The translations under genes were made by a program, and so were the position numbers. The notes beneath the pieces are model-generated. The model worked only from the letters and a program-made list of their open reading frames with translations, was not told the DNA's origin and did not search any database. DNA of 24,229 nucleotides, from the NCBI GenBank assembly GCA_017546885.1, contig JAFYRQ010000027.1:1-24229 (forward strand). The letters are read 5' to 3'. The DNA comes from Alphaproteobacteria bacterium. Lineage in GTDB: Bacteria > Pseudomonadota > Alphaproteobacteria > RF32 > CAG-239. Below are positions 1 through 24,229 of the stretch, one piece after another; position 1 is the stretch's first letter, and each line of letters starts with the position of its first letter.

Positions 1-615
1 GTACACGCACAAAAAGATATAGCCTCAGGTCATATTGTAGAACTTGGAAAAGAGCCACGTCCCAATACAAGTTTAGATGCAGCAAACAGATTAATTGCAG
101 CTAAACACACAGTTACAACTCTTCCACAGCGTACTACAACACAAGAAGTTGAAACACCTCCTGTGGCTCCTGCTGAACCGGAAAAAACTCTTAAAGAAGA
201 AGGTATTGTTCAAGCTCAAGCTGATGAGGAAATAGCCAAAAAACAAAAACAAGTTGAAACAGACCCGCGCAGCGCTGAAAATGCAAGACGTGAACAAGCT
301 CACGAAGACAGAGGTAAAAAAATCAACCCGAGAATTGAAGAAATTAAAGCTCGTGCGTTAGCATCAAGACAAGCAAAACAAAGCGGTGCTGAGTTTATGG
401 TTGATGCGATGCTTGCAAACGGAAACTTGACACCGGAACAGCAAGAAGCTTTGTTAAATGCAGGTATTGCAGCCCAAAAAGCAGGAAAAGATGGTTCTAC
501 TGATCAAATTCTGAATAACATGAGAGAATCCGGACAGTTCAGTCAAGACCAAATTAAGACCGCTCGTGAAGTAAACTTTGCATACGGATTAGCCCAAAAG
601 ACAGGTAGAGAATAG
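1..615 (+). CDS. 5'-truncated hypothetical protein (Ala/Gln/Glu-rich C-terminus)
   Basis: Frame is open from base 1 (VHAQKDIASG...) to TAG at 613-615, so the 163 start in the track is internal. The stop shares one base with the GTG of the next gene. No family motif recognised. Confidence 0.8.
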   Translation, partial: VHAQKDIASGHIVELGKEPRPNTSLDAANRLIAAKHTVTTLPQRTTTQEVETPPVAPAEPEKTLKEEGIVQAQADEEIAKKQKQVETDPRSAENARREQAHEDRGKKINPRIEEIKARALASRQAKQSGAEFMVDAMLANGNLTPEQQEALLNAGIAAQKAGKDGSTDQILNNMRESGQFSQDQIKTAREVNFAYGLAQKTGRE

Positions 616-1130
616 TGAAAAAAATAAAGAAGTTTATTCGTTTCTGTTTTATCGGAGCAATATGGTCATATATCTATTTCGGAATAGTCGCATGGCTAAT
701 GAAATGGATTTGGAAATTTGATATTTTCGGTAAAAGGTATTGGATTAAAATATCTCGTTTTTGGCAAGATGGCGGTGTTATTGATACAGCGCAGGAATAT
801 TTCTTTGTAATCGCCTTGATTGCCATTATTCCGTTGTGGATATGGGGTTGGCGAAAAGCTATGAAAGTCTCGATAACCAAGATAATTTTCTTCCCTGTTT
901 TTTGGTATCACAATTATCAGGAAAAGAAATATGCTCAACTTCCCAAATCAATTACTTTGAAAAACATGGGATCAAAAGTAGGTGCTAAGCAAACGCCTCA
1001 ACAAATGTTAGAAGAAATGATTTCCAGTCGTATGCCGAAACAAAAAGATAAAAAAGATTTGAACTCAAGCAAAATTCGTAGTAGTTTTGAAGAAAAGAAT
1101 AAGACTTTTCATGAAAAAGTCGGTAAATAA
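615..1130 (+). CDS. Hypothetical membrane protein, paralog A (Trp-rich hydrophobic N-terminal domain, basic C-terminal tail)
   Basis: 171-aa ORF with GTG start coupled to the upstream stop (TAGTG). Two to three hydrophobic segments. Ungapped similarity to the N-terminus of the next ORF. Confidence 0.85.
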   Translation: MKKIKKFIRFCFIGAIWSYIYFGIVAWLMKWIWKFDIFGKRYWIKISRFWQDGGVIDTAQEYFFVIALIAIIPLWIWGWRKAMKVSITKIIFFPVFWYHNYQEKKYAQLPKSITLKNMGSKVGAKQTPQQMLEEMISSRMPKQKDKKDLNSSKIRSSFEEKNKTFHEKVGK

Positions 1131-1146
1131 GAAATAGGAGAATTTA

Positions 1147-2541
1147 TTGAAACCCTTACTCATACTTGCCAGAATCATAATTGTCGGTTTGTTATGGAGT
1201 GTTTTCTTCATGGAAAGCATTAGGGTTATTATGCTCCGTAACTGGCACTTTGACATCTTAAACATAGAACACTGGAATATCGCATGGAATTTGTGGTCCG
1301 ATTCGTGGGTTATATCAGAGCCTAAAGAGTGGGCTTTTGTACTCATTATCATATCGTTCATTCCTTTATGGTTCACAGGATGGATTGCTTTGAGCATGAT
1401 TTCTTGGGGTAAGATGATATGGTTTATCATAACTTTGCCATGGAGATTATTCAAAACATTGTTCTATAAACCGGTGAAAATCATTGCAACCAATACCGGT
1501 GTTACTCCGATTCGCAAAAAACGTTCATACAAAGAGATTCGTCCGCGAGCAATCAGAAGCACGACAACCACATATACAGACCAAATTGAACAGGAACCGC
1601 AACAAATTGTTTCCGTTCCGGCGCTTGCTCCGATTGTAATTCCGCCTTCATCAAAACCGAGCAAACCTGCTACTCAAAAATTTGACCACGCATTATTTAA
1701 GTTTGATGATGATGTTGACGATTTAGATTTTGATATTGATTCATTTGATGTTACCCCCGCTCAAAAACCGCAGGAAAATAATAACCATCGAAAAGAACGT
1801 TTTGATTATGACGAAGACGAAGCTCCGGCACGTCCTCGTAACAAACCTCAGAGCAGAGAAAGAGATAACGATAGAGATAGCGACAGACGCAACAGAAATT
1901 CTCGAGATAATGAGCGCCGTGACAGACAGGAACGAGCTCCCAGAAATGAGCGTCAGGAAAGAAATGAAAGACCGAATCGAGATTTCGAACGCCGCATAAA
2001 GGAAGATTTCAACAATAAAGAAAAACCGGTACAAAAACAACCGAGCGGCTCTTGTGTTGATATAATCAAACAAAAAGGCTATGAAGTTATCAGTCGTGTA
2101 AGTATCAAAAATACCATCATTGACTATGTCGGTGTCAGCGCAAATAAATTATGCTTGTGCATGCTAGACAGAGAACCTGGAGACTGGTTAGCGGATGAAG
2201 AACGTTTTAATGATGAAGAACCGTTATGGTTCTCTGAAAACTCGCACCGAGTTTCACCGGTTCGTAAAATTGATATAGCCAAAAGAATGATTGCGGATCG
2301 TTTGGAATCTGCTAACATAAAACTTGATATAGAAGCATTTGTAATTATCCAAATCGGTAATATTATAAATGCCGAAGATATGTTTGAAATTTGGGATTCT
2401 CTTGATATTCATGTAACCAGAATTGACAGAGGAACACCAAAAGAAATAAAATTGTTTGCCAGAGCATTACCTGATGCGGAAAAATCAATTGCACCGGGTA
2501 AACTTGATAAACTTATTAATTTATTGCGTAATATGGGATAA
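1147..2541 (+). CDS. Hypothetical membrane protein, paralog B: TM domain, charged low-complexity linker and C-terminal NERD-like (PD-(D/E)xK fold) domain
   Basis: 464 aa, TTG start with AGGAG RBS at 1136-1140. The C-terminal pattern IDYVGVSANKLCLCMLD...GDWLADEE...W...SPV parallels the NERD pattern IDH.V....GIFVIETK...GW...DE...W...NP. The domain call is by eye. Confidence 0.75.
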   Translation: MKPLLILARIIIVGLLWSVFFMESIRVIMLRNWHFDILNIEHWNIAWNLWSDSWVISEPKEWAFVLIIISFIPLWFTGWIALSMISWGKMIWFIITLPWRLFKTLFYKPVKIIATNTGVTPIRKKRSYKEIRPRAIRSTTTTYTDQIEQEPQQIVSVPALAPIVIPPSSKPSKPATQKFDHALFKFDDDVDDLDFDIDSFDVTPAQKPQENNNHRKERFDYDEDEAPARPRNKPQSRERDNDRDSDRRNRNSRDNERRDRQERAPRNERQERNERPNRDFERRIKEDFNNKEKPVQKQPSGSCVDIIKQKGYEVISRVSIKNTIIDYVGVSANKLCLCMLDREPGDWLADEERFNDEEPLWFSENSHRVSPVRKIDIAKRMIADRLESANIKLDIEAFVIIQIGNIINAEDMFEIWDSLDIHVTRIDRGTPKEIKLFARALPDAEKSIAPGKLDKLINLLRNMG

Positions 2542-2547
2542 CATAAA

Positions 2548-4731
2548 ATGGGATTACAAAAACGCGGAGAAGAATGGGCAGAATATGATCACGCGGTGCA
2601 ATGGATGTCATTGACCGTAATCATTACTCTTGTTGTAACAATTGTTTTAGCGGCGATAGCAATGCCGTTAGGCTACCTTATCGGCAATGGTGTATCAAAA
2701 GAATCCATTGAAACCGTCGGCAAATTTATGGCCACCATTTTTAACGATCCCGGATACCTTTTCAGACAATATGGTCGTTGGTTTAACCAAATATCTAACA
2801 GTCATGGTAGTTTCAGTTTAGGTATGTGGTTGCCGATTATACCTATTTTAACCCTTCCCATAGGCTTAATTATCGGTGCAATGAGTAACCCTTACCGATT
2901 TCAATCCAACATTCATGGTTCGGGACGTTTGGCAACCTTAAAAGATATTAAAGCCATGAAGTTGTTAGATGGCTTTTGTATGGTTGTAGGCAAATATAAA
3001 GGCTACTACTTAAAACTCCCTGAAACATTATCTACTCTATGTTGTGCACCTCCGGGAACCGGTAAAACCGTTGGAGTGGTTATCCCTACCATTTTCAATT
3101 CTAAAGGCATGAGCTTGGTTATTAACGACCCTAAACCGGAATTGTGCTACAGTACATCAGGTGCTCGCGCTAAAGATGGTCCGGTATTTATCATTAACTG
3201 GGGTGCGGAAGACAAGCCGGAGCAAGGTTTGTATTATCCGAGTTGGAATCCGTTGTCTCCTACAGCCTTACCGGTTGCAGGTCCGGCTCGTGATATGTAT
3301 ATCGACTCAATGTGTAATATTTTGGTGGAAGATCCTAAAGGCGGTGCCGACCCTCACTGGTCACAAACCGGTCGTGCGGCATTAACCGGATTTATTCACT
3401 TTATTTCTTCAAAATGCGAAAAAGCGCGTGCAAATGACTATTTCATCGGTCGTGTTTATGAAGGCAAACTTGATGCGGAAGATAAACAAGTTCTCGAAGG
3501 ATATTATGAAGAAATTAAAGGACACAATCCGGCTGCCGTAAGAGCCGTAACCGATTTGCGTAACAATAACCTTACTGTTGAAAACTATGTTCCTATCGGA
3601 ACTTGGGACTTGTTACCGGAAAAATGGGTCGGTCGTGAACCCTGTATTGCGATGATTATGGAGTGGTTGACCGAAGCACAAATCAAACAAGGTCGTGAAA
3701 TCCGTCGTCGTCTTGATGAAGGCGACCAAATGGCAGCAATGGCAGATCCTATGCGTGACTTGTTGGAAGCAGCTATTGATGAAGCCCGTAAGTATGGTTA
3801 TACTCAACGTGCCTACACGGAATTGTCATCATTAAGTAATATGCCTGATAAAGAACGTGGTTCCGTTATGTCAACAGCTTTCGCAGGTATCGGTGTATTC
3901 AAAAACTCGGCGGTTGTGGCAAGAACAAGCTTTTCTGACTTACAATTTAAAGATTTACGCGGTATGAAAGACCCGATTACCGGTGAATGGAAACCGATTT
4001 CGGTTTATTTGTCGGTTAACCAAGTGGATGCTCGTGCATTAGGTGTGATTAATGGTATTTTCATTGAATTGATGTCTTCGTACCTTATTTCAAACCCGCC
4101 AAACTTTGTTAATGCTTCAGACGGCAAAATGGGACCGTTCCCTTGTATGTTCGTATTGGACGAGTTTCCGCAAATGCCTAAACTTAAAGCGGTTATTGAC
4201 GGACCGGCGGTAGGACGTGGTCAAAAAGTGTCGTACTTGCTTATCGGACAAGATTTGGGACAAATTTCAGGTAAATACGGTAAGGATGACTTGGAAACGG
4301 TTATCTCTACCACCGCTTGCAAAATCATTTTATCACAGAACAACGAACAAACCGCTCAACGTTTCTCAAAAATGGTGGGTAACAAGACGGTTCAAACTTC
4401 TTCTTATTCAAAACAAGAAGGTTTTGCCAATAAAGGTGCTAACCCGTTCGCAAAGAATACAACTTATTCATTACAGGGTGTTTCGGTTATTACCGCATCT
4501 CAACTTTTGAGCTTACCTCAACTGAAACAGGTTGTATTAATGCAAAGTAACATTGACCACCCGATTATGGCAGATTCACCGCGTTGGTACTTGGATGCAA
4601 GAATGAAAGCTATGGCAAAACTTCCGCCTGCTCCGAATGTTCCGGAATGGATTGTTGCACAACGTGAAGACGTCAATGACAACATGATGGAAAAACTCGG
4701 ACTGGGAGAAGACGATAGTCAGGCCTCATAA
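2548..4731 (+). CDS. virD4: Type IV coupling protein, VirD4/TraG family ATPase
   Basis: Two N-terminal TM segments, HGSGRLA motif, Walker A APPGTGKT (3046-3069), INDPKPEL, ERGSVMST, Walker B LDEF (from 4156), GRGQKV...QDLGQISGKYG. Confidence 0.92.
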   Translation: MGLQKRGEEWAEYDHAVQWMSLTVIITLVVTIVLAAIAMPLGYLIGNGVSKESIETVGKFMATIFNDPGYLFRQYGRWFNQISNSHGSFSLGMWLPIIPILTLPIGLIIGAMSNPYRFQSNIHGSGRLATLKDIKAMKLLDGFCMVVGKYKGYYLKLPETLSTLCCAPPGTGKTVGVVIPTIFNSKGMSLVINDPKPELCYSTSGARAKDGPVFIINWGAEDKPEQGLYYPSWNPLSPTALPVAGPARDMYIDSMCNILVEDPKGGADPHWSQTGRAALTGFIHFISSKCEKARANDYFIGRVYEGKLDAEDKQVLEGYYEEIKGHNPAAVRAVTDLRNNNLTVENYVPIGTWDLLPEKWVGREPCIAMIMEWLTEAQIKQGREIRRRLDEGDQMAAMADPMRDLLEAAIDEARKYGYTQRAYTELSSLSNMPDKERGSVMSTAFAGIGVFKNSAVVARTSFSDLQFKDLRGMKDPITGEWKPISVYLSVNQVDARALGVINGIFIELMSSYLISNPPNFVNASDGKMGPFPCMFVLDEFPQMPKLKAVIDGPAVGRGQKVSYLLIGQDLGQISGKYGKDDLETVISTTACKIILSQNNEQTAQRFSKMVGNKTVQTSSYSKQEGFANKGANPFAKNTTYSLQGVSVITASQLLSLPQLKQVVLMQSNIDHPIMADSPRWYLDARMKAMAKLPPAPNVPEWIVAQREDVNDNMMEKLGLGEDDSQAS

Positions 4732-5015
4732 AAATAATAATAAATATATTTTAACAAATCCAATATCTTAATACATTTCGGATTAGTTAATGAATAATAT
4801 ACGGATTGAGCAATACGGCGGGTAGATACAATATCCGCCGCTCTTAATACAGCTAAATGTTGTGACAAAGCAGATTGACTTATACCCATAATTTTTTCCA
4901 GTTCACCTACATTTTTTTCCCCGCTTTGCAAATTACAAACTATTTCCAAACGTTTTGTATTTCCCAGAGCTTTGAGCATTTCTGCGCTTTTTTCAAATCT
5001 TTTCAAATTTTCCAT
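4719..5015 (-). CDS. ArsR/SmtB family regulator, BigR/SqrR/HlyU-like
   Basis: LKALGNTKRLEIVCNL...NVGEL...SQSALSQHLAVLR...RR..QSVYYSL winged HTH. Start reassigned to ATG at 5015 (GGAG 9 nt upstream), giving 98 aa. The longer ORF in the track extends through the intergenic region. Confidence 0.9.
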   Translation of the reverse strand: MENLKRFEKSAEMLKALGNTKRLEIVCNLQSGEKNVGELEKIMGISQSALSQHLAVLRAADIVSTRRIAQSVYYSLTNPKCIKILDLLKYIYYYFYEA

Positions 5016-5126
5016 CCCTAACATCTCCGTCAAATTAACAATTAGACATTTATAAAATAGACATTGATATTGAAATTTAAAGATTATGACCGTAATATAA
5101 TTAAAAAATTTTGGAGAATTATACAA

Positions 5127-5378
5127 ATGTCTGACGAAATAATTGAAAATATGAGTTTTGAAGATGCTCTGACCCGTTTAGAAGCTTTAGTTAGAGAATT
5201 GGAAGCCGGCAGAATAAAACTTGATGATGCGGTATCTGCATACGAACAAGCCGTAAAGTTAAAAAAATTCTGTGAAAACAAATTAAACGATGCAAAATTG
5301 AAAATCGAAAAAATAGAAACAAATTCAAACGGCAATGTTTCATTAACACCTTTAGATAAAATAGAAAACAATGAGTAA
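5127..5378 (+). CDS. xseB: Exodeoxyribonuclease VII small subunit
   Basis: SFEDALTRLEALVRELEAGRIKLDDAVSAYEQAVKLKKFC. Start reassigned to ATG 5127 after GGAG at 5113-5116. Adjacent to ispA as in the conserved operon. Confidence 0.95.
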   Translation: MSDEIIENMSFEDALTRLEALVRELEAGRIKLDDAVSAYEQAVKLKKFCENKLNDAKLKIEKIETNSNGNVSLTPLDKIENNE

Positions 5379-6273
5379 AATAGAAGAAACATTAAAAAGC
5401 TTTTCTAATCGCTTTAATCAGGAAATAAATAATTTCTTTTACTTTCCCGAAGGTTATGAACGCCGTGTTGTTGAAGCCATGTACTATTCAATGACACGAG
5501 GAGGAAAAAGACTACGTCCGTTTTTGTTATGTGAAACAGCTCGTATGTTAGGAGTAGATTTTACGCAATCATTAAATGTGGCGATGGCACTTGAAATGCT
5601 ACACACATATTCGCTTATCCATGATGACTTGCCGGCAATGGATGATGATGACATACGTCGCGGTTTTCCGACCTGCCATAAAAATTTTGACGAAGCAACA
5701 GCCATTATCGCCGGAGATGGTTTGTTGACTTACGCTTTTGAAATTATGAGCTATCCGCAAACCGTTCAAGATGCTAACACAAGATGTCGTTTAATTGAGA
5801 TGTTAGCCAGAGCAGCCGGAGCTTTTGACGGAATGGTAGCCGGTCAAATGTTAGATTTAATTGCTTCAACCTATGCAGCAAAAAGAGAAAATGCCGAAGC
5901 AATGATTAAACATATTGAAGAAATGAAAACCGGTCGTTTATTGCGTTATTCCGTTGAAGCCGGTGCTGTTTTAGGAAACGCAAATACTGAACAAATGACT
6001 GCGTTAATTAACTATTCTCGTAAAATCGGTATTGCATTTCAAATTGCAGATGATATTCTGGATGAAACGGGTGATGAAAATATCGTCGGTAAAACTTTGA
6101 GAAAGGATTCCGAACAAAACAAATTCACTTTTGTCAGTCTTTACGGACTGGATATGGCTCGAAAGATTGCCCAAGAGCTCATCGCCGGAGCTGAAGAAGA
6201 TTTACTTATATTCGGCAATAGTGCCGATAACTTAAAAGCCCTTGCTCACTATATTATTGAACGAAATCACTAA
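5371..6273 (+). CDS. ispA: Farnesyl/geranyl diphosphate synthase (polyprenyl synthetase)
   Basis: GGKRLRP, first Asp-rich motif HDDLPAMDDDDIRRG, GQMLDL, KTG, second motif FQIADDILD, GKT...D. Confidence 0.95.
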   Translation: MSKIEETLKSFSNRFNQEINNFFYFPEGYERRVVEAMYYSMTRGGKRLRPFLLCETARMLGVDFTQSLNVAMALEMLHTYSLIHDDLPAMDDDDIRRGFPTCHKNFDEATAIIAGDGLLTYAFEIMSYPQTVQDANTRCRLIEMLARAAGAFDGMVAGQMLDLIASTYAAKRENAEAMIKHIEEMKTGRLLRYSVEAGAVLGNANTEQMTALINYSRKIGIAFQIADDILDETGDENIVGKTLRKDSEQNKFTFVSLYGLDMARKIAQELIAGAEEDLLIFGNSADNLKALAHYIIERNH

Positions 6274-6284
6274 TGGAGGAAACA

Positions 6285-7223
6285 ATGAAAAACTTATGGA
6301 AAATATTTTTATTTGTAATTGCATTTGTTCTTCCTTGCACACAAGCTGCATCACAAGTGCAATTTGGCGTACCTAAAAAAATGTCAAATTCAATTTTGAG
6401 AATAAGCAGCTTCTATGACTATTATCCTTTAGGCAGTACCGCAAGCGGAAGATATGAGGGATTACTGGATACATTTTTAAAAGATTTTCAAACTTTTGCT
6501 AATTTTTCTGCTGAAATGTATCGAGGTCAAGATTACGAAGAAACAATTCGTACCGGAGCAAAAGGCAGATCTGACATAATTCTCGGAATGTATTCCGACA
6601 CCAGTATTTACGGAGATTTGAAATTCATCTATCCGGCCGCAATAGATAATCCGGTTCATCTGGTCATGCTTCCTTCTAAAATCTCTGCGGTAAAAAAAAT
6701 ATCTGATTTAAAAAATATGAAAGGTGCCATCGACAGTCGTGAATATTGGAGCGATTTTGTAAAAGATCAAATGCAAAACTTCAATTTGGAAAAGATTGAT
6801 AACTCCTATGATTTGTACGGCAAACTTTTGAGAGGAGAAATTGATTATATCTTCACCACCTATTGGTTCGGTTCAATTGAAATGATGAAATTGGGTGTAA
6901 GAGATTTAGTAACCTTGTCTAAAAAAAGCATCTGGAGTATGCCTGTTTTTATCGGAATATCAAAGATTTCCATGGAGAGAGATTATCTTTCTCACAATTT
7001 GACTCAGTGGCTGTCCCGTCAAGAAGTCAGAGACAAAATAAAAAATCGAGCTATCGAAATTTTGCAAAAAGTTGAAGAAGAAACCAGAGGAACGGTTCCA
7101 CCATCCTATATTTTGGAACAACCTAAAGAAGAAGCAAAAACTCCGGTTGAGGAAAAAAACAATCCGTTGCTATCTTCTTCTCCTCTTTTAGGTGGTCCGC
7201 TTTTAAATAATACAAATAACTGA
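6285..7223 (+). CDS. Exported solute-binding protein, probably family 3 (amino-acid-type periplasmic binding fold)
   Basis: Signal peptide MKNLWKIFLFVIAFVLPCTQA. Segments resembling family-3 SBPs (YYPLG...YEG...D; DLKFIYP; ISDLKNMKG; LLRGEIDYI). Start placed at ATG 6285 behind GGAGG; the alternative is 6273. Confidence 0.6.
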   Translation: MKNLWKIFLFVIAFVLPCTQAASQVQFGVPKKMSNSILRISSFYDYYPLGSTASGRYEGLLDTFLKDFQTFANFSAEMYRGQDYEETIRTGAKGRSDIILGMYSDTSIYGDLKFIYPAAIDNPVHLVMLPSKISAVKKISDLKNMKGAIDSREYWSDFVKDQMQNFNLEKIDNSYDLYGKLLRGEIDYIFTTYWFGSIEMMKLGVRDLVTLSKKSIWSMPVFIGISKISMERDYLSHNLTQWLSRQEVRDKIKNRAIEILQKVEEETRGTVPPSYILEQPKEEAKTPVEEKNNPLLSSSPLLGGPLLNNTNN

Positions 7224-7224
7224 C

Positions 7225-7253
7225 TTGACCTATTATAAACAAATTGATAGATT
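7225..7253 (+). promoter_or_regulatory. Candidate sigma70 promoter for fzlA and the lipoprotein gene
   Basis: TTGACC (7225-7230), 17 nt, TAGATT (7248-7253) in the short intergenic gap. Confidence 0.55.
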
Positions 7254-7285
7254 AAGAATATAATTTAATTGTGGGGGTAATATAT

Positions 7286-7957
7286 ATGGTTCTGTTAATA
7301 CATCATCCGATTTCACCTTTCTCTCGTAAAGCCAGAATTCTTATGGGAGAAAAGCGAATATTGTTTGTATTAAAAGAAGAAGATCCGTGGAATCTGTCAG
7401 AAGAAGCTATGCGCCTTAATCCTGCCGGAGAGTTACCGATATTTGTATTTGACGGCAACGTTATCACCGGAAACAATGCTATCTGTGAATTTTTAGAAGA
7501 AGTTCACAACGACAAAGATGCAAAGCTTATCAACGGCGATATAAGACATCATGCCGAAATTCGTCGATTGACGGAATGGTTTGATTATAAGTTTTATCGA
7601 GAAGTATATCGCAATTTGGTAGCAGAAAAGGTTTTTAAGCGTTTCACGTCCGGCACAGCTCCCGACTCACGAGTATTAAAAAAAGGCATAAACAACTTAA
7701 AATTTCATATGGAATATTTGGACTGGTTATGTGAAAACCGCAAATTTTTGGCAGGTGACAATTTTTCTTTGGCAGATATCAGTGCGGCAGCACAACTTTC
7801 AATCATTGATTATTTAGGAGATATTTCTTGGGATGATTATAAAAATGCCAAATTATGGTATTCAAAAATAAAATCCCGTCCTTCTTTCAAAGAAATATTA
7901 AAAGATAACATCAAGGGAATTTTACCCTCAAAACATTATAGTAACTTGGATTTTTAG
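7286..7957 (+). CDS. fzlA: FtsZ-binding GST-fold protein FzlA
   Basis: HHPISPFSRKAR..MGEKR, LNPAGELP, AEIRRLTEWFDYKF, EKVFKRF, LSIIDYLGDISW, WYSKIKSRPSF and C-terminal HYSNLDF all follow Caulobacter FzlA as recalled. Start placed at ATG 7286 after GGGGG; the alternative is GTG 7271. Confidence 0.88.
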   Translation: MVLLIHHPISPFSRKARILMGEKRILFVLKEEDPWNLSEEAMRLNPAGELPIFVFDGNVITGNNAICEFLEEVHNDKDAKLINGDIRHHAEIRRLTEWFDYKFYREVYRNLVAEKVFKRFTSGTAPDSRVLKKGINNLKFHMEYLDWLCENRKFLAGDNFSLADISAAAQLSIIDYLGDISWDDYKNAKLWYSKIKSRPSFKEILKDNIKGILPSKHYSNLDF

Positions 7958-7959
7958 TC

Positions 7960-8472
7960 ATGAAAAAATATGTTATTTTACTTCTTTGTATTTTGGCACT
8001 AAGCTCTTGCTCAAGCACGGCAGGCGGAGAAAAACGTCCGAGAAGACCTTGGTGGCAAATTCCTCCGTTCAGTTGGTTTGATGCTCATGGTGACGGACAA
8101 GAAATTTTTCACTGGCAACGTCCACGTACCAGTGTTCAGAAATTTGCAACCGACCATAAGTTTTGTATGACGGAGGCAGCACAATTTAAAATGATACCTT
8201 TTGTAAAAAAATGGTTCCATGAAACGATGTATACTGAAGAAGCGAATTTGGAAATAAGAGCCGATTGGAACGGAAAGAGCGGTATATGGGCCAGTTTTGT
8301 GCCTTATCCTGGGGCACAACCTCTTATGGTAAATACCCCAACACCGCAAGATGATGATGATATAAATTATCAAAAATATGTAAATTGCATGGAAGCCAGA
8401 GGCTATGTTACCCGTATCTATGACATACCTGATTCTACAAATTTATATTTGCGTAAAAAGGTTTCTCAATAG
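7960..8472 (+). CDS. Hypothetical lipoprotein
   Basis: MKK plus hydrophobic stretch plus lipobox LSSC. Starts 2 nt after the fzlA stop. Contains D..FCM and Y.NCMEARGY motifs. Confidence 0.8.
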   Translation: MKKYVILLLCILALSSCSSTAGGEKRPRRPWWQIPPFSWFDAHGDGQEIFHWQRPRTSVQKFATDHKFCMTEAAQFKMIPFVKKWFHETMYTEEANLEIRADWNGKSGIWASFVPYPGAQPLMVNTPTPQDDDDINYQKYVNCMEARGYVTRIYDIPDSTNLYLRKKVSQ

Positions 8473-9857
8473 CCACCGCCTATTGACTTATAAAAACTGA
8501 TTATATTTTGATAAATTGCCCCTCGAGCAACAACCAGGTTATTTTGTGCTTCAAGGAGATTTTGCTCGGTTGATAAAATATCACTGAACTCTGATAATCC
8601 TGATTGATATTTAACTTTCATATTATCAAAAACTTCCTGCATATTATTAACCGAGCGTGTCAAAGCAATAACTTTATCATAACCTTTATTTGTCGCTTCA
8701 ACAGAATTACTTATATCTTGAATCGCCCCCAATAACGCATTTTGATATAAATATAAATATTCTTCTTTTATTGATTTGTTTAGCTTAACCTGATTTACTA
8801 ATTGTCCCCAGTGTAAAACAGGAATATTAACCACCGGAGTATATCCGTAAGCAGGATTTTCAGATTTTCCCAAGTCTTTAATCAGGTGAGCTTGCCAACC
8901 TAATATCGCCGTTATACTAACACTCGGAAACATATCGGCCACTGCTTGACCTATATCGGCATTTTTTGAAATCAGCATATTTTCTGCCATTTTAACATCC
9001 GGACGATTTCTTATTACTTCAACCGGAAATTCTCTCAACTTTTGCAAATTAAACGCAAATGTTTTTCTGACAATATTATTTTCGGTAGTATCAAGCTCCG
9101 CAATTTCTTCCGGCAATTTATCAAGCAAAATCGCAATAGCATTTTTATACGCTTTTACCTGATATTCCAAATCCGGCAATAATGATTTAGTGGTTTGAAC
9201 CGCATATTCTGCCTGATTTAAGGCAATATCATCAGCTAAACCTGATTTATACTTATCTCTGACCGTATTATATATTTCTTTTTGCAAACGTAAATTTTGC
9301 TTTGAAATTCGCAACCTTTCTTGTGTTGTACGCAACAAAATATAATTATTCGCTACCTCTGCCGTCATACTCAAAAACACATCATTCAAATTATTTGCCG
9401 CTGCACGATATAATGCTTGAGCACTTTCTCTCAAACGACGTCCTCCGCCCCAAATATCTAATTCCCAAGAAGCATCTAAGCCTAATCGATAATAGCTTGT
9501 TTTGTCACCTAATTCCTCATATTTCGGAGCATACATATAGTTATACTCACCATTAACATCAAGCATCGGAAAATATCGTACTTCACTGATATTCAACGAA
9601 TATCTGGCTTGTCGCAATTTTTCCAAAGCAATTTTTACATTAGGACTGTTTTGTAAAGCTTCGCCTATCAAGCGATTTAATGTTTCATCACCAAAATCCC
9701 GGTACCAAAAAATATTTATCGGATAATTTGAGTAATAATCCACTCCTAAACTGTTCACTAATTGCTGATTATTCCAAAATATCGGGCTTTCATAATCCGG
9801 TCCTACCGAACAGGAAGCCAGTAACAATATTGCCCCGATTTTACCTAACTTCCTCAT
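8466..9857 (-). CDS. RND efflux outer-membrane factor lipoprotein (OprM/NodT family)
   Basis: Lipobox LLASC followed by [25 protein letters not shown]-terminal YKSIGGGY. Confidence 0.93.
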
Positions 9858-12800
9858 TATTATTCTCCTTACTTTTTACCTTTGAGCTATATTCTTTTAT
9901 ACTTTCAAACAATGCGAAATATGCCGGAATAAATATTATTCCTACAAAAGTTGCAGCAATCATGCCGAAAAAAACCGCTGTTCCGATTGCAATTTGACTG
10001 GAAGCCCCGGCTCCACTGGCCACAATCATCGGAAAAACACCTAAAATAAAAGTCAATGCAGTCATTAATACAGCACGAAATCGCTCCCCTGCTCCTTTTA
10101 TCGAAGCCTCAAGTATGCTATCGCCTTTTTCACGATAAGACTTTGTAAACTCTACTATCAATATTGCATTTTTTGCCGCCAAACCTATTAGCATAACCAA
10201 ACCGAGTTGCGCATATATACTCAACGATTGTCCCATCAAATGCAAACCGATTAATGCTCCCATAATTGCAAAAATTGTTGAAAACATAACTGAAAATGCC
10301 AACATCCAACTCTCATACAAAGCAACCAAAAACAAATAACAAAATACTAGAGCCAAAACAATCAAAACGACTACTAAACCGGAAGCTTCAACCTCTTGTA
10401 AACTCAATCCGGTCCATGCTATTTTGTAACTGTCCGGAGATAATGTGGAATCTACTTCTTTCTCAACAGCATCAATAGCTGTTCCGGTACTTACTCCGTT
10501 AGCACTCTGAGCAACAACCGACGCATTTTGATATTGATTGTATCTGTTTATGGTTTTAGGAGACAATGATATTTTGACATCGGCAAAACTTCCTACTTTT
10601 ATCATGGAACCGTTAGCAGAACGAACATAGAGATTTTTTATATCCTCTATACTGCTTCTATAATCAAAATCAGCCTGAACAATAACTTTATTAACCTGTC
10701 CGCTCAAAGTTATATTATTTACATATCTTGAACCTAAATTATTTTGGAGAGTTTCAAACAAATCACTAACCTGAATTTTATATGATTCAAGCTTTGTTCT
10801 GTCTATATCCAAAAACACATGGGGCGCATCGGCAGTATAAACACTGAAAGCATAAGCTAAATCAGGATTTGAGTTTAATACTCCCAAAAACTTTTGCAAA
10901 TTTTCAAACAGTTCATTTGATGTAATATTTTGATTAATTGCCAAAAACTCCATCGTTAAACCGTTACTGTTTCCGATACCGGGAATTGCAGGAGGGGCAA
11001 AAAAGTTTATTTTAGCTCCGTTTATTGATGCAAATTCTTGAGTTAATTTTTCGGTTATTCCTTCAACAGATGTATTTTTTGTTTTTCGCTCATCCCATGG
11101 GTTTAAGCCTATAACCCCCAGAGCAACATTTTCGCCTGCTCCGCCCAACATACTGTATCCGGCAACACCTACAAAATATTTTACACCTTCAACTTTTCTT
11201 ACTTTTTCACCGATTTCTCCTAAAATTTTATTTGTCTGATTTATGCTTGAAGTATTGTCCAGCTGAATATCTCCGAAAATAATCCCTTGGTCTTCTTCAG
11301 GTAAAAATGATGTCGGAGTAAACTTAAATCCTAAACCTAAAATGGCAATAATTACCAACGTTAAAATTGTTGTTATTTTCAACTTTGAAGCAAAAAACTG
11401 AACCGCAATCAAATATTTTTGCTTAAAAAAATCTATCATGTCATCAAATGATTTAAAAAATCCGTGCGGTTGTTGCTGCTTATCATCTCGCAAAAATATT
11501 GCACAAAGAGACGGACTTAATGTCAACGCGTTAAAAGCCGAAAAAACAACAGCAGTTGCTATTGTAACCGCAAATTGCTGATATATTTTTCCGGTAATAC
11601 CGGCCATTAATCCGACGGGAACAAAAATTGATAAAAGAACAAATGTAGTTGCAATAATCGCACTTCCTATCTGTTGCATTGCTTTTATTGAAGCATTATG
11701 CGCATCCATATTTTCATAAGCCATCAAATATTGAACTCGCTCAACAACGATGATTGCATCATCAACAACCAAGCCTATCGCCAAAATCATAGCAAATAAG
11801 GTTAGAATATTTATATCAAATCCTAAAGCATATAAAACGGCAAAAGTAGCTATCAGTGATACAGGTATTGTTATTAGCGGAATTAATGTTGTTTTTGCTT
11901 TTTGTAAAAACAAATAAGTTACAGCTACCACAAGCAAAAACGTAATAAACAATGTTTCTATGATTCCGGCTATTGAGGCTCTCACATATTGAGTTGAATC
12001 ATAAGCAATTTTAAATTCTAAATCTTCGGAAAACGTTTTTGATAAATTTTCAATTTCCTTGGCAACATCATCCATAATATTCAACGAATTTGAGCCCGGA
12101 GTTTGACTTAAAGACATAATAACCGCAGGCGCATTATCAAAACTTGCATTCATAGTATAAGTATCCGCCCCTAGTTCGATTCGGGCTATATCTTCCAAAT
12201 AAACGATTCCACCGTTATCTGATGTTGCGACTACAATCTTTTTGAAATCCTCAACATTATTTAATAGTCCCTTGGCCGACAATGACAATACCATATTTGC
12301 TCCTTGTTTTGCCGGTGCAGACCCTATACTGCCTATTGAAGCCTGAACATTTTGAGAAGCAATAATATTAACTATATCTGTACTATCTAATCCCAATGAT
12401 GATATTTTTTCCGAATTTAGCCATACTCTCATACTATATTGCGGACCGAAAATTTGAACATCACTGACTCCGCTGACACGACCTAAAGGATTTTTCAAAT
12501 TCACATAAGCATAATTACTTAAATATAAATCATCATACGTATTATGAGGAGAACGCAAAACTAACAATGCCAACATATTTGACATTTCGGTAGTAACCGT
12601 AACACCTTCTTGTTGAACAATTGACGGCAGTTGCGACATAACCTGACTTAAGCGATTCTGCACCTTAACCTGAGCAATATCCGGATCGGTACCGACATTA
12701 AAAGTAATGGTGAGTTTATAATTTCCTTCGTCGTTTGATGTAGAACTCATATATAACATATCTTCCACACCATTAATTTGGTTTTCAATCGGAATTGCAA

Positions 12801-12987
12801 CCGTATCAACCACCACTTGAGCGCTTGCTCCCGGATAGGTAGTACTTACAACAATTTGCGGTGGTGTAATTTGAGGATATTGTGAAACAGGTAAAACAAA
12901 AATTGCCAATAAACCGATTAAGACCATAATTATGGACACAACGGCAGCAAAACGCGGTTTGTTTATAAAATATTGAGAAAACATCAT
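9841..12987 (-). CDS. RND efflux permease, HAE1/AcrB family
   Basis: 1048 aa; [15 protein letters not shown], proton-relay motifs [25 protein letters not shown] and R.RAVLMT intact. The start could be the second ATG at 12984. Confidence 0.96.
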
Positions 12988-14114
12988 TTATTCTCCTTCT
13001 CACCGCTTATCTCGTTTATTTTTACCTTTTGTTCGTCGGGTTTTAAGGTAATTTTTTCGGCAACAAGCTTCATTGTCGGCAAAAAATTATTTTCAAGAAC
13101 ATAATTATTGCCCGATTCTGCCAATATTTTCACATTATGTTTTTTTACGATATTTCCCTCGGTTACATAAACGAAACTGTTTTCCGATTGCAACGTAACC
13201 AAATCTTTATTTATCAAAATTCCTTTGTAATCTTTTGCAACCATTACCGTCACATAAGCCTTATCCATGAGCTTTTGTTTCGGATTCTCAAAATCGGCAT
13301 ATACAGCTACGGAATTTGTTGTTCTGTCTATCTGATTATCCGAATACTTAAACACTCCCTCATATTCATAAACATTACCGTTTGCCAGTTTTAATCTGAT
13401 TCGTTCATCATCAAACATTTTTTCTTTGGCATTTTCTTCCAAATAATCTTTATCGCTGATTGAAAAAACAACTCGCATCGGATTGGTCTGAATAATGCTG
13501 AAAAGAACATTTTGCGGAGAAATATAATCCCCCTTTGTCAAGGCAACATTTCCGACAATACCGTTAATTGTCGAAGTAACAACCGTATATCCTAAATTTA
13601 CTTCTGCTTGTTTTACATTAGCTTTTGCCTGATGCAAAACCGCTTGCGATGCCAAAAAAGACGATTTTGCATTATCTGTTTCTGTTTGAGAAACCGCTTT
13701 TAAACCGGCATTTTTTATTCTTTCATAATAATTTCTGGCATATTCAAAATCGGCTGTCGCCTTAGAAAGAGAAGCATTAGCAGCATCAAGAGCAGCCTGA
13801 TATTGCTCTTGTTCCATAACCACTAATTGTTGTCCTGCGCTAACTTTTTGTCCGCCTTCTACCAAAACTTCACTTACAAAACCGTTTATATAAGGTTGAA
13901 CACTAACATCATTTATCGGAGTCACATAGCCGATATATTGCTTTTCTACCGCAACATTTTTTTCAACTATCGGGACAACATTAATTTCTGCTTCCGACAT
14001 TTCTTTTTCGGGCAAACTAATTTTATGATGTAAATGCCATCCTAACCAAGCCGCAAAAATTAAAAAAACAAGAGCTATAATCCAAGCATGCGCGTATCCT
14101 TTTTTATCAACCAT
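12984..14114 (-). CDS. RND efflux periplasmic adaptor (membrane fusion protein, AcrA-like)
   Basis: N-terminal TM anchor, VQPYINGFV...V..GQ lipoyl half-motif, helical hairpin, [11 protein letters not shown]. Its stop overlaps the permease start (ATGA). Confidence 0.93.
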
Positions 14115-14250
14115 TTTGCCCTCTTCGTAAAAATTAAACTTATGATTTAAATAATTTGTGTTATTAACAATTCAAGCCGTAATTTTAATCAAATTTTTAG
14201 ACATTACATGTAAGTTATAATGAATAAAAAAGTTCCGGGGAGCGAATCAG

Positions 14251-15288
14251 ATGTTATATAGTTTTCTAAATGCCTATACTGCCGACTTTTTGGCATTTTT
14301 TACTTCATTAATAATAATGCTTTTATGCGGCAAAAAATTTATTAAATTAATGCGTGCATGGCAACATGAAGGGCAGCCGATAAGAGAGTGCGGACCTAAA
14401 AGCCATTTGGAGACAAAAAAAGGAACTCCTACAATGGGAGGAATTTTGATTTTAGCTTCAATTATAATATCAACTTTGCTCTTTGCCAATCTCAAACAAG
14501 GAATGACCTGGGTATGTTTAGGTGTTATGATTGTTTTCGGAATTGCCGGCTTTATTGATGACTATGTAAAAGTAAAAAAACATACTCCTAATGCAATGAC
14601 CGCAAAAGTTAAACTGCTAATTCAATTTGCCGTTGCTGCCGGAGTAGCATATTTTGCCACAACACAATATGAAGCCCCTATGAACTTTAGCATTATTGTT
14701 CCCTATCTCGACTTCCCGATTAATTTGTGGTGGTTTTACATACCGTTTGCCATGGTTGTAATTGCCGGTGCTTCCAATGCCGTAAACTTAAGTGACGGAC
14801 TAGACGGATTGGCAGCAGGCTTGCTTATTCCTCCTTTTATGGTTTTAGGATTTATTGCTCTTTTAATCGGCTTTGAATATTACGATTTTATGCCATTCCC
14901 GAGTTTAAGCATCATTTGTTCTGCCGTTATCGGAGCTTGTTTGGGATTTTTGTGGTTCAACTGCTCTCCTGCTCAAATTTTTATGGGCGATACCGGTTCT
15001 TTGTCTCTCGGTGCCCTTTTGGGAACGATTGCTATTTTGGCTAAACAAGATTTATTATTGGCAATTATAGGTTTTGTTTTTGTTGCAGAAGCTTTGTCGG
15101 TAATGATACAGGTTTTTTGGTACAAACGCACCAAAACAAGAGTATTTTTAATGGCTCCCATTCATCACCACTTTGAACAAAAAGGGTGGAAAGAAACAAC
15201 TGTGGTAATACGTTTTTGGGTTATCGGTTGGTTGGTTGCCGGCCTCGGAATGCTCGCAGTTGTAAGCCCTACCGCATGGGGAAACTAA
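14251..15288 (+). CDS. mraY: Phospho-N-acetylmuramoyl-pentapeptide transferase
   Basis: KKGTPTMGG, GFIDDYVK, NAVNLSDGLDGLA, FMGDTGSL, APIHHHFEQKGW. Confidence 0.97.
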   Translation: MLYSFLNAYTADFLAFFTSLIIMLLCGKKFIKLMRAWQHEGQPIRECGPKSHLETKKGTPTMGGILILASIIISTLLFANLKQGMTWVCLGVMIVFGIAGFIDDYVKVKKHTPNAMTAKVKLLIQFAVAAGVAYFATTQYEAPMNFSIIVPYLDFPINLWWFYIPFAMVVIAGASNAVNLSDGLDGLAAGLLIPPFMVLGFIALLIGFEYYDFMPFPSLSIICSAVIGACLGFLWFNCSPAQIFMGDTGSLSLGALLGTIAILAKQDLLLAIIGFVFVAEALSVMIQVFWYKRTKTRVFLMAPIHHHFEQKGWKETTVVIRFWVIGWLVAGLGMLAVVSPTAWGN

Positions 15289-16416
15289 ATGCTGATATCT
15301 CGCGGTAAAAATAACTTTTTTACAAATTGGTGGTGGACTGTTGATAAAATATTACTCGGTTGTATTATCGCGTTAATTACCATAGGGGTAATTTTATGTT
15401 TTTCAGCCTCCCCGGCTGTTGCCGAAAGAGAAGGTTTCGGAAGTTATCACTTTATAAAACGCCACCTGATATTTGCTCCTGTTGCACTAGGAATTGTTAT
15501 TTCTTTATCTATGCTAAAACTTAAAACCATCCGCAGAATTGCTCTGTTAGGATATTTAGTTGCCATGATATTGGTCGGGATGACTTTTTTCCTAGGAGAA
15601 GCGAACAGAGGTGCATCTCGTTGGATTCCTTTTTTTGGTTTTACTTTACAACCTTCAGAATTTGTAAAACCATTCTTTATCATTATGGCCGCTTGGCTGT
15701 TTAACGGACAAAAACAACAACCTGATTTCCCCGGAAATTTCTTGTCAATCGGACTGTTTATAATTACGGCAAGCGCGATACTTTTTCAACCTGATATCGG
15801 AATGACTACCGTTGTATCCGTCATCTGGGCCGCTCAATTAGTGTTAAGCGGAATTCCGTTATTTTGGATAATTATATTAGGTATATTGGCTATTATCGGA
15901 GTAATAATCGGATATTTTACTTTTCCGCATTTTCAGATGCGCATACTTCAATTTTTCGCCTCAGGAAATGATACACCATATCAAATTAAACGTGCAAATG
16001 AAGCTTTTGCAAGCAGCAATTTTTTTGGCAGAGGTCCCGGAGAAGGAATAGCACGCTCTCATATCCCAGATGCCCATACAGACTTTATTTATGCCGTAAT
16101 TGCCGAAGAATACGGATTTTTTATCTGTCTTGCCGTTGTCCTTTTATACGCAACAATAGTTATTCGCTCGCTCATATTATCATGCAGAGAAAACAATTTT
16201 TTCATTGTTTTATCTGTTTCGGGACTTGCTCTGTCTTTCGGTATTCAAGCAGTAATTAATATGGCATCAACTCTGCAATTAATGCCAACTAAAGGTATGA
16301 CCTTGCCGTTTATATCCTATGGCGGTTCTTCAATATTGGCATCTGCAATAGGTATGGGAATGCTTCTGGCAATCACTCGTAAAAACTCTCATGCGGAGGA
16401 TAAAGATAATGTCTGA
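15289..16416 (+). CDS. ftsW: SEDS peptidoglycan glycosyltransferase FtsW
   Basis: GASRWI, QPSEFVKP, QPDIG, PDAHTDFI, EEYG, PTKGMTLPFISYGGSS; located between mraY and murG. Confidence 0.96.
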   Translation: MLISRGKNNFFTNWWWTVDKILLGCIIALITIGVILCFSASPAVAEREGFGSYHFIKRHLIFAPVALGIVISLSMLKLKTIRRIALLGYLVAMILVGMTFFLGEANRGASRWIPFFGFTLQPSEFVKPFFIIMAAWLFNGQKQQPDFPGNFLSIGLFIITASAILFQPDIGMTTVVSVIWAAQLVLSGIPLFWIIILGILAIIGVIIGYFTFPHFQMRILQFFASGNDTPYQIKRANEAFASSNFFGRGPGEGIARSHIPDAHTDFIYAVIAEEYGFFICLAVVLLYATIVIRSLILSCRENNFFIVLSVSGLALSFGIQAVINMASTLQLMPTKGMTLPFISYGGSSILASAIGMGMLLAITRKNSHAEDKDNV

Positions 16417-17515
16417 CAGCAAAAAAAAACTCATAATTCTAACTGCCGGTGGCACCGGAGGACATGTTTATCCTGCGGATGCACTTGCACAAGAACTTGA
16501 AAAACGCAACTATAATTTAATGTTGGTTACGGACCAAAGAGGACTGAACAACTATCACGGCAAACTGAGCGAAATTGAAAACAAAGCCGTATTAAGCGGT
16601 GCTTTAGTCGGTAAAAATATTTGGTTTAAGATAAAAAGTTTAATTAAAGTTTCTTTAGGTATTTTACAATCCGTTTATATTATTATCAAATATAAGCCCG
16701 AGTGTGTTGTAGGTTTCGGCGGATATGCTTCATTTCCTTGTGCAGTTGCTGCCATCCTGACAGGAACAGATTTAATAATTCACGAACAAAACTCGGTTAT
16801 GAGCCGAACAAATCGCTTTTTAGCTAAATATGCTTCTAAAATAGCCACAAGCTTTCCTAAAACAAAATATGCTCCGCAAGGAAATCAAACTGTTTTAACC
16901 GGTATGCCGGTAAGAACAACAATATCTGCACTTTTTGATAAACAATACAAACAACCTGAACAAAACGGAAAATTTAATCTGTTGGTTCTGGGCGGTTCAC
17001 AAGGAGCAAAAATCTTCTCGGAAGTCATACCGCAAGCAATTAAATCTCTTGATGAAAAAATTCAGCAAAATATTCATATCACGCAACAGTGCAGAAAAGA
17101 TGACATTGAGCTGTTGCAAAAAGAATATTCGGATGCAAAATGTTCTGCCGAAATATCAAATTTCTTCAAAAATATGCCGGAATTATATGATACGAACCAC
17201 ATTATCATATCTCGCGCCGGTGCTTCTTCCGTTTGTGAAATTGCAGCTGCGGGAATTCCGTCAATTTTAGTTCCGTTACCGACGGCAGCAGACGATCATC
17301 AAACATTTAATGCTTCCGAATTTAAGAATAAAAATGGCGGCATGGTAATCGCTCAAAAAGATTTCACAGCCGAAAAACTGCAAGAAATATTGGAAAAATT
17401 TATAAATAATCCGACAGAATTGGAAATAATGGCAAGAAACACCAAAAAATTTGCAATCATTGATGCCGATAAACGTCTTGCCGATGTTGTAGAAACAATT
17501 ATAAAGAGAGGTTAA
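16409..17515 (+). CDS. murG: Lipid II N-acetylglucosaminyltransferase MurG
   Basis: GGTGGHVYP, GFGGY, HEQN, GGSQGA, RAGASS, DDHQ..NA. Start reassigned to ATG 16409 behind GGAGGA at 16395-16400. Confidence 0.97.
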   Translation: MSDSKKKLIILTAGGTGGHVYPADALAQELEKRNYNLMLVTDQRGLNNYHGKLSEIENKAVLSGALVGKNIWFKIKSLIKVSLGILQSVYIIIKYKPECVVGFGGYASFPCAVAAILTGTDLIIHEQNSVMSRTNRFLAKYASKIATSFPKTKYAPQGNQTVLTGMPVRTTISALFDKQYKQPEQNGKFNLLVLGGSQGAKIFSEVIPQAIKSLDEKIQQNIHITQQCRKDDIELLQKEYSDAKCSAEISNFFKNMPELYDTNHIIISRAGASSVCEIAAAGIPSILVPLPTAADDHQTFNASEFKNKNGGMVIAQKDFTAEKLQEILEKFINNPTELEIMARNTKKFAIIDADKRLADVVETIIKRG

Positions 17516-17516
17516 T

Positions 17517-18437
17517 ATGTTTAATTTTTTCAAAAAGAAACCTATGCTTAAACTTCTCCCGAAAGTTAAAGGAAAATACTTAAATAATGTCAATTTAAGC
17601 AAACATACGTGGTTTGGTGTCGGTGGTCCTGCCGAAGTTATGTATATTCCGTCAGATGAAAATGATTTGAGCTATTTTTTAAAAAACTGCCCTAAAAATA
17701 TTCCTACTTTTGTAATCGGTGGCGGTTCAAATTTGCTGGTGCGTGACGGTGGCATTCCCGGTGTGGTAATCAAACTCGATTCGCCATCATTCAAAAAGAT
17801 AACCTTAGGTGATAACGAAATAACCTGCGGAGCCGGATTAAAAAATATTGAACTGAAAAAACACTTGATTGCCAATGAATTGGGCGGACTGGAATTTTTA
17901 TGTTCAATTCCGGGAGTAATCGGCGGGTCGGTAAAAACAAATGCCGGATGTTTCGGAAAAGAAGTTAAAGATGTTATAACCTCTGCTCAGATTATAAACG
18001 GAGACGGCGAAATTAAAACCATCGGTGTAAAAGATTTAGAGCTTGATTACAGAACAAGTTGTTTTCCTGATGATTGGATTATCTTATCAATCAGCTTTAA
18101 AACAACTAAAGACAGTAAGGAAAATATTGAAAAAACTTTAGCAGAGCAAAAAGCATATCGACAAGCCAATCAGCCATATAACCAAAAAACTGCCGGTTCA
18201 ACTTTCAAAAATCCCAAAGGATTGCGAGCATGGGAATTAATAAAAAAATCCGAATGCGATTCGTTGGTTGTCGGCGGAGCAAAAGTTTCTGATAAACATT
18301 GCAATTTTTTGATTAACACCGGCAATGCTACCGCAAAAGATATTGAAACCTTGGGGGAAACCATAATATCTCAGGTTCGTCAAAAAACATATATCACACT
18401 TGAATGGGAAGTTAAAAGAGTAGGCATAGATAAATAG
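17517..18437 (+). CDS. murB: UDP-N-acetylenolpyruvoylglucosamine reductase
   Basis: TWFGVGGPAE, GGGSNLLV, IPGVIGG...NAG, YRTS, GSTFKNP, HCNFLIN, LEWEV. Confidence 0.96.
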   Translation: MFNFFKKKPMLKLLPKVKGKYLNNVNLSKHTWFGVGGPAEVMYIPSDENDLSYFLKNCPKNIPTFVIGGGSNLLVRDGGIPGVVIKLDSPSFKKITLGDNEITCGAGLKNIELKKHLIANELGGLEFLCSIPGVIGGSVKTNAGCFGKEVKDVITSAQIINGDGEIKTIGVKDLELDYRTSCFPDDWIILSISFKTTKDSKENIEKTLAEQKAYRQANQPYNQKTAGSTFKNPKGLRAWELIKKSECDSLVVGGAKVSDKHCNFLINTGNATAKDIETLGETIISQVRQKTYITLEWEVKRVGIDK

Positions 18438-19322
18438 ATGTGGTTTTGGAAAAAAAACATAAAACCGGAAATTCCGGCTCAAAAAGTCGATGAGAAATAT
18501 AAGGTATATTTACCAAAATTATGGCCTTATCGTTTCATCGGCAATTTGTGTCTTTTGTGGCTCATCGCTGCCGTTTCTTTTGGTATATATGTTGCAAAAA
18601 CTAATTTTGTAGAACAAAAACTCGATACATTTTCCGACTACTTTATCGATATAACCTCTAAGATTGGTTTTACCGTTGATGACGTGATTATTCAAGGGCG
18701 AGACAAGACTCCTTTGGAAGATATAAAAAACATCATAAATTTAGCCAATAACAACAATATCTTTAACATTGATATTCATCAGATAAAACAAGATATTTTG
18801 CTGCTTCCGTGGGTAAAAACGGTTGTAATTGAACGTTCATATTTTCCAAATAATATAAATATAAAAATAACCGAAAAAGAAATAAGCGCAATTTGGCAAA
18901 CAAACAACAGTTTTTATCCGGTTGACAAAGATGGTTTTGTTATAAAAACCAACCATATTCCCGTTGTTCCTACACTCATTATTACGGGTAAAGGCGCTCC
19001 TGAAAATATCAACAAGCTGTTGCCGATAATACAAGAAGACGATTCGCTTTACAAACGCATCAAGGCTGCCTCATATATTTCTGAACGACGTTGGGATATT
19101 ATTTTGGACGATATTGAAAATGGTGTGACCATAAGACTTCCGGCCGAAAAGACAAAAAATGCTTGGAAAAAATTGATAAAATTGAGCAAAACGCAAGGAC
19201 TTCTTAAGCGTAAATTAACCATCATTGATTTAAGATTCGGGAACAAAGTTGTAGTGACTCCGTTAAAGCTCTCAAAAGAAGAGCGATTGCGTCGTCGAAA
19301 CATTAAAGAACACAAACTATAA
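18438..19322 (+). CDS. ftsQ: Cell division protein FtsQ/DivIB
   Basis: Single TM segment, POTRA-like region (LPWVKTVVIERSYFPNNINIKITE), RRWDIIL, IDLR; directly upstream of ftsA. Confidence 0.92.
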   Translation: MWFWKKNIKPEIPAQKVDEKYKVYLPKLWPYRFIGNLCLLWLIAAVSFGIYVAKTNFVEQKLDTFSDYFIDITSKIGFTVDDVIIQGRDKTPLEDIKNIINLANNNNIFNIDIHQIKQDILLLPWVKTVVIERSYFPNNINIKITEKEISAIWQTNNSFYPVDKDGFVIKTNHIPVVPTLIITGKGAPENINKLLPIIQEDDSLYKRIKAASYISERRWDIILDDIENGVTIRLPAEKTKNAWKKLIKLSKTQGLLKRKLTIIDLRFGNKVVVTPLKLSKEERLRRRNIKEHKL

Positions 19323-20608
19323 TGGGTGCAAAAACAATGAATTCCTTTAGCCGACATACATTAATTGCTGCTTTAGACATAGGCTCATCTAAGGTATGTT
19401 GTGTTATTGCACGTGTGAACGGCAGAGATAAGAAAATATCTATTGTCGGATATGGCTACAATGCCGCAAAAGGAATTCAAAACGGTGTAATTACAAATTT
19501 CAATCAGGCAACCTACTCTATTTGTGATGCACTCGAAGCCGCTGAACAAATGGCAAATGAACGTGTAGAAAGAGTTATTGTCAACATATCAAGCAGCAAA
19601 ACCAAAAGTGTTATCAAACGCGCTTCGATTCCTCTTAATAAAACTAAGCCGGTTACCGAAATTGAGGCTAAAAAAGCTAAAGATAAAGCAACATACAAAT
19701 TAAACATTGAGGACAATGAACTCATCCACTGCTTAACCACAGGGTATCGTCTCGATTTTGGCGAAGAAATCAGTGATCCGCGTAATATGTACGGTGAAAA
19801 CTTATCTGCCGATGTTTTGCTCGGCATGGTTCCGGCAATTACATATCGCAACACTCAAACCGTTCTCGATAATGCACATTTAGAGATTGCCGGAAAGGTT
19901 TTATCTCCTTATGCATCGGGGCTTGCTTGTCTTGTTGAAGATGAAAAAGAGTTGGGAGCAACAATCATTGATATAGGCGGTGGCACGACCAGTATAGCTA
20001 CATTTATGCACGGTCATCCGGTGTATTTCAGTTCTATCGGTGTCGGCGGAGACAATGTAACAAAAGATATTGCTTGGGGTTTGACCACGTCTTTTGCTCA
20101 TGCCGAAAGATTGAAAACCTTACATGGTTGCGCATTCTTAAATTCTCAAGATGCAAATGAAACAATTAATGTATATCCGGTCGGCGAAGAAGACGACAGC
20201 TTGATAAAATATATACCAAAGTCAAACTTAATCGAAATCATTGCCCCTCGTGTTGAAGAGATTTTTGAACTTGTAAATCAAAAACTTGATGAAGCCGGAT
20301 TAAAAGAAGTAAACTCTCACCGCATCGTATTAACCGGAGGCGGAAGTCAATTATTGGGAATAAGAGAAGTTGCATCGCTTATCCTTGACAAACAAGTTCG
20401 TTTAGGTCGTCCGAGAAATATCGGAAACACTCTGGACATATCCGAATTTGAGGTTCTGCAATATCCGTCATTTTCAACGGTTATCGGGTTGCTTTTATTC
20501 GTCTTAAATCATCCCGAAATTAAACCTACAAAAATCATTTCTAAACCGGTTAATCCGGACGGAAGTCGCTTCAGCAAAATTCTTAGTTGGCTAAAGAATA
20601 ATTTTTAA
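19322..20608 (+). CDS. ftsA: Cell division protein FtsA
   Basis: ALDIGSSKV, IDIGGGTT, GGDNVTKDI, AERLK, VLTGGGSQL, C-terminal amphipathic helix. An alternative start is ATG 19337. Confidence 0.97.
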   Translation: MGAKTMNSFSRHTLIAALDIGSSKVCCVIARVNGRDKKISIVGYGYNAAKGIQNGVITNFNQATYSICDALEAAEQMANERVERVIVNISSSKTKSVIKRASIPLNKTKPVTEIEAKKAKDKATYKLNIEDNELIHCLTTGYRLDFGEEISDPRNMYGENLSADVLLGMVPAITYRNTQTVLDNAHLEIAGKVLSPYASGLACLVEDEKELGATIIDIGGGTTSIATFMHGHPVYFSSIGVGGDNVTKDIAWGLTTSFAHAERLKTLHGCAFLNSQDANETINVYPVGEEDDSLIKYIPKSNLIEIIAPRVEEIFELVNQKLDEAGLKEVNSHRIVLTGGGSQLLGIREVASLILDKQVRLGRPRNIGNTLDISEFEVLQYPSFSTVIGLLLFVLNHPEIKPTKIISKPVNPDGSRFSKILSWLKNNF

Positions 20609-20689
20609 TTTTAGTAACTAAACATTAATCACTTTTTCGTAGTATGAGAGCAAATATTTTTTGACCATTTAAACTTGGGAGTTAAACTT

Positions 20690-22393
20690 ATGCCCGTAAA
20701 ATTAGCAGTACCAGAAACTAATATGATAACATTAAAACCGCGTATTTCTGTTGTCGGTGTCGGTGGTGGCGGCGGAAATGCCGTTAACAATATGATTACA
20801 AAAACCTTGGAAGGTGTTGATTTTATTGTTGCCAATACAGATGCACAAGCCTTGGCAAATTCAAAATGCACACGCAGAATCCAACTCGGTGTGGAAACTA
20901 CTCGTGGTTTAGGTGCCGGCGCATGCCCTGAAGTAGGAAAAGCCGCTGCAGAAGAAGCAAGAGCAGAAATAGAGAAAGAACTCGAAGGCGCCAATATGGT
21001 ATTCATCACAGCCGGAATGGGCGGTGGTACAGGCTCAGGGGCAGCACCGGTTATTGCAAAAATTGCAAAAGAAAAAGGTATTTTGACTATCGGTGTAATT
21101 ACCAAGCCGTTTCAGTTTGAAGGTAAAAAGCGCGCGCAAATTGCCGAAAAAGCCGTTGAAGAATTTATTTCTTCCGTTGACAGCATTATCATTATCCCTA
21201 ACCAAAACCTTTTCCGCATTGCTGATAAAAACACCACTTTAGCCGATGCTTTTGTTATGGCCGATAATGTATTATATTCCGGTGTTCGCTCTATTACAGA
21301 CCTTATGACAATGCCCGGACTTATCAATTTGGACTTTGCAGATGTTAAAAACATTATGTCCGATAAAGGTAAATCAATTATGGGTACCGGCGAAGCAGAA
21401 GGTGACAATCGTGCTATCAAAGCTGCGGAAGAAGCTCTTTCCAATCCGTTGTTAGACTACAACAATATGAGCGGAGCTAAAGGTGTATTGATTAATATTA
21501 CCGGCGGTCCGGATATTACATTATTTGAAGTTGACGAAGCTGCCAACCGCATTAAAGAAGAAGTTGATGAAGAAGCAAATATCATCTTCGGTTCAAGCTT
21601 TGATGAATCATTAACCGGAAAAATCAGAGTTTCTATTGTTGCTACCGGTATCGGCGAAGCCAAAAACGTGCAAACAAAAACGGCTCCGATTACCAATTAT
21701 TTAGAAGAAAGCTACAATAGCGGTAGCTCAATTCCTAATATTCCGAGCGATGAAATTGATTCTAATTTAGCAAAATTTGCCGCAACAATCGTTCCGGAAA
21801 GCATTGAAGAAGAACCGAAAGAAGTTGTTGAAGAATCAACTTATGAAGAACCTTCTCCGATTGAAGACATAATTCCGGAAGAAGAAATCAAAGTTGCAAA
21901 TGAACCTATTGCAATTATTGACGATTTGCTCGGTGAAACGGAAGAAGAAGCTAATGACAATGGTTTTTCTTCGGTTATGAACGATATGCCTCAAGCATCT
22001 TCATTGTTCAATGCTGTTATGAACAGAACAGAACGCAATGATATTGATGCTCAACTTGAAAGTGCATTATCTTCTCAAGGTAATATTTTCAGCCCATCTA
22101 ACTCTCCTCGTTTAATGGAAGAAGAAGAACCTGAATTGTTCGCTACACCGCAAATTTTTGCAACTCCGACAAGACAAGAAAGAAATGAAGAATTAATTGT
22201 TCCCGAAGATAGAGAATACAAACCTACATTTCTTGATAGAGTAACCGGTCGTTCTATCTTGCTCAATCGTAACAAGAAAAAAGCAGAAAAAGAACAACAA
22301 CACTATCAGGAACCGGTAACTCCGAGCCTTGCATCAGGTGGTGATTATGCTGAAAACGACTTGAGCATTCCATCGTTTTTACGCAGAAAATAA
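20690..22393 (+). CDS. ftsZ: Cell division protein FtsZ with long acidic C-terminal linker
   Basis: [32 protein letters not shown], terminal [11 protein letters not shown]. Start reassigned to ATG 20690 behind GGGAG at 20677-20681. Confidence 0.98.
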
Positions 22394-22409
22394 TTACGAT
22401 TAATAACAT

Positions 22410-22444
22410 GTAAAACCGCTCAAACGAGCGGTTTTACTTATTTC
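22410..22444 (+). terminator. Rho-independent terminator after ftsZ
   Basis: Perfect 12-bp stem GTAAAACCGCTC (22410-22421), loop AAAC, GAGCGGTTTTAC (22426-22437), followed by TTATTTC. The A/T arms could allow bidirectional use. Confidence 0.88.
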
Positions 22445-22464
22445 ATATAACATCCTTATTTTAA

Positions 22465-22493
22465 TTGCAAAAAACATTGCATAGCTGTATAAA
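22465..22493 (+). promoter_or_regulatory. Candidate sigma70 promoter for the surface-protein gene
   Basis: TTGCAA (22465-22470), 17 nt, TATAAA (22488-22493), lying between the terminator and the GGAG RBS at 22517-22520. Confidence 0.45.
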
Positions 22494-22529
22494 ATATACA
22501 TATTGAAAAACTTTACGGAGAAACATCTC

Positions 22530-24229
22530 ATGAAAAAATTTTCTTATGCGATTATGTTCGCAACTTTACCTATTTATTATGTAAACGCAGTTGAAGTTGA
22601 TACATCAGCAGAGTTTAGAAATGCCCTAACAAATGGTGACAATATCATACTCGGTGCGGATATAACCGTTAGTGATACGGAAAATGGAATTACGTGGAAT
22701 ACTCCTGTTTTCAACAGCGGCAGCAGTAACAATAACATTACCATTAACGGTAACGGCCATACGGTATATGGCGGAGATATTGAAACAAACATGTTTCGAA
22801 ATTGGAAAACCATTGATTCAATAGAAAATATAACCTTTGACGGATTTTATAATAACCCTGAAGTATCCGCAAGAGGCGATGATGAATTGGGCGCAGTCAT
22901 TATGAACGTTGGAAAAATCAATAAAATTGATGCTAATTTTTATAATAATACAGCTTATCATGGAGCTGCAATATTCAATGGTAGCGGATATGAAATCGGA
23001 AGCATAAACGGAAACTTCATAGGAAATAAAACCATAGGAGCAACATGGGAACACGGACACGAAGCTTCAGGGGCATCAATCCACAATCAAGGGATTATTA
23101 AAAATATCACCGGATACTTTAAAAATAATAACGGTTGGATGCACGGCACAATTTGGAACTATGGAACAATTGAAAATATAACTGCAACTTTCGAAGAAAA
23201 TTATCGCTCTGCAGTAGGAGGAAACGGGGGCTCTGTTACTATTACCAACTCAGAATTTATAAAAAATACAACATGGCAAGGAAGACAAGGAGAAGGACAA
23301 GCAGGTGCTGCAATTCATTCTTATGGCACAAACTTTACTATTAAAGAAACCGTATTCACGGAAAACTCTGCTTGGTGGACAGGCGGAGCGGTTTATAGTA
23401 CCAGAGGAAGCTTAGACATATCTGACAGCACATTTACAAAAAACTCCGCAGGTGAAGACGGCGGTGCTATCTATAAAACAGGTGGCACGGGAACAATTTC
23501 AAATACAACCTTTACATCAAACAGCGGAAGAAATGGTGGTGCAATTTACAACACCACAAATACAACAATAACCGACAGCAGTTTTAACAGCAATAATTCG
23601 TCTGTTAATGGTGGCGCTATATATAACGGCGGCACATTAACCATAAGTAATTCCGAAATCATCGGCAATAAAGCTTCTGCCGGCGGTGCAATTTATGCTA
23701 CGGCAAATTCTTCAAGCACATTAACTAATGTAGATATAAAAAATAATACATCGAGTAATAATCTAGCAGGAGCAGTTCACTCTTTATCAAATATATCTAT
23801 GCAAGCAGACGGAAAAAACATATCTGTCAGTGGCAATAATGCAAATACAAATCAAACTGCTATTTATATGGCAACTGCAGATACAACTTTGTACTTAAAG
23901 AACTTAAATGATGGTAACTTCATAATGGACGACAAAGTGGATGGCATTGAGTATAATATAGAAATCAGCGGTGATTCAAGCGGATACACCCGTTTCAATA
24001 ACGAAGTAAACAATCTGAAAACACTTAAAATGTCAGATGGAGGACAGCTATTTGTTGCTAAAGACAATGTTTTTGAAATGAAATCATATATAGCTTCAGC
24101 TACAAACGGAAATATTCCTACCCTATTAATGGATATTGAGCTCAATACCGACGGAACATTAAATAATGGACTTTTCAATATAGAAGGCGACATAAAAGGA
24201 ACAACGAATATTATCCTCAATTCATTAAA
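22530..24229 (+). CDS. 3'-truncated Pmp-like beta-helical surface protein, probable autotransporter passenger
   Basis: Manual translation is open from ATG 22530 to the window end (566 full codons). Signal peptide MKKFSYAIMFATLPIYYVNA, repeated FxxN and GGA(I/V) motifs, N/G/T/S-rich. Absent from the ORF track, presumably because no stop lies in the window. The beta-barrel is not visible. Confidence 0.85.
   Translation, partial: MKKFSYAIMFATLPIYYVNAVEVDTSAEFRNALTNGDNIILGADITVSDTENGITWNTPVFNSGSSNNNITINGNGHTVYGGDIETNMFRNWKTIDSIENITFDGFYNNPEVSARGDDELGAVIMNVGKINKIDANFYNNTAYHGAAIFNGSGYEIGSINGNFIGNKTIGATWEHGHEASGASIHNQGIIKNITGYFKNNNGWMHGTIWNYGTIENITATFEENYRSAVGGNGGSVTITNSEFIKNTTWQGRQGEGQAGAAIHSYGTNFTIKETVFTENSAWWTGGAVYSTRGSLDISDSTFTKNSAGEDGGAIYKTGGTGTISNTTFTSNSGRNGGAIYNTTNTTITDSSFNSNNSSVNGGAIYNGGTLTISNSEIIGNKASAGGAIYATANSSSTLTNVDIKNNTSSNNLAGAVHSLSNISMQADGKNISVSGNNANTNQTAIYMATADTTLYLKNLNDGNFIMDDKVDGIEYNIEISGDSSGYTRFNNEVNNLKTLKMSDGGQLFVAKDNVFEMKSYIASATNGNIPTLLMDIELNTDGTLNNGLFNIEGDIKGTTNIILNSL
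22938..23783 (+). repeat. Protein-level FxxN / GGA(I/V) beta-helix repeats
   Basis: Nine FxxN motifs (FYNN, FIGN, FKNN, FEEN, FIKN, FTEN, FTKN, FTSN, FNSN) and five GGA(I/V)Y motifs, plus degenerate GAAI/GASI/AGAV copies. Confidence 0.85.

What the first reader, a model, noticed from the sequence alone, without database searches (positions are those of the whole stretch)
1..4731. Stand-alone coupling-ATPase module: VirD4/TraG co-transcribed with two paralogous membrane proteins and a dead-nuclease domain
Seen: four same-strand genes with a 1-nt overlap and 16- and 6-nt gaps, ending in a T4CP with intact Walker A and B, immediately followed by a regulator and housekeeping genes. There is no virB, relaxase, oriT-like feature or integrase in the window. 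Arg codons in virD4 look CGT-rich, which would suit a resident, expressed gene. Established: T4CPs belong to the FtsK/HerA-like translocase superfamily and usually sit with T4SS or relaxase genes; the Legionella DotL coupling protein needs dedicated membrane partners such as DotM. Inference: the two Trp-rich membrane proteins may be accessory subunits of an undescribed coupling complex that selects protein or nucleic-acid substrates, or the T4CP has been domesticated for another task such as DNA uptake or handling, or defence. This is the best candidate for a new system here.
Basis: partly seen in the sequence, partly recalled or inferred. Interest (0 to 1): 0.82.

Follow-up and report, generated by a model that had tools for sequence, protein, structure and literature searches.

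The report
Coupling ATPase islet of scattered T4SS
A secretion-system "coupling" ATPase and its unknown partner genes form a conserved core operon in uncultured gut Alphaproteobacteria; the operon is not a stand-alone machine but the detached substrate-receptor part of a type IV secretion system encoded elsewhere in the genome, with a new kind of nuclease-fold membrane partner.

Summary
Four same-strand genes (1-nt overlap, then 16- and 6-nt gaps) end in a VirD4/TraG coupling protein (T4CP) with Walker A and B motifs. Two upstream genes share a Trp-rich two-helix membrane module. The longer one ends in a NERD/restriction-endonuclease-like fold that lacks the catalytic residues.

"Stand-alone" holds for the locus only. 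VirB4 is single-copy in 120 of 121 genomes of the order; only this 70%-complete MAG lacks it. A near-identical genome (module 91-100% identical) has it on another contig. A same-genus relative carries virB2-B3?-B4-B8-B9-B10-B11 at a separate locus. Three relaxase families were almost never found.

The operon p306 / variable protein / A / B / T4CP is syntenic in 80 species-level genomes. B-like genes sit directly upstream of this T4CP clade in every carrier examined. They co-occur with it 16/16 in a class-wide sample. Sister T4CPs, which follow virB11 in the two loci inspected, lack B. Animal-gut metatranscriptome contigs cover the genes and bridge their junctions.

Best reading: this is the substrate-receptor islet of a vertically inherited, scattered, probably non-conjugative T4SS, with new candidate auxiliary subunits. 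Binding is not shown.

This scan had already found the module on other genomes.

The parts
1..615 (+). C-terminal 204 aa of a ~623-aa soluble, acidic, low-complexity protein ('p623'). It is cut by the contig start. It is the fast-evolving member of the operon.
   Evidence: The 5'-open ORF is 184/204 identical to the C-terminus of L006:7598-9469. It has no Pfam match and no hydrophobic helix. It was detectable by tblastn in only 30 of 80 related loci, although the slot is always occupied.
615..1130 (+). Paralogue A (171 aa): a Trp-rich two-helix membrane module plus a short basic tail. It looks like a cut-down copy of B.
   Evidence: 32% identical to B over residues 1-93, E = 3e-13. Two hydrophobic helices. 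Present in 78 of 80 related loci. In other families the corresponding copy is full length, with the C-terminal domain.
1147..1491 (+). Paralogue B, N-terminal membrane module (residues 1-115): two TM helices, a Trp-rich loop and an amphipathic helix.
   Evidence: Model pLDDT 84-95; helices at 2-33, 40-51, 59-84 and 87-115. Invariant F35 and W43; W33, W50, W54, P73 and W75 in at least 90% of rows.
1492..2046 (+). Paralogue B, disordered linker (about residues 116-300), with a conserved acidic FDHxLFKFDD..DFDxDxF motif and an Arg/Asp/Glu-rich stretch.
   Evidence: pLDDT below 50. Length and sequence vary across the family.
2047..2541 (+). Paralogue B, C-terminal NERD / restriction-endonuclease-like domain (residues 301-464) without the catalytic motif. 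The conserved surface is GDWLADEERFNDEEPLWFSE..SP.
   Evidence: AlphaFold DB clusters: many NERD-domain proteins, E down to 4.7e-6. PDB: AF1548, NucS, Can2, Card1 and restriction enzymes, Z 6-8.8. Language-model neighbours are NERD clusters, score 0.90. The D and ExK columns vary, while A349, E351, P359, W361, E364, S370, P371, G404 and N408 are invariant.
2548..4731 (+). VirD4/TraG-family type IV coupling protein (727 aa) with a two-helix membrane anchor, a P-loop ATPase domain and an acidic C-terminal tail.
   Evidence: PF02534 3e-59, PF12696 and PF10412. Helices at 20-38 and 91-109. 72-99% identical across 79 related species loci.
3046..3069 (+). Walker A motif (APPGTGKT)
4147..4164 (+). 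Walker B motif (MFVLDE)
4719..5126 (-). ArsR/SmtB-type regulator, convergent with the T4CP. It marks the downstream edge and is not conserved with the module.
   Evidence: PF01022 4e-14 and NF033788 3.9e-25. The downstream genes differ in a relative whose B is 48% identical.

Best explanation
The four genes are the 3' part of a five-gene core operon: p306, a variable ~620-aa protein, A, B and the T4CP. In this lineage of uncultured gut Alphaproteobacteria the operon is the detached substrate-receptor islet of a chromosomal, vertically inherited type IV secretion system. The channel genes (virB2, B3?, B4, B8, B9, B10, B11) lie at another locus.

Inferred mechanism: the T4CP hexamer sits in the inner membrane. 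A and B insert beside it through their shared Trp-rich two-helix module. B holds a catalytically dead NERD-fold domain in the cytoplasm on a long flexible tether, next to the T4CP's ATPase domain. There it acts as an auxiliary receptor or adaptor (a 'D4Aux' in the 2025 nomenclature) that helps select substrates. The T4CP then feeds these substrates to the VirB channel.

Relaxases are essentially absent and the system is core rather than mobile, so the substrates are more likely proteins than conjugative DNA. The soluble p306, which has a conserved basic C-terminal tail, and the fast-evolving p623 may be adaptors or substrates.

Shown: gene content, conservation, linkage, fold, presence in RNA libraries, and the presence of channel genes elsewhere.
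Inferred: physical binding, membrane topology, kind of substrate, and use of that channel.
For: - VirB4 is single-copy in 120 of 121 genomes of the order. It is missing only from this 70%-complete MAG.
- It is present on another contig of the near-identical genome G369, whose module proteins are 91-100% identical to the window's.
- The same-genus genome G114 has virB2 x2, a virB3-sized gene, virB4, virB8 x2, virB9, virB10 and virB11, followed by tgt, at a locus without virD4.
- B is present in 119 of 121 genomes of the order.
- The order rpoH<-rluD<- | p306 - X - A - B - T4CP is kept in 80 species-level loci.
- In a 251-genome class sample the same 16 genomes carry B and a T4CP at least 50% identical to this one. 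B lies directly upstream in all five loci outside the order that I inspected. 13 of the 14 carriers outside the order also have VirB4, at other loci.
- T4CP tree: 15 of the 16 B-linked T4CPs form one clade (SH-aLRT 98), and the tree also allows all 16 on one side of a branch (support 33). The sister clade lacks B, and in the two of its loci I inspected it stands in the canonical virB10-virB11-virD4 order.
- Relaxases: PF03432 in 2 of 61 genomes, PF08751 in 0 of 41, PF03389 in 1 of 41.
- Contigs from four animal-gut metatranscriptome libraries cover A, B and the T4CP and bridge the p623/A, A/B and B/T4CP junctions. Bases 4861-5400 have zero depth in all four.
- T4CPs that work with auxiliary proteins are established for Dot/Icm, F and Cag (PMC12857230).
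Against: - No physical evidence that A or B binds the T4CP. The one co-fold (T4CP + B 1-100 + B 296-464) gave no verdict.
- Co-occurrence of the T4CP and VirB4 cannot discriminate inside the order, because both are universal there.
- The T4CP is never next to channel genes in this clade, so use of that channel is inferred.
- Only three relaxase families were searched, so an unrecognised relaxase is possible.
- A NERD fold is ancestrally a nucleic-acid-handling fold, which keeps a DNA- or RNA-related role open.
- The RNA evidence consists of assembled contigs from metatranscriptomes. Related strains and DNA carry-over cannot be excluded, and a contig spanning two genes does not prove a single transcript.
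Confidence: 0.6

Rival explanations
1. Channel-independent motor. The T4CP has been recruited, together with the membrane-tethered NERD-fold protein, for a job that does not use the VirB channel. Examples would be handling or translocating DNA or RNA at the inner membrane, as FtsK/SpoIIIE relatives do.
For: The operon is always separate from the channel genes in this clade. Its partner has a nucleic-acid-enzyme fold. The T4CP is far more conserved (72-99%) than its neighbours. The sister T4CPs I inspected keep the canonical virB11-virD4 order, whereas this clade left it.
Against: A VirB4 is present wherever the module is, except in two incomplete genomes. The separate virB locus of G114 has no T4CP of its own, so the VirB system there would lack a coupling protein unless it uses this one. 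The nuclease catalytic residues are gone. No T4CP is known to work without a channel (my own knowledge).
Confidence: 0.17
2. A and B are not subunits of a coupling complex. They are co-transcribed cargo or clients, for example membrane effectors, an immunity-like pair, or assembly or localisation factors.
For: Only linkage has been shown, not binding. A and B evolve much faster than the T4CP (27-96% and 44-93% against 72-99%). Copy number varies from one to three between families.
Against: Strict adjacency and 16/16 co-occurrence with a single T4CP clade across about 13 families is the pattern expected of a dedicated partner. B's predicted topology (inference) puts the conserved domain in the cytoplasm beside the ATPase.
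Confidence: 0.12
3. Remnant of a conjugative or integrative element: an ICE or plasmid T4CP stranded in the chromosome.
For: The T4CP family is typical of conjugative elements. The T4CP's G+C content is slightly above that of its neighbours.
Against: The module is core and syntenic between rluD/rpoH and other housekeeping genes in 80 species. The frames are intact and highly conserved. Relaxases are nearly absent. There is no tRNA or integrase in the window.
Confidence: 0.03
4. Anti-phage defence system built on a P-loop translocase plus a nuclease-fold effector.
For: Superficially, an ATPase next to a nuclease-like domain is a common defence layout.
Against: No PADLOC model matches, except a marginal P-loop hit at E = 1e-3. 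The nuclease motif is dead. The module is universal, single-copy and syntenic rather than patchy.
Confidence: 0.03

Closest known systems
Rickettsiales vir homolog (rvh) P-type T4SS 'archipelago' (Gillespie et al. 2009, PMC2653234)
   Same: A chromosomal, vertically inherited VirB/D4-type system in small alphaproteobacterial genomes. It is split into separate islets among housekeeping genes, some components are duplicated (here VirB2 and VirB8), and it has no link to conjugation.
   Different: In rvh, as I recall it, virD4 follows virB11; here the T4CP has left that position and heads its own islet with unknown partners. That canonical order is what I saw in the sister T4CP loci. I did not see duplicated VirB4 or VirB9, or five VirB6 copies. 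I could not place named Rickettsiales sequences in the tree.
Legionella Dot/Icm type IV coupling complex: DotL with DotM, DotN, DotY, DotZ and IcmS/W ('D4Aux' proteins, PMC12857230)
   Same: The idea of a T4CP working with dedicated auxiliary proteins is the same, including an inner-membrane protein whose cytoplasmic domain takes part in substrate recognition. As I recall, the membrane partner's gene is also next to the T4CP gene.
   Different: There is no sequence or fold similarity to DotM or any other Dot protein. This T4CP is VirD4-type (PF02534), not DotL-type. The partner's domain is a NERD / restriction-endonuclease fold. Binding is not shown.
NERD domain proteins (PF08378) and other PD-(D/E)XK nuclease-fold proteins
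   Same: Same fold, and the same structural motifs after strand 3 (G..x..W, then S/N-P before the helix).
   Different: No Pfam NERD match. The catalytic Asp and (D/E)xK are not conserved. The domain is fused to a Trp-rich membrane module by a long disordered tether and is tied to a T4CP.
VirD4 of canonical VirB/D4 systems (Agrobacterium, Bartonella, Xanthomonas)
   Same: The same family, the same domain order and the same motifs. The role as substrate receptor is presumed to be the same.
   Different: This T4CP scores far below every NCBIfam equivalog cut-off (best 145 bits against a cut-off of 250). It is encoded away from virB11 and is accompanied by four unknown proteins.

Membership tests
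VirD4/TraG type IV coupling proteins | Match to PF02534 / PF12696 / PF10412 above the curated cut-offs | tested here: met
   201.5, 83.5 and 66.8 bits against cut-offs of 20.1, 22 and 20.5
VirD4/TraG type IV coupling proteins | N-terminal membrane anchor followed by a P-loop domain with Walker A and B | tested here: met
   Helices at 20-38 and 91-109. APPGTGKT at 167-174 and MFVLDE at 534-539.
VirD4/TraG type IV coupling proteins | A cognate T4SS channel (VirB4 and others) in the same genome | tested here: inconclusive
   No VirB4 or VirB10 in this 70%-complete MAG. VirB4 is present in 120 of 121 genomes of the order, in the near-identical genome G369, and in 13 of 14 carriers outside the order.
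Conjugative element / ICE | Relaxase, plus integrase or replication functions, and patchy distribution | tested here: not met
   Relaxase families found in 2/61, 0/41 and 1/41 genomes. The module is core and syntenic. No tRNA or integrase in the window.
NERD / PD-(D/E)XK nucleases | Restriction-endonuclease-like alpha/beta fold | tested here: met
   Foldseek against AlphaFold DB: NERD clusters, E 4.7e-6 to 1e-3. PDB: AF1548, NucS, Can2 and restriction enzymes, Z 6-8.8.
NERD / PD-(D/E)XK nucleases | Catalytic D ... (D/E)xK residues | tested here: not met
   These alignment columns vary: D/N/S/A at the first position, and MLD, LTP, FEE, VMG or EGP at the ExK position.
NERD / PD-(D/E)XK nucleases | Match to Pfam NERD (PF08378) | tested here: not met
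   No Pfam family at E <= 0.01 for the window's B. At E <= 1 the near-identical copy matches nothing, and a 48%-identical copy matches only low-complexity families, not NERD.
rvh-type scattered chromosomal T4SS | VirB/D4 genes split into islets among core genes and inherited vertically | tested here: met
   The T4CP islet and the virB locus lie on different contigs, or tens of kb apart on the same contig. Both are universal in the order.
rvh-type scattered chromosomal T4SS | rvh-specific layout: virD4 after virB11; duplicated VirB4 and VirB9; five VirB6 copies | tested here: not met
   virB11 is followed by tgt in G114. There is one VirB4 per genome. No VirB6 match in the large ORFs.
Dot/Icm-type coupling complex (DotM-like auxiliary subunit) | Homology of the partner to DotM, DotN, DotY or DotZ | tested here: not met
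   The profile and fold searches of the PDB return no Dot protein.
Dot/Icm-type coupling complex (DotM-like auxiliary subunit) | Physical association with the T4CP | tested here: inconclusive
   Co-fold score 0.00; no verdict either way.

The most novel reading that the evidence does not exclude
A and B found a new family of T4CP auxiliary subunits: membrane-tethered, catalytically dead NERD-fold receptors. This family arose once, together with the departure of virD4 from the virB operon. It defines a new type of coupling complex for a core, non-conjugative T4SS in a widespread but uncultured group of human and animal gut Alphaproteobacteria. A bolder variant is that the dead nuclease fold still binds nucleic acid, so that the system exports or imports DNA or RNA without a classical relaxase.
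Probability: 0.4. Interest if true: 0.72.

Novelty: new variant of a known kind. Interest (0 to 1): 0.55.

Why it matters
How T4CPs choose substrates, and where they dock, is an open question in the T4SS field. Auxiliary 'D4Aux' subunits are well described only for Dot/Icm, F and Cag (PMC12857230). This module offers a natural, strongly conserved T4CP-plus-partner cassette with a recognisable but repurposed fold, and it is found in hundreds of species-level genomes.

It also points to a core secretion system in an uncultured gut lineage. One member's record title is 'Proteobacteria bacterium CAG:495'; from memory, GTDB places that genome in order RF32. The lineage's genomes are 1.3-1.9 Mb, and my literature searches found no paper describing a T4SS in it. 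A core secretion system in such small genomes suggests a lifestyle that depends on contact with other cells.

Tried and rejected
- Co-fold of the T4CP with B(1-100) and B(296-464): score 0.00, no verdict. It is evidence neither for nor against binding.
- p306: a confident all-helical model (pLDDT 82). It has no meaningful match in the PDB, AlphaFold DB clusters, the wide VIA search (only generic helical bundles, Z <= 8.8) or the ESM Atlas. Language-model searches of p306 and p623 gave no usable hit.
- PDB sequence searches with the T4CP alone and with the B profile found nothing relevant.
- B's membrane module shows no similarity to the T4CP's own anchor.
- DUF6476, the small gene upstream of p306, is not specific to the module. 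It was found in 23 of 151 sampled alphaproteobacterial genomes, most of them 2-6 Mb genomes that lacked the module in the earlier class searches.
- PADLOC defence models: no match beyond a marginal P-loop hit.
- The promoter and terminator consensus scan was no richer than shuffled sequence and was not used.
- Literature searches: 'RF32' with 'type IV secretion' returned 0 papers. 'RF32' with 'secretion system' returned one unrelated microbiome paper. 'VirD4' with 'NERD domain' returned two unrelated papers.
The 'rvh-like' label therefore rests on layout, not on a named phylogeny.
Full report
**What is in the window**

The window is the first 24,229 bases of contig C39 of a 624-kb MAG in 70 contigs, 70% complete. 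Four + strand ORFs occupy 1-4731. They are a 5'-open frame (1-615), a 171-aa gene (615-1130, paralogue A), a 464-aa gene (1147-2541, paralogue B) and a 727-aa gene (2548-4731).

The last gene is a VirD4/TraG coupling protein. It matches PF02534 (3e-59), PF12696 and PF10412. It has two N-terminal hydrophobic helices, Walker A APPGTGKT and Walker B MFVLDE. It scores far below every NCBIfam equivalog cut-off, so it is a divergent member.

A and B share a Trp-rich two-helix module: 32% identity over 93 residues, E = 3e-13.

The rest of the window is housekeeping. It holds ArsR, xseB, FPP synthase, an FzlA-like GST, an RND efflux system, and mraY, ftsW, murG, murB, ftsQ, ftsA and ftsZ. There is no tRNA.

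**What lies upstream**

The contig starts inside the first gene, so I used a genome whose module proteins are 91-100% identical to the window's (L006/L031). There the order is rpoH<- rluD<- | DUF6476, a 306-aa protein (p306), a 623-aa protein (p623, whose last 204 residues are the window's first ORF), A, B, T4CP.

The same order holds in a relative whose B is 48% identical, although its downstream genes differ. It also holds in 80 species-level genomes fetched with the B profile:
- T4CP in 79 of 80 loci; the one exception ends at its contig edge.
- A in 78 of 80.
- p306 in all 73 loci that still reach rluD upstream.
- A divergent ORF always fills the p623 slot.

Identity to the window's proteins is 72-99% for the T4CP, 44-93% for B, 27-96% for A and 41-100% for p306. 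p623 is barely recognisable beyond the genus.

DUF6476 is not specific to the module. It was found in 23 of 151 sampled alphaproteobacterial genomes, most of them 2-6 Mb genomes that lacked the module in the earlier class searches. The module is therefore p306, p623, A, B and the T4CP.

**Is the T4CP stand-alone? No.**

VirB4 and VirB10 are not found in this incomplete MAG. VirB4 is present exactly once in each of the other 120 genomes sampled from the order. It is also present in the near-identical genome, on a different contig from the module.

In a same-genus genome (G114; its T4CP is 99% identical) a separate locus carries these genes, in order:
- two VirB2 pilins and a VirB3-sized gene;
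- VirB4;
- several unknown ORFs;
- two VirB8 genes;
- a VirB9 with a SPOR domain;
- a 1470-aa repeat protein;
- a 1440-aa VirB10;
- VirB11, followed by tgt.

That locus has no T4CP of its own. This MAG does hold a lone VirB8 homologue on contig C44.

Relaxases of three families were found in 2 of 61, 0 of 41 and 1 of 41 genomes. The lineage therefore has a core, split, apparently non-conjugative VirB/D4 system, and the window shows its T4CP islet.

**How old and how tight is the link between the paralogues and the T4CP?**

B is present in 119 of 121 genomes of the order. In a 251-genome sample of the class, 16 genomes from about 13 families have a credible B match. I discount a 17th, marginal hit at E = 2.8e-4. 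The same 16 genomes have a T4CP at least 50% identical to this one.

In all five loci outside the order that I inspected, one to three B-like genes lie directly upstream of the T4CP. Usually these are two full-length copies. A therefore looks like a truncated copy specific to this lineage.

Thirteen of the 14 carriers outside the order also have VirB4, always at another locus. The exception is a 78%-complete genome.

In a T4CP tree, 15 of the 16 B-linked proteins form one clade (SH-aLRT 98). The 16th is a long branch from a 63%-complete genome and is unresolved next to that clade. The tree allows all 16 on one side of a branch (support 33). The sister clade comes from 0.9-2.0-Mb genomes without B. 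In two of its loci the gene order is the canonical virB10-virB11-virD4. This fits a single event in which virD4 left the virB operon and acquired these partners.

**What the partners look like**

B was modelled with a 20-sequence alignment. The model has three parts:
- a confident membrane module (residues 1-115);
- a disordered linker of about 185 residues;
- a confident alpha/beta domain (residues 301-464).

That C-terminal domain matches NERD-domain clusters in the AlphaFold DB (E down to 4.7e-6). In the PDB it matches PD-(D/E)XK proteins such as AF1548, NucS, Can2, Card1 and restriction enzymes. Language-model neighbours are also NERD clusters.

The catalytic Asp and (D/E)xK columns are not conserved. 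The stretch GDWLADEERFNDEEPLWFSE..SP is nearly invariant.

From the positive-inside rule I infer that both ends of the membrane module, and hence the NERD-fold domain, face the cytoplasm, as does the T4CP's ATPase domain. This is inference.

p306 gives a confident all-helical model with no informative match anywhere. It ends in a conserved basic motif, RFFG.IK..P.DG...N...G.FLKKLK. p623 is soluble, acidic, low in complexity and fast evolving.

**Expression**

Four animal-gut metatranscriptome libraries contain contigs 93-100% identical to A, B and the T4CP. Some contigs bridge the p623/A, A/B and B/T4CP junctions. None of the four covers 4861-5400. This fits an expressed, co-transcribed unit. 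It does not prove one, because these are assembled contigs from mixed communities.

**Interpretation**

The best-supported reading (confidence about 0.6) is a substrate-receptor islet of a scattered, vertically inherited T4SS, in which A and B are new candidate auxiliary subunits of the T4CP. This is analogous in concept to DotM and its partners (PMC12857230), but there is no homology to them. In layout the system is closest to the Rickettsiales rvh 'archipelago' (PMC2653234). Unlike rvh, the T4CP here is detached from virB11.

The main rival (about 0.17) is a channel-independent role for the T4CP with its nuclease-fold partner. Against it, the virB locus I inspected (G114) has no T4CP of its own, and VirB4 is present wherever the module is. 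A cargo/client role for A and B (about 0.12) cannot be excluded, because binding is untested; the single co-fold gave no verdict. The ICE-remnant and defence readings are contradicted by the core, syntenic distribution, the near absence of relaxases and the lack of defence-model matches.

**Novelty and context**

My literature searches found no description of a T4SS in this lineage, nor of a NERD-fold partner of VirD4. The scan itself had already met this module in several other genomes. Earlier follow-ups were split between 'orphan' and 'part of a T4SS encoded elsewhere'. My VirB4 counts support the second view.

I rate the finding a new variant of a known kind. It is of moderate to good interest for T4SS biology and for understanding an uncultured gut lineage.

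Noticed in passing
window 14251-20608: The dcw genes run mraY, ftsW, murG, murB, ftsQ, ftsA with abutting or overlapping ends. No murD, murC or ddl lies between them (Pfam). This is the subject of another first-reader note.
   Followed up: partly
L015:1-6450 and L015:6782 to L019:12366 (genome G114, same genus): The virB locus has an unusual 1440-aa VirB10 and a 1470-aa neighbour. Both are full of beta-flower, DUF3659 and RHS-type repeats. The VirB9 carries a SPOR domain. The locus abuts a type IVb-pilus-like set (TcpQ, secretin, PilO).
   Followed up: partly
L017:10321-11100 (-) = own genome, contig C44: A lone VirB8 homologue (PF04335, 6.6e-16) sits next to an oligopeptidase F gene and an OEP/Ig-like 638-aa ORF. 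It is a further T4SS islet in the window's own genome.
   Followed up: partly
L026:6751-7761 (-), L029:6168-7217 (-), L030:14079-14930 (+), L028:5799-7100 (-), L027:6814-7494 (-): In carrier families outside the order, the gene just downstream of the T4CP encodes a conserved C-terminal domain of about 190 aa (36-55% identity). The two I scanned have no Pfam match. It is not at that position in the window's lineage.
   Followed up: partly
e.g. G227:C16:23263-25344, G138:C36:96253-98325, G333:C44:142684-144798: Many genomes that carry the module outside the order have a second, deeper-branching T4CP paralogue (32-42% identity) at another locus. Some also have extra B-like genes away from any T4CP.
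   Followed up: partly
L006:6586-7506 (p306, upstream of the window in the near-identical genome): The C-terminal motif RFFG.IK..P.DG...N...G.FLKKLK is strongly conserved, and residues 70-306 form a confident helical fold without known relatives.
   Followed up: partly
window 6273-7223, 7960-8472 and 22503-24227: Three sizeable + strand ORFs (316, 170 and 575 aa) among housekeeping genes have no Pfam or NCBIfam match.
   Followed up: no
window 2548-4731: The T4CP has the highest G+C (0.427) and the strongest CGT bias (72% of Arg codons) of the window genes I tabulated.
   Followed up: partly

What the first reader, a model, noticed from the sequence alone, without database searches (positions are those of the whole stretch)
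615..1425. Tandem paralogs share an ungapped ~93-aa Trp-rich membrane domain of unknown family
Seen: aligning residues 1-93 of the 615 and 1147 ORFs without gaps gives 30 identities by hand count (about 32%). Shared pattern: R....G..WS, M...W.FDI.....W......W.D..VI....E..FV...I..IPLW..GW, S..K.I.F. After it, A has a short basic tail and B has a long linker plus a globular domain. I do not recognise the domain. Inference: an old duplication that yields a heteromeric membrane module, with conserved tryptophans marking a loop between TM helices.
Basis: seen in the sequence. Interest (0 to 1): 0.72.

Follow-up and report, generated by a model that had tools for sequence, protein, structure and literature searches.

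The report
Paralogous membrane partners of VirD4
Two neighbouring genes just upstream of a type IV secretion coupling ATPase are real, old duplicates that share an undescribed two-helix, tryptophan-rich membrane module. They are most likely accessory subunits of that ATPase in small-genome gut Alphaproteobacteria, but no binding has been shown.

Summary
ORF A (615-1130, 171 aa) and ORF B (1147-2541, 464 aa) align without gaps over residues 1-93, with 30 identities (BLASTP E 3e-13; shuffle z 10-15). Profile-profile comparison extends the homology to about residue 128.

The module has two TM helices, N-in/C-in. Between them lies a periplasmic interfacial helix that carries the best-conserved residues (W33, F35, W43, W50, G53). 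A fourth, membrane-proximal helix follows.

No Pfam, NCBIfam, PADLOC, PHROG, PDB or AlphaFold-DB family matches it apart from its own unnamed relatives.

The family was found in 27 of 401 sampled alphaproteobacterial genomes, all 0.6-2.5 Mb. All 27 carry a T4CP, and in 19 a family member lies directly upstream of a VirD4-type ATPase of about 720-800 aa.

In other lineages the upstream copy is full length, with a divergent nuclease-like (NERD-type) C-domain. A is therefore a truncated paralog of B that still carries conserved membrane-proximal and tail motifs. Both genes are under strong purifying selection (dN/dS 0.03-0.05).

Best reading: these are accessory inner-membrane subunits of a chromosomal, rvh-like T4SS coupling protein. 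The proposed A:B heteromer is untested, because the complex prediction gave no answer.

The scan has already reported this module on other genomes. No paper describing it turned up in the searches run.

The parts
1..615 (+). 3' part of the upstream operon gene. Its orthologue in relative G005 is a hydrophilic 623-aa protein with no family match. Its stop codon overlaps the A start codon by 1 nt (TAGTG).
615..1130 (+). Gene A, 171 aa, GTG start. It is the short paralog: membrane module plus a basic cytoplasmic tail. dN/dS is 0.03-0.04.
615..935 (+). A membrane module, aa 1-107: basic N-terminus, TM1 (about 7-30), periplasmic loop with interfacial helix 40-51 (W33, F35, W43, W50, G53), TM2 (about 59-84) and helix 87-106.
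936..998 (+). A aa 108-128: the stretch after the membrane module that still aligns with B. It includes the conserved motif I-x-L-K-N-M-G (aa 113-119; K116 and N117 in at least 90% of sequences).
1065..1097 (+). Conserved A tail motif S-S-K-I-R-S-x-F-E-x-K (aa 151-161; I154, R155 and K161 in at least 90%). At depth the tail evolves more slowly than A's own membrane module.
1147..2541 (+). Gene B, 464 aa, TTG start 6 nt after an AGGAG. It has the membrane module, a disordered linker and a C-terminal nuclease-fold domain. dN/dS is 0.025-0.055.
1147..1467 (+). B membrane module, aa 1-107: helices 2-33, 40-52, 59-84 and 87-107. It holds 12 Trp in the first 100 residues. W43, W47 and W50 sit at i, i+4 and i+7, on one face of the loop helix.
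1468..1530 (+). B aa 108-128: the stretch (P-V-K-I-I-x-x-N-T-G) that aligns with A 108-128 in the profile-profile comparison.
1531..2046 (+). B linker, aa 129-300, predicted disordered (pLDDT below 50). It has two conserved islands, which start just before and lie within this stretch: S-Y-K-E-I-R-P-R (aa 127-134) and the acidic-aromatic F-D-H-x-L-F-K-F-D-D...D-F-D-I-D-S-F (aa 179-200).
2047..2538 (+). B C-terminal alpha/beta domain, aa 301-464 (pLDDT about 90), with the invariant motif G-D-W-L-A-D-E-E-x-F-N-x-E-x-P-x-W-F-S-E. The fold is PD-(D/E)xK / NERD-like. This domain is the subject of a separate finding.
2548..4731 (+). VirD4/TraG-type type IV coupling protein, 727 aa, starting 6 nt after the B stop. 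It has two N-terminal TM helices that are unrelated to the A/B module.

Best explanation
A and B are paralogous inner-membrane accessory proteins of a chromosomal VirD4-type coupling ATPase. That ATPase belongs to a scattered, rvh-like type IV secretion system in small-genome gut Alphaproteobacteria.

Their shared module of about 125 aa is a helical hairpin inserted N-in/C-in. A Trp-lined amphipathic helix lies on the periplasmic membrane surface, and a membrane-proximal cytoplasmic helix and motif follow TM2.

Shown here: the homology, the predicted fold and topology, purifying selection on both genes, and the genomic association with the T4CP.

Inferred:
- The module is an assembly element as well as an anchor. 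It would hold B's catalytically degenerate nuclease-fold head, and A's conserved basic tail, at the cytoplasmic mouth of the VirD4 hexamer, as a substrate- or partner-docking device.
- Where two copies exist, they act together as a hetero-oligomer. The short copy A would be a truncated subunit, as DotJ is to DotI in Legionella.
For: - Homology is real and extends to about residue 128.
- AF2 gives both proteins the same four-helix layout at pLDDT 80-92.
- The positive-inside rule over 240 family members gives net charge +2.7 at the N-terminus, -0.1 in the loop and +6.3 in the 40 aa after TM2. That places the tail and the C-domain in the cytoplasm, on the side of the VirD4 ATPase domain.
- The most conserved positions across 107 non-redundant members are in the loop (F35 99%, W43 95%, G53 94%, W33 and W50 87%). 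The loop is more conserved than TM1, which a plain anchor would not need.
- Gene order is tight: A-B-virD4 with a 1-nt overlap upstream of A and gaps of 16 and 6 nt.
- In an even draw of 401 alphaproteobacterial genomes, the module occurs in 27. All 27 have a T4CP (141/401 overall). In 19 the module gene lies directly upstream, on the same strand, of a T4CP of about 720-800 aa; 3 more cases end at contig edges.
- Divergent single-copy members P0297 and P0229 also abut a T4CP amid different housekeeping flanks.
- All 22 genus relatives that have B also have A upstream of it.
- dN/dS is 0.03-0.05 for both genes, and A's tail is better conserved than its membrane module.
- Relatives encode VirB4, three large VirB6 proteins and a giant VirB10 elsewhere in the genome. 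No PF03432 or PF08751 relaxase was found.
- Bovine-gut metatranscriptome contigs cover A, B and virD4 and bridge both junctions. This is weak evidence, because DNA carry-over is not excluded.
- Precedent: DotI/DotJ and the 2-TM protein IcmT are inner-membrane receptors of a T4SS ATPase (PMC11474061).
Against: - No physical interaction is shown. The complex prediction for A, B and the VirD4 TM region gave no answer.
- Adjacency is not universal. In G271/G102, G397 and G179/G324 a T4CP of the same kind has no such neighbour. P0263 sits after the atp operon. Second copies are dispersed in six genomes.
- VirD4 has its own two TM helices, so it needs no membrane receptor.
- One B-like protein next to a near-identical T4CP (G056) has a degenerate module without the tryptophans.
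- Own genome G000 is only 70% complete, and no VirB4, VirB6 or VirB10 was found in it.
Confidence: 0.55

Rival explanations
1. The module is only a membrane anchor that tethers a nuclease-fold (NERD-like) domain to the inner membrane. Any link to VirD4 runs through the C-domain alone, and A is a functionless or decaying remnant of a duplicated gene.
For: NERD-type proteins often carry N-terminal TM segments (own knowledge of the family). Single-copy genomes exist. A lacks the C-domain. A's membrane module evolves 4-5 times faster than B's at depth (dN 0.25-0.49 against 0.07-0.09).
Against: A is intact in all 22 genus relatives that have B, with dN/dS 0.03-0.04 and conserved tail motifs. The periplasmic loop is the best-conserved part of the module. 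RNA-library contigs cover A.
Confidence: 0.17
2. A and B work independently of type IV secretion, for example in membrane-associated DNA or stress handling, or in an unrecognised defence function. They merely share an operon with virD4.
For: Some members are not next to a T4CP. No interaction is shown.
Against: Adjacency persists across at least 12 GTDB families with unrelated flanks. All 27 genomes with the module have a T4CP. There is no PADLOC or PHROG match and no plasmid copy.
Confidence: 0.15
3. B is a T4SS cargo or toxin and A is its membrane immunity or exclusion protein.
For: The arrangement fits on its face: a nuclease-like fold next to a secretion ATPase, beside a small membrane protein.
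Against: Immunity proteins are not paralogs of their toxins. Both proteins are integral membrane proteins with cytoplasmic C-termini. Both are core genes under strong purifying selection and show no polymorphic-toxin pattern. An earlier scan note reports that the canonical catalytic lysine is missing (I did not test this independently).
Confidence: 0.04
4. The similarity is compositional, arising because both are Trp- and Ile-rich TM segments, or the module is a copy of the VirD4 membrane domain.
For: Both proteins are hydrophobic and the genome is AT-rich.
Against: Segment-preserving shuffles give z 15. hhalign of the two families gives probability 99.4%. hhalign of the module against VirD4 residues 1-137 gives probability 0.08%.
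Confidence: 0.01

Closest known systems
DotI / DotJ of the Legionella Dot/Icm T4SS (PMC11474061)
   Same: An inner-membrane pair in a T4SS in which a short protein (DotJ, 94 aa) is a truncated paralog (26% identity) of a longer one (DotI, 212 aa). The two depend on each other for stability, form a 2:1 complex, and dock a secretion ATPase through their cytoplasmic parts. A and B show the same pattern of a long and a truncated paralog at 32% identity.
   Different: DotI and DotJ have one TM helix each, and DotI's larger domain is periplasmic; by my recollection that domain is VirB8-like. They receive the VirB4-like DotO, not the coupling protein. No sequence or fold similarity to A/B was found. 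This is an analogy only.
IcmT of the Legionella Dot/Icm T4SS (PMC11474061)
   Same: A small inner-membrane protein with two TM helices, both termini cytoplasmic, and conserved Trp/Arg residues in its cytoplasmic ends. It acts as a membrane receptor for a T4SS ATPase. The topology and basic tail resemble A.
   Different: IcmT is 86 aa, has no long conserved periplasmic loop, belongs to a T4BSS and partners a different ATPase. The Pfam scan of A returned no family at all.
DotM (IcmP), partner of the DotL coupling protein in the Legionella type IV coupling complex (own knowledge; Meir et al., Nat Commun 2020, PMC7280309, seen only as a reference)
   Same: An inner-membrane protein with N-terminal TM helices and a cytoplasmic domain. 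It sits on the T4CP and captures substrates. This is the role proposed here for B.
   Different: No similarity was detected by Pfam or Foldseek. B's head has a nuclease fold and DotM's does not. DotM belongs to a T4BSS, whereas this system is VirB-type (rvh-like).
NERD domain (Pfam PF08378), PD-(D/E)xK superfamily
   Same: B's C-domain has an alpha-beta-beta-beta-alpha-beta core. Its best Foldseek hits are NucS/EndoMS, R2 and nicking endonucleases. A relative, P0319, reaches the Pfam NERD threshold (22.8 against 22.1 bits). The AlphaFold-DB cluster representative is named 'NERD domain-containing protein'.
   Different: This concerns only B's C-terminus, not the shared membrane module. B itself gets no Pfam NERD hit at E<=1. 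An earlier scan note reports that the catalytic E-x-K is lost.

Membership tests
Any curated family for the shared N-terminal module (Pfam-A, NCBIfam, PADLOC, PHROGs) | Profile match at or near the curated threshold | tested here: not met
   A has no hit at E<=1 in Pfam or NCBIfam. B's only hits there are weak chance-level ones outside the module (residues 145-424). There is no PADLOC hit. The one PHROG hit for B (E 0.045) also lies outside the module, at residues 285-333.
Any solved or predicted fold family for the module | Structural match clearly above the generic helical-hairpin background | tested here: not met
   VIA-align against 48,161 PDB chains gave a best Z of 5.7, all generic hairpins. 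Foldseek against PDB found nothing at E<6. The Swiss-Prot AlphaFold set gave nothing at E<1.9. AlphaFold-DB clusters returned only the protein's own family, R6HRF4 and A0A3D5BBU0. The ESM Atlas best match has TM 0.48 to an unnamed cluster. The profile search against PDB sequences gave 0 hits.
VirD4/T4CP N-terminal membrane domain (idea that the module is a copy of it) | Detectable homology between the module profile and VirD4 residues 1-137 | tested here: not met
   hhalign probability 0.08%, E 0.65.
DotI/DotJ (VirB8-like T4BSS inner-membrane pair) | Single TM helix, type II topology, with the larger domain periplasmic (VirB8-like by my recollection) | tested here: not met
   A and B have two TM helices and cytoplasmic C-termini. 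B's globular domain is PD-(D/E)xK-like. The features of DotI/DotJ are taken from PMC11474061.
DotI/DotJ (works-like question) | The long and the truncated paralog form a hetero-oligomer that docks a T4SS ATPase | tested here: inconclusive
   The complex prediction gave no answer, score 0.01. Only genomic association is available.
NERD, PF08378 (B C-domain only) | Pfam profile match above the gathering score | tested here: inconclusive
   B has no hit at E<=1. The relative P0319, whose C-domain matches the B C-domain profile at E 1e-58, scores 22.8 against a cut-off of 22.1.
NERD / PD-(D/E)xK | Restriction-endonuclease-like alpha/beta core | tested here: met
   AF2 pLDDT is about 90 for residues 301-464 with a beta-beta-beta-alpha-beta core. 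Foldseek top hits are NucS 2vld (E 2e-3, prob 1.0), EndoMS 5gke and the R2 endonuclease domain. The match is weak but consistent.
NERD / PD-(D/E)xK | Catalytic D...(D/E)-x-K triad | not tested
I made no structure-based alignment of catalytic residues. Alignment A2 shows D326, D341 and E343 nearly invariant, and lists no invariant or nearly invariant lysine near strand 334-341.

The most novel reading that the evidence does not exclude
A, B and VirD4 form a previously unknown kind of type IV coupling complex. A membrane-tethered, catalytically dead nuclease-fold head (B) and a truncated paralog (A) would act as the substrate receptor of an rvh-like secretion system. The Trp-lined periplasmic helix of the shared module would contact the VirB6/VirB8/VirB10 inner-membrane complex, linking substrate capture to the channel. 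This would be a VirB-type counterpart of the Legionella DotL-DotM-DotN complex, built from unrelated parts.
Probability: 0.3. Interest if true: 0.7.

Novelty: new variant of a known kind. Interest (0 to 1): 0.5.

Why it matters
Type IV coupling proteins decide what a secretion system exports. Outside Legionella, few membrane partners of these ATPases are known.

Here a partner family with no curated domain is kept next to a core-chromosomal VirD4 in many uncultured, small-genome Alphaproteobacteria. The window organism's sequence is held in bovine-gut libraries. In the close relatives checked, the rest of the T4SS is scattered and rvh-like.

If A and B do dock on VirD4, they would give a handle on how these organisms, whose hosts or targets are unknown, choose their substrates. 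They would also show a second, independent case of a long-plus-truncated paralog pair built into a T4SS. At the least, the module deserves a family definition; its signature is W-x-F-D-x6-W-x6-W-x2-G-W-V-I ... F ... P-x-W ... P-x3-Y.

Tried and rejected
- Complex prediction of A(1-125) + B(1-125) + VirD4(1-135) gave no answer (score 0.01, folds below pLDDT 60). It counts neither for nor against binding.
- Pfam, NCBIfam, PADLOC and PHROGs gave no match to the module.
- PDB sequence searches with the module profile, the B profile and VirD4 found nothing meaningful. The only hits were low-complexity matches to B's linker.
- Fold searches with the A model (PDB Foldseek, VIA wide, AlphaFold-DB clusters, Swiss-Prot, ESM Atlas) returned only generic hairpins or the protein's own family.
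- A language-model neighbour search gave scores of 0.78-0.81, which is chance level. One lead, PF27688 TrbF, is not supported by the Pfam scan.
- The idea that the module copies the VirD4 TM domain is rejected.
- tblastn of B against 72,556 plasmids found no match, so there is no sign of a plasmid-borne conjugation accessory.
- Four literature searches found no description of the family.
- The deep branching order of the paralogs could not be resolved from 113 columns. Whether there was one ancient duplication or several is left open.
- I could not name the organism, because genome handles are anonymous.
Full report
**What is in the window**

The window is a whole 24.2-kb contig of a 624-kb alphaproteobacterial MAG that is 70% complete. 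Its sequence is held in bovine-gut libraries.

Four same-strand genes open the contig:
- the 3' end of a hydrophilic gene (1-615);
- A (615-1130, 171 aa);
- B (1147-2541, 464 aa);
- a VirD4/TraG-type coupling protein (2548-4731, 727 aa; Pfam T4SS-DNA_transf 3e-59).

A starts at a GTG that overlaps the upstream stop codon (TAGTG). B starts at a TTG 6 nt after an AGGAG.

Downstream lie ArsR, IspA, a GST, an AcrB efflux operon and part of a dcw cluster. The module is therefore chromosomal.

**The observation**

Shuffling B gives z 10 for the in-register score. When shuffling is confined to each TM or loop segment, z is 15, so composition does not explain the match.

hhalign of the two family alignments gives 99.4% probability and E 2.7e-21 over 122 columns, covering residues 1-128 of each protein. 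This includes a fourth helix and a P-x-x-I-x-x-x-N-x-G stretch. The shared unit is thus about 125 aa, with two small indels after residue 93.

**Anatomy**

AF2 models built on 54 and 64 homologues give both proteins the same layout:
- helix 2-33 (TM1);
- a short helix at 40-52;
- helix 59-84 (TM2);
- helix 87-107.

pLDDT is 80-92 over this region.

Over 240 family members the net charge is +2.7 at the N-terminus, -0.1 in the loop and +6.3 in the 40 residues after TM2. The hairpin is therefore N-in/C-in, the short helix lies on the periplasmic face, and the tails are cytoplasmic.

Among 107 non-redundant members the signature positions are W17 (82%), W33 (87%), F35 (99%), W43 (95%), W50 (87%), G53 (94%), I56, F64, P73, W75, P94 and Y98. 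The loop is more conserved than TM1 (2.03 against 1.55 bits).

In B, W43, W47 and W50 fall at i, i+4 and i+7. That puts them on one face of the helix, as expected for an interfacial helix (read directly from the sequence).

After the module:
- A has conserved I-x-L-K-N-M-G and S-S-K-I-R motifs in a basic tail.
- B has a disordered linker with two conserved islands, then an alpha/beta domain (pLDDT about 90) whose best fold matches are PD-(D/E)xK nucleases.

**Family and distribution**

No curated family or solved fold matches the module. The only AlphaFold-DB cluster hits are its own relatives. One of them, a 466-aa protein, is named 'NERD domain-containing'.

A profile of the module finds 221 clusters (at 50% identity) among 1.84 billion representative proteins. 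The match is always at the N-terminus. The hits are mostly either about 160 aa or about 350-500 aa long, apart from shorter, apparently partial sequences.

In an even draw of 401 alphaproteobacterial genomes:
- The module occurs in 27, all of 0.6-2.5 Mb.
- All 27 have a T4CP, against 141 of 401 overall.
- In 19 of them, a module gene lies 2.3-3.1 kb upstream of the Pfam T4CP hit, on the same strand. This is the spacing expected for abutting genes.
- Three more cases end at contig edges.
- Five are not adjacent.

The neighbouring T4CPs form a recognisable kind: 720-800 aa (one of 961 aa), with the Pfam match restricted to profile positions 190-456.

Divergent single-copy members P0297 and P0229 also abut a T4CP among unrelated housekeeping genes.

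Exceptions are real:
- P0263 follows the atp operon.
- G271/G102, G397 and G179 have the T4CP without this neighbour.
- The G056 B-like protein has a degenerate module without tryptophans.

**The duplication**

HMM scans of more than 30 loci show three things:
- The copy next to the T4CP always carries the strong C-domain.
- In families f20, f57 and f109, and in locus L015, the upstream copy is also long, with a weaker C-domain match (E 1e-7 to 1e-32).
- Short upstream copies occur only in the window's family f1 and in f2 and f4.

The module tree shows the following:
- The proximal copies of f1, f2 and f57 group together (99/96).
- The f20 proximal and distal copies form separate clades (93/85 and 98/93).
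- A long distal copy of G027 groups with short copies (93/87).

The duplicated unit was therefore the whole protein, and A is a truncated derivative. Deep nodes are unresolved.

Both genes are under strong purifying selection (dN/dS 0.03-0.05). At depth, A's module evolves 4-5 times faster than B's, while A's tail stays better conserved than A's own module.

**System context**

Near-complete relatives encode VirB4, three large VirB6 paralogs and a VirB10 reading frame of about 1,450 aa on other contigs. No PF03432 or PF08751 relaxase was found.

In G027 the paralogs sit beside four tandem VirB6-like genes.

This is the scattered, VirB6-amplified layout known from the Rickettsiales rvh system (PMC4676284 abstract).

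In relatives the operon starts with DUF6476 and two hydrophilic unknown proteins.

**Expression**

Contigs from bovine-gut metatranscriptome libraries cover A, B and virD4. They bridge the A/B junction (1096-1293) and the B/virD4 junction (2418-3111), and depth drops after the virD4 stop. This is weak evidence, because DNA in RNA libraries is not excluded.

**Interpretation**

The best-supported reading (0.55) is that A and B are accessory inner-membrane subunits of this VirD4. On this reading the module acts as an assembly element as well as an anchor.

The DotI/DotJ pair and IcmT of Legionella give a documented precedent for small paralogous or 2-TM membrane proteins docking a T4SS ATPase (PMC11474061). 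They are not homologues of A or B.

It cannot be general, because several complete genomes have a single copy.

**Relation to earlier scan notes**

The scan has reported the same module on several other genomes, and B's C-domain on this window. Those notes agree with what I tested here.

- the extension of homology to about residue 128;
- the class-wide counts, with their exceptions;
- the evidence that A arose by loss of the C-domain;
- the asymmetric evolutionary rates of the two copies;
- the loop-centred conservation;
- the charge-based topology.

Noticed in passing
window 14251-18437: MraY, FtsW, MurG and MurB genes abut or lie 1 nt apart, with no MurD between MraY and FtsW and no MurC between MurG and MurB. 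Whether the ligases lie elsewhere in the genome was not checked.
   Followed up: partly
L011:15002-18175 (G005) and L012:5412-8528 (G025): In relatives the operon begins, divergently from an rluD-like gene, with a DUF6476 protein (93-95 aa). Two hydrophilic proteins with no Pfam family match follow (310 and 623 aa in G005; 424 and 480 aa in G025), and then A-B-virD4. The window's first 615 nt are the end of the 623-aa gene.
   Followed up: partly
L013 (G027:C172) 82-9450: Three paralogs with the module (275, 355 and 368 aa; two of them carry the C-domain) lie divergently from four tandem VirB6/TrbL-like genes. These share a C-W-F-C-P-I-F-D motif and Ala/Gly-rich tails.
   Followed up: partly
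G005:C24:9261-9836 and G024:C24:95140-95715: The VirB10/TrbI domain sits in an open frame of about 1,447 aa, far longer than usual VirB10 proteins. VirB4 lies about 20 kb away on the same contig.
   Followed up: no
window 1681-1746 and 1525-1557: The otherwise disordered B linker has two strongly conserved islands. One is an acidic-aromatic motif (F-D-H-x-L-F-K-F-D-D...D-F-D-I-D-S-F, aa 179-200). The other is S-Y-K-E-I-R-P-R (aa 127-134). They look like short linear binding motifs.
   Followed up: no
L044:6834-8078 (G056:C2): This B-like protein lies next to a T4CP very similar to the window's (phmmer E 2e-238). It keeps the C-domain, but its N-terminus has a duplicated, Trp-less 'R-L-G-F-D-I' version of the loop motif and escapes the module HMM.
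   Followed up: partly
L016:11443-12674 (GCA_009929265.1): In a distant lineage the T4CP is followed by two unknown genes (260 and 148 aa). Earlier scan notes mention a DNase toxin/immunity pair downstream of such T4CPs. The window has none: an ArsR gene follows on the opposite strand.
   Followed up: no
window 8466-14114 (- strand): A three-gene RND efflux operon lies between the isoprenoid/GST genes and the dcw cluster. Its middle gene is an AcrB-type pump (1048 aa, Pfam ACR_tran E 5e-302).
   Followed up: partly

Follow-up and report, generated by a model that had tools for sequence, protein, structure and literature searches.

The window analyzed in this study is a stretch of 24,229 nucleotides of alphaproteobacterial DNA. 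Near its beginning lies the gene of a membrane protein, hereafter P0001, which is directly followed by the gene of a type IV coupling protein (T4CP). The features of this locus are listed in Table 1. The P0001 gene starts with a TTG codon, located 8 nt 3′ of an AGGAG sequence. Hydropathy placed the two transmembrane helices of the protein at residues ~4-22 and ~64-82, and they are joined by a Trp-rich periplasmic loop. The flank after the second helix has 12 K/R residues against one D/E residue by charge count. Because of this flank, the positive-inside rule predicts that the remainder of P0001, including its C-terminal domain, is cytoplasmic. The low-complexity part of the linker, as judged from composition, covers residues ~120-295. 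The linker differs in length among orthologues (369 to 505 aa in total), whose ends are conserved. The last 165-170 residues are globular; nucleotides 2047-2541 comprise residues 301-464 and the stop codon, while elsewhere in this analysis we set the domain limits at residues ~296-464.

Table 1. Annotated features around the P0001 gene, with positions counted from the first nucleotide of the window.
Feature	Position	Strand	Basis
Large, fast-evolving gene in the same operon, 3′ end	1..615	+	operon order in relatives
Upstream paralogue, 171 aa, Trp-rich membrane domain only	615..1130	+	BLASTP
464-aa membrane protein with C-terminal NERD-like domain (P0001)	1147-2541	+	single ORF, 464 codons
Trp-rich N-terminal membrane domain of P0001	1147..1446	+	hydropathy, charge flanks
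Basic juxtamembrane stretch and long R/D/E/P/N-rich low-complexity linker, residues ~101-300	1447..2046	+	composition
Divergent NERD-type (PD-(D/E)xK fold) C-terminal domain	2047..2538	+	AF2, Foldseek, Pfam in relatives, conservation
D326, Asp of the NERD-like domain	2122-2124	+	
M339-L340-D341, NERD-like domain	2161-2169	+	
GDWLADEE, NERD-like domain	2179-2202	+	
PLWFSE, NERD-like domain	2221-2238	+	
SPV, NERD-like domain	2254-2262	+	
IINAEDM, NERD-like domain	2362-2382	+	
VirD4/TraG-type type IV coupling protein, 727 aa	2548..4731	+	PF02534, PF12696, PF10412; NCBIfam VirD4/TraG models
58-residue T4CP insert, residues 293-350	3424..3597	+	MAFFT alignment, 15 T4CPs

An earlier sequence-only reading of this DNA had proposed a membrane-tethered nuclease fold beside a translocase. 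The residues on which it relied (D326, Y-V-G-V-S-A-N-K-L-C-L-C, M339-L340-D341, REPGDWLADEE, PLWFSE and SPV) are present exactly in the translation. Hydropathy and charge agree with its membrane tether, namely two hydrophobic helices and then a strongly basic flank. The translocase is also real: directly downstream is a VirD4-type T4CP with a Walker A (PPGTGKT, residues 168-174) and a Walker B motif (MFVLDE, residues 534-539). It matches PF02534 at E 3e-59, which together with these motifs places it in the T4CP class. Its gene begins 6 nt past the stop codon of the P0001 gene.

The genes on the 5′ side belong to the same operon. The membrane domain of P0001 shares 31% identity over 93 aa with the 171-aa upstream ORF (BLASTP, E 8e-13). 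In four genomes (G002, G055, G108 and G330) the two genes form tandem pairs in which the upstream paralogue also has a NERD-like domain, more divergent than the downstream one. The upstream NERD-like paralogues of other lineages lose D341, and the RF32-type lineage has lost this second domain entirely. The gene at the very start of the window encodes 623-749 aa in close relatives (623, 660 and 749 aa). It matched no family and showed only weak similarity to its counterpart at locus L005. In close relatives the operon order is DUF6476, a gene of ~305 aa, a gene of 623-749 aa, a gene of ~171 aa, the NERD-like gene and the T4CP gene, with housekeeping genes on the flanks. For the 305-aa and 749-aa genes, nothing was found in ESM-Atlas or Pfam. 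In more distant families only the pairing of the NERD-like gene with the T4CP gene is kept, and a NERD-like domain, more divergent, is often present in the upstream paralogue as well.

We surveyed this pairing in a class sample of 401 alphaproteobacterial genomes. The domain is carried by 24 of them, all small (0.9-2.5 Mb), and each of the 24 has an orthologous T4CP (45-74% identity). In 21 of these genomes, from at least 13 families, the NERD-like gene is the immediate 5′ neighbour of the T4CP gene. Among the other three, the pair is divided by contig ends in two and is truly apart in one (G372). With a conserved T4CP adjacency and a membrane anchor carrying a predicted cytoplasmic domain, P0001 has the features of a T4CP accessory protein. 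Related T4CPs (39-53% identity) are encoded in thirteen further genomes that lack the domain. A conserved insert of 58 residues is present in all nine T4CPs from domain-carrying genomes that were aligned and is missing in five of the six domain-less lineages. The exception is the G077/G246 lineage, whose T4CP has the insert and yet no detectable domain partner. As these genomes are mutually related, we treat the co-occurrence of insert and partner as a lead rather than a statistic. The insert is a candidate docking region for the NERD-like domain.

Is the T4CP part of a secretion system? VirB4 was found elsewhere in the genome in all five complete genomes with the module. In G057, a complete genome of the same family, VirB4 and VirB8 form a cluster with genes for VirB2-like and several giant unknown proteins, a layout that recalls the rvh system of Rickettsiales. 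A search with three relaxase families found none in the complete genomes G057 and G107. The source genome, which is 70% complete, has a stand-alone VirB8 amid housekeeping genes, and no VirB4 or VirB10 was found in it. Because VirB4 is present in five of five complete genomes, a T4CP standing alone without a type IV secretion system (T4SS) was rejected for the family. We also rejected a plasmid or ICE origin: the domain was matched in none of 72,556 plasmids, and the flanking genes are housekeeping genes. The T4SS of this module is chromosomal and rvh-like, and its genes are scattered. As for a defence system, PADLOC gave no match for P0001 or the other scanned operon proteins, and on the T4CP only a marginal one (mads_8, E 9.8e-4), so this candidate was dropped as well.

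The kinship of the C-terminal domain with NERD was revealed through its relatives. P0001 itself is below the Pfam PF08378 gathering score (22.1 bits); direct hmmscan of the protein and of its C-terminal piece gave no Pfam NERD match, even at E<=1, and its sequence found nothing meaningful in Pfam, NCBIfam, PADLOC or PDB. We used residues 296-464 as the query of an exhaustive HMMER search and obtained 245 cluster representatives. When 123 of these were scanned singly (E<=1), 55 matched PF08378, with a best E value of 5.7e-7, and six matched the REase family MTES_1575. When the NERD model was run over genomes, orthologues from other alphaproteobacterial families scored 31.4, 26.7 and 26.1 bits, against the curated cut-off of 22.1 bits. 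Alignment of the family profile with six canonical NERD domains by hhalign gave E values of 4e-4 and 1.8e-3, with probabilities of 15-34%. Of the 100 nearest ESM-Atlas clusters, which are language-model neighbours, 90 are NERD. Homology to NERD is therefore found at the family level, in a transitive way, by Pfam in relatives, hhalign and ESM-Atlas.

The predicted structure points in the same direction. AlphaFold2 (AF2) on the 123-sequence alignment gave a model with pLDDT 95.8 and pTM 0.90, in which the elements follow the order helix, three-strand meander, extra hairpin, long helix, strand, helix, strand. The alpha-beta-beta-beta-alpha-beta core of restriction endonucleases is present in this model. 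The leading Foldseek matches in PDB were NucS/EndoMS, AF1548, R2 restriction-like endonuclease, Bax1, N.BspD6I and Card1/Cdn1, all of which are PD-(D/E)xK nucleases. In a viral fold library, the matches were proteins named 'Nuclease-related domain', 'restriction enzyme' and 'PD-(D/E)XK'. The scores were modest across both libraries (E 3.5e-4 to 6e-3, TM about 0.4), and the best PDB match was weak (E 6e-3, TM 0.39). We consider this fold-search evidence as supportive of the kinship and not decisive alone. A profile search of PDB gave sub-threshold matches only; one of them (E 0.67), in which 'VWLADES' was matched to rhomboid GlpG within its cytoplasmic domain, was taken as chance. The restriction-endonuclease-like fold that the sequence-only reading had assumed is thus borne out by AF2, Foldseek, Pfam NERD in relatives, hhalign and ESM-Atlas neighbours, which all agree.

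Compared with NERD (PF08378), the domain has the same fold order of helix, three-strand meander, helix and strand, and its sequence kinship is detectable. It keeps the I-D of strand 2 and the same hairpin lengths, has the turn Gly and then Trp past strand 3, and caps the next helix with S/N-P. Unlike NERD, every member of the present family lacks E-x-K, and the Q of NP..Q is lost. A new invariant WLADEE / PLWFSE / IINAEDM signature and additional C-terminal strand and helices are also found, and the domain is membrane-anchored and syntenic with a T4CP.

The loss of E-x-K is a property of the family. At residues 339-341, [DE]-x-K was found in 0 of 123 diverse members, and D-x-K at residues 341-343 in only four of the 123. 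Among 121 close orthologues, D326 is present in 120, residue 339 is L, M or I, and D341 and E343 are each present in all 121. In the wider family, D326 is present in 80 of 107 diverse members, D341 in 96 of 123 and E343 in 57 of 123. Orthologues that keep E-x-K would have pointed to a strain-specific decay in P0001, as the sequence-only reading had pointed out, and the orthologues do not keep it.

The same reading had described the change as a replacement of E-x-K by M-x-D. The loss of E-x-K stands; which residues take the positions of Glu and Lys depends on the register of the alignment. In both profile alignments D326 pairs with the catalytic Asp of NERD strand 2. Strand 3 has no (D/E)-x-K in either of them, offering M339-L-D341 when ungapped and D341-R-E343 when gapped. 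The ungapped register, obtained by hhalign with the diverse alignment, sets I-D-Y-V-G-V-S-A-N-K-L-C-L-C-M-L-D-R-E-P-G against the canonical I-D-H-L-I-V-S-P-Y-G-V-F-V-V-E-T-K-N-L-S-G, so that M339 falls on the Glu and D341 on the Lys. It preserves both hairpin lengths and the turn glycine, and agrees with the limits of the strands in the AF2 model (28-35 and 39-46, numbered within the 169-residue piece). The gapped register, obtained by hhalign with the alignment of the closer set (A2), has a two-residue gap and puts D341 at Glu and E343 at Lys. A small purpose-built NERD HMM placed E-x-K inconsistently. Judging by the ungapped profile alignment and the hairpin lengths, we favour M339 in place of Glu and D341 in place of Lys. 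In either register the lysine is absent.

In place of E-x-K, the family has a near-invariant signature, WLADEE..FN.E.PLWFSE..HR.SP...IINAEDM...W. S370 and N408 are invariant in 123 of 123 members, and conservation over all 123 reaches at least 90% at W347, A349, E351, P359, W361, F362, P371 and W416. The T4CP-linked set (alignment A2) has 27 invariant positions, including D341, D350, E351, E352, E357, E364, H367, R368 and D411. The residues around the lost motif are under extreme conservation over at least 13 GTDB families. The family is a NERD subfamily with a new signature and a new context, and it probably has a new role. With high confidence, we identify the domain of P0001 as a divergent, lysine-less NERD-fold domain that is membrane-tethered and has a genetic link to a VirD4-type ATPase.

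The domain is also found in other architectures. Its distant homologues form the N-terminus of CbbX/EccA-type AAA+ proteins that have one to three AAA modules and AAA_lid_6; at least one AAA+-fused homologue lies in a Bacteroidota-like housekeeping neighbourhood. Two further proteins carry the domain between TPR and Roc-COR-TIR parts. In the fusions D326 is often lost and the new signature is retained. In EccA-type ATPases, the N-domain binds a substrate or partner. The N-domains of CbbX/EccA/SpoVK-type AAA+ proteins thus include distant homologues of our domain; unlike them, P0001 is a separate membrane protein, and it is paired with an ATPase of the FtsK/HerA-type T4CP class.

It seems that the domain serves as a docking or recognition head for the VirD4-type ATPase, without classical nucleic-acid cutting, a reading to which we give a probability of about one half. 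A docking or recognition module is suggested because the domain recurrently pairs with three kinds of NTPase, because its synteny with the T4CP is tight and its tether flexible, and because the canonical motif is lost while another conserved surface persists. In this scheme, the NERD-like protein would be co-expressed with the VirD4-type coupling ATPase, and its two-helix anchor and long disordered linker would hold the domain on the cytoplasmic side of the inner membrane. There, the domain may bind the T4CP, possibly on the lineage-specific 58-aa insert, and may present or gate the substrates of the chromosomal, relaxase-independent, rvh-like T4SS. It would not cleave nucleic acids in the classical manner. 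The sequence-only reading had likewise suggested an inactive fold reused as an adaptor, and the domain may be inactive, or an adaptor. Physical binding of the T4CP, a role in recognition and a lack of catalysis are what we infer from the evidence above.

A possible parallel is DotM/IcmP, the membrane partner of DotL, which is the coupling protein of Legionella Dot/Icm. In both cases the gene lies immediately 5′ of the T4CP gene, and its product combines a membrane anchor at the N-terminus with a globular domain in the cytoplasm, as a candidate receptor for effector-type T4SS substrates. The differences are considerable. P0001 has no sequence match to any solved structure, no DotM chain is among the top 50 fold matches listed, and no NCBIfam or Pfam Dot/Icm model matched here. 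In addition, the T4SS is VirB-like (VirB2/4/8) rather than type IVB. The role of P0001 may therefore be analogous to that of DotM, whereas the ancestry appears not to be shared. More broadly, and only as a tentative proposal that is more doubtful than the docking role, the WLADEE-type, lysine-less NERD derivative might be a new, portable recognition module coupled to NTPases. In Alphaproteobacteria, both those of the gut with small genomes and others, a membrane-anchored copy would then be the substrate receptor or gate of the VirD4-type T4CP, docked on a co-evolved 58-residue insert within a relaxase-independent rvh-like T4SS, and in Bacteroidota and conflict-system proteins the module would serve AAA+ and Roc-COR NTPases.

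Several observations weigh against a docking head. In close orthologues D326 (120 of 121), D341 and E343 (both 121 of 121) are more conserved than expected of a dead site. Weak fold-search scores, the insert without a partner in G077/G246, the partner away from the T4CP in G372 and the lack of VirB4 in the source genome, which is 70% complete, also count against it. The main rival is that the domain is still an enzyme, either a nuclease or a phosphodiesterase, whose lysine-less active site has been rewired and which would process DNA or RNA handled by the T4CP. Such a site could consist of D326, D341 and E343, or of the invariant DEE, E and H-R residues in the insert that separates strand 3 from helix 2. 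BamHI and BglII are PD-(D/E)xK enzymes with lysine-less active sites, and the BamHI site (D94/E111/E113) shows that a D...D-x-E type site can be active. In the gapped register, where alignment A2 pairs D341 with the catalytic Glu of NERD and E343 with the Lys, the domain would have the same D...D-x-E arrangement, with the same acid-for-lysine replacement. Its D341 is kept widely (96 of 123), S370 and N408 flank the classical active site of the fold, and D350, E351, E352, E357, E364, H367 and R368, invariant like N408 and D411 in the T4CP-linked set, could form a new catalytic centre. However, E343 is only moderately conserved here (57 of 123) and the register is ambiguous, so that a D...D-x-E site is putative, unlike those of BamHI and BglII. 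D326 is lost in many AAA-fused members in which the signature persists, the upstream paralogues lose D341, and the RF32-type lineage dropped the second domain. Besides, two complete genomes that carry the module yielded neither a relaxase nor another partner for DNA processing. We therefore regard a rewired enzyme as rather unlikely.

It is less probable still that the domain is a sensor of a small ligand (e.g. a nucleotide or second messenger), which switches the attached or adjacent NTPase (T4CP, AAA+ or Roc-COR) on and off without binding substrates. Its occurrence beside three unrelated types of NTPase, including the conflict-system-like TPR-Roc-COR-TIR proteins, would fit such a sensor, and the invariant polar residues S370, N408 and E351 together with the aromatic W347, W361, F362 and W416 would suit a pocket. 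The fold matches even include the nuclease domains of Card1 and Cdn1, which are cOA-activated CARF effectors. However, these are nuclease modules rather than sensor modules, and no ligand-binding family was matched. A sensor also overlaps with a docking or recognition module, and the present data do not separate the two. Two other explanations we consider excluded. That the resemblance to NERD is chance and the domain an unrelated alpha/beta fold might be suspected from the failure of hmmscan with P0001, the hhalign probabilities of 15-34% and the Foldseek TM of ~0.4. It is very improbable, considering four independent lines that agree, namely that 55 of 123 relatives match NERD, some above the curated cut-off, that the leading fold matches in two libraries are all REase-like nucleases, that the language-model neighbours are NERD, and that the I-D strand, hairpin lengths, turn Gly, Trp and S/N-P helix cap stay in register. 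That an ordinary NERD nuclease decayed recently in this strain alone has practically no probability: nothing was found in its favour, 121 close orthologues have the same residues, none of the 123 diverse members has the motif, and the surrounding residues are extremely conserved across at least 13 GTDB families.

To our knowledge, the choice of substrates by VirD4-type proteins has been clarified in only a few model systems, for example through relaxosome accessory proteins and through DotM/DotN/IcmSW of Legionella. Here, a conserved and unannotated partner gene of the T4CP, with a probably repurposed nuclease fold as the head domain of its product, occurs across a clade of uncultured small-genome Alphaproteobacteria of gut and rumen. 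If the domain is a T4SS receptor or gate, it would be an entry point to the secreted substrates of these abundant, unstudied gut bacteria. The NERD subfamily is also a natural experiment on what becomes of the PD-(D/E)xK scaffold after the loss of its lysine. Our literature search, which covered DUF6476, NERD in connection with coupling proteins, and type IV secretion in RF32, brought up nothing relevant; we thus found no published description of the family or of its T4CP link, and the family has no Pfam annotation. About 1000 hypothetical proteins gain a domain assignment. The close relatives of P0001 are proteins of uncultured Alphaproteobacteria from gut and rumen, which bear the labels 'uncultured Azospirillum sp.', CAG:495 or Candidatus Scatocola, and the two most conserved peptide motifs were matched in at least 385 species-level genomes.

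The T4CP encoded directly downstream of the NERD-like gene carries a conserved insert, which was found in all nine aligned T4CPs of genomes that have a NERD-like partner and was absent from five of the six lineages that lack one. The sampled genomes G077/G246 have the insert, and no NERD-like partner was detectable in them.

Features located in this part of the analysis
Feature	Location	Details
Conserved T4CP insert, 58 residues	window 3424-3597	T4CP residues 293-350
Low-complexity linker of the NERD-like protein	window about 1500-2030	long, zwitterionic, R/D/E/N/P-rich
Stand-alone VirB8 homologue	G000 (the window's own genome), contig C44:10321-11100, locus L150	PF04335, E 6.6e-16
Very large proteins between VirB4 and VirB8	G057, L144:2454-5675 and 8693-18859	1073, 575, 437, 660 and 1329 aa
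Small separate ORF, 121 aa	G000, contig C26:13057-13311, locus L018	NERD model positions 1-87, E 6.6e-6

The membrane part of the NERD-like protein is one of two tandem, paralogous Trp-rich membrane domains (window 615-1130 and 1147-1446), which share 31% identity across 93 aa. The upstream paralogue has, in other alphaproteobacterial families, its own C-terminal NERD-like domain, more divergent and lacking D341; in the lineage of the window this paralogue is shortened to 171 aa. Of 176 residues in the linker of the NERD-like protein, R accounts for 27, D for 22 and E for 16, and the linker's length differs among orthologues. In the gut lineage, the operon upstream of the pair (L003/L005/L033) opens with a DUF6476 protein of about 94 aa; next come one protein of about 305 aa and another, of 623-749 aa, that evolves fast. 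A recognisable family was found for none of the three, and tblastn revealed none of their genes ahead of the pair in the more distant loci examined.

The VirB8 homologue of G000 is surrounded by housekeeping genes (dnaE, oligopeptidase), and searches for VirB4 and VirB10 in this assembly, which is 70% complete, detected neither. In G057, a genome of the same family, genes for a VirB2-like protein, VirB4, giant proteins and VirB8 are clustered, and the 1073-aa protein contains a VirB2/TrbC-like segment. The giant proteins may be VirB6-like components in expanded form, as in Rickettsiales.

The NERD-like domain also occurs in other architectures. In the distant homologues P0177 and P0187 it is preceded by TPR repeats and followed by a Roc-COR GTPase, and a TIR domain occupies the C-terminus; this layout is conflict-system-like. 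In CbbX/EccA-type AAA+ proteins of 500-1400 aa with up to three AAA modules (P0240, P0253, P0266, P0254, P0257 and others; loci L148 and L149), it is the N-terminal domain. These fusions are single genes among housekeeping genes, and one neighbourhood is Bacteroidota-like.

Positions 13-52 of the profile from A1, our alignment of NERD-like domain relatives, gave a sub-threshold match (E about 0.7), including the stretch VWLADES, to the N-terminal cytoplasmic domain of the rhomboid protease GlpG (PDB 2LEP/2MJA). This resemblance is probably due to chance. ORFs of 117-174 aa resembling L018 were seen in many sampled Alphaproteobacteria, and L018 itself probably encodes a small PD-(D/E)xK protein unrelated to the NERD-like partner.

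Follow-up and report, generated by a model that had tools for sequence, protein, structure and literature searches.

The seven genes mraY-ftsW-murG-murB-ftsQ-ftsA-ftsZ in a window of 24,229 nucleotides (the whole stretch of DNA analysed; Alphaproteobacteria bacterium, GCA_017546885.1 JAFYRQ010000027.1:1-24229) are best explained as the conserved core of a dcw cluster that has broken up, the ligase genes having left it stepwise and now lying scattered in the genome, with MurC replaced by a paralog that we name MurC2; we put the probability of this reading at about 0.8.

Organisation and conservation of the ligase-free block

ORF listing together with NCBIfam and Pfam scans of the window placed all seven genes on the plus strand (Table 1) and, along with direct reading of the sequence, bore out the gene order and the ligase-free junctions described in the initial annotation. 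At the mraY/ftsW junction TAA is followed directly by ATG (0 nt) with no murD between them, murG and murB are spaced by 1 nt with no murC, and murB and ftsQ abut in turn (TAG then ATG, 0 nt) with no ddl. The ftsW and murG frames overlap by 26 nt (or by 8 nt if murG starts at the ATG at 16409), ftsQ and ftsA overlap by 1 nt (TAATG), and 66 nt separate ftsA from ftsZ; the block is probably one tightly packed, translationally coupled operon. Tblastn searches of the window with canonical and lineage-specific ligases revealed no ligase relics, every match having E > 0.07. The canonical cluster (mraZ-rsmH-ftsL-ftsI-murE-murF-mraY-murD-ftsW-murG-murC-[murB]-ddl-ftsQ-ftsA-ftsZ-lpxC), whose alphaproteobacterial order had been quoted correctly at the outset, as seen in two other families (L057, L058), shares with the block the strand, the order of the seven genes and the 3' ftsQ-ftsA-ftsZ, whereas the block is without the five ATP-dependent ligase genes and has mraZ-rsmH-ftsL-ftsI and lpxC detached from it.

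Upstream of mraY, no murE, murF, mraZ, rsmH, ftsL or ftsI was found: the canonical place of ftsI-murE-murF is taken by a divergent RND efflux operon, a neighbour that the closest relative shares (L146). A consensus scan for promoters in the intergenic region between this operon and mraY gave no more sites than shuffled sequence. The 5' module survives elsewhere in the genus, as mraZ-rsmH-ftsL-ftsI beside an inverted lpxC, ~3.4 kb from ddl; in the present MAG, contig C13 ends with mraZ-rsmH and lpxC, and C49 begins with an ftsI fragment.

Table 1. Features of the block and its flanks (positions within the window; scores are from profile models).
Feature	Position	Strand	Evidence and remarks
RND efflux operon, divergent	8466..14114	-	adaptor 12984-14114, pump 9841-12987, outer-membrane factor 8466-9857
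AT-rich intergenic region, RND adaptor gene to mraY; presumed promoter region	14115..14250	+	136 nt; sequence read
mraY, phospho-MurNAc-pentapeptide transferase, first of block	14251-15288	+	TIGR00445, 331.7 bits (cut-off 192)
ftsW, SEDS glycosyltransferase	15289-16416	+	TIGR02614, 316.6 bits (cut-off 337.5); RodA model 218 bits
murG	16391-17515	+	TIGR01133, 315.6 bits (cut-off 250)
murB	17517-18437	+	NF010480, 356.5 bits (cut-off 259)
ftsQ	18438-19322	+	Pfam POTRA_1 and FtsQ_DivIB_C; weak NF008043 match
ftsA	19322-20608	+	TIGR01174, 315.3 bits
ftsZ, 572 aa, long-linker alphaproteobacterial type, last of block	20675-22393	+	TIGR00065, 403.4 bits
Strong intrinsic-terminator-like hairpin, closing the operon after ftsZ	22410..22437	+	12-bp stem, then T-rich tail

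The 6.36-kb block was matched in 28 of 28 genomes of the genus, in 14 of them full-length and collinear (66-93% identity), and five more genera of the family have it too, collinear in three (g21, g27, g29) and without murG in two (g18, g25). The source MAG is fragmented (70 contigs, 70% complete), as one would want for seamless junctions produced by a chimeric or collapsed contig, but the same block stands in independent assemblies of the 28 genus species and the 5 other genera, and 44-88% of its words are present in independent metagenome runs; the probability of an assembly or binning artefact is negligible. The ligase-free block is fixed across the whole family, which comprises uncultured Alphaproteobacteria of gut and rumen with small genomes (about 1.0-2.0 Mb).

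Whereabouts of the ligases

Peptidoglycan precursor synthesis is intact, and the ligases are scattered as single genes, not lost. The present MAG, although partial (624 kb), holds MurF on contig C10 beside nrdR-nusB (TIGR01143, 355 bits against a cut-off of 289) and Ddl on contig C32 beside miaA-mreB (NF002378, 355 bits against 243), as well as MurI, Alr and AmpG, again on contigs other than that of the window. MurC2, MurD and MurE were not found in this partial assembly because of assembly gaps: the entire 9-13 kb regions around murC2, murD and murE of the closest relative (G005; 1.6 Mb, 99% complete, 93% DNA identity) have no counterpart in it. In that relative, MurE exceeded the cut-off of the mDAP-type equivalog model NF001124 (566 versus 476 bits) and carries the DNPR motif, and MurD (277 versus 212 bits) and MurF (351 versus 289 bits) likewise scored above threshold; MurE, MurD, MurF and MurC2 are distributed over four contigs, and Ddl is a scattered single gene there too. 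The MurF and Ddl of the present MAG and the MurE, MurD and MurF of its relative are of normal length and passed the curated cut-offs, and none of the MurD, MurE, MurF and Ddl proteins examined was a fusion. Within the genus, MurD was single-copy above cut-off in 17 of 18 genomes and MurF in all 18, and intact single-copy MurD, MurE, MurF, Ddl, Alr, MurI and MurA were present across the complete genomes. In four metagenome runs (X1-X4), where 69-88% of the window's words are present, the murC2-ldcA region of the closest relative is found on 0.4-3 kb contigs with an identity of about 92-95%, the identity level alone serving to assign these contigs to the present organism.

The preference expressed in the initial annotation for relocation or replacement of the ligases over their loss is therefore upheld, by MurF, Ddl, Alr and MurI in the MAG itself and by the MurC-like protein, MurD, MurE and MurF in its 99%-complete relative, and direct support for replacement comes from murC (a paralog) and from murF (a dead remnant of the gene in a sister-family genome; see below). 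Of the routes it had proposed, movement of the ligases as a block does not fit singletons on different contigs, a fused ligase was not seen, and nothing in MurE, with its mDAP-type score and DNPR motif, in MurF or in Ddl points to an atypical stem peptide. It had also considered true loss of the ligases, with precursors scavenged from a host or partner; in such a case the cell would no longer make stem peptides, the gut community would supply muropeptides or peptides, and MurC2, LdcA and AmpG would be the sole entry route. The presence of AmpG, LdcA and a ligase in an Mpl-like context, the replacement of the L-Ala-binding arginines in MurC2 and the three ligases missing from the MAG would suit such a lifestyle, but the intact single-copy genes of the complete genus genomes contradict it, the closest relative's genome is more than twice as large as the MAG, which lacks whole regions rather than single genes, and the murC2 locus is present in source-type metagenomes. 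Loss with scavenging was rejected on the strength of the intact ligases, and we consider it very improbable.

A conserved order of the mur ligase genes in rod-shaped Gram-negative bacteria has been tied to the assembly of a Mur complex (PMC10214165); in the present genus, the ligases are unlinked despite the presence of mreB.

MurC2, the sole MurC-type gene found in the family

Among 110 family genomes of at least 85% completeness, none had a canonical alphaproteobacterial MurC, and the only MurC-type gene of the family is a separate paralog, MurC2. Its clade (support 99/99, stem length 2.46) takes in the second copies of two further genomes, G019 (from the sister family) and G021, in which the dcw cluster holds a canonical MurC (531-541 bits) and a MurC2 copy is present besides. 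A comparison of 80 loci, ranging from gut MAGs through Brevundimonas and Ponticaulis to Latescibacterota and Kiritimatiellia, showed murC2 adjoining ldcA in most of them (the LdcA neighbour being a Peptidase_S66 protein), and murC2 was never found inside a dcw cluster.

MurC2 resembles MurC (TIGR01082; 1P3D, 2F00) in its three Mur-ligase domains (PF01225, PF08245, PF02875), in an invariant catalytic core comprising the P-loop GKT, the Mg-binding Glu and His and the adenine-binding Asn (alignment A2), and in its best matches among solved structures, with 131-156 bits to MurC and 61-69 bits to Mpl. It differs from MurC in its separate clade, in its place outside dcw and usually beside ldcA, in a score below the cut-off of the MurC equivalog model (301.9 bits in the closest relative and 264-325 bits across the family, against 335.1) and in the replacement of the QPH-R-x-x-R motif. 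In H. influenzae MurC, His376, Arg377 and Arg380 bind the incoming amino acid (PMC3060825); at the residues tested (His-Arg-x-x-Arg 376/377/380 and Tyr-x-His 346/348, H. influenzae numbering), MurC2 has kept the His, while both L-Ala-binding Arg are replaced and the Tyr is a Phe. Accordingly, the canonical QPH-[R/K]-x-x-R reads QPHG[FY]xP in MurC2, or Q[SP]HS[AP]FS in the present genus, and the canonical DDYGH reads DDFAH, as in Mpl.

Could MurC2 be a fast-evolving, relocated ortholog of canonical MurC rather than a paralog that replaced it? The MurC model is still its best NCBIfam match, MurC structures are its best structural matches, and small-genome lineages evolve fast. Against this, G019 and G021 hold both types, and their MurC2 copies group with those of the present genus at 99/99; furthermore, Brevundimonas, Sphingomonas, Erythrobacter and others carry MurC2 as well (36-41% identity), whereas canonical MurCs of the same class reach just 140-179 bits against it. 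We regard a relocated ortholog as improbable and, from these sequence comparisons, take the murC step to be the exception to plain relocation, namely a replacement by a paralog.

Akin to the gammaproteobacterial recycling pair of Mpl (TIGR01081; 3HN7) and LdcA, MurC2 is a MurC-like ligase usually encoded beside an S66 LD-carboxypeptidase, with which it may work in recycling; AmpG is present too, and MurC2 has the DDFAH motif. Unlike Mpl, it contains neither the FFDKRS insertion (alignment A2), part of the (S/T)AFFDKRSK motif defined as Mpl-specific (PMC3060825), nor the EPRSNT motif, and its 136-153 bits fall far below the Mpl cut-off of 388.7. It is thus mainly gene context that suggests an Mpl-like character for MurC2. 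The model Alphaproteobacteria Caulobacter and Agrobacterium have been reported to be without Mpl and LdcA (PMC13046382, PMC9790009), and a murC(ts) mutant can be complemented by overexpressing Mpl (PMC3060825). The retention of MurD and MurE in genomes with no other gene of the MurC family suggests that MurC2 may ligate L-Ala to UDP-MurNAc; the loss of the two arginines presumed to hold the L-Ala carboxylate speaks against such a role.

Probable stepwise dismantling of the cluster

An intermediate arrangement is seen in the sister-family genome G019 (locus L052), with the order mraZ-rsmH-ftsL?-ftsI-murE-mraY-ftsW-murG-murC-murB-ftsQ-ftsA-ftsZ-lpxC. Like the present genus, it has murF, murD and ddl outside the cluster and possesses MurC2-LdcA; unlike the present genus, it keeps mraZ-rsmH-ftsI-murE, a canonical murC, lpxC after ftsZ and a relic of MurF. 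The relic was recognized in the MurE ORF, which is 748 aa long: its last ~250 residues match canonical MurF over residues 4-127 (29%, E 5e-21), and the P-loop of this N-terminal remnant is destroyed. A different contig carries the intact murF, whose neighbours there have the size of nrdR and nusB, a setting shared with the present genus. This relic, found in a single genome (one MAG, 79% complete), would indicate that murF was displaced and then decayed in place.

We propose that the cluster first reached the sister-family state, with murF, murD and ddl out and murE and canonical murC still in, and that in the present family murE would then also have left and canonical murC disappeared. In each case an outside copy may have taken over, whereupon the cluster copy decayed and was deleted, a sequence of events modelled on the one fossil; co-expression of the remaining genes may be why the intervals closed up. 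MurC2 may have begun as an Mpl-like ligase for recycling murein peptides and would now also perform the UDP-MurNAc:L-Ala step.

The bias towards ligases pointed out in the initial annotation is real for the segment from murE to ftsZ, where each of the five ligase genes is outside the block and each of the seven remaining genes inside it; its claim that the removals were specific to ligases holds only in part, as mraZ-rsmH-ftsL-ftsI and lpxC have split off as well in the present genus and murG has left the block in two other genera. These additional departures are what one would expect from purely neutral scattering of ordinary, vertically inherited ligases in rearranged genomes, the case that the initial annotation had set against its own reading and in which the class pattern would have no functional meaning. 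In the same direction, the flanks of the block vary from genus to genus, in several members of the genus the block and murF are just 9-40 kb apart, suggesting local rearrangement, and MurE (51-52% identical to other alphaproteobacterial copies) and Ddl (44%) look vertically inherited. MurD and MurF, which may be either relocated orthologs or foreign replacements, are only 22-38% identical to canonical alphaproteobacterial copies but 41-52% to those of the sister family. Neutral scattering largely describes MurD, MurE, MurF and Ddl. It does not account for the substitution of a paralog for murC, nor for the dead murF at its original site, a sign that two copies once coexisted. In addition, the chance that five departures out of twelve genes would be precisely the five ligases is 1 in 792, or 7 in 924 with murG as a sixth departure, both figures being post hoc, as the bias was noticed after the fact. 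Neutral scattering alone is a less likely explanation, although one that keeps appreciable weight beside the stepwise loss with paralog replacement that we favour.

A more far-reaching, tentative view, which we hold to be somewhat less probable than its converse, is that MurC2 represents an unrecognised family of Mpl-type ligases, present in Alphaproteobacteria as well as in a few further phyla and always partnered with LdcA, which displaced the essential MurC in the gut family as a single dual-entry enzyme, the dcw ligases having been evicted singly by outside copies. If so, MurC2 would load either L-Ala (de novo) or a recycled tri- or tetrapeptide onto UDP-MurNAc, and the eviction of the ligases one by one would leave behind fossils such as the MurE-MurF relic.

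Conservation of a ligase-free dcw block

The dcw cluster is among the most conserved gene orders of bacteria. Six-frame ORFs together with NCBIfam and Pfam scans yielded seven genes in the window, all co-directional, in the order mraY-ftsW-murG-murB-ftsQ-ftsA-ftsZ and devoid of the five ligase genes murC, murD, murE, murF and ddl. Reading of the sequence bore out the junctions described in the initial annotation: the stop codon of mraY abuts the start of ftsW (TAA directly followed by ATG), a single nucleotide separates murG from murB, and the stop of murB abuts the start of ftsQ (TAG directly followed by ATG). In addition, the end of ftsW overlaps murG, and ftsQ and ftsA have one base in common (TAATG). 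A terminator with a 12-bp stem (22410-22437) lies 3' of ftsZ, while mraY is preceded by an AT-rich spacer of 136 nt and then a divergent RND efflux operon, and the block therefore begins with mraY. The region upstream lacks murE, murF, mraZ, rsmH, ftsL and ftsI. No ligase relic emerged anywhere in the window from tblastn searches in which the queries were ligases of E. coli, canonical alphaproteobacterial ligases and lineage-specific ones, and a promoter consensus scan gave a result not above that of shuffled sequence. All proteins of the window are normal in length and there are therefore no fusions among them; the fused ligases contemplated earlier are not supported. Some 6.3 kb upstream of the block the window also encodes an FzlA-like FtsZ-binding protein (7271-7957; NF050814, 253 bits against a cut-off of 300), in a neighbourhood shared with the closest relative (G005). 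Directly 3' of the ftsZ terminator is a large ORF with polymorphic-outer-membrane-protein repeats (22503-24227; TIGR01376) that is open at the contig end.

Location of dcw and ligase-related genes in the window and in other contigs of the source MAG
Feature	Position	Orientation or neighbours	Support
mraY	window 14251-15288	co-directional with block	ORF + NCBIfam/Pfam
ftsW	window 15289-16416	co-directional with block	ORF + NCBIfam/Pfam
murG	window 16391-17515	co-directional with block	ORF + NCBIfam/Pfam
murB	window 17517-18437	co-directional with block	ORF + NCBIfam/Pfam
ftsQ	window 18438-19322	co-directional with block	ORF + NCBIfam/Pfam
ftsA	window 19322-20608	co-directional with block	ORF + NCBIfam/Pfam
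ftsZ	window 20675-22393	co-directional with block	ORF + NCBIfam/Pfam
MurF	C10:760-2097	adjoins nrdR and nusB	above curated cut-off
Ddl	C32	adjoins miaA and mreB	above curated cut-off
MurI	C26		
Alr	C29		
AmpG	C26		
mraZ-rsmH	end of C13	with divergent lpxC	
ftsI fragment	start of C49		

The canonical order had been stated correctly, as loci from two other alphaproteobacterial families (L057 and L058) both show ftsI-murE-murF-mraY-murD-ftsW-murG-murC-murB-ddl-ftsQ-ftsA-...-lpxC. The 6.36-kb block was matched in all 28 genomes of the genus and was collinear and full-length in 14, at identities (for those 14) of 93%, 86% and 85% in the three closest and 66-70% in the others. A ligase-free block is also present in five other genera of the family, with flanking genes that vary by genus, and in two of these five (g18 and g25) murG has left the block as well. 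The g18 and g25 loci (L174 of G122 and L175 of G137, respectively) read mraY-ftsW-murB-ftsQ-ftsA-ftsZ with gaps of 4-15 nt. The ligase-free block is confirmed, and the arrangement is old and fixed. Remains of the old cluster can be found elsewhere: in two genus members (G005 and G010) an inverted lpxC adjoins mraZ-rsmH-ftsL-ftsI, with mreB-miaA-ddl ∼3.4 kb downstream; the distance between murF and the block is 9-40 kb in several genus members; and in one genome a copy of the MurC-type paralog described below (MurC2), murD and the block all fall within a 70-kb stretch. These remains look like erosion through local rearrangement.

The ligases outside the block

The window is the entire contig C39 of a MAG of 624 kb in 70 contigs, rated 70% complete, and genomes of genus relatives measure 1.0-2.0 Mb. 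Its relatives and the sequencing runs containing the window place it with uncultured Alphaproteobacteria from the guts of ruminants and other animals. MurF and Ddl are encoded in the MAG (table); searches for MurC-type, MurD and MurE proteins there returned MurF cross-matches only. We rejected loss of these three genes from the MAG, given its 624 kb versus 1.6 Mb in the closest relative and the absence of whole syntenic regions. The latter genome (G005; 99% complete, 1.6 Mb, 93% identity over the block) encodes a MurC-like protein, MurD, MurE and MurF on four separate contigs, the last three above curated cut-offs. Of 51.5 kb sampled around its ligase genes only ∼11 kb were matched in the MAG; the MurF locus is syntenic between the two, at 93% identity. 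Moreover, four gut metagenome runs in which 69-88% of the block's 31-mers occur contain the complete murC2-ldcA region of G005 as well, in contigs of 0.4-3 kb at ∼92-95% identity and a depth of 5-14. Such identity should be the value expected for the ortholog of the source species, and these contigs are shorter than the shortest contig of the MAG (3.3 kb) and therefore too short to be in the bin. Because of the G005 complement, the missing regions and the metagenome contigs, the lack of MurC-type, MurD and MurE genes in the MAG is uninformative. One contig end (G000:C30:4796-4953, compared with L027:9322-9478) carries an inverted duplicate of itself, probably an assembly artefact, ∼2.4 kb from the position of murE in G005.

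Across the genus, MurD (17/18 genomes) and MurF (18/18) are single-copy and above cut-off, MurE-type matches occur in 17/18, and MurA was found in all three relatives checked. G010 (1.6 Mb) carries three full-length MurA copies of 556-563 bits (C1:26680-27954, C17:11580-12854 and C10:15645-16916); a single copy is present in each of the other two genus genomes checked and in that of the sister family. Loss of the ligases with scavenging of precursors, one of the options originally raised, is not supported, as ligases are present in the MAG, in G005 and in the genus. Nor is an atypical stem peptide: the mDAP-ligase equivalog model accepts the G005 MurE, which also carries the DNPR motif, and, with the ligase set retained, there is thus no hint of an unusual residue at stem positions 2 to 5. 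The answer to the original question is sobering, with no loss and no sign of an exotic stem peptide. The 'relocation or replacement' option is supported, mostly in the mundane form of scattered singletons; relocation as a block is not, and the one non-trivial replacement is that of MurC by MurC2.

MurC2, a divergent paralog in place of MurC

The MurC-like protein of the genus falls short of both the MurC model (302 bits, cut-off 335) and the Mpl model (150 bits, cut-off 389), and phmmer gave 396-1011 bits within its own group, 132-179 with canonical MurCs and 103 with E. coli Mpl. In a maximum-likelihood tree the MurC2 clade (support 99/99) sits on a stem of 2.46 substitutions per site and takes in second copies from the sister-family genome (G019) and from a genome of another family (G021), both of which also have a canonical MurC embedded in dcw. 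No canonical alphaproteobacterial MurC was found in 110 family genomes of at least 85% completeness from 17 genera; no true Mpl is present, and a lone MurC2 is the sole MurC-family gene in many genera. An above-cut-off MurC match (356-374 bits) occurs in one family genus only, g29, as part of a murD-murC pair that lies away from dcw. It shares only 31% identity with the canonical MurC of the sister family and may be a foreign acquisition. In G140 this pair spans L148:6207-8916 (MurC, 374 bits on TIGR01082), and a MurC2-LdcA pair is present too. One g17 genome (G047; 99% complete, 1.3 Mb) gave no MurC-family match at E 1e-60; either its ligase could be more divergent or the step could be lost. 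Model scores and phylogeny indicate that MurC in the family is replaced, not moved.

Relatives of MurC2, searched in one genome per species, share 36-75% identity and were found in three groups: in gut MAGs, in free-living Alphaproteobacteria (Brevundimonas, Ponticaulis, Erythrobacter, Sphingomonas, Hyphococcus and Micavibrio) and in some Latescibacterota, Kiritimatiellia and Gemmatimonadota. The gene of an S66 LD-carboxypeptidase (LdcA-like) adjoins murC2 at most loci, either downstream or upstream and divergent. Throughout the family murC2 is directly preceded by a co-oriented, conserved gene of ∼280-300 aa (L026:5078-5962 and equivalents); its 294-aa product had no Pfam or NCBIfam match, and Pfam and NCBIfam scans of the other murC2-flanking genes gave no recycling-related match.

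The catalytic core is invariant in an alignment of MurC, MurC2 and Mpl. In H. influenzae MurC the incoming amino acid is bound by a motif comprising His376, Arg377 and Arg380, with Tyr346 and His348 (PMC3060825). The canonical QPH-[R/K]-[Y/F]-[T/S]-R is QPHG[FY]xP[LMT][RK]xM in most MurC2 and Q[SP]HS[AP]FSAxNTG in the genus, and DDYGH is DDFAH, as it is in Mpl. Unlike Mpl, MurC2 lacks the Mpl-specific insertion, and MurC structures fit it better than Mpl structures. We interpret MurC2 as a ligase that derives from MurC and is linked to LdcA-dependent recycling. A murC(ts) mutant is reported to be complemented when Mpl is overexpressed (PMC3060825), so there is precedent for a recycling ligase assuming the MurC step; synthesis of UDP-MurNAc-L-Ala would additionally have to fall to MurC2 in the family, since the family keeps MurD and MurE and offers no other candidate. 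Four two-copy species (G003, G011, G013 and G016; L032-L039) have an 'A' copy without and a 'B' copy with an adjacent ldcA. The A copy occupies a conserved syntenic site, and the B copy lies elsewhere, its ldcA being 35-37% identical to that of G005. A simple division of labour, with the MurC function assumed by the genus A clade (Q[SP]HS[AP]FS) and recycling left to the B copy beside ldcA, was rejected: in many other genera a single MurC2, with the ancestral motif and an ldcA, occurs in the absence of canonical MurC.

Departure of the ligases and its implications

The sister family is sampled by one genome (G019, 79% complete), whose cluster reads mraZ-rsmH-ftsL?-ftsI-murE-mraY-ftsW-murG-murC-murB-ftsQ-ftsA-ftsZ-lpxC: murF, murD and ddl have left the cluster, with junctions of 16-17 nt, and murE and the canonical murC are retained. 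Its MurE ORF is 748 aa long (L052:4651-6897, G019:C39), residues 22-460 being the three Mur-ligase domains, and the final ∼250 residues match canonical MurF from residue 4 as far as the P-loop position (29% over 124 aa, E 5e-21), with the P-loop destroyed. This tail, an N-terminal half of MurF in frame with a complete MurE and at the canonical position of murF, may be what is left of the displaced murF or a domain that has been co-opted. An intact copy of murF is found on a different contig, where, as in the genus, genes with the sizes of nrdR and nusB come after it. With a dead tail in the cluster and an intact gene elsewhere, a second murF copy would thus have taken over while the cluster copy decayed in place. 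We infer from this one genome that deletion of such decayed relics in a small genome, with selection for co-expression of the remaining genes, could have produced the seamless junctions. For MurD and MurF, neither pairwise identities and family-model scores nor ESM Atlas neighbours (some in Bacillota-labelled clusters) separate divergence from transfer.

Within the twelve-gene murE-to-ftsZ segment, each of the five ligases has departed and each of the seven other genes has stayed. Five random departures would give this pattern with a chance of 1 in 792, or 7 in 924 with murG as a sixth departure (g18 and g25), both being post hoc figures; the departures are not independent, as the 5' break may have taken murE and murF along. 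The ligase bias recurs at two stages of the lineage. It is plausible that soluble ligases are easily replaced from paralogs or foreign copies, and also plausible that co-expression benefits the membrane-step and divisome genes.

A literature search, which did not include the main phylogenomic dcw survey, gave no account of the ligase-free arrangement or of MurC2. A cytoplasmic Mur-ligase complex has been argued from conserved ligase gene order (PMC10214165). An MreB-bearing Gram-negative family with membrane-step and division genes packed and five ligases unlinked is a natural test of this idea, the outcome of which is that linkage of the ligase genes is dispensable. The model species Caulobacter and Agrobacterium have been reported without Mpl and LdcA (PMC13046382, PMC9790009), and a MurC2-LdcA pair in other Alphaproteobacteria would therefore be of interest to the recycling field. 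The lack of canonical MurC throughout the family directs attention to a candidate for a recycling ligase in Alphaproteobacteria, and suggests that a paralog with a rebuilt amino-acid pocket can assume an essential step that is an antibiotic target.
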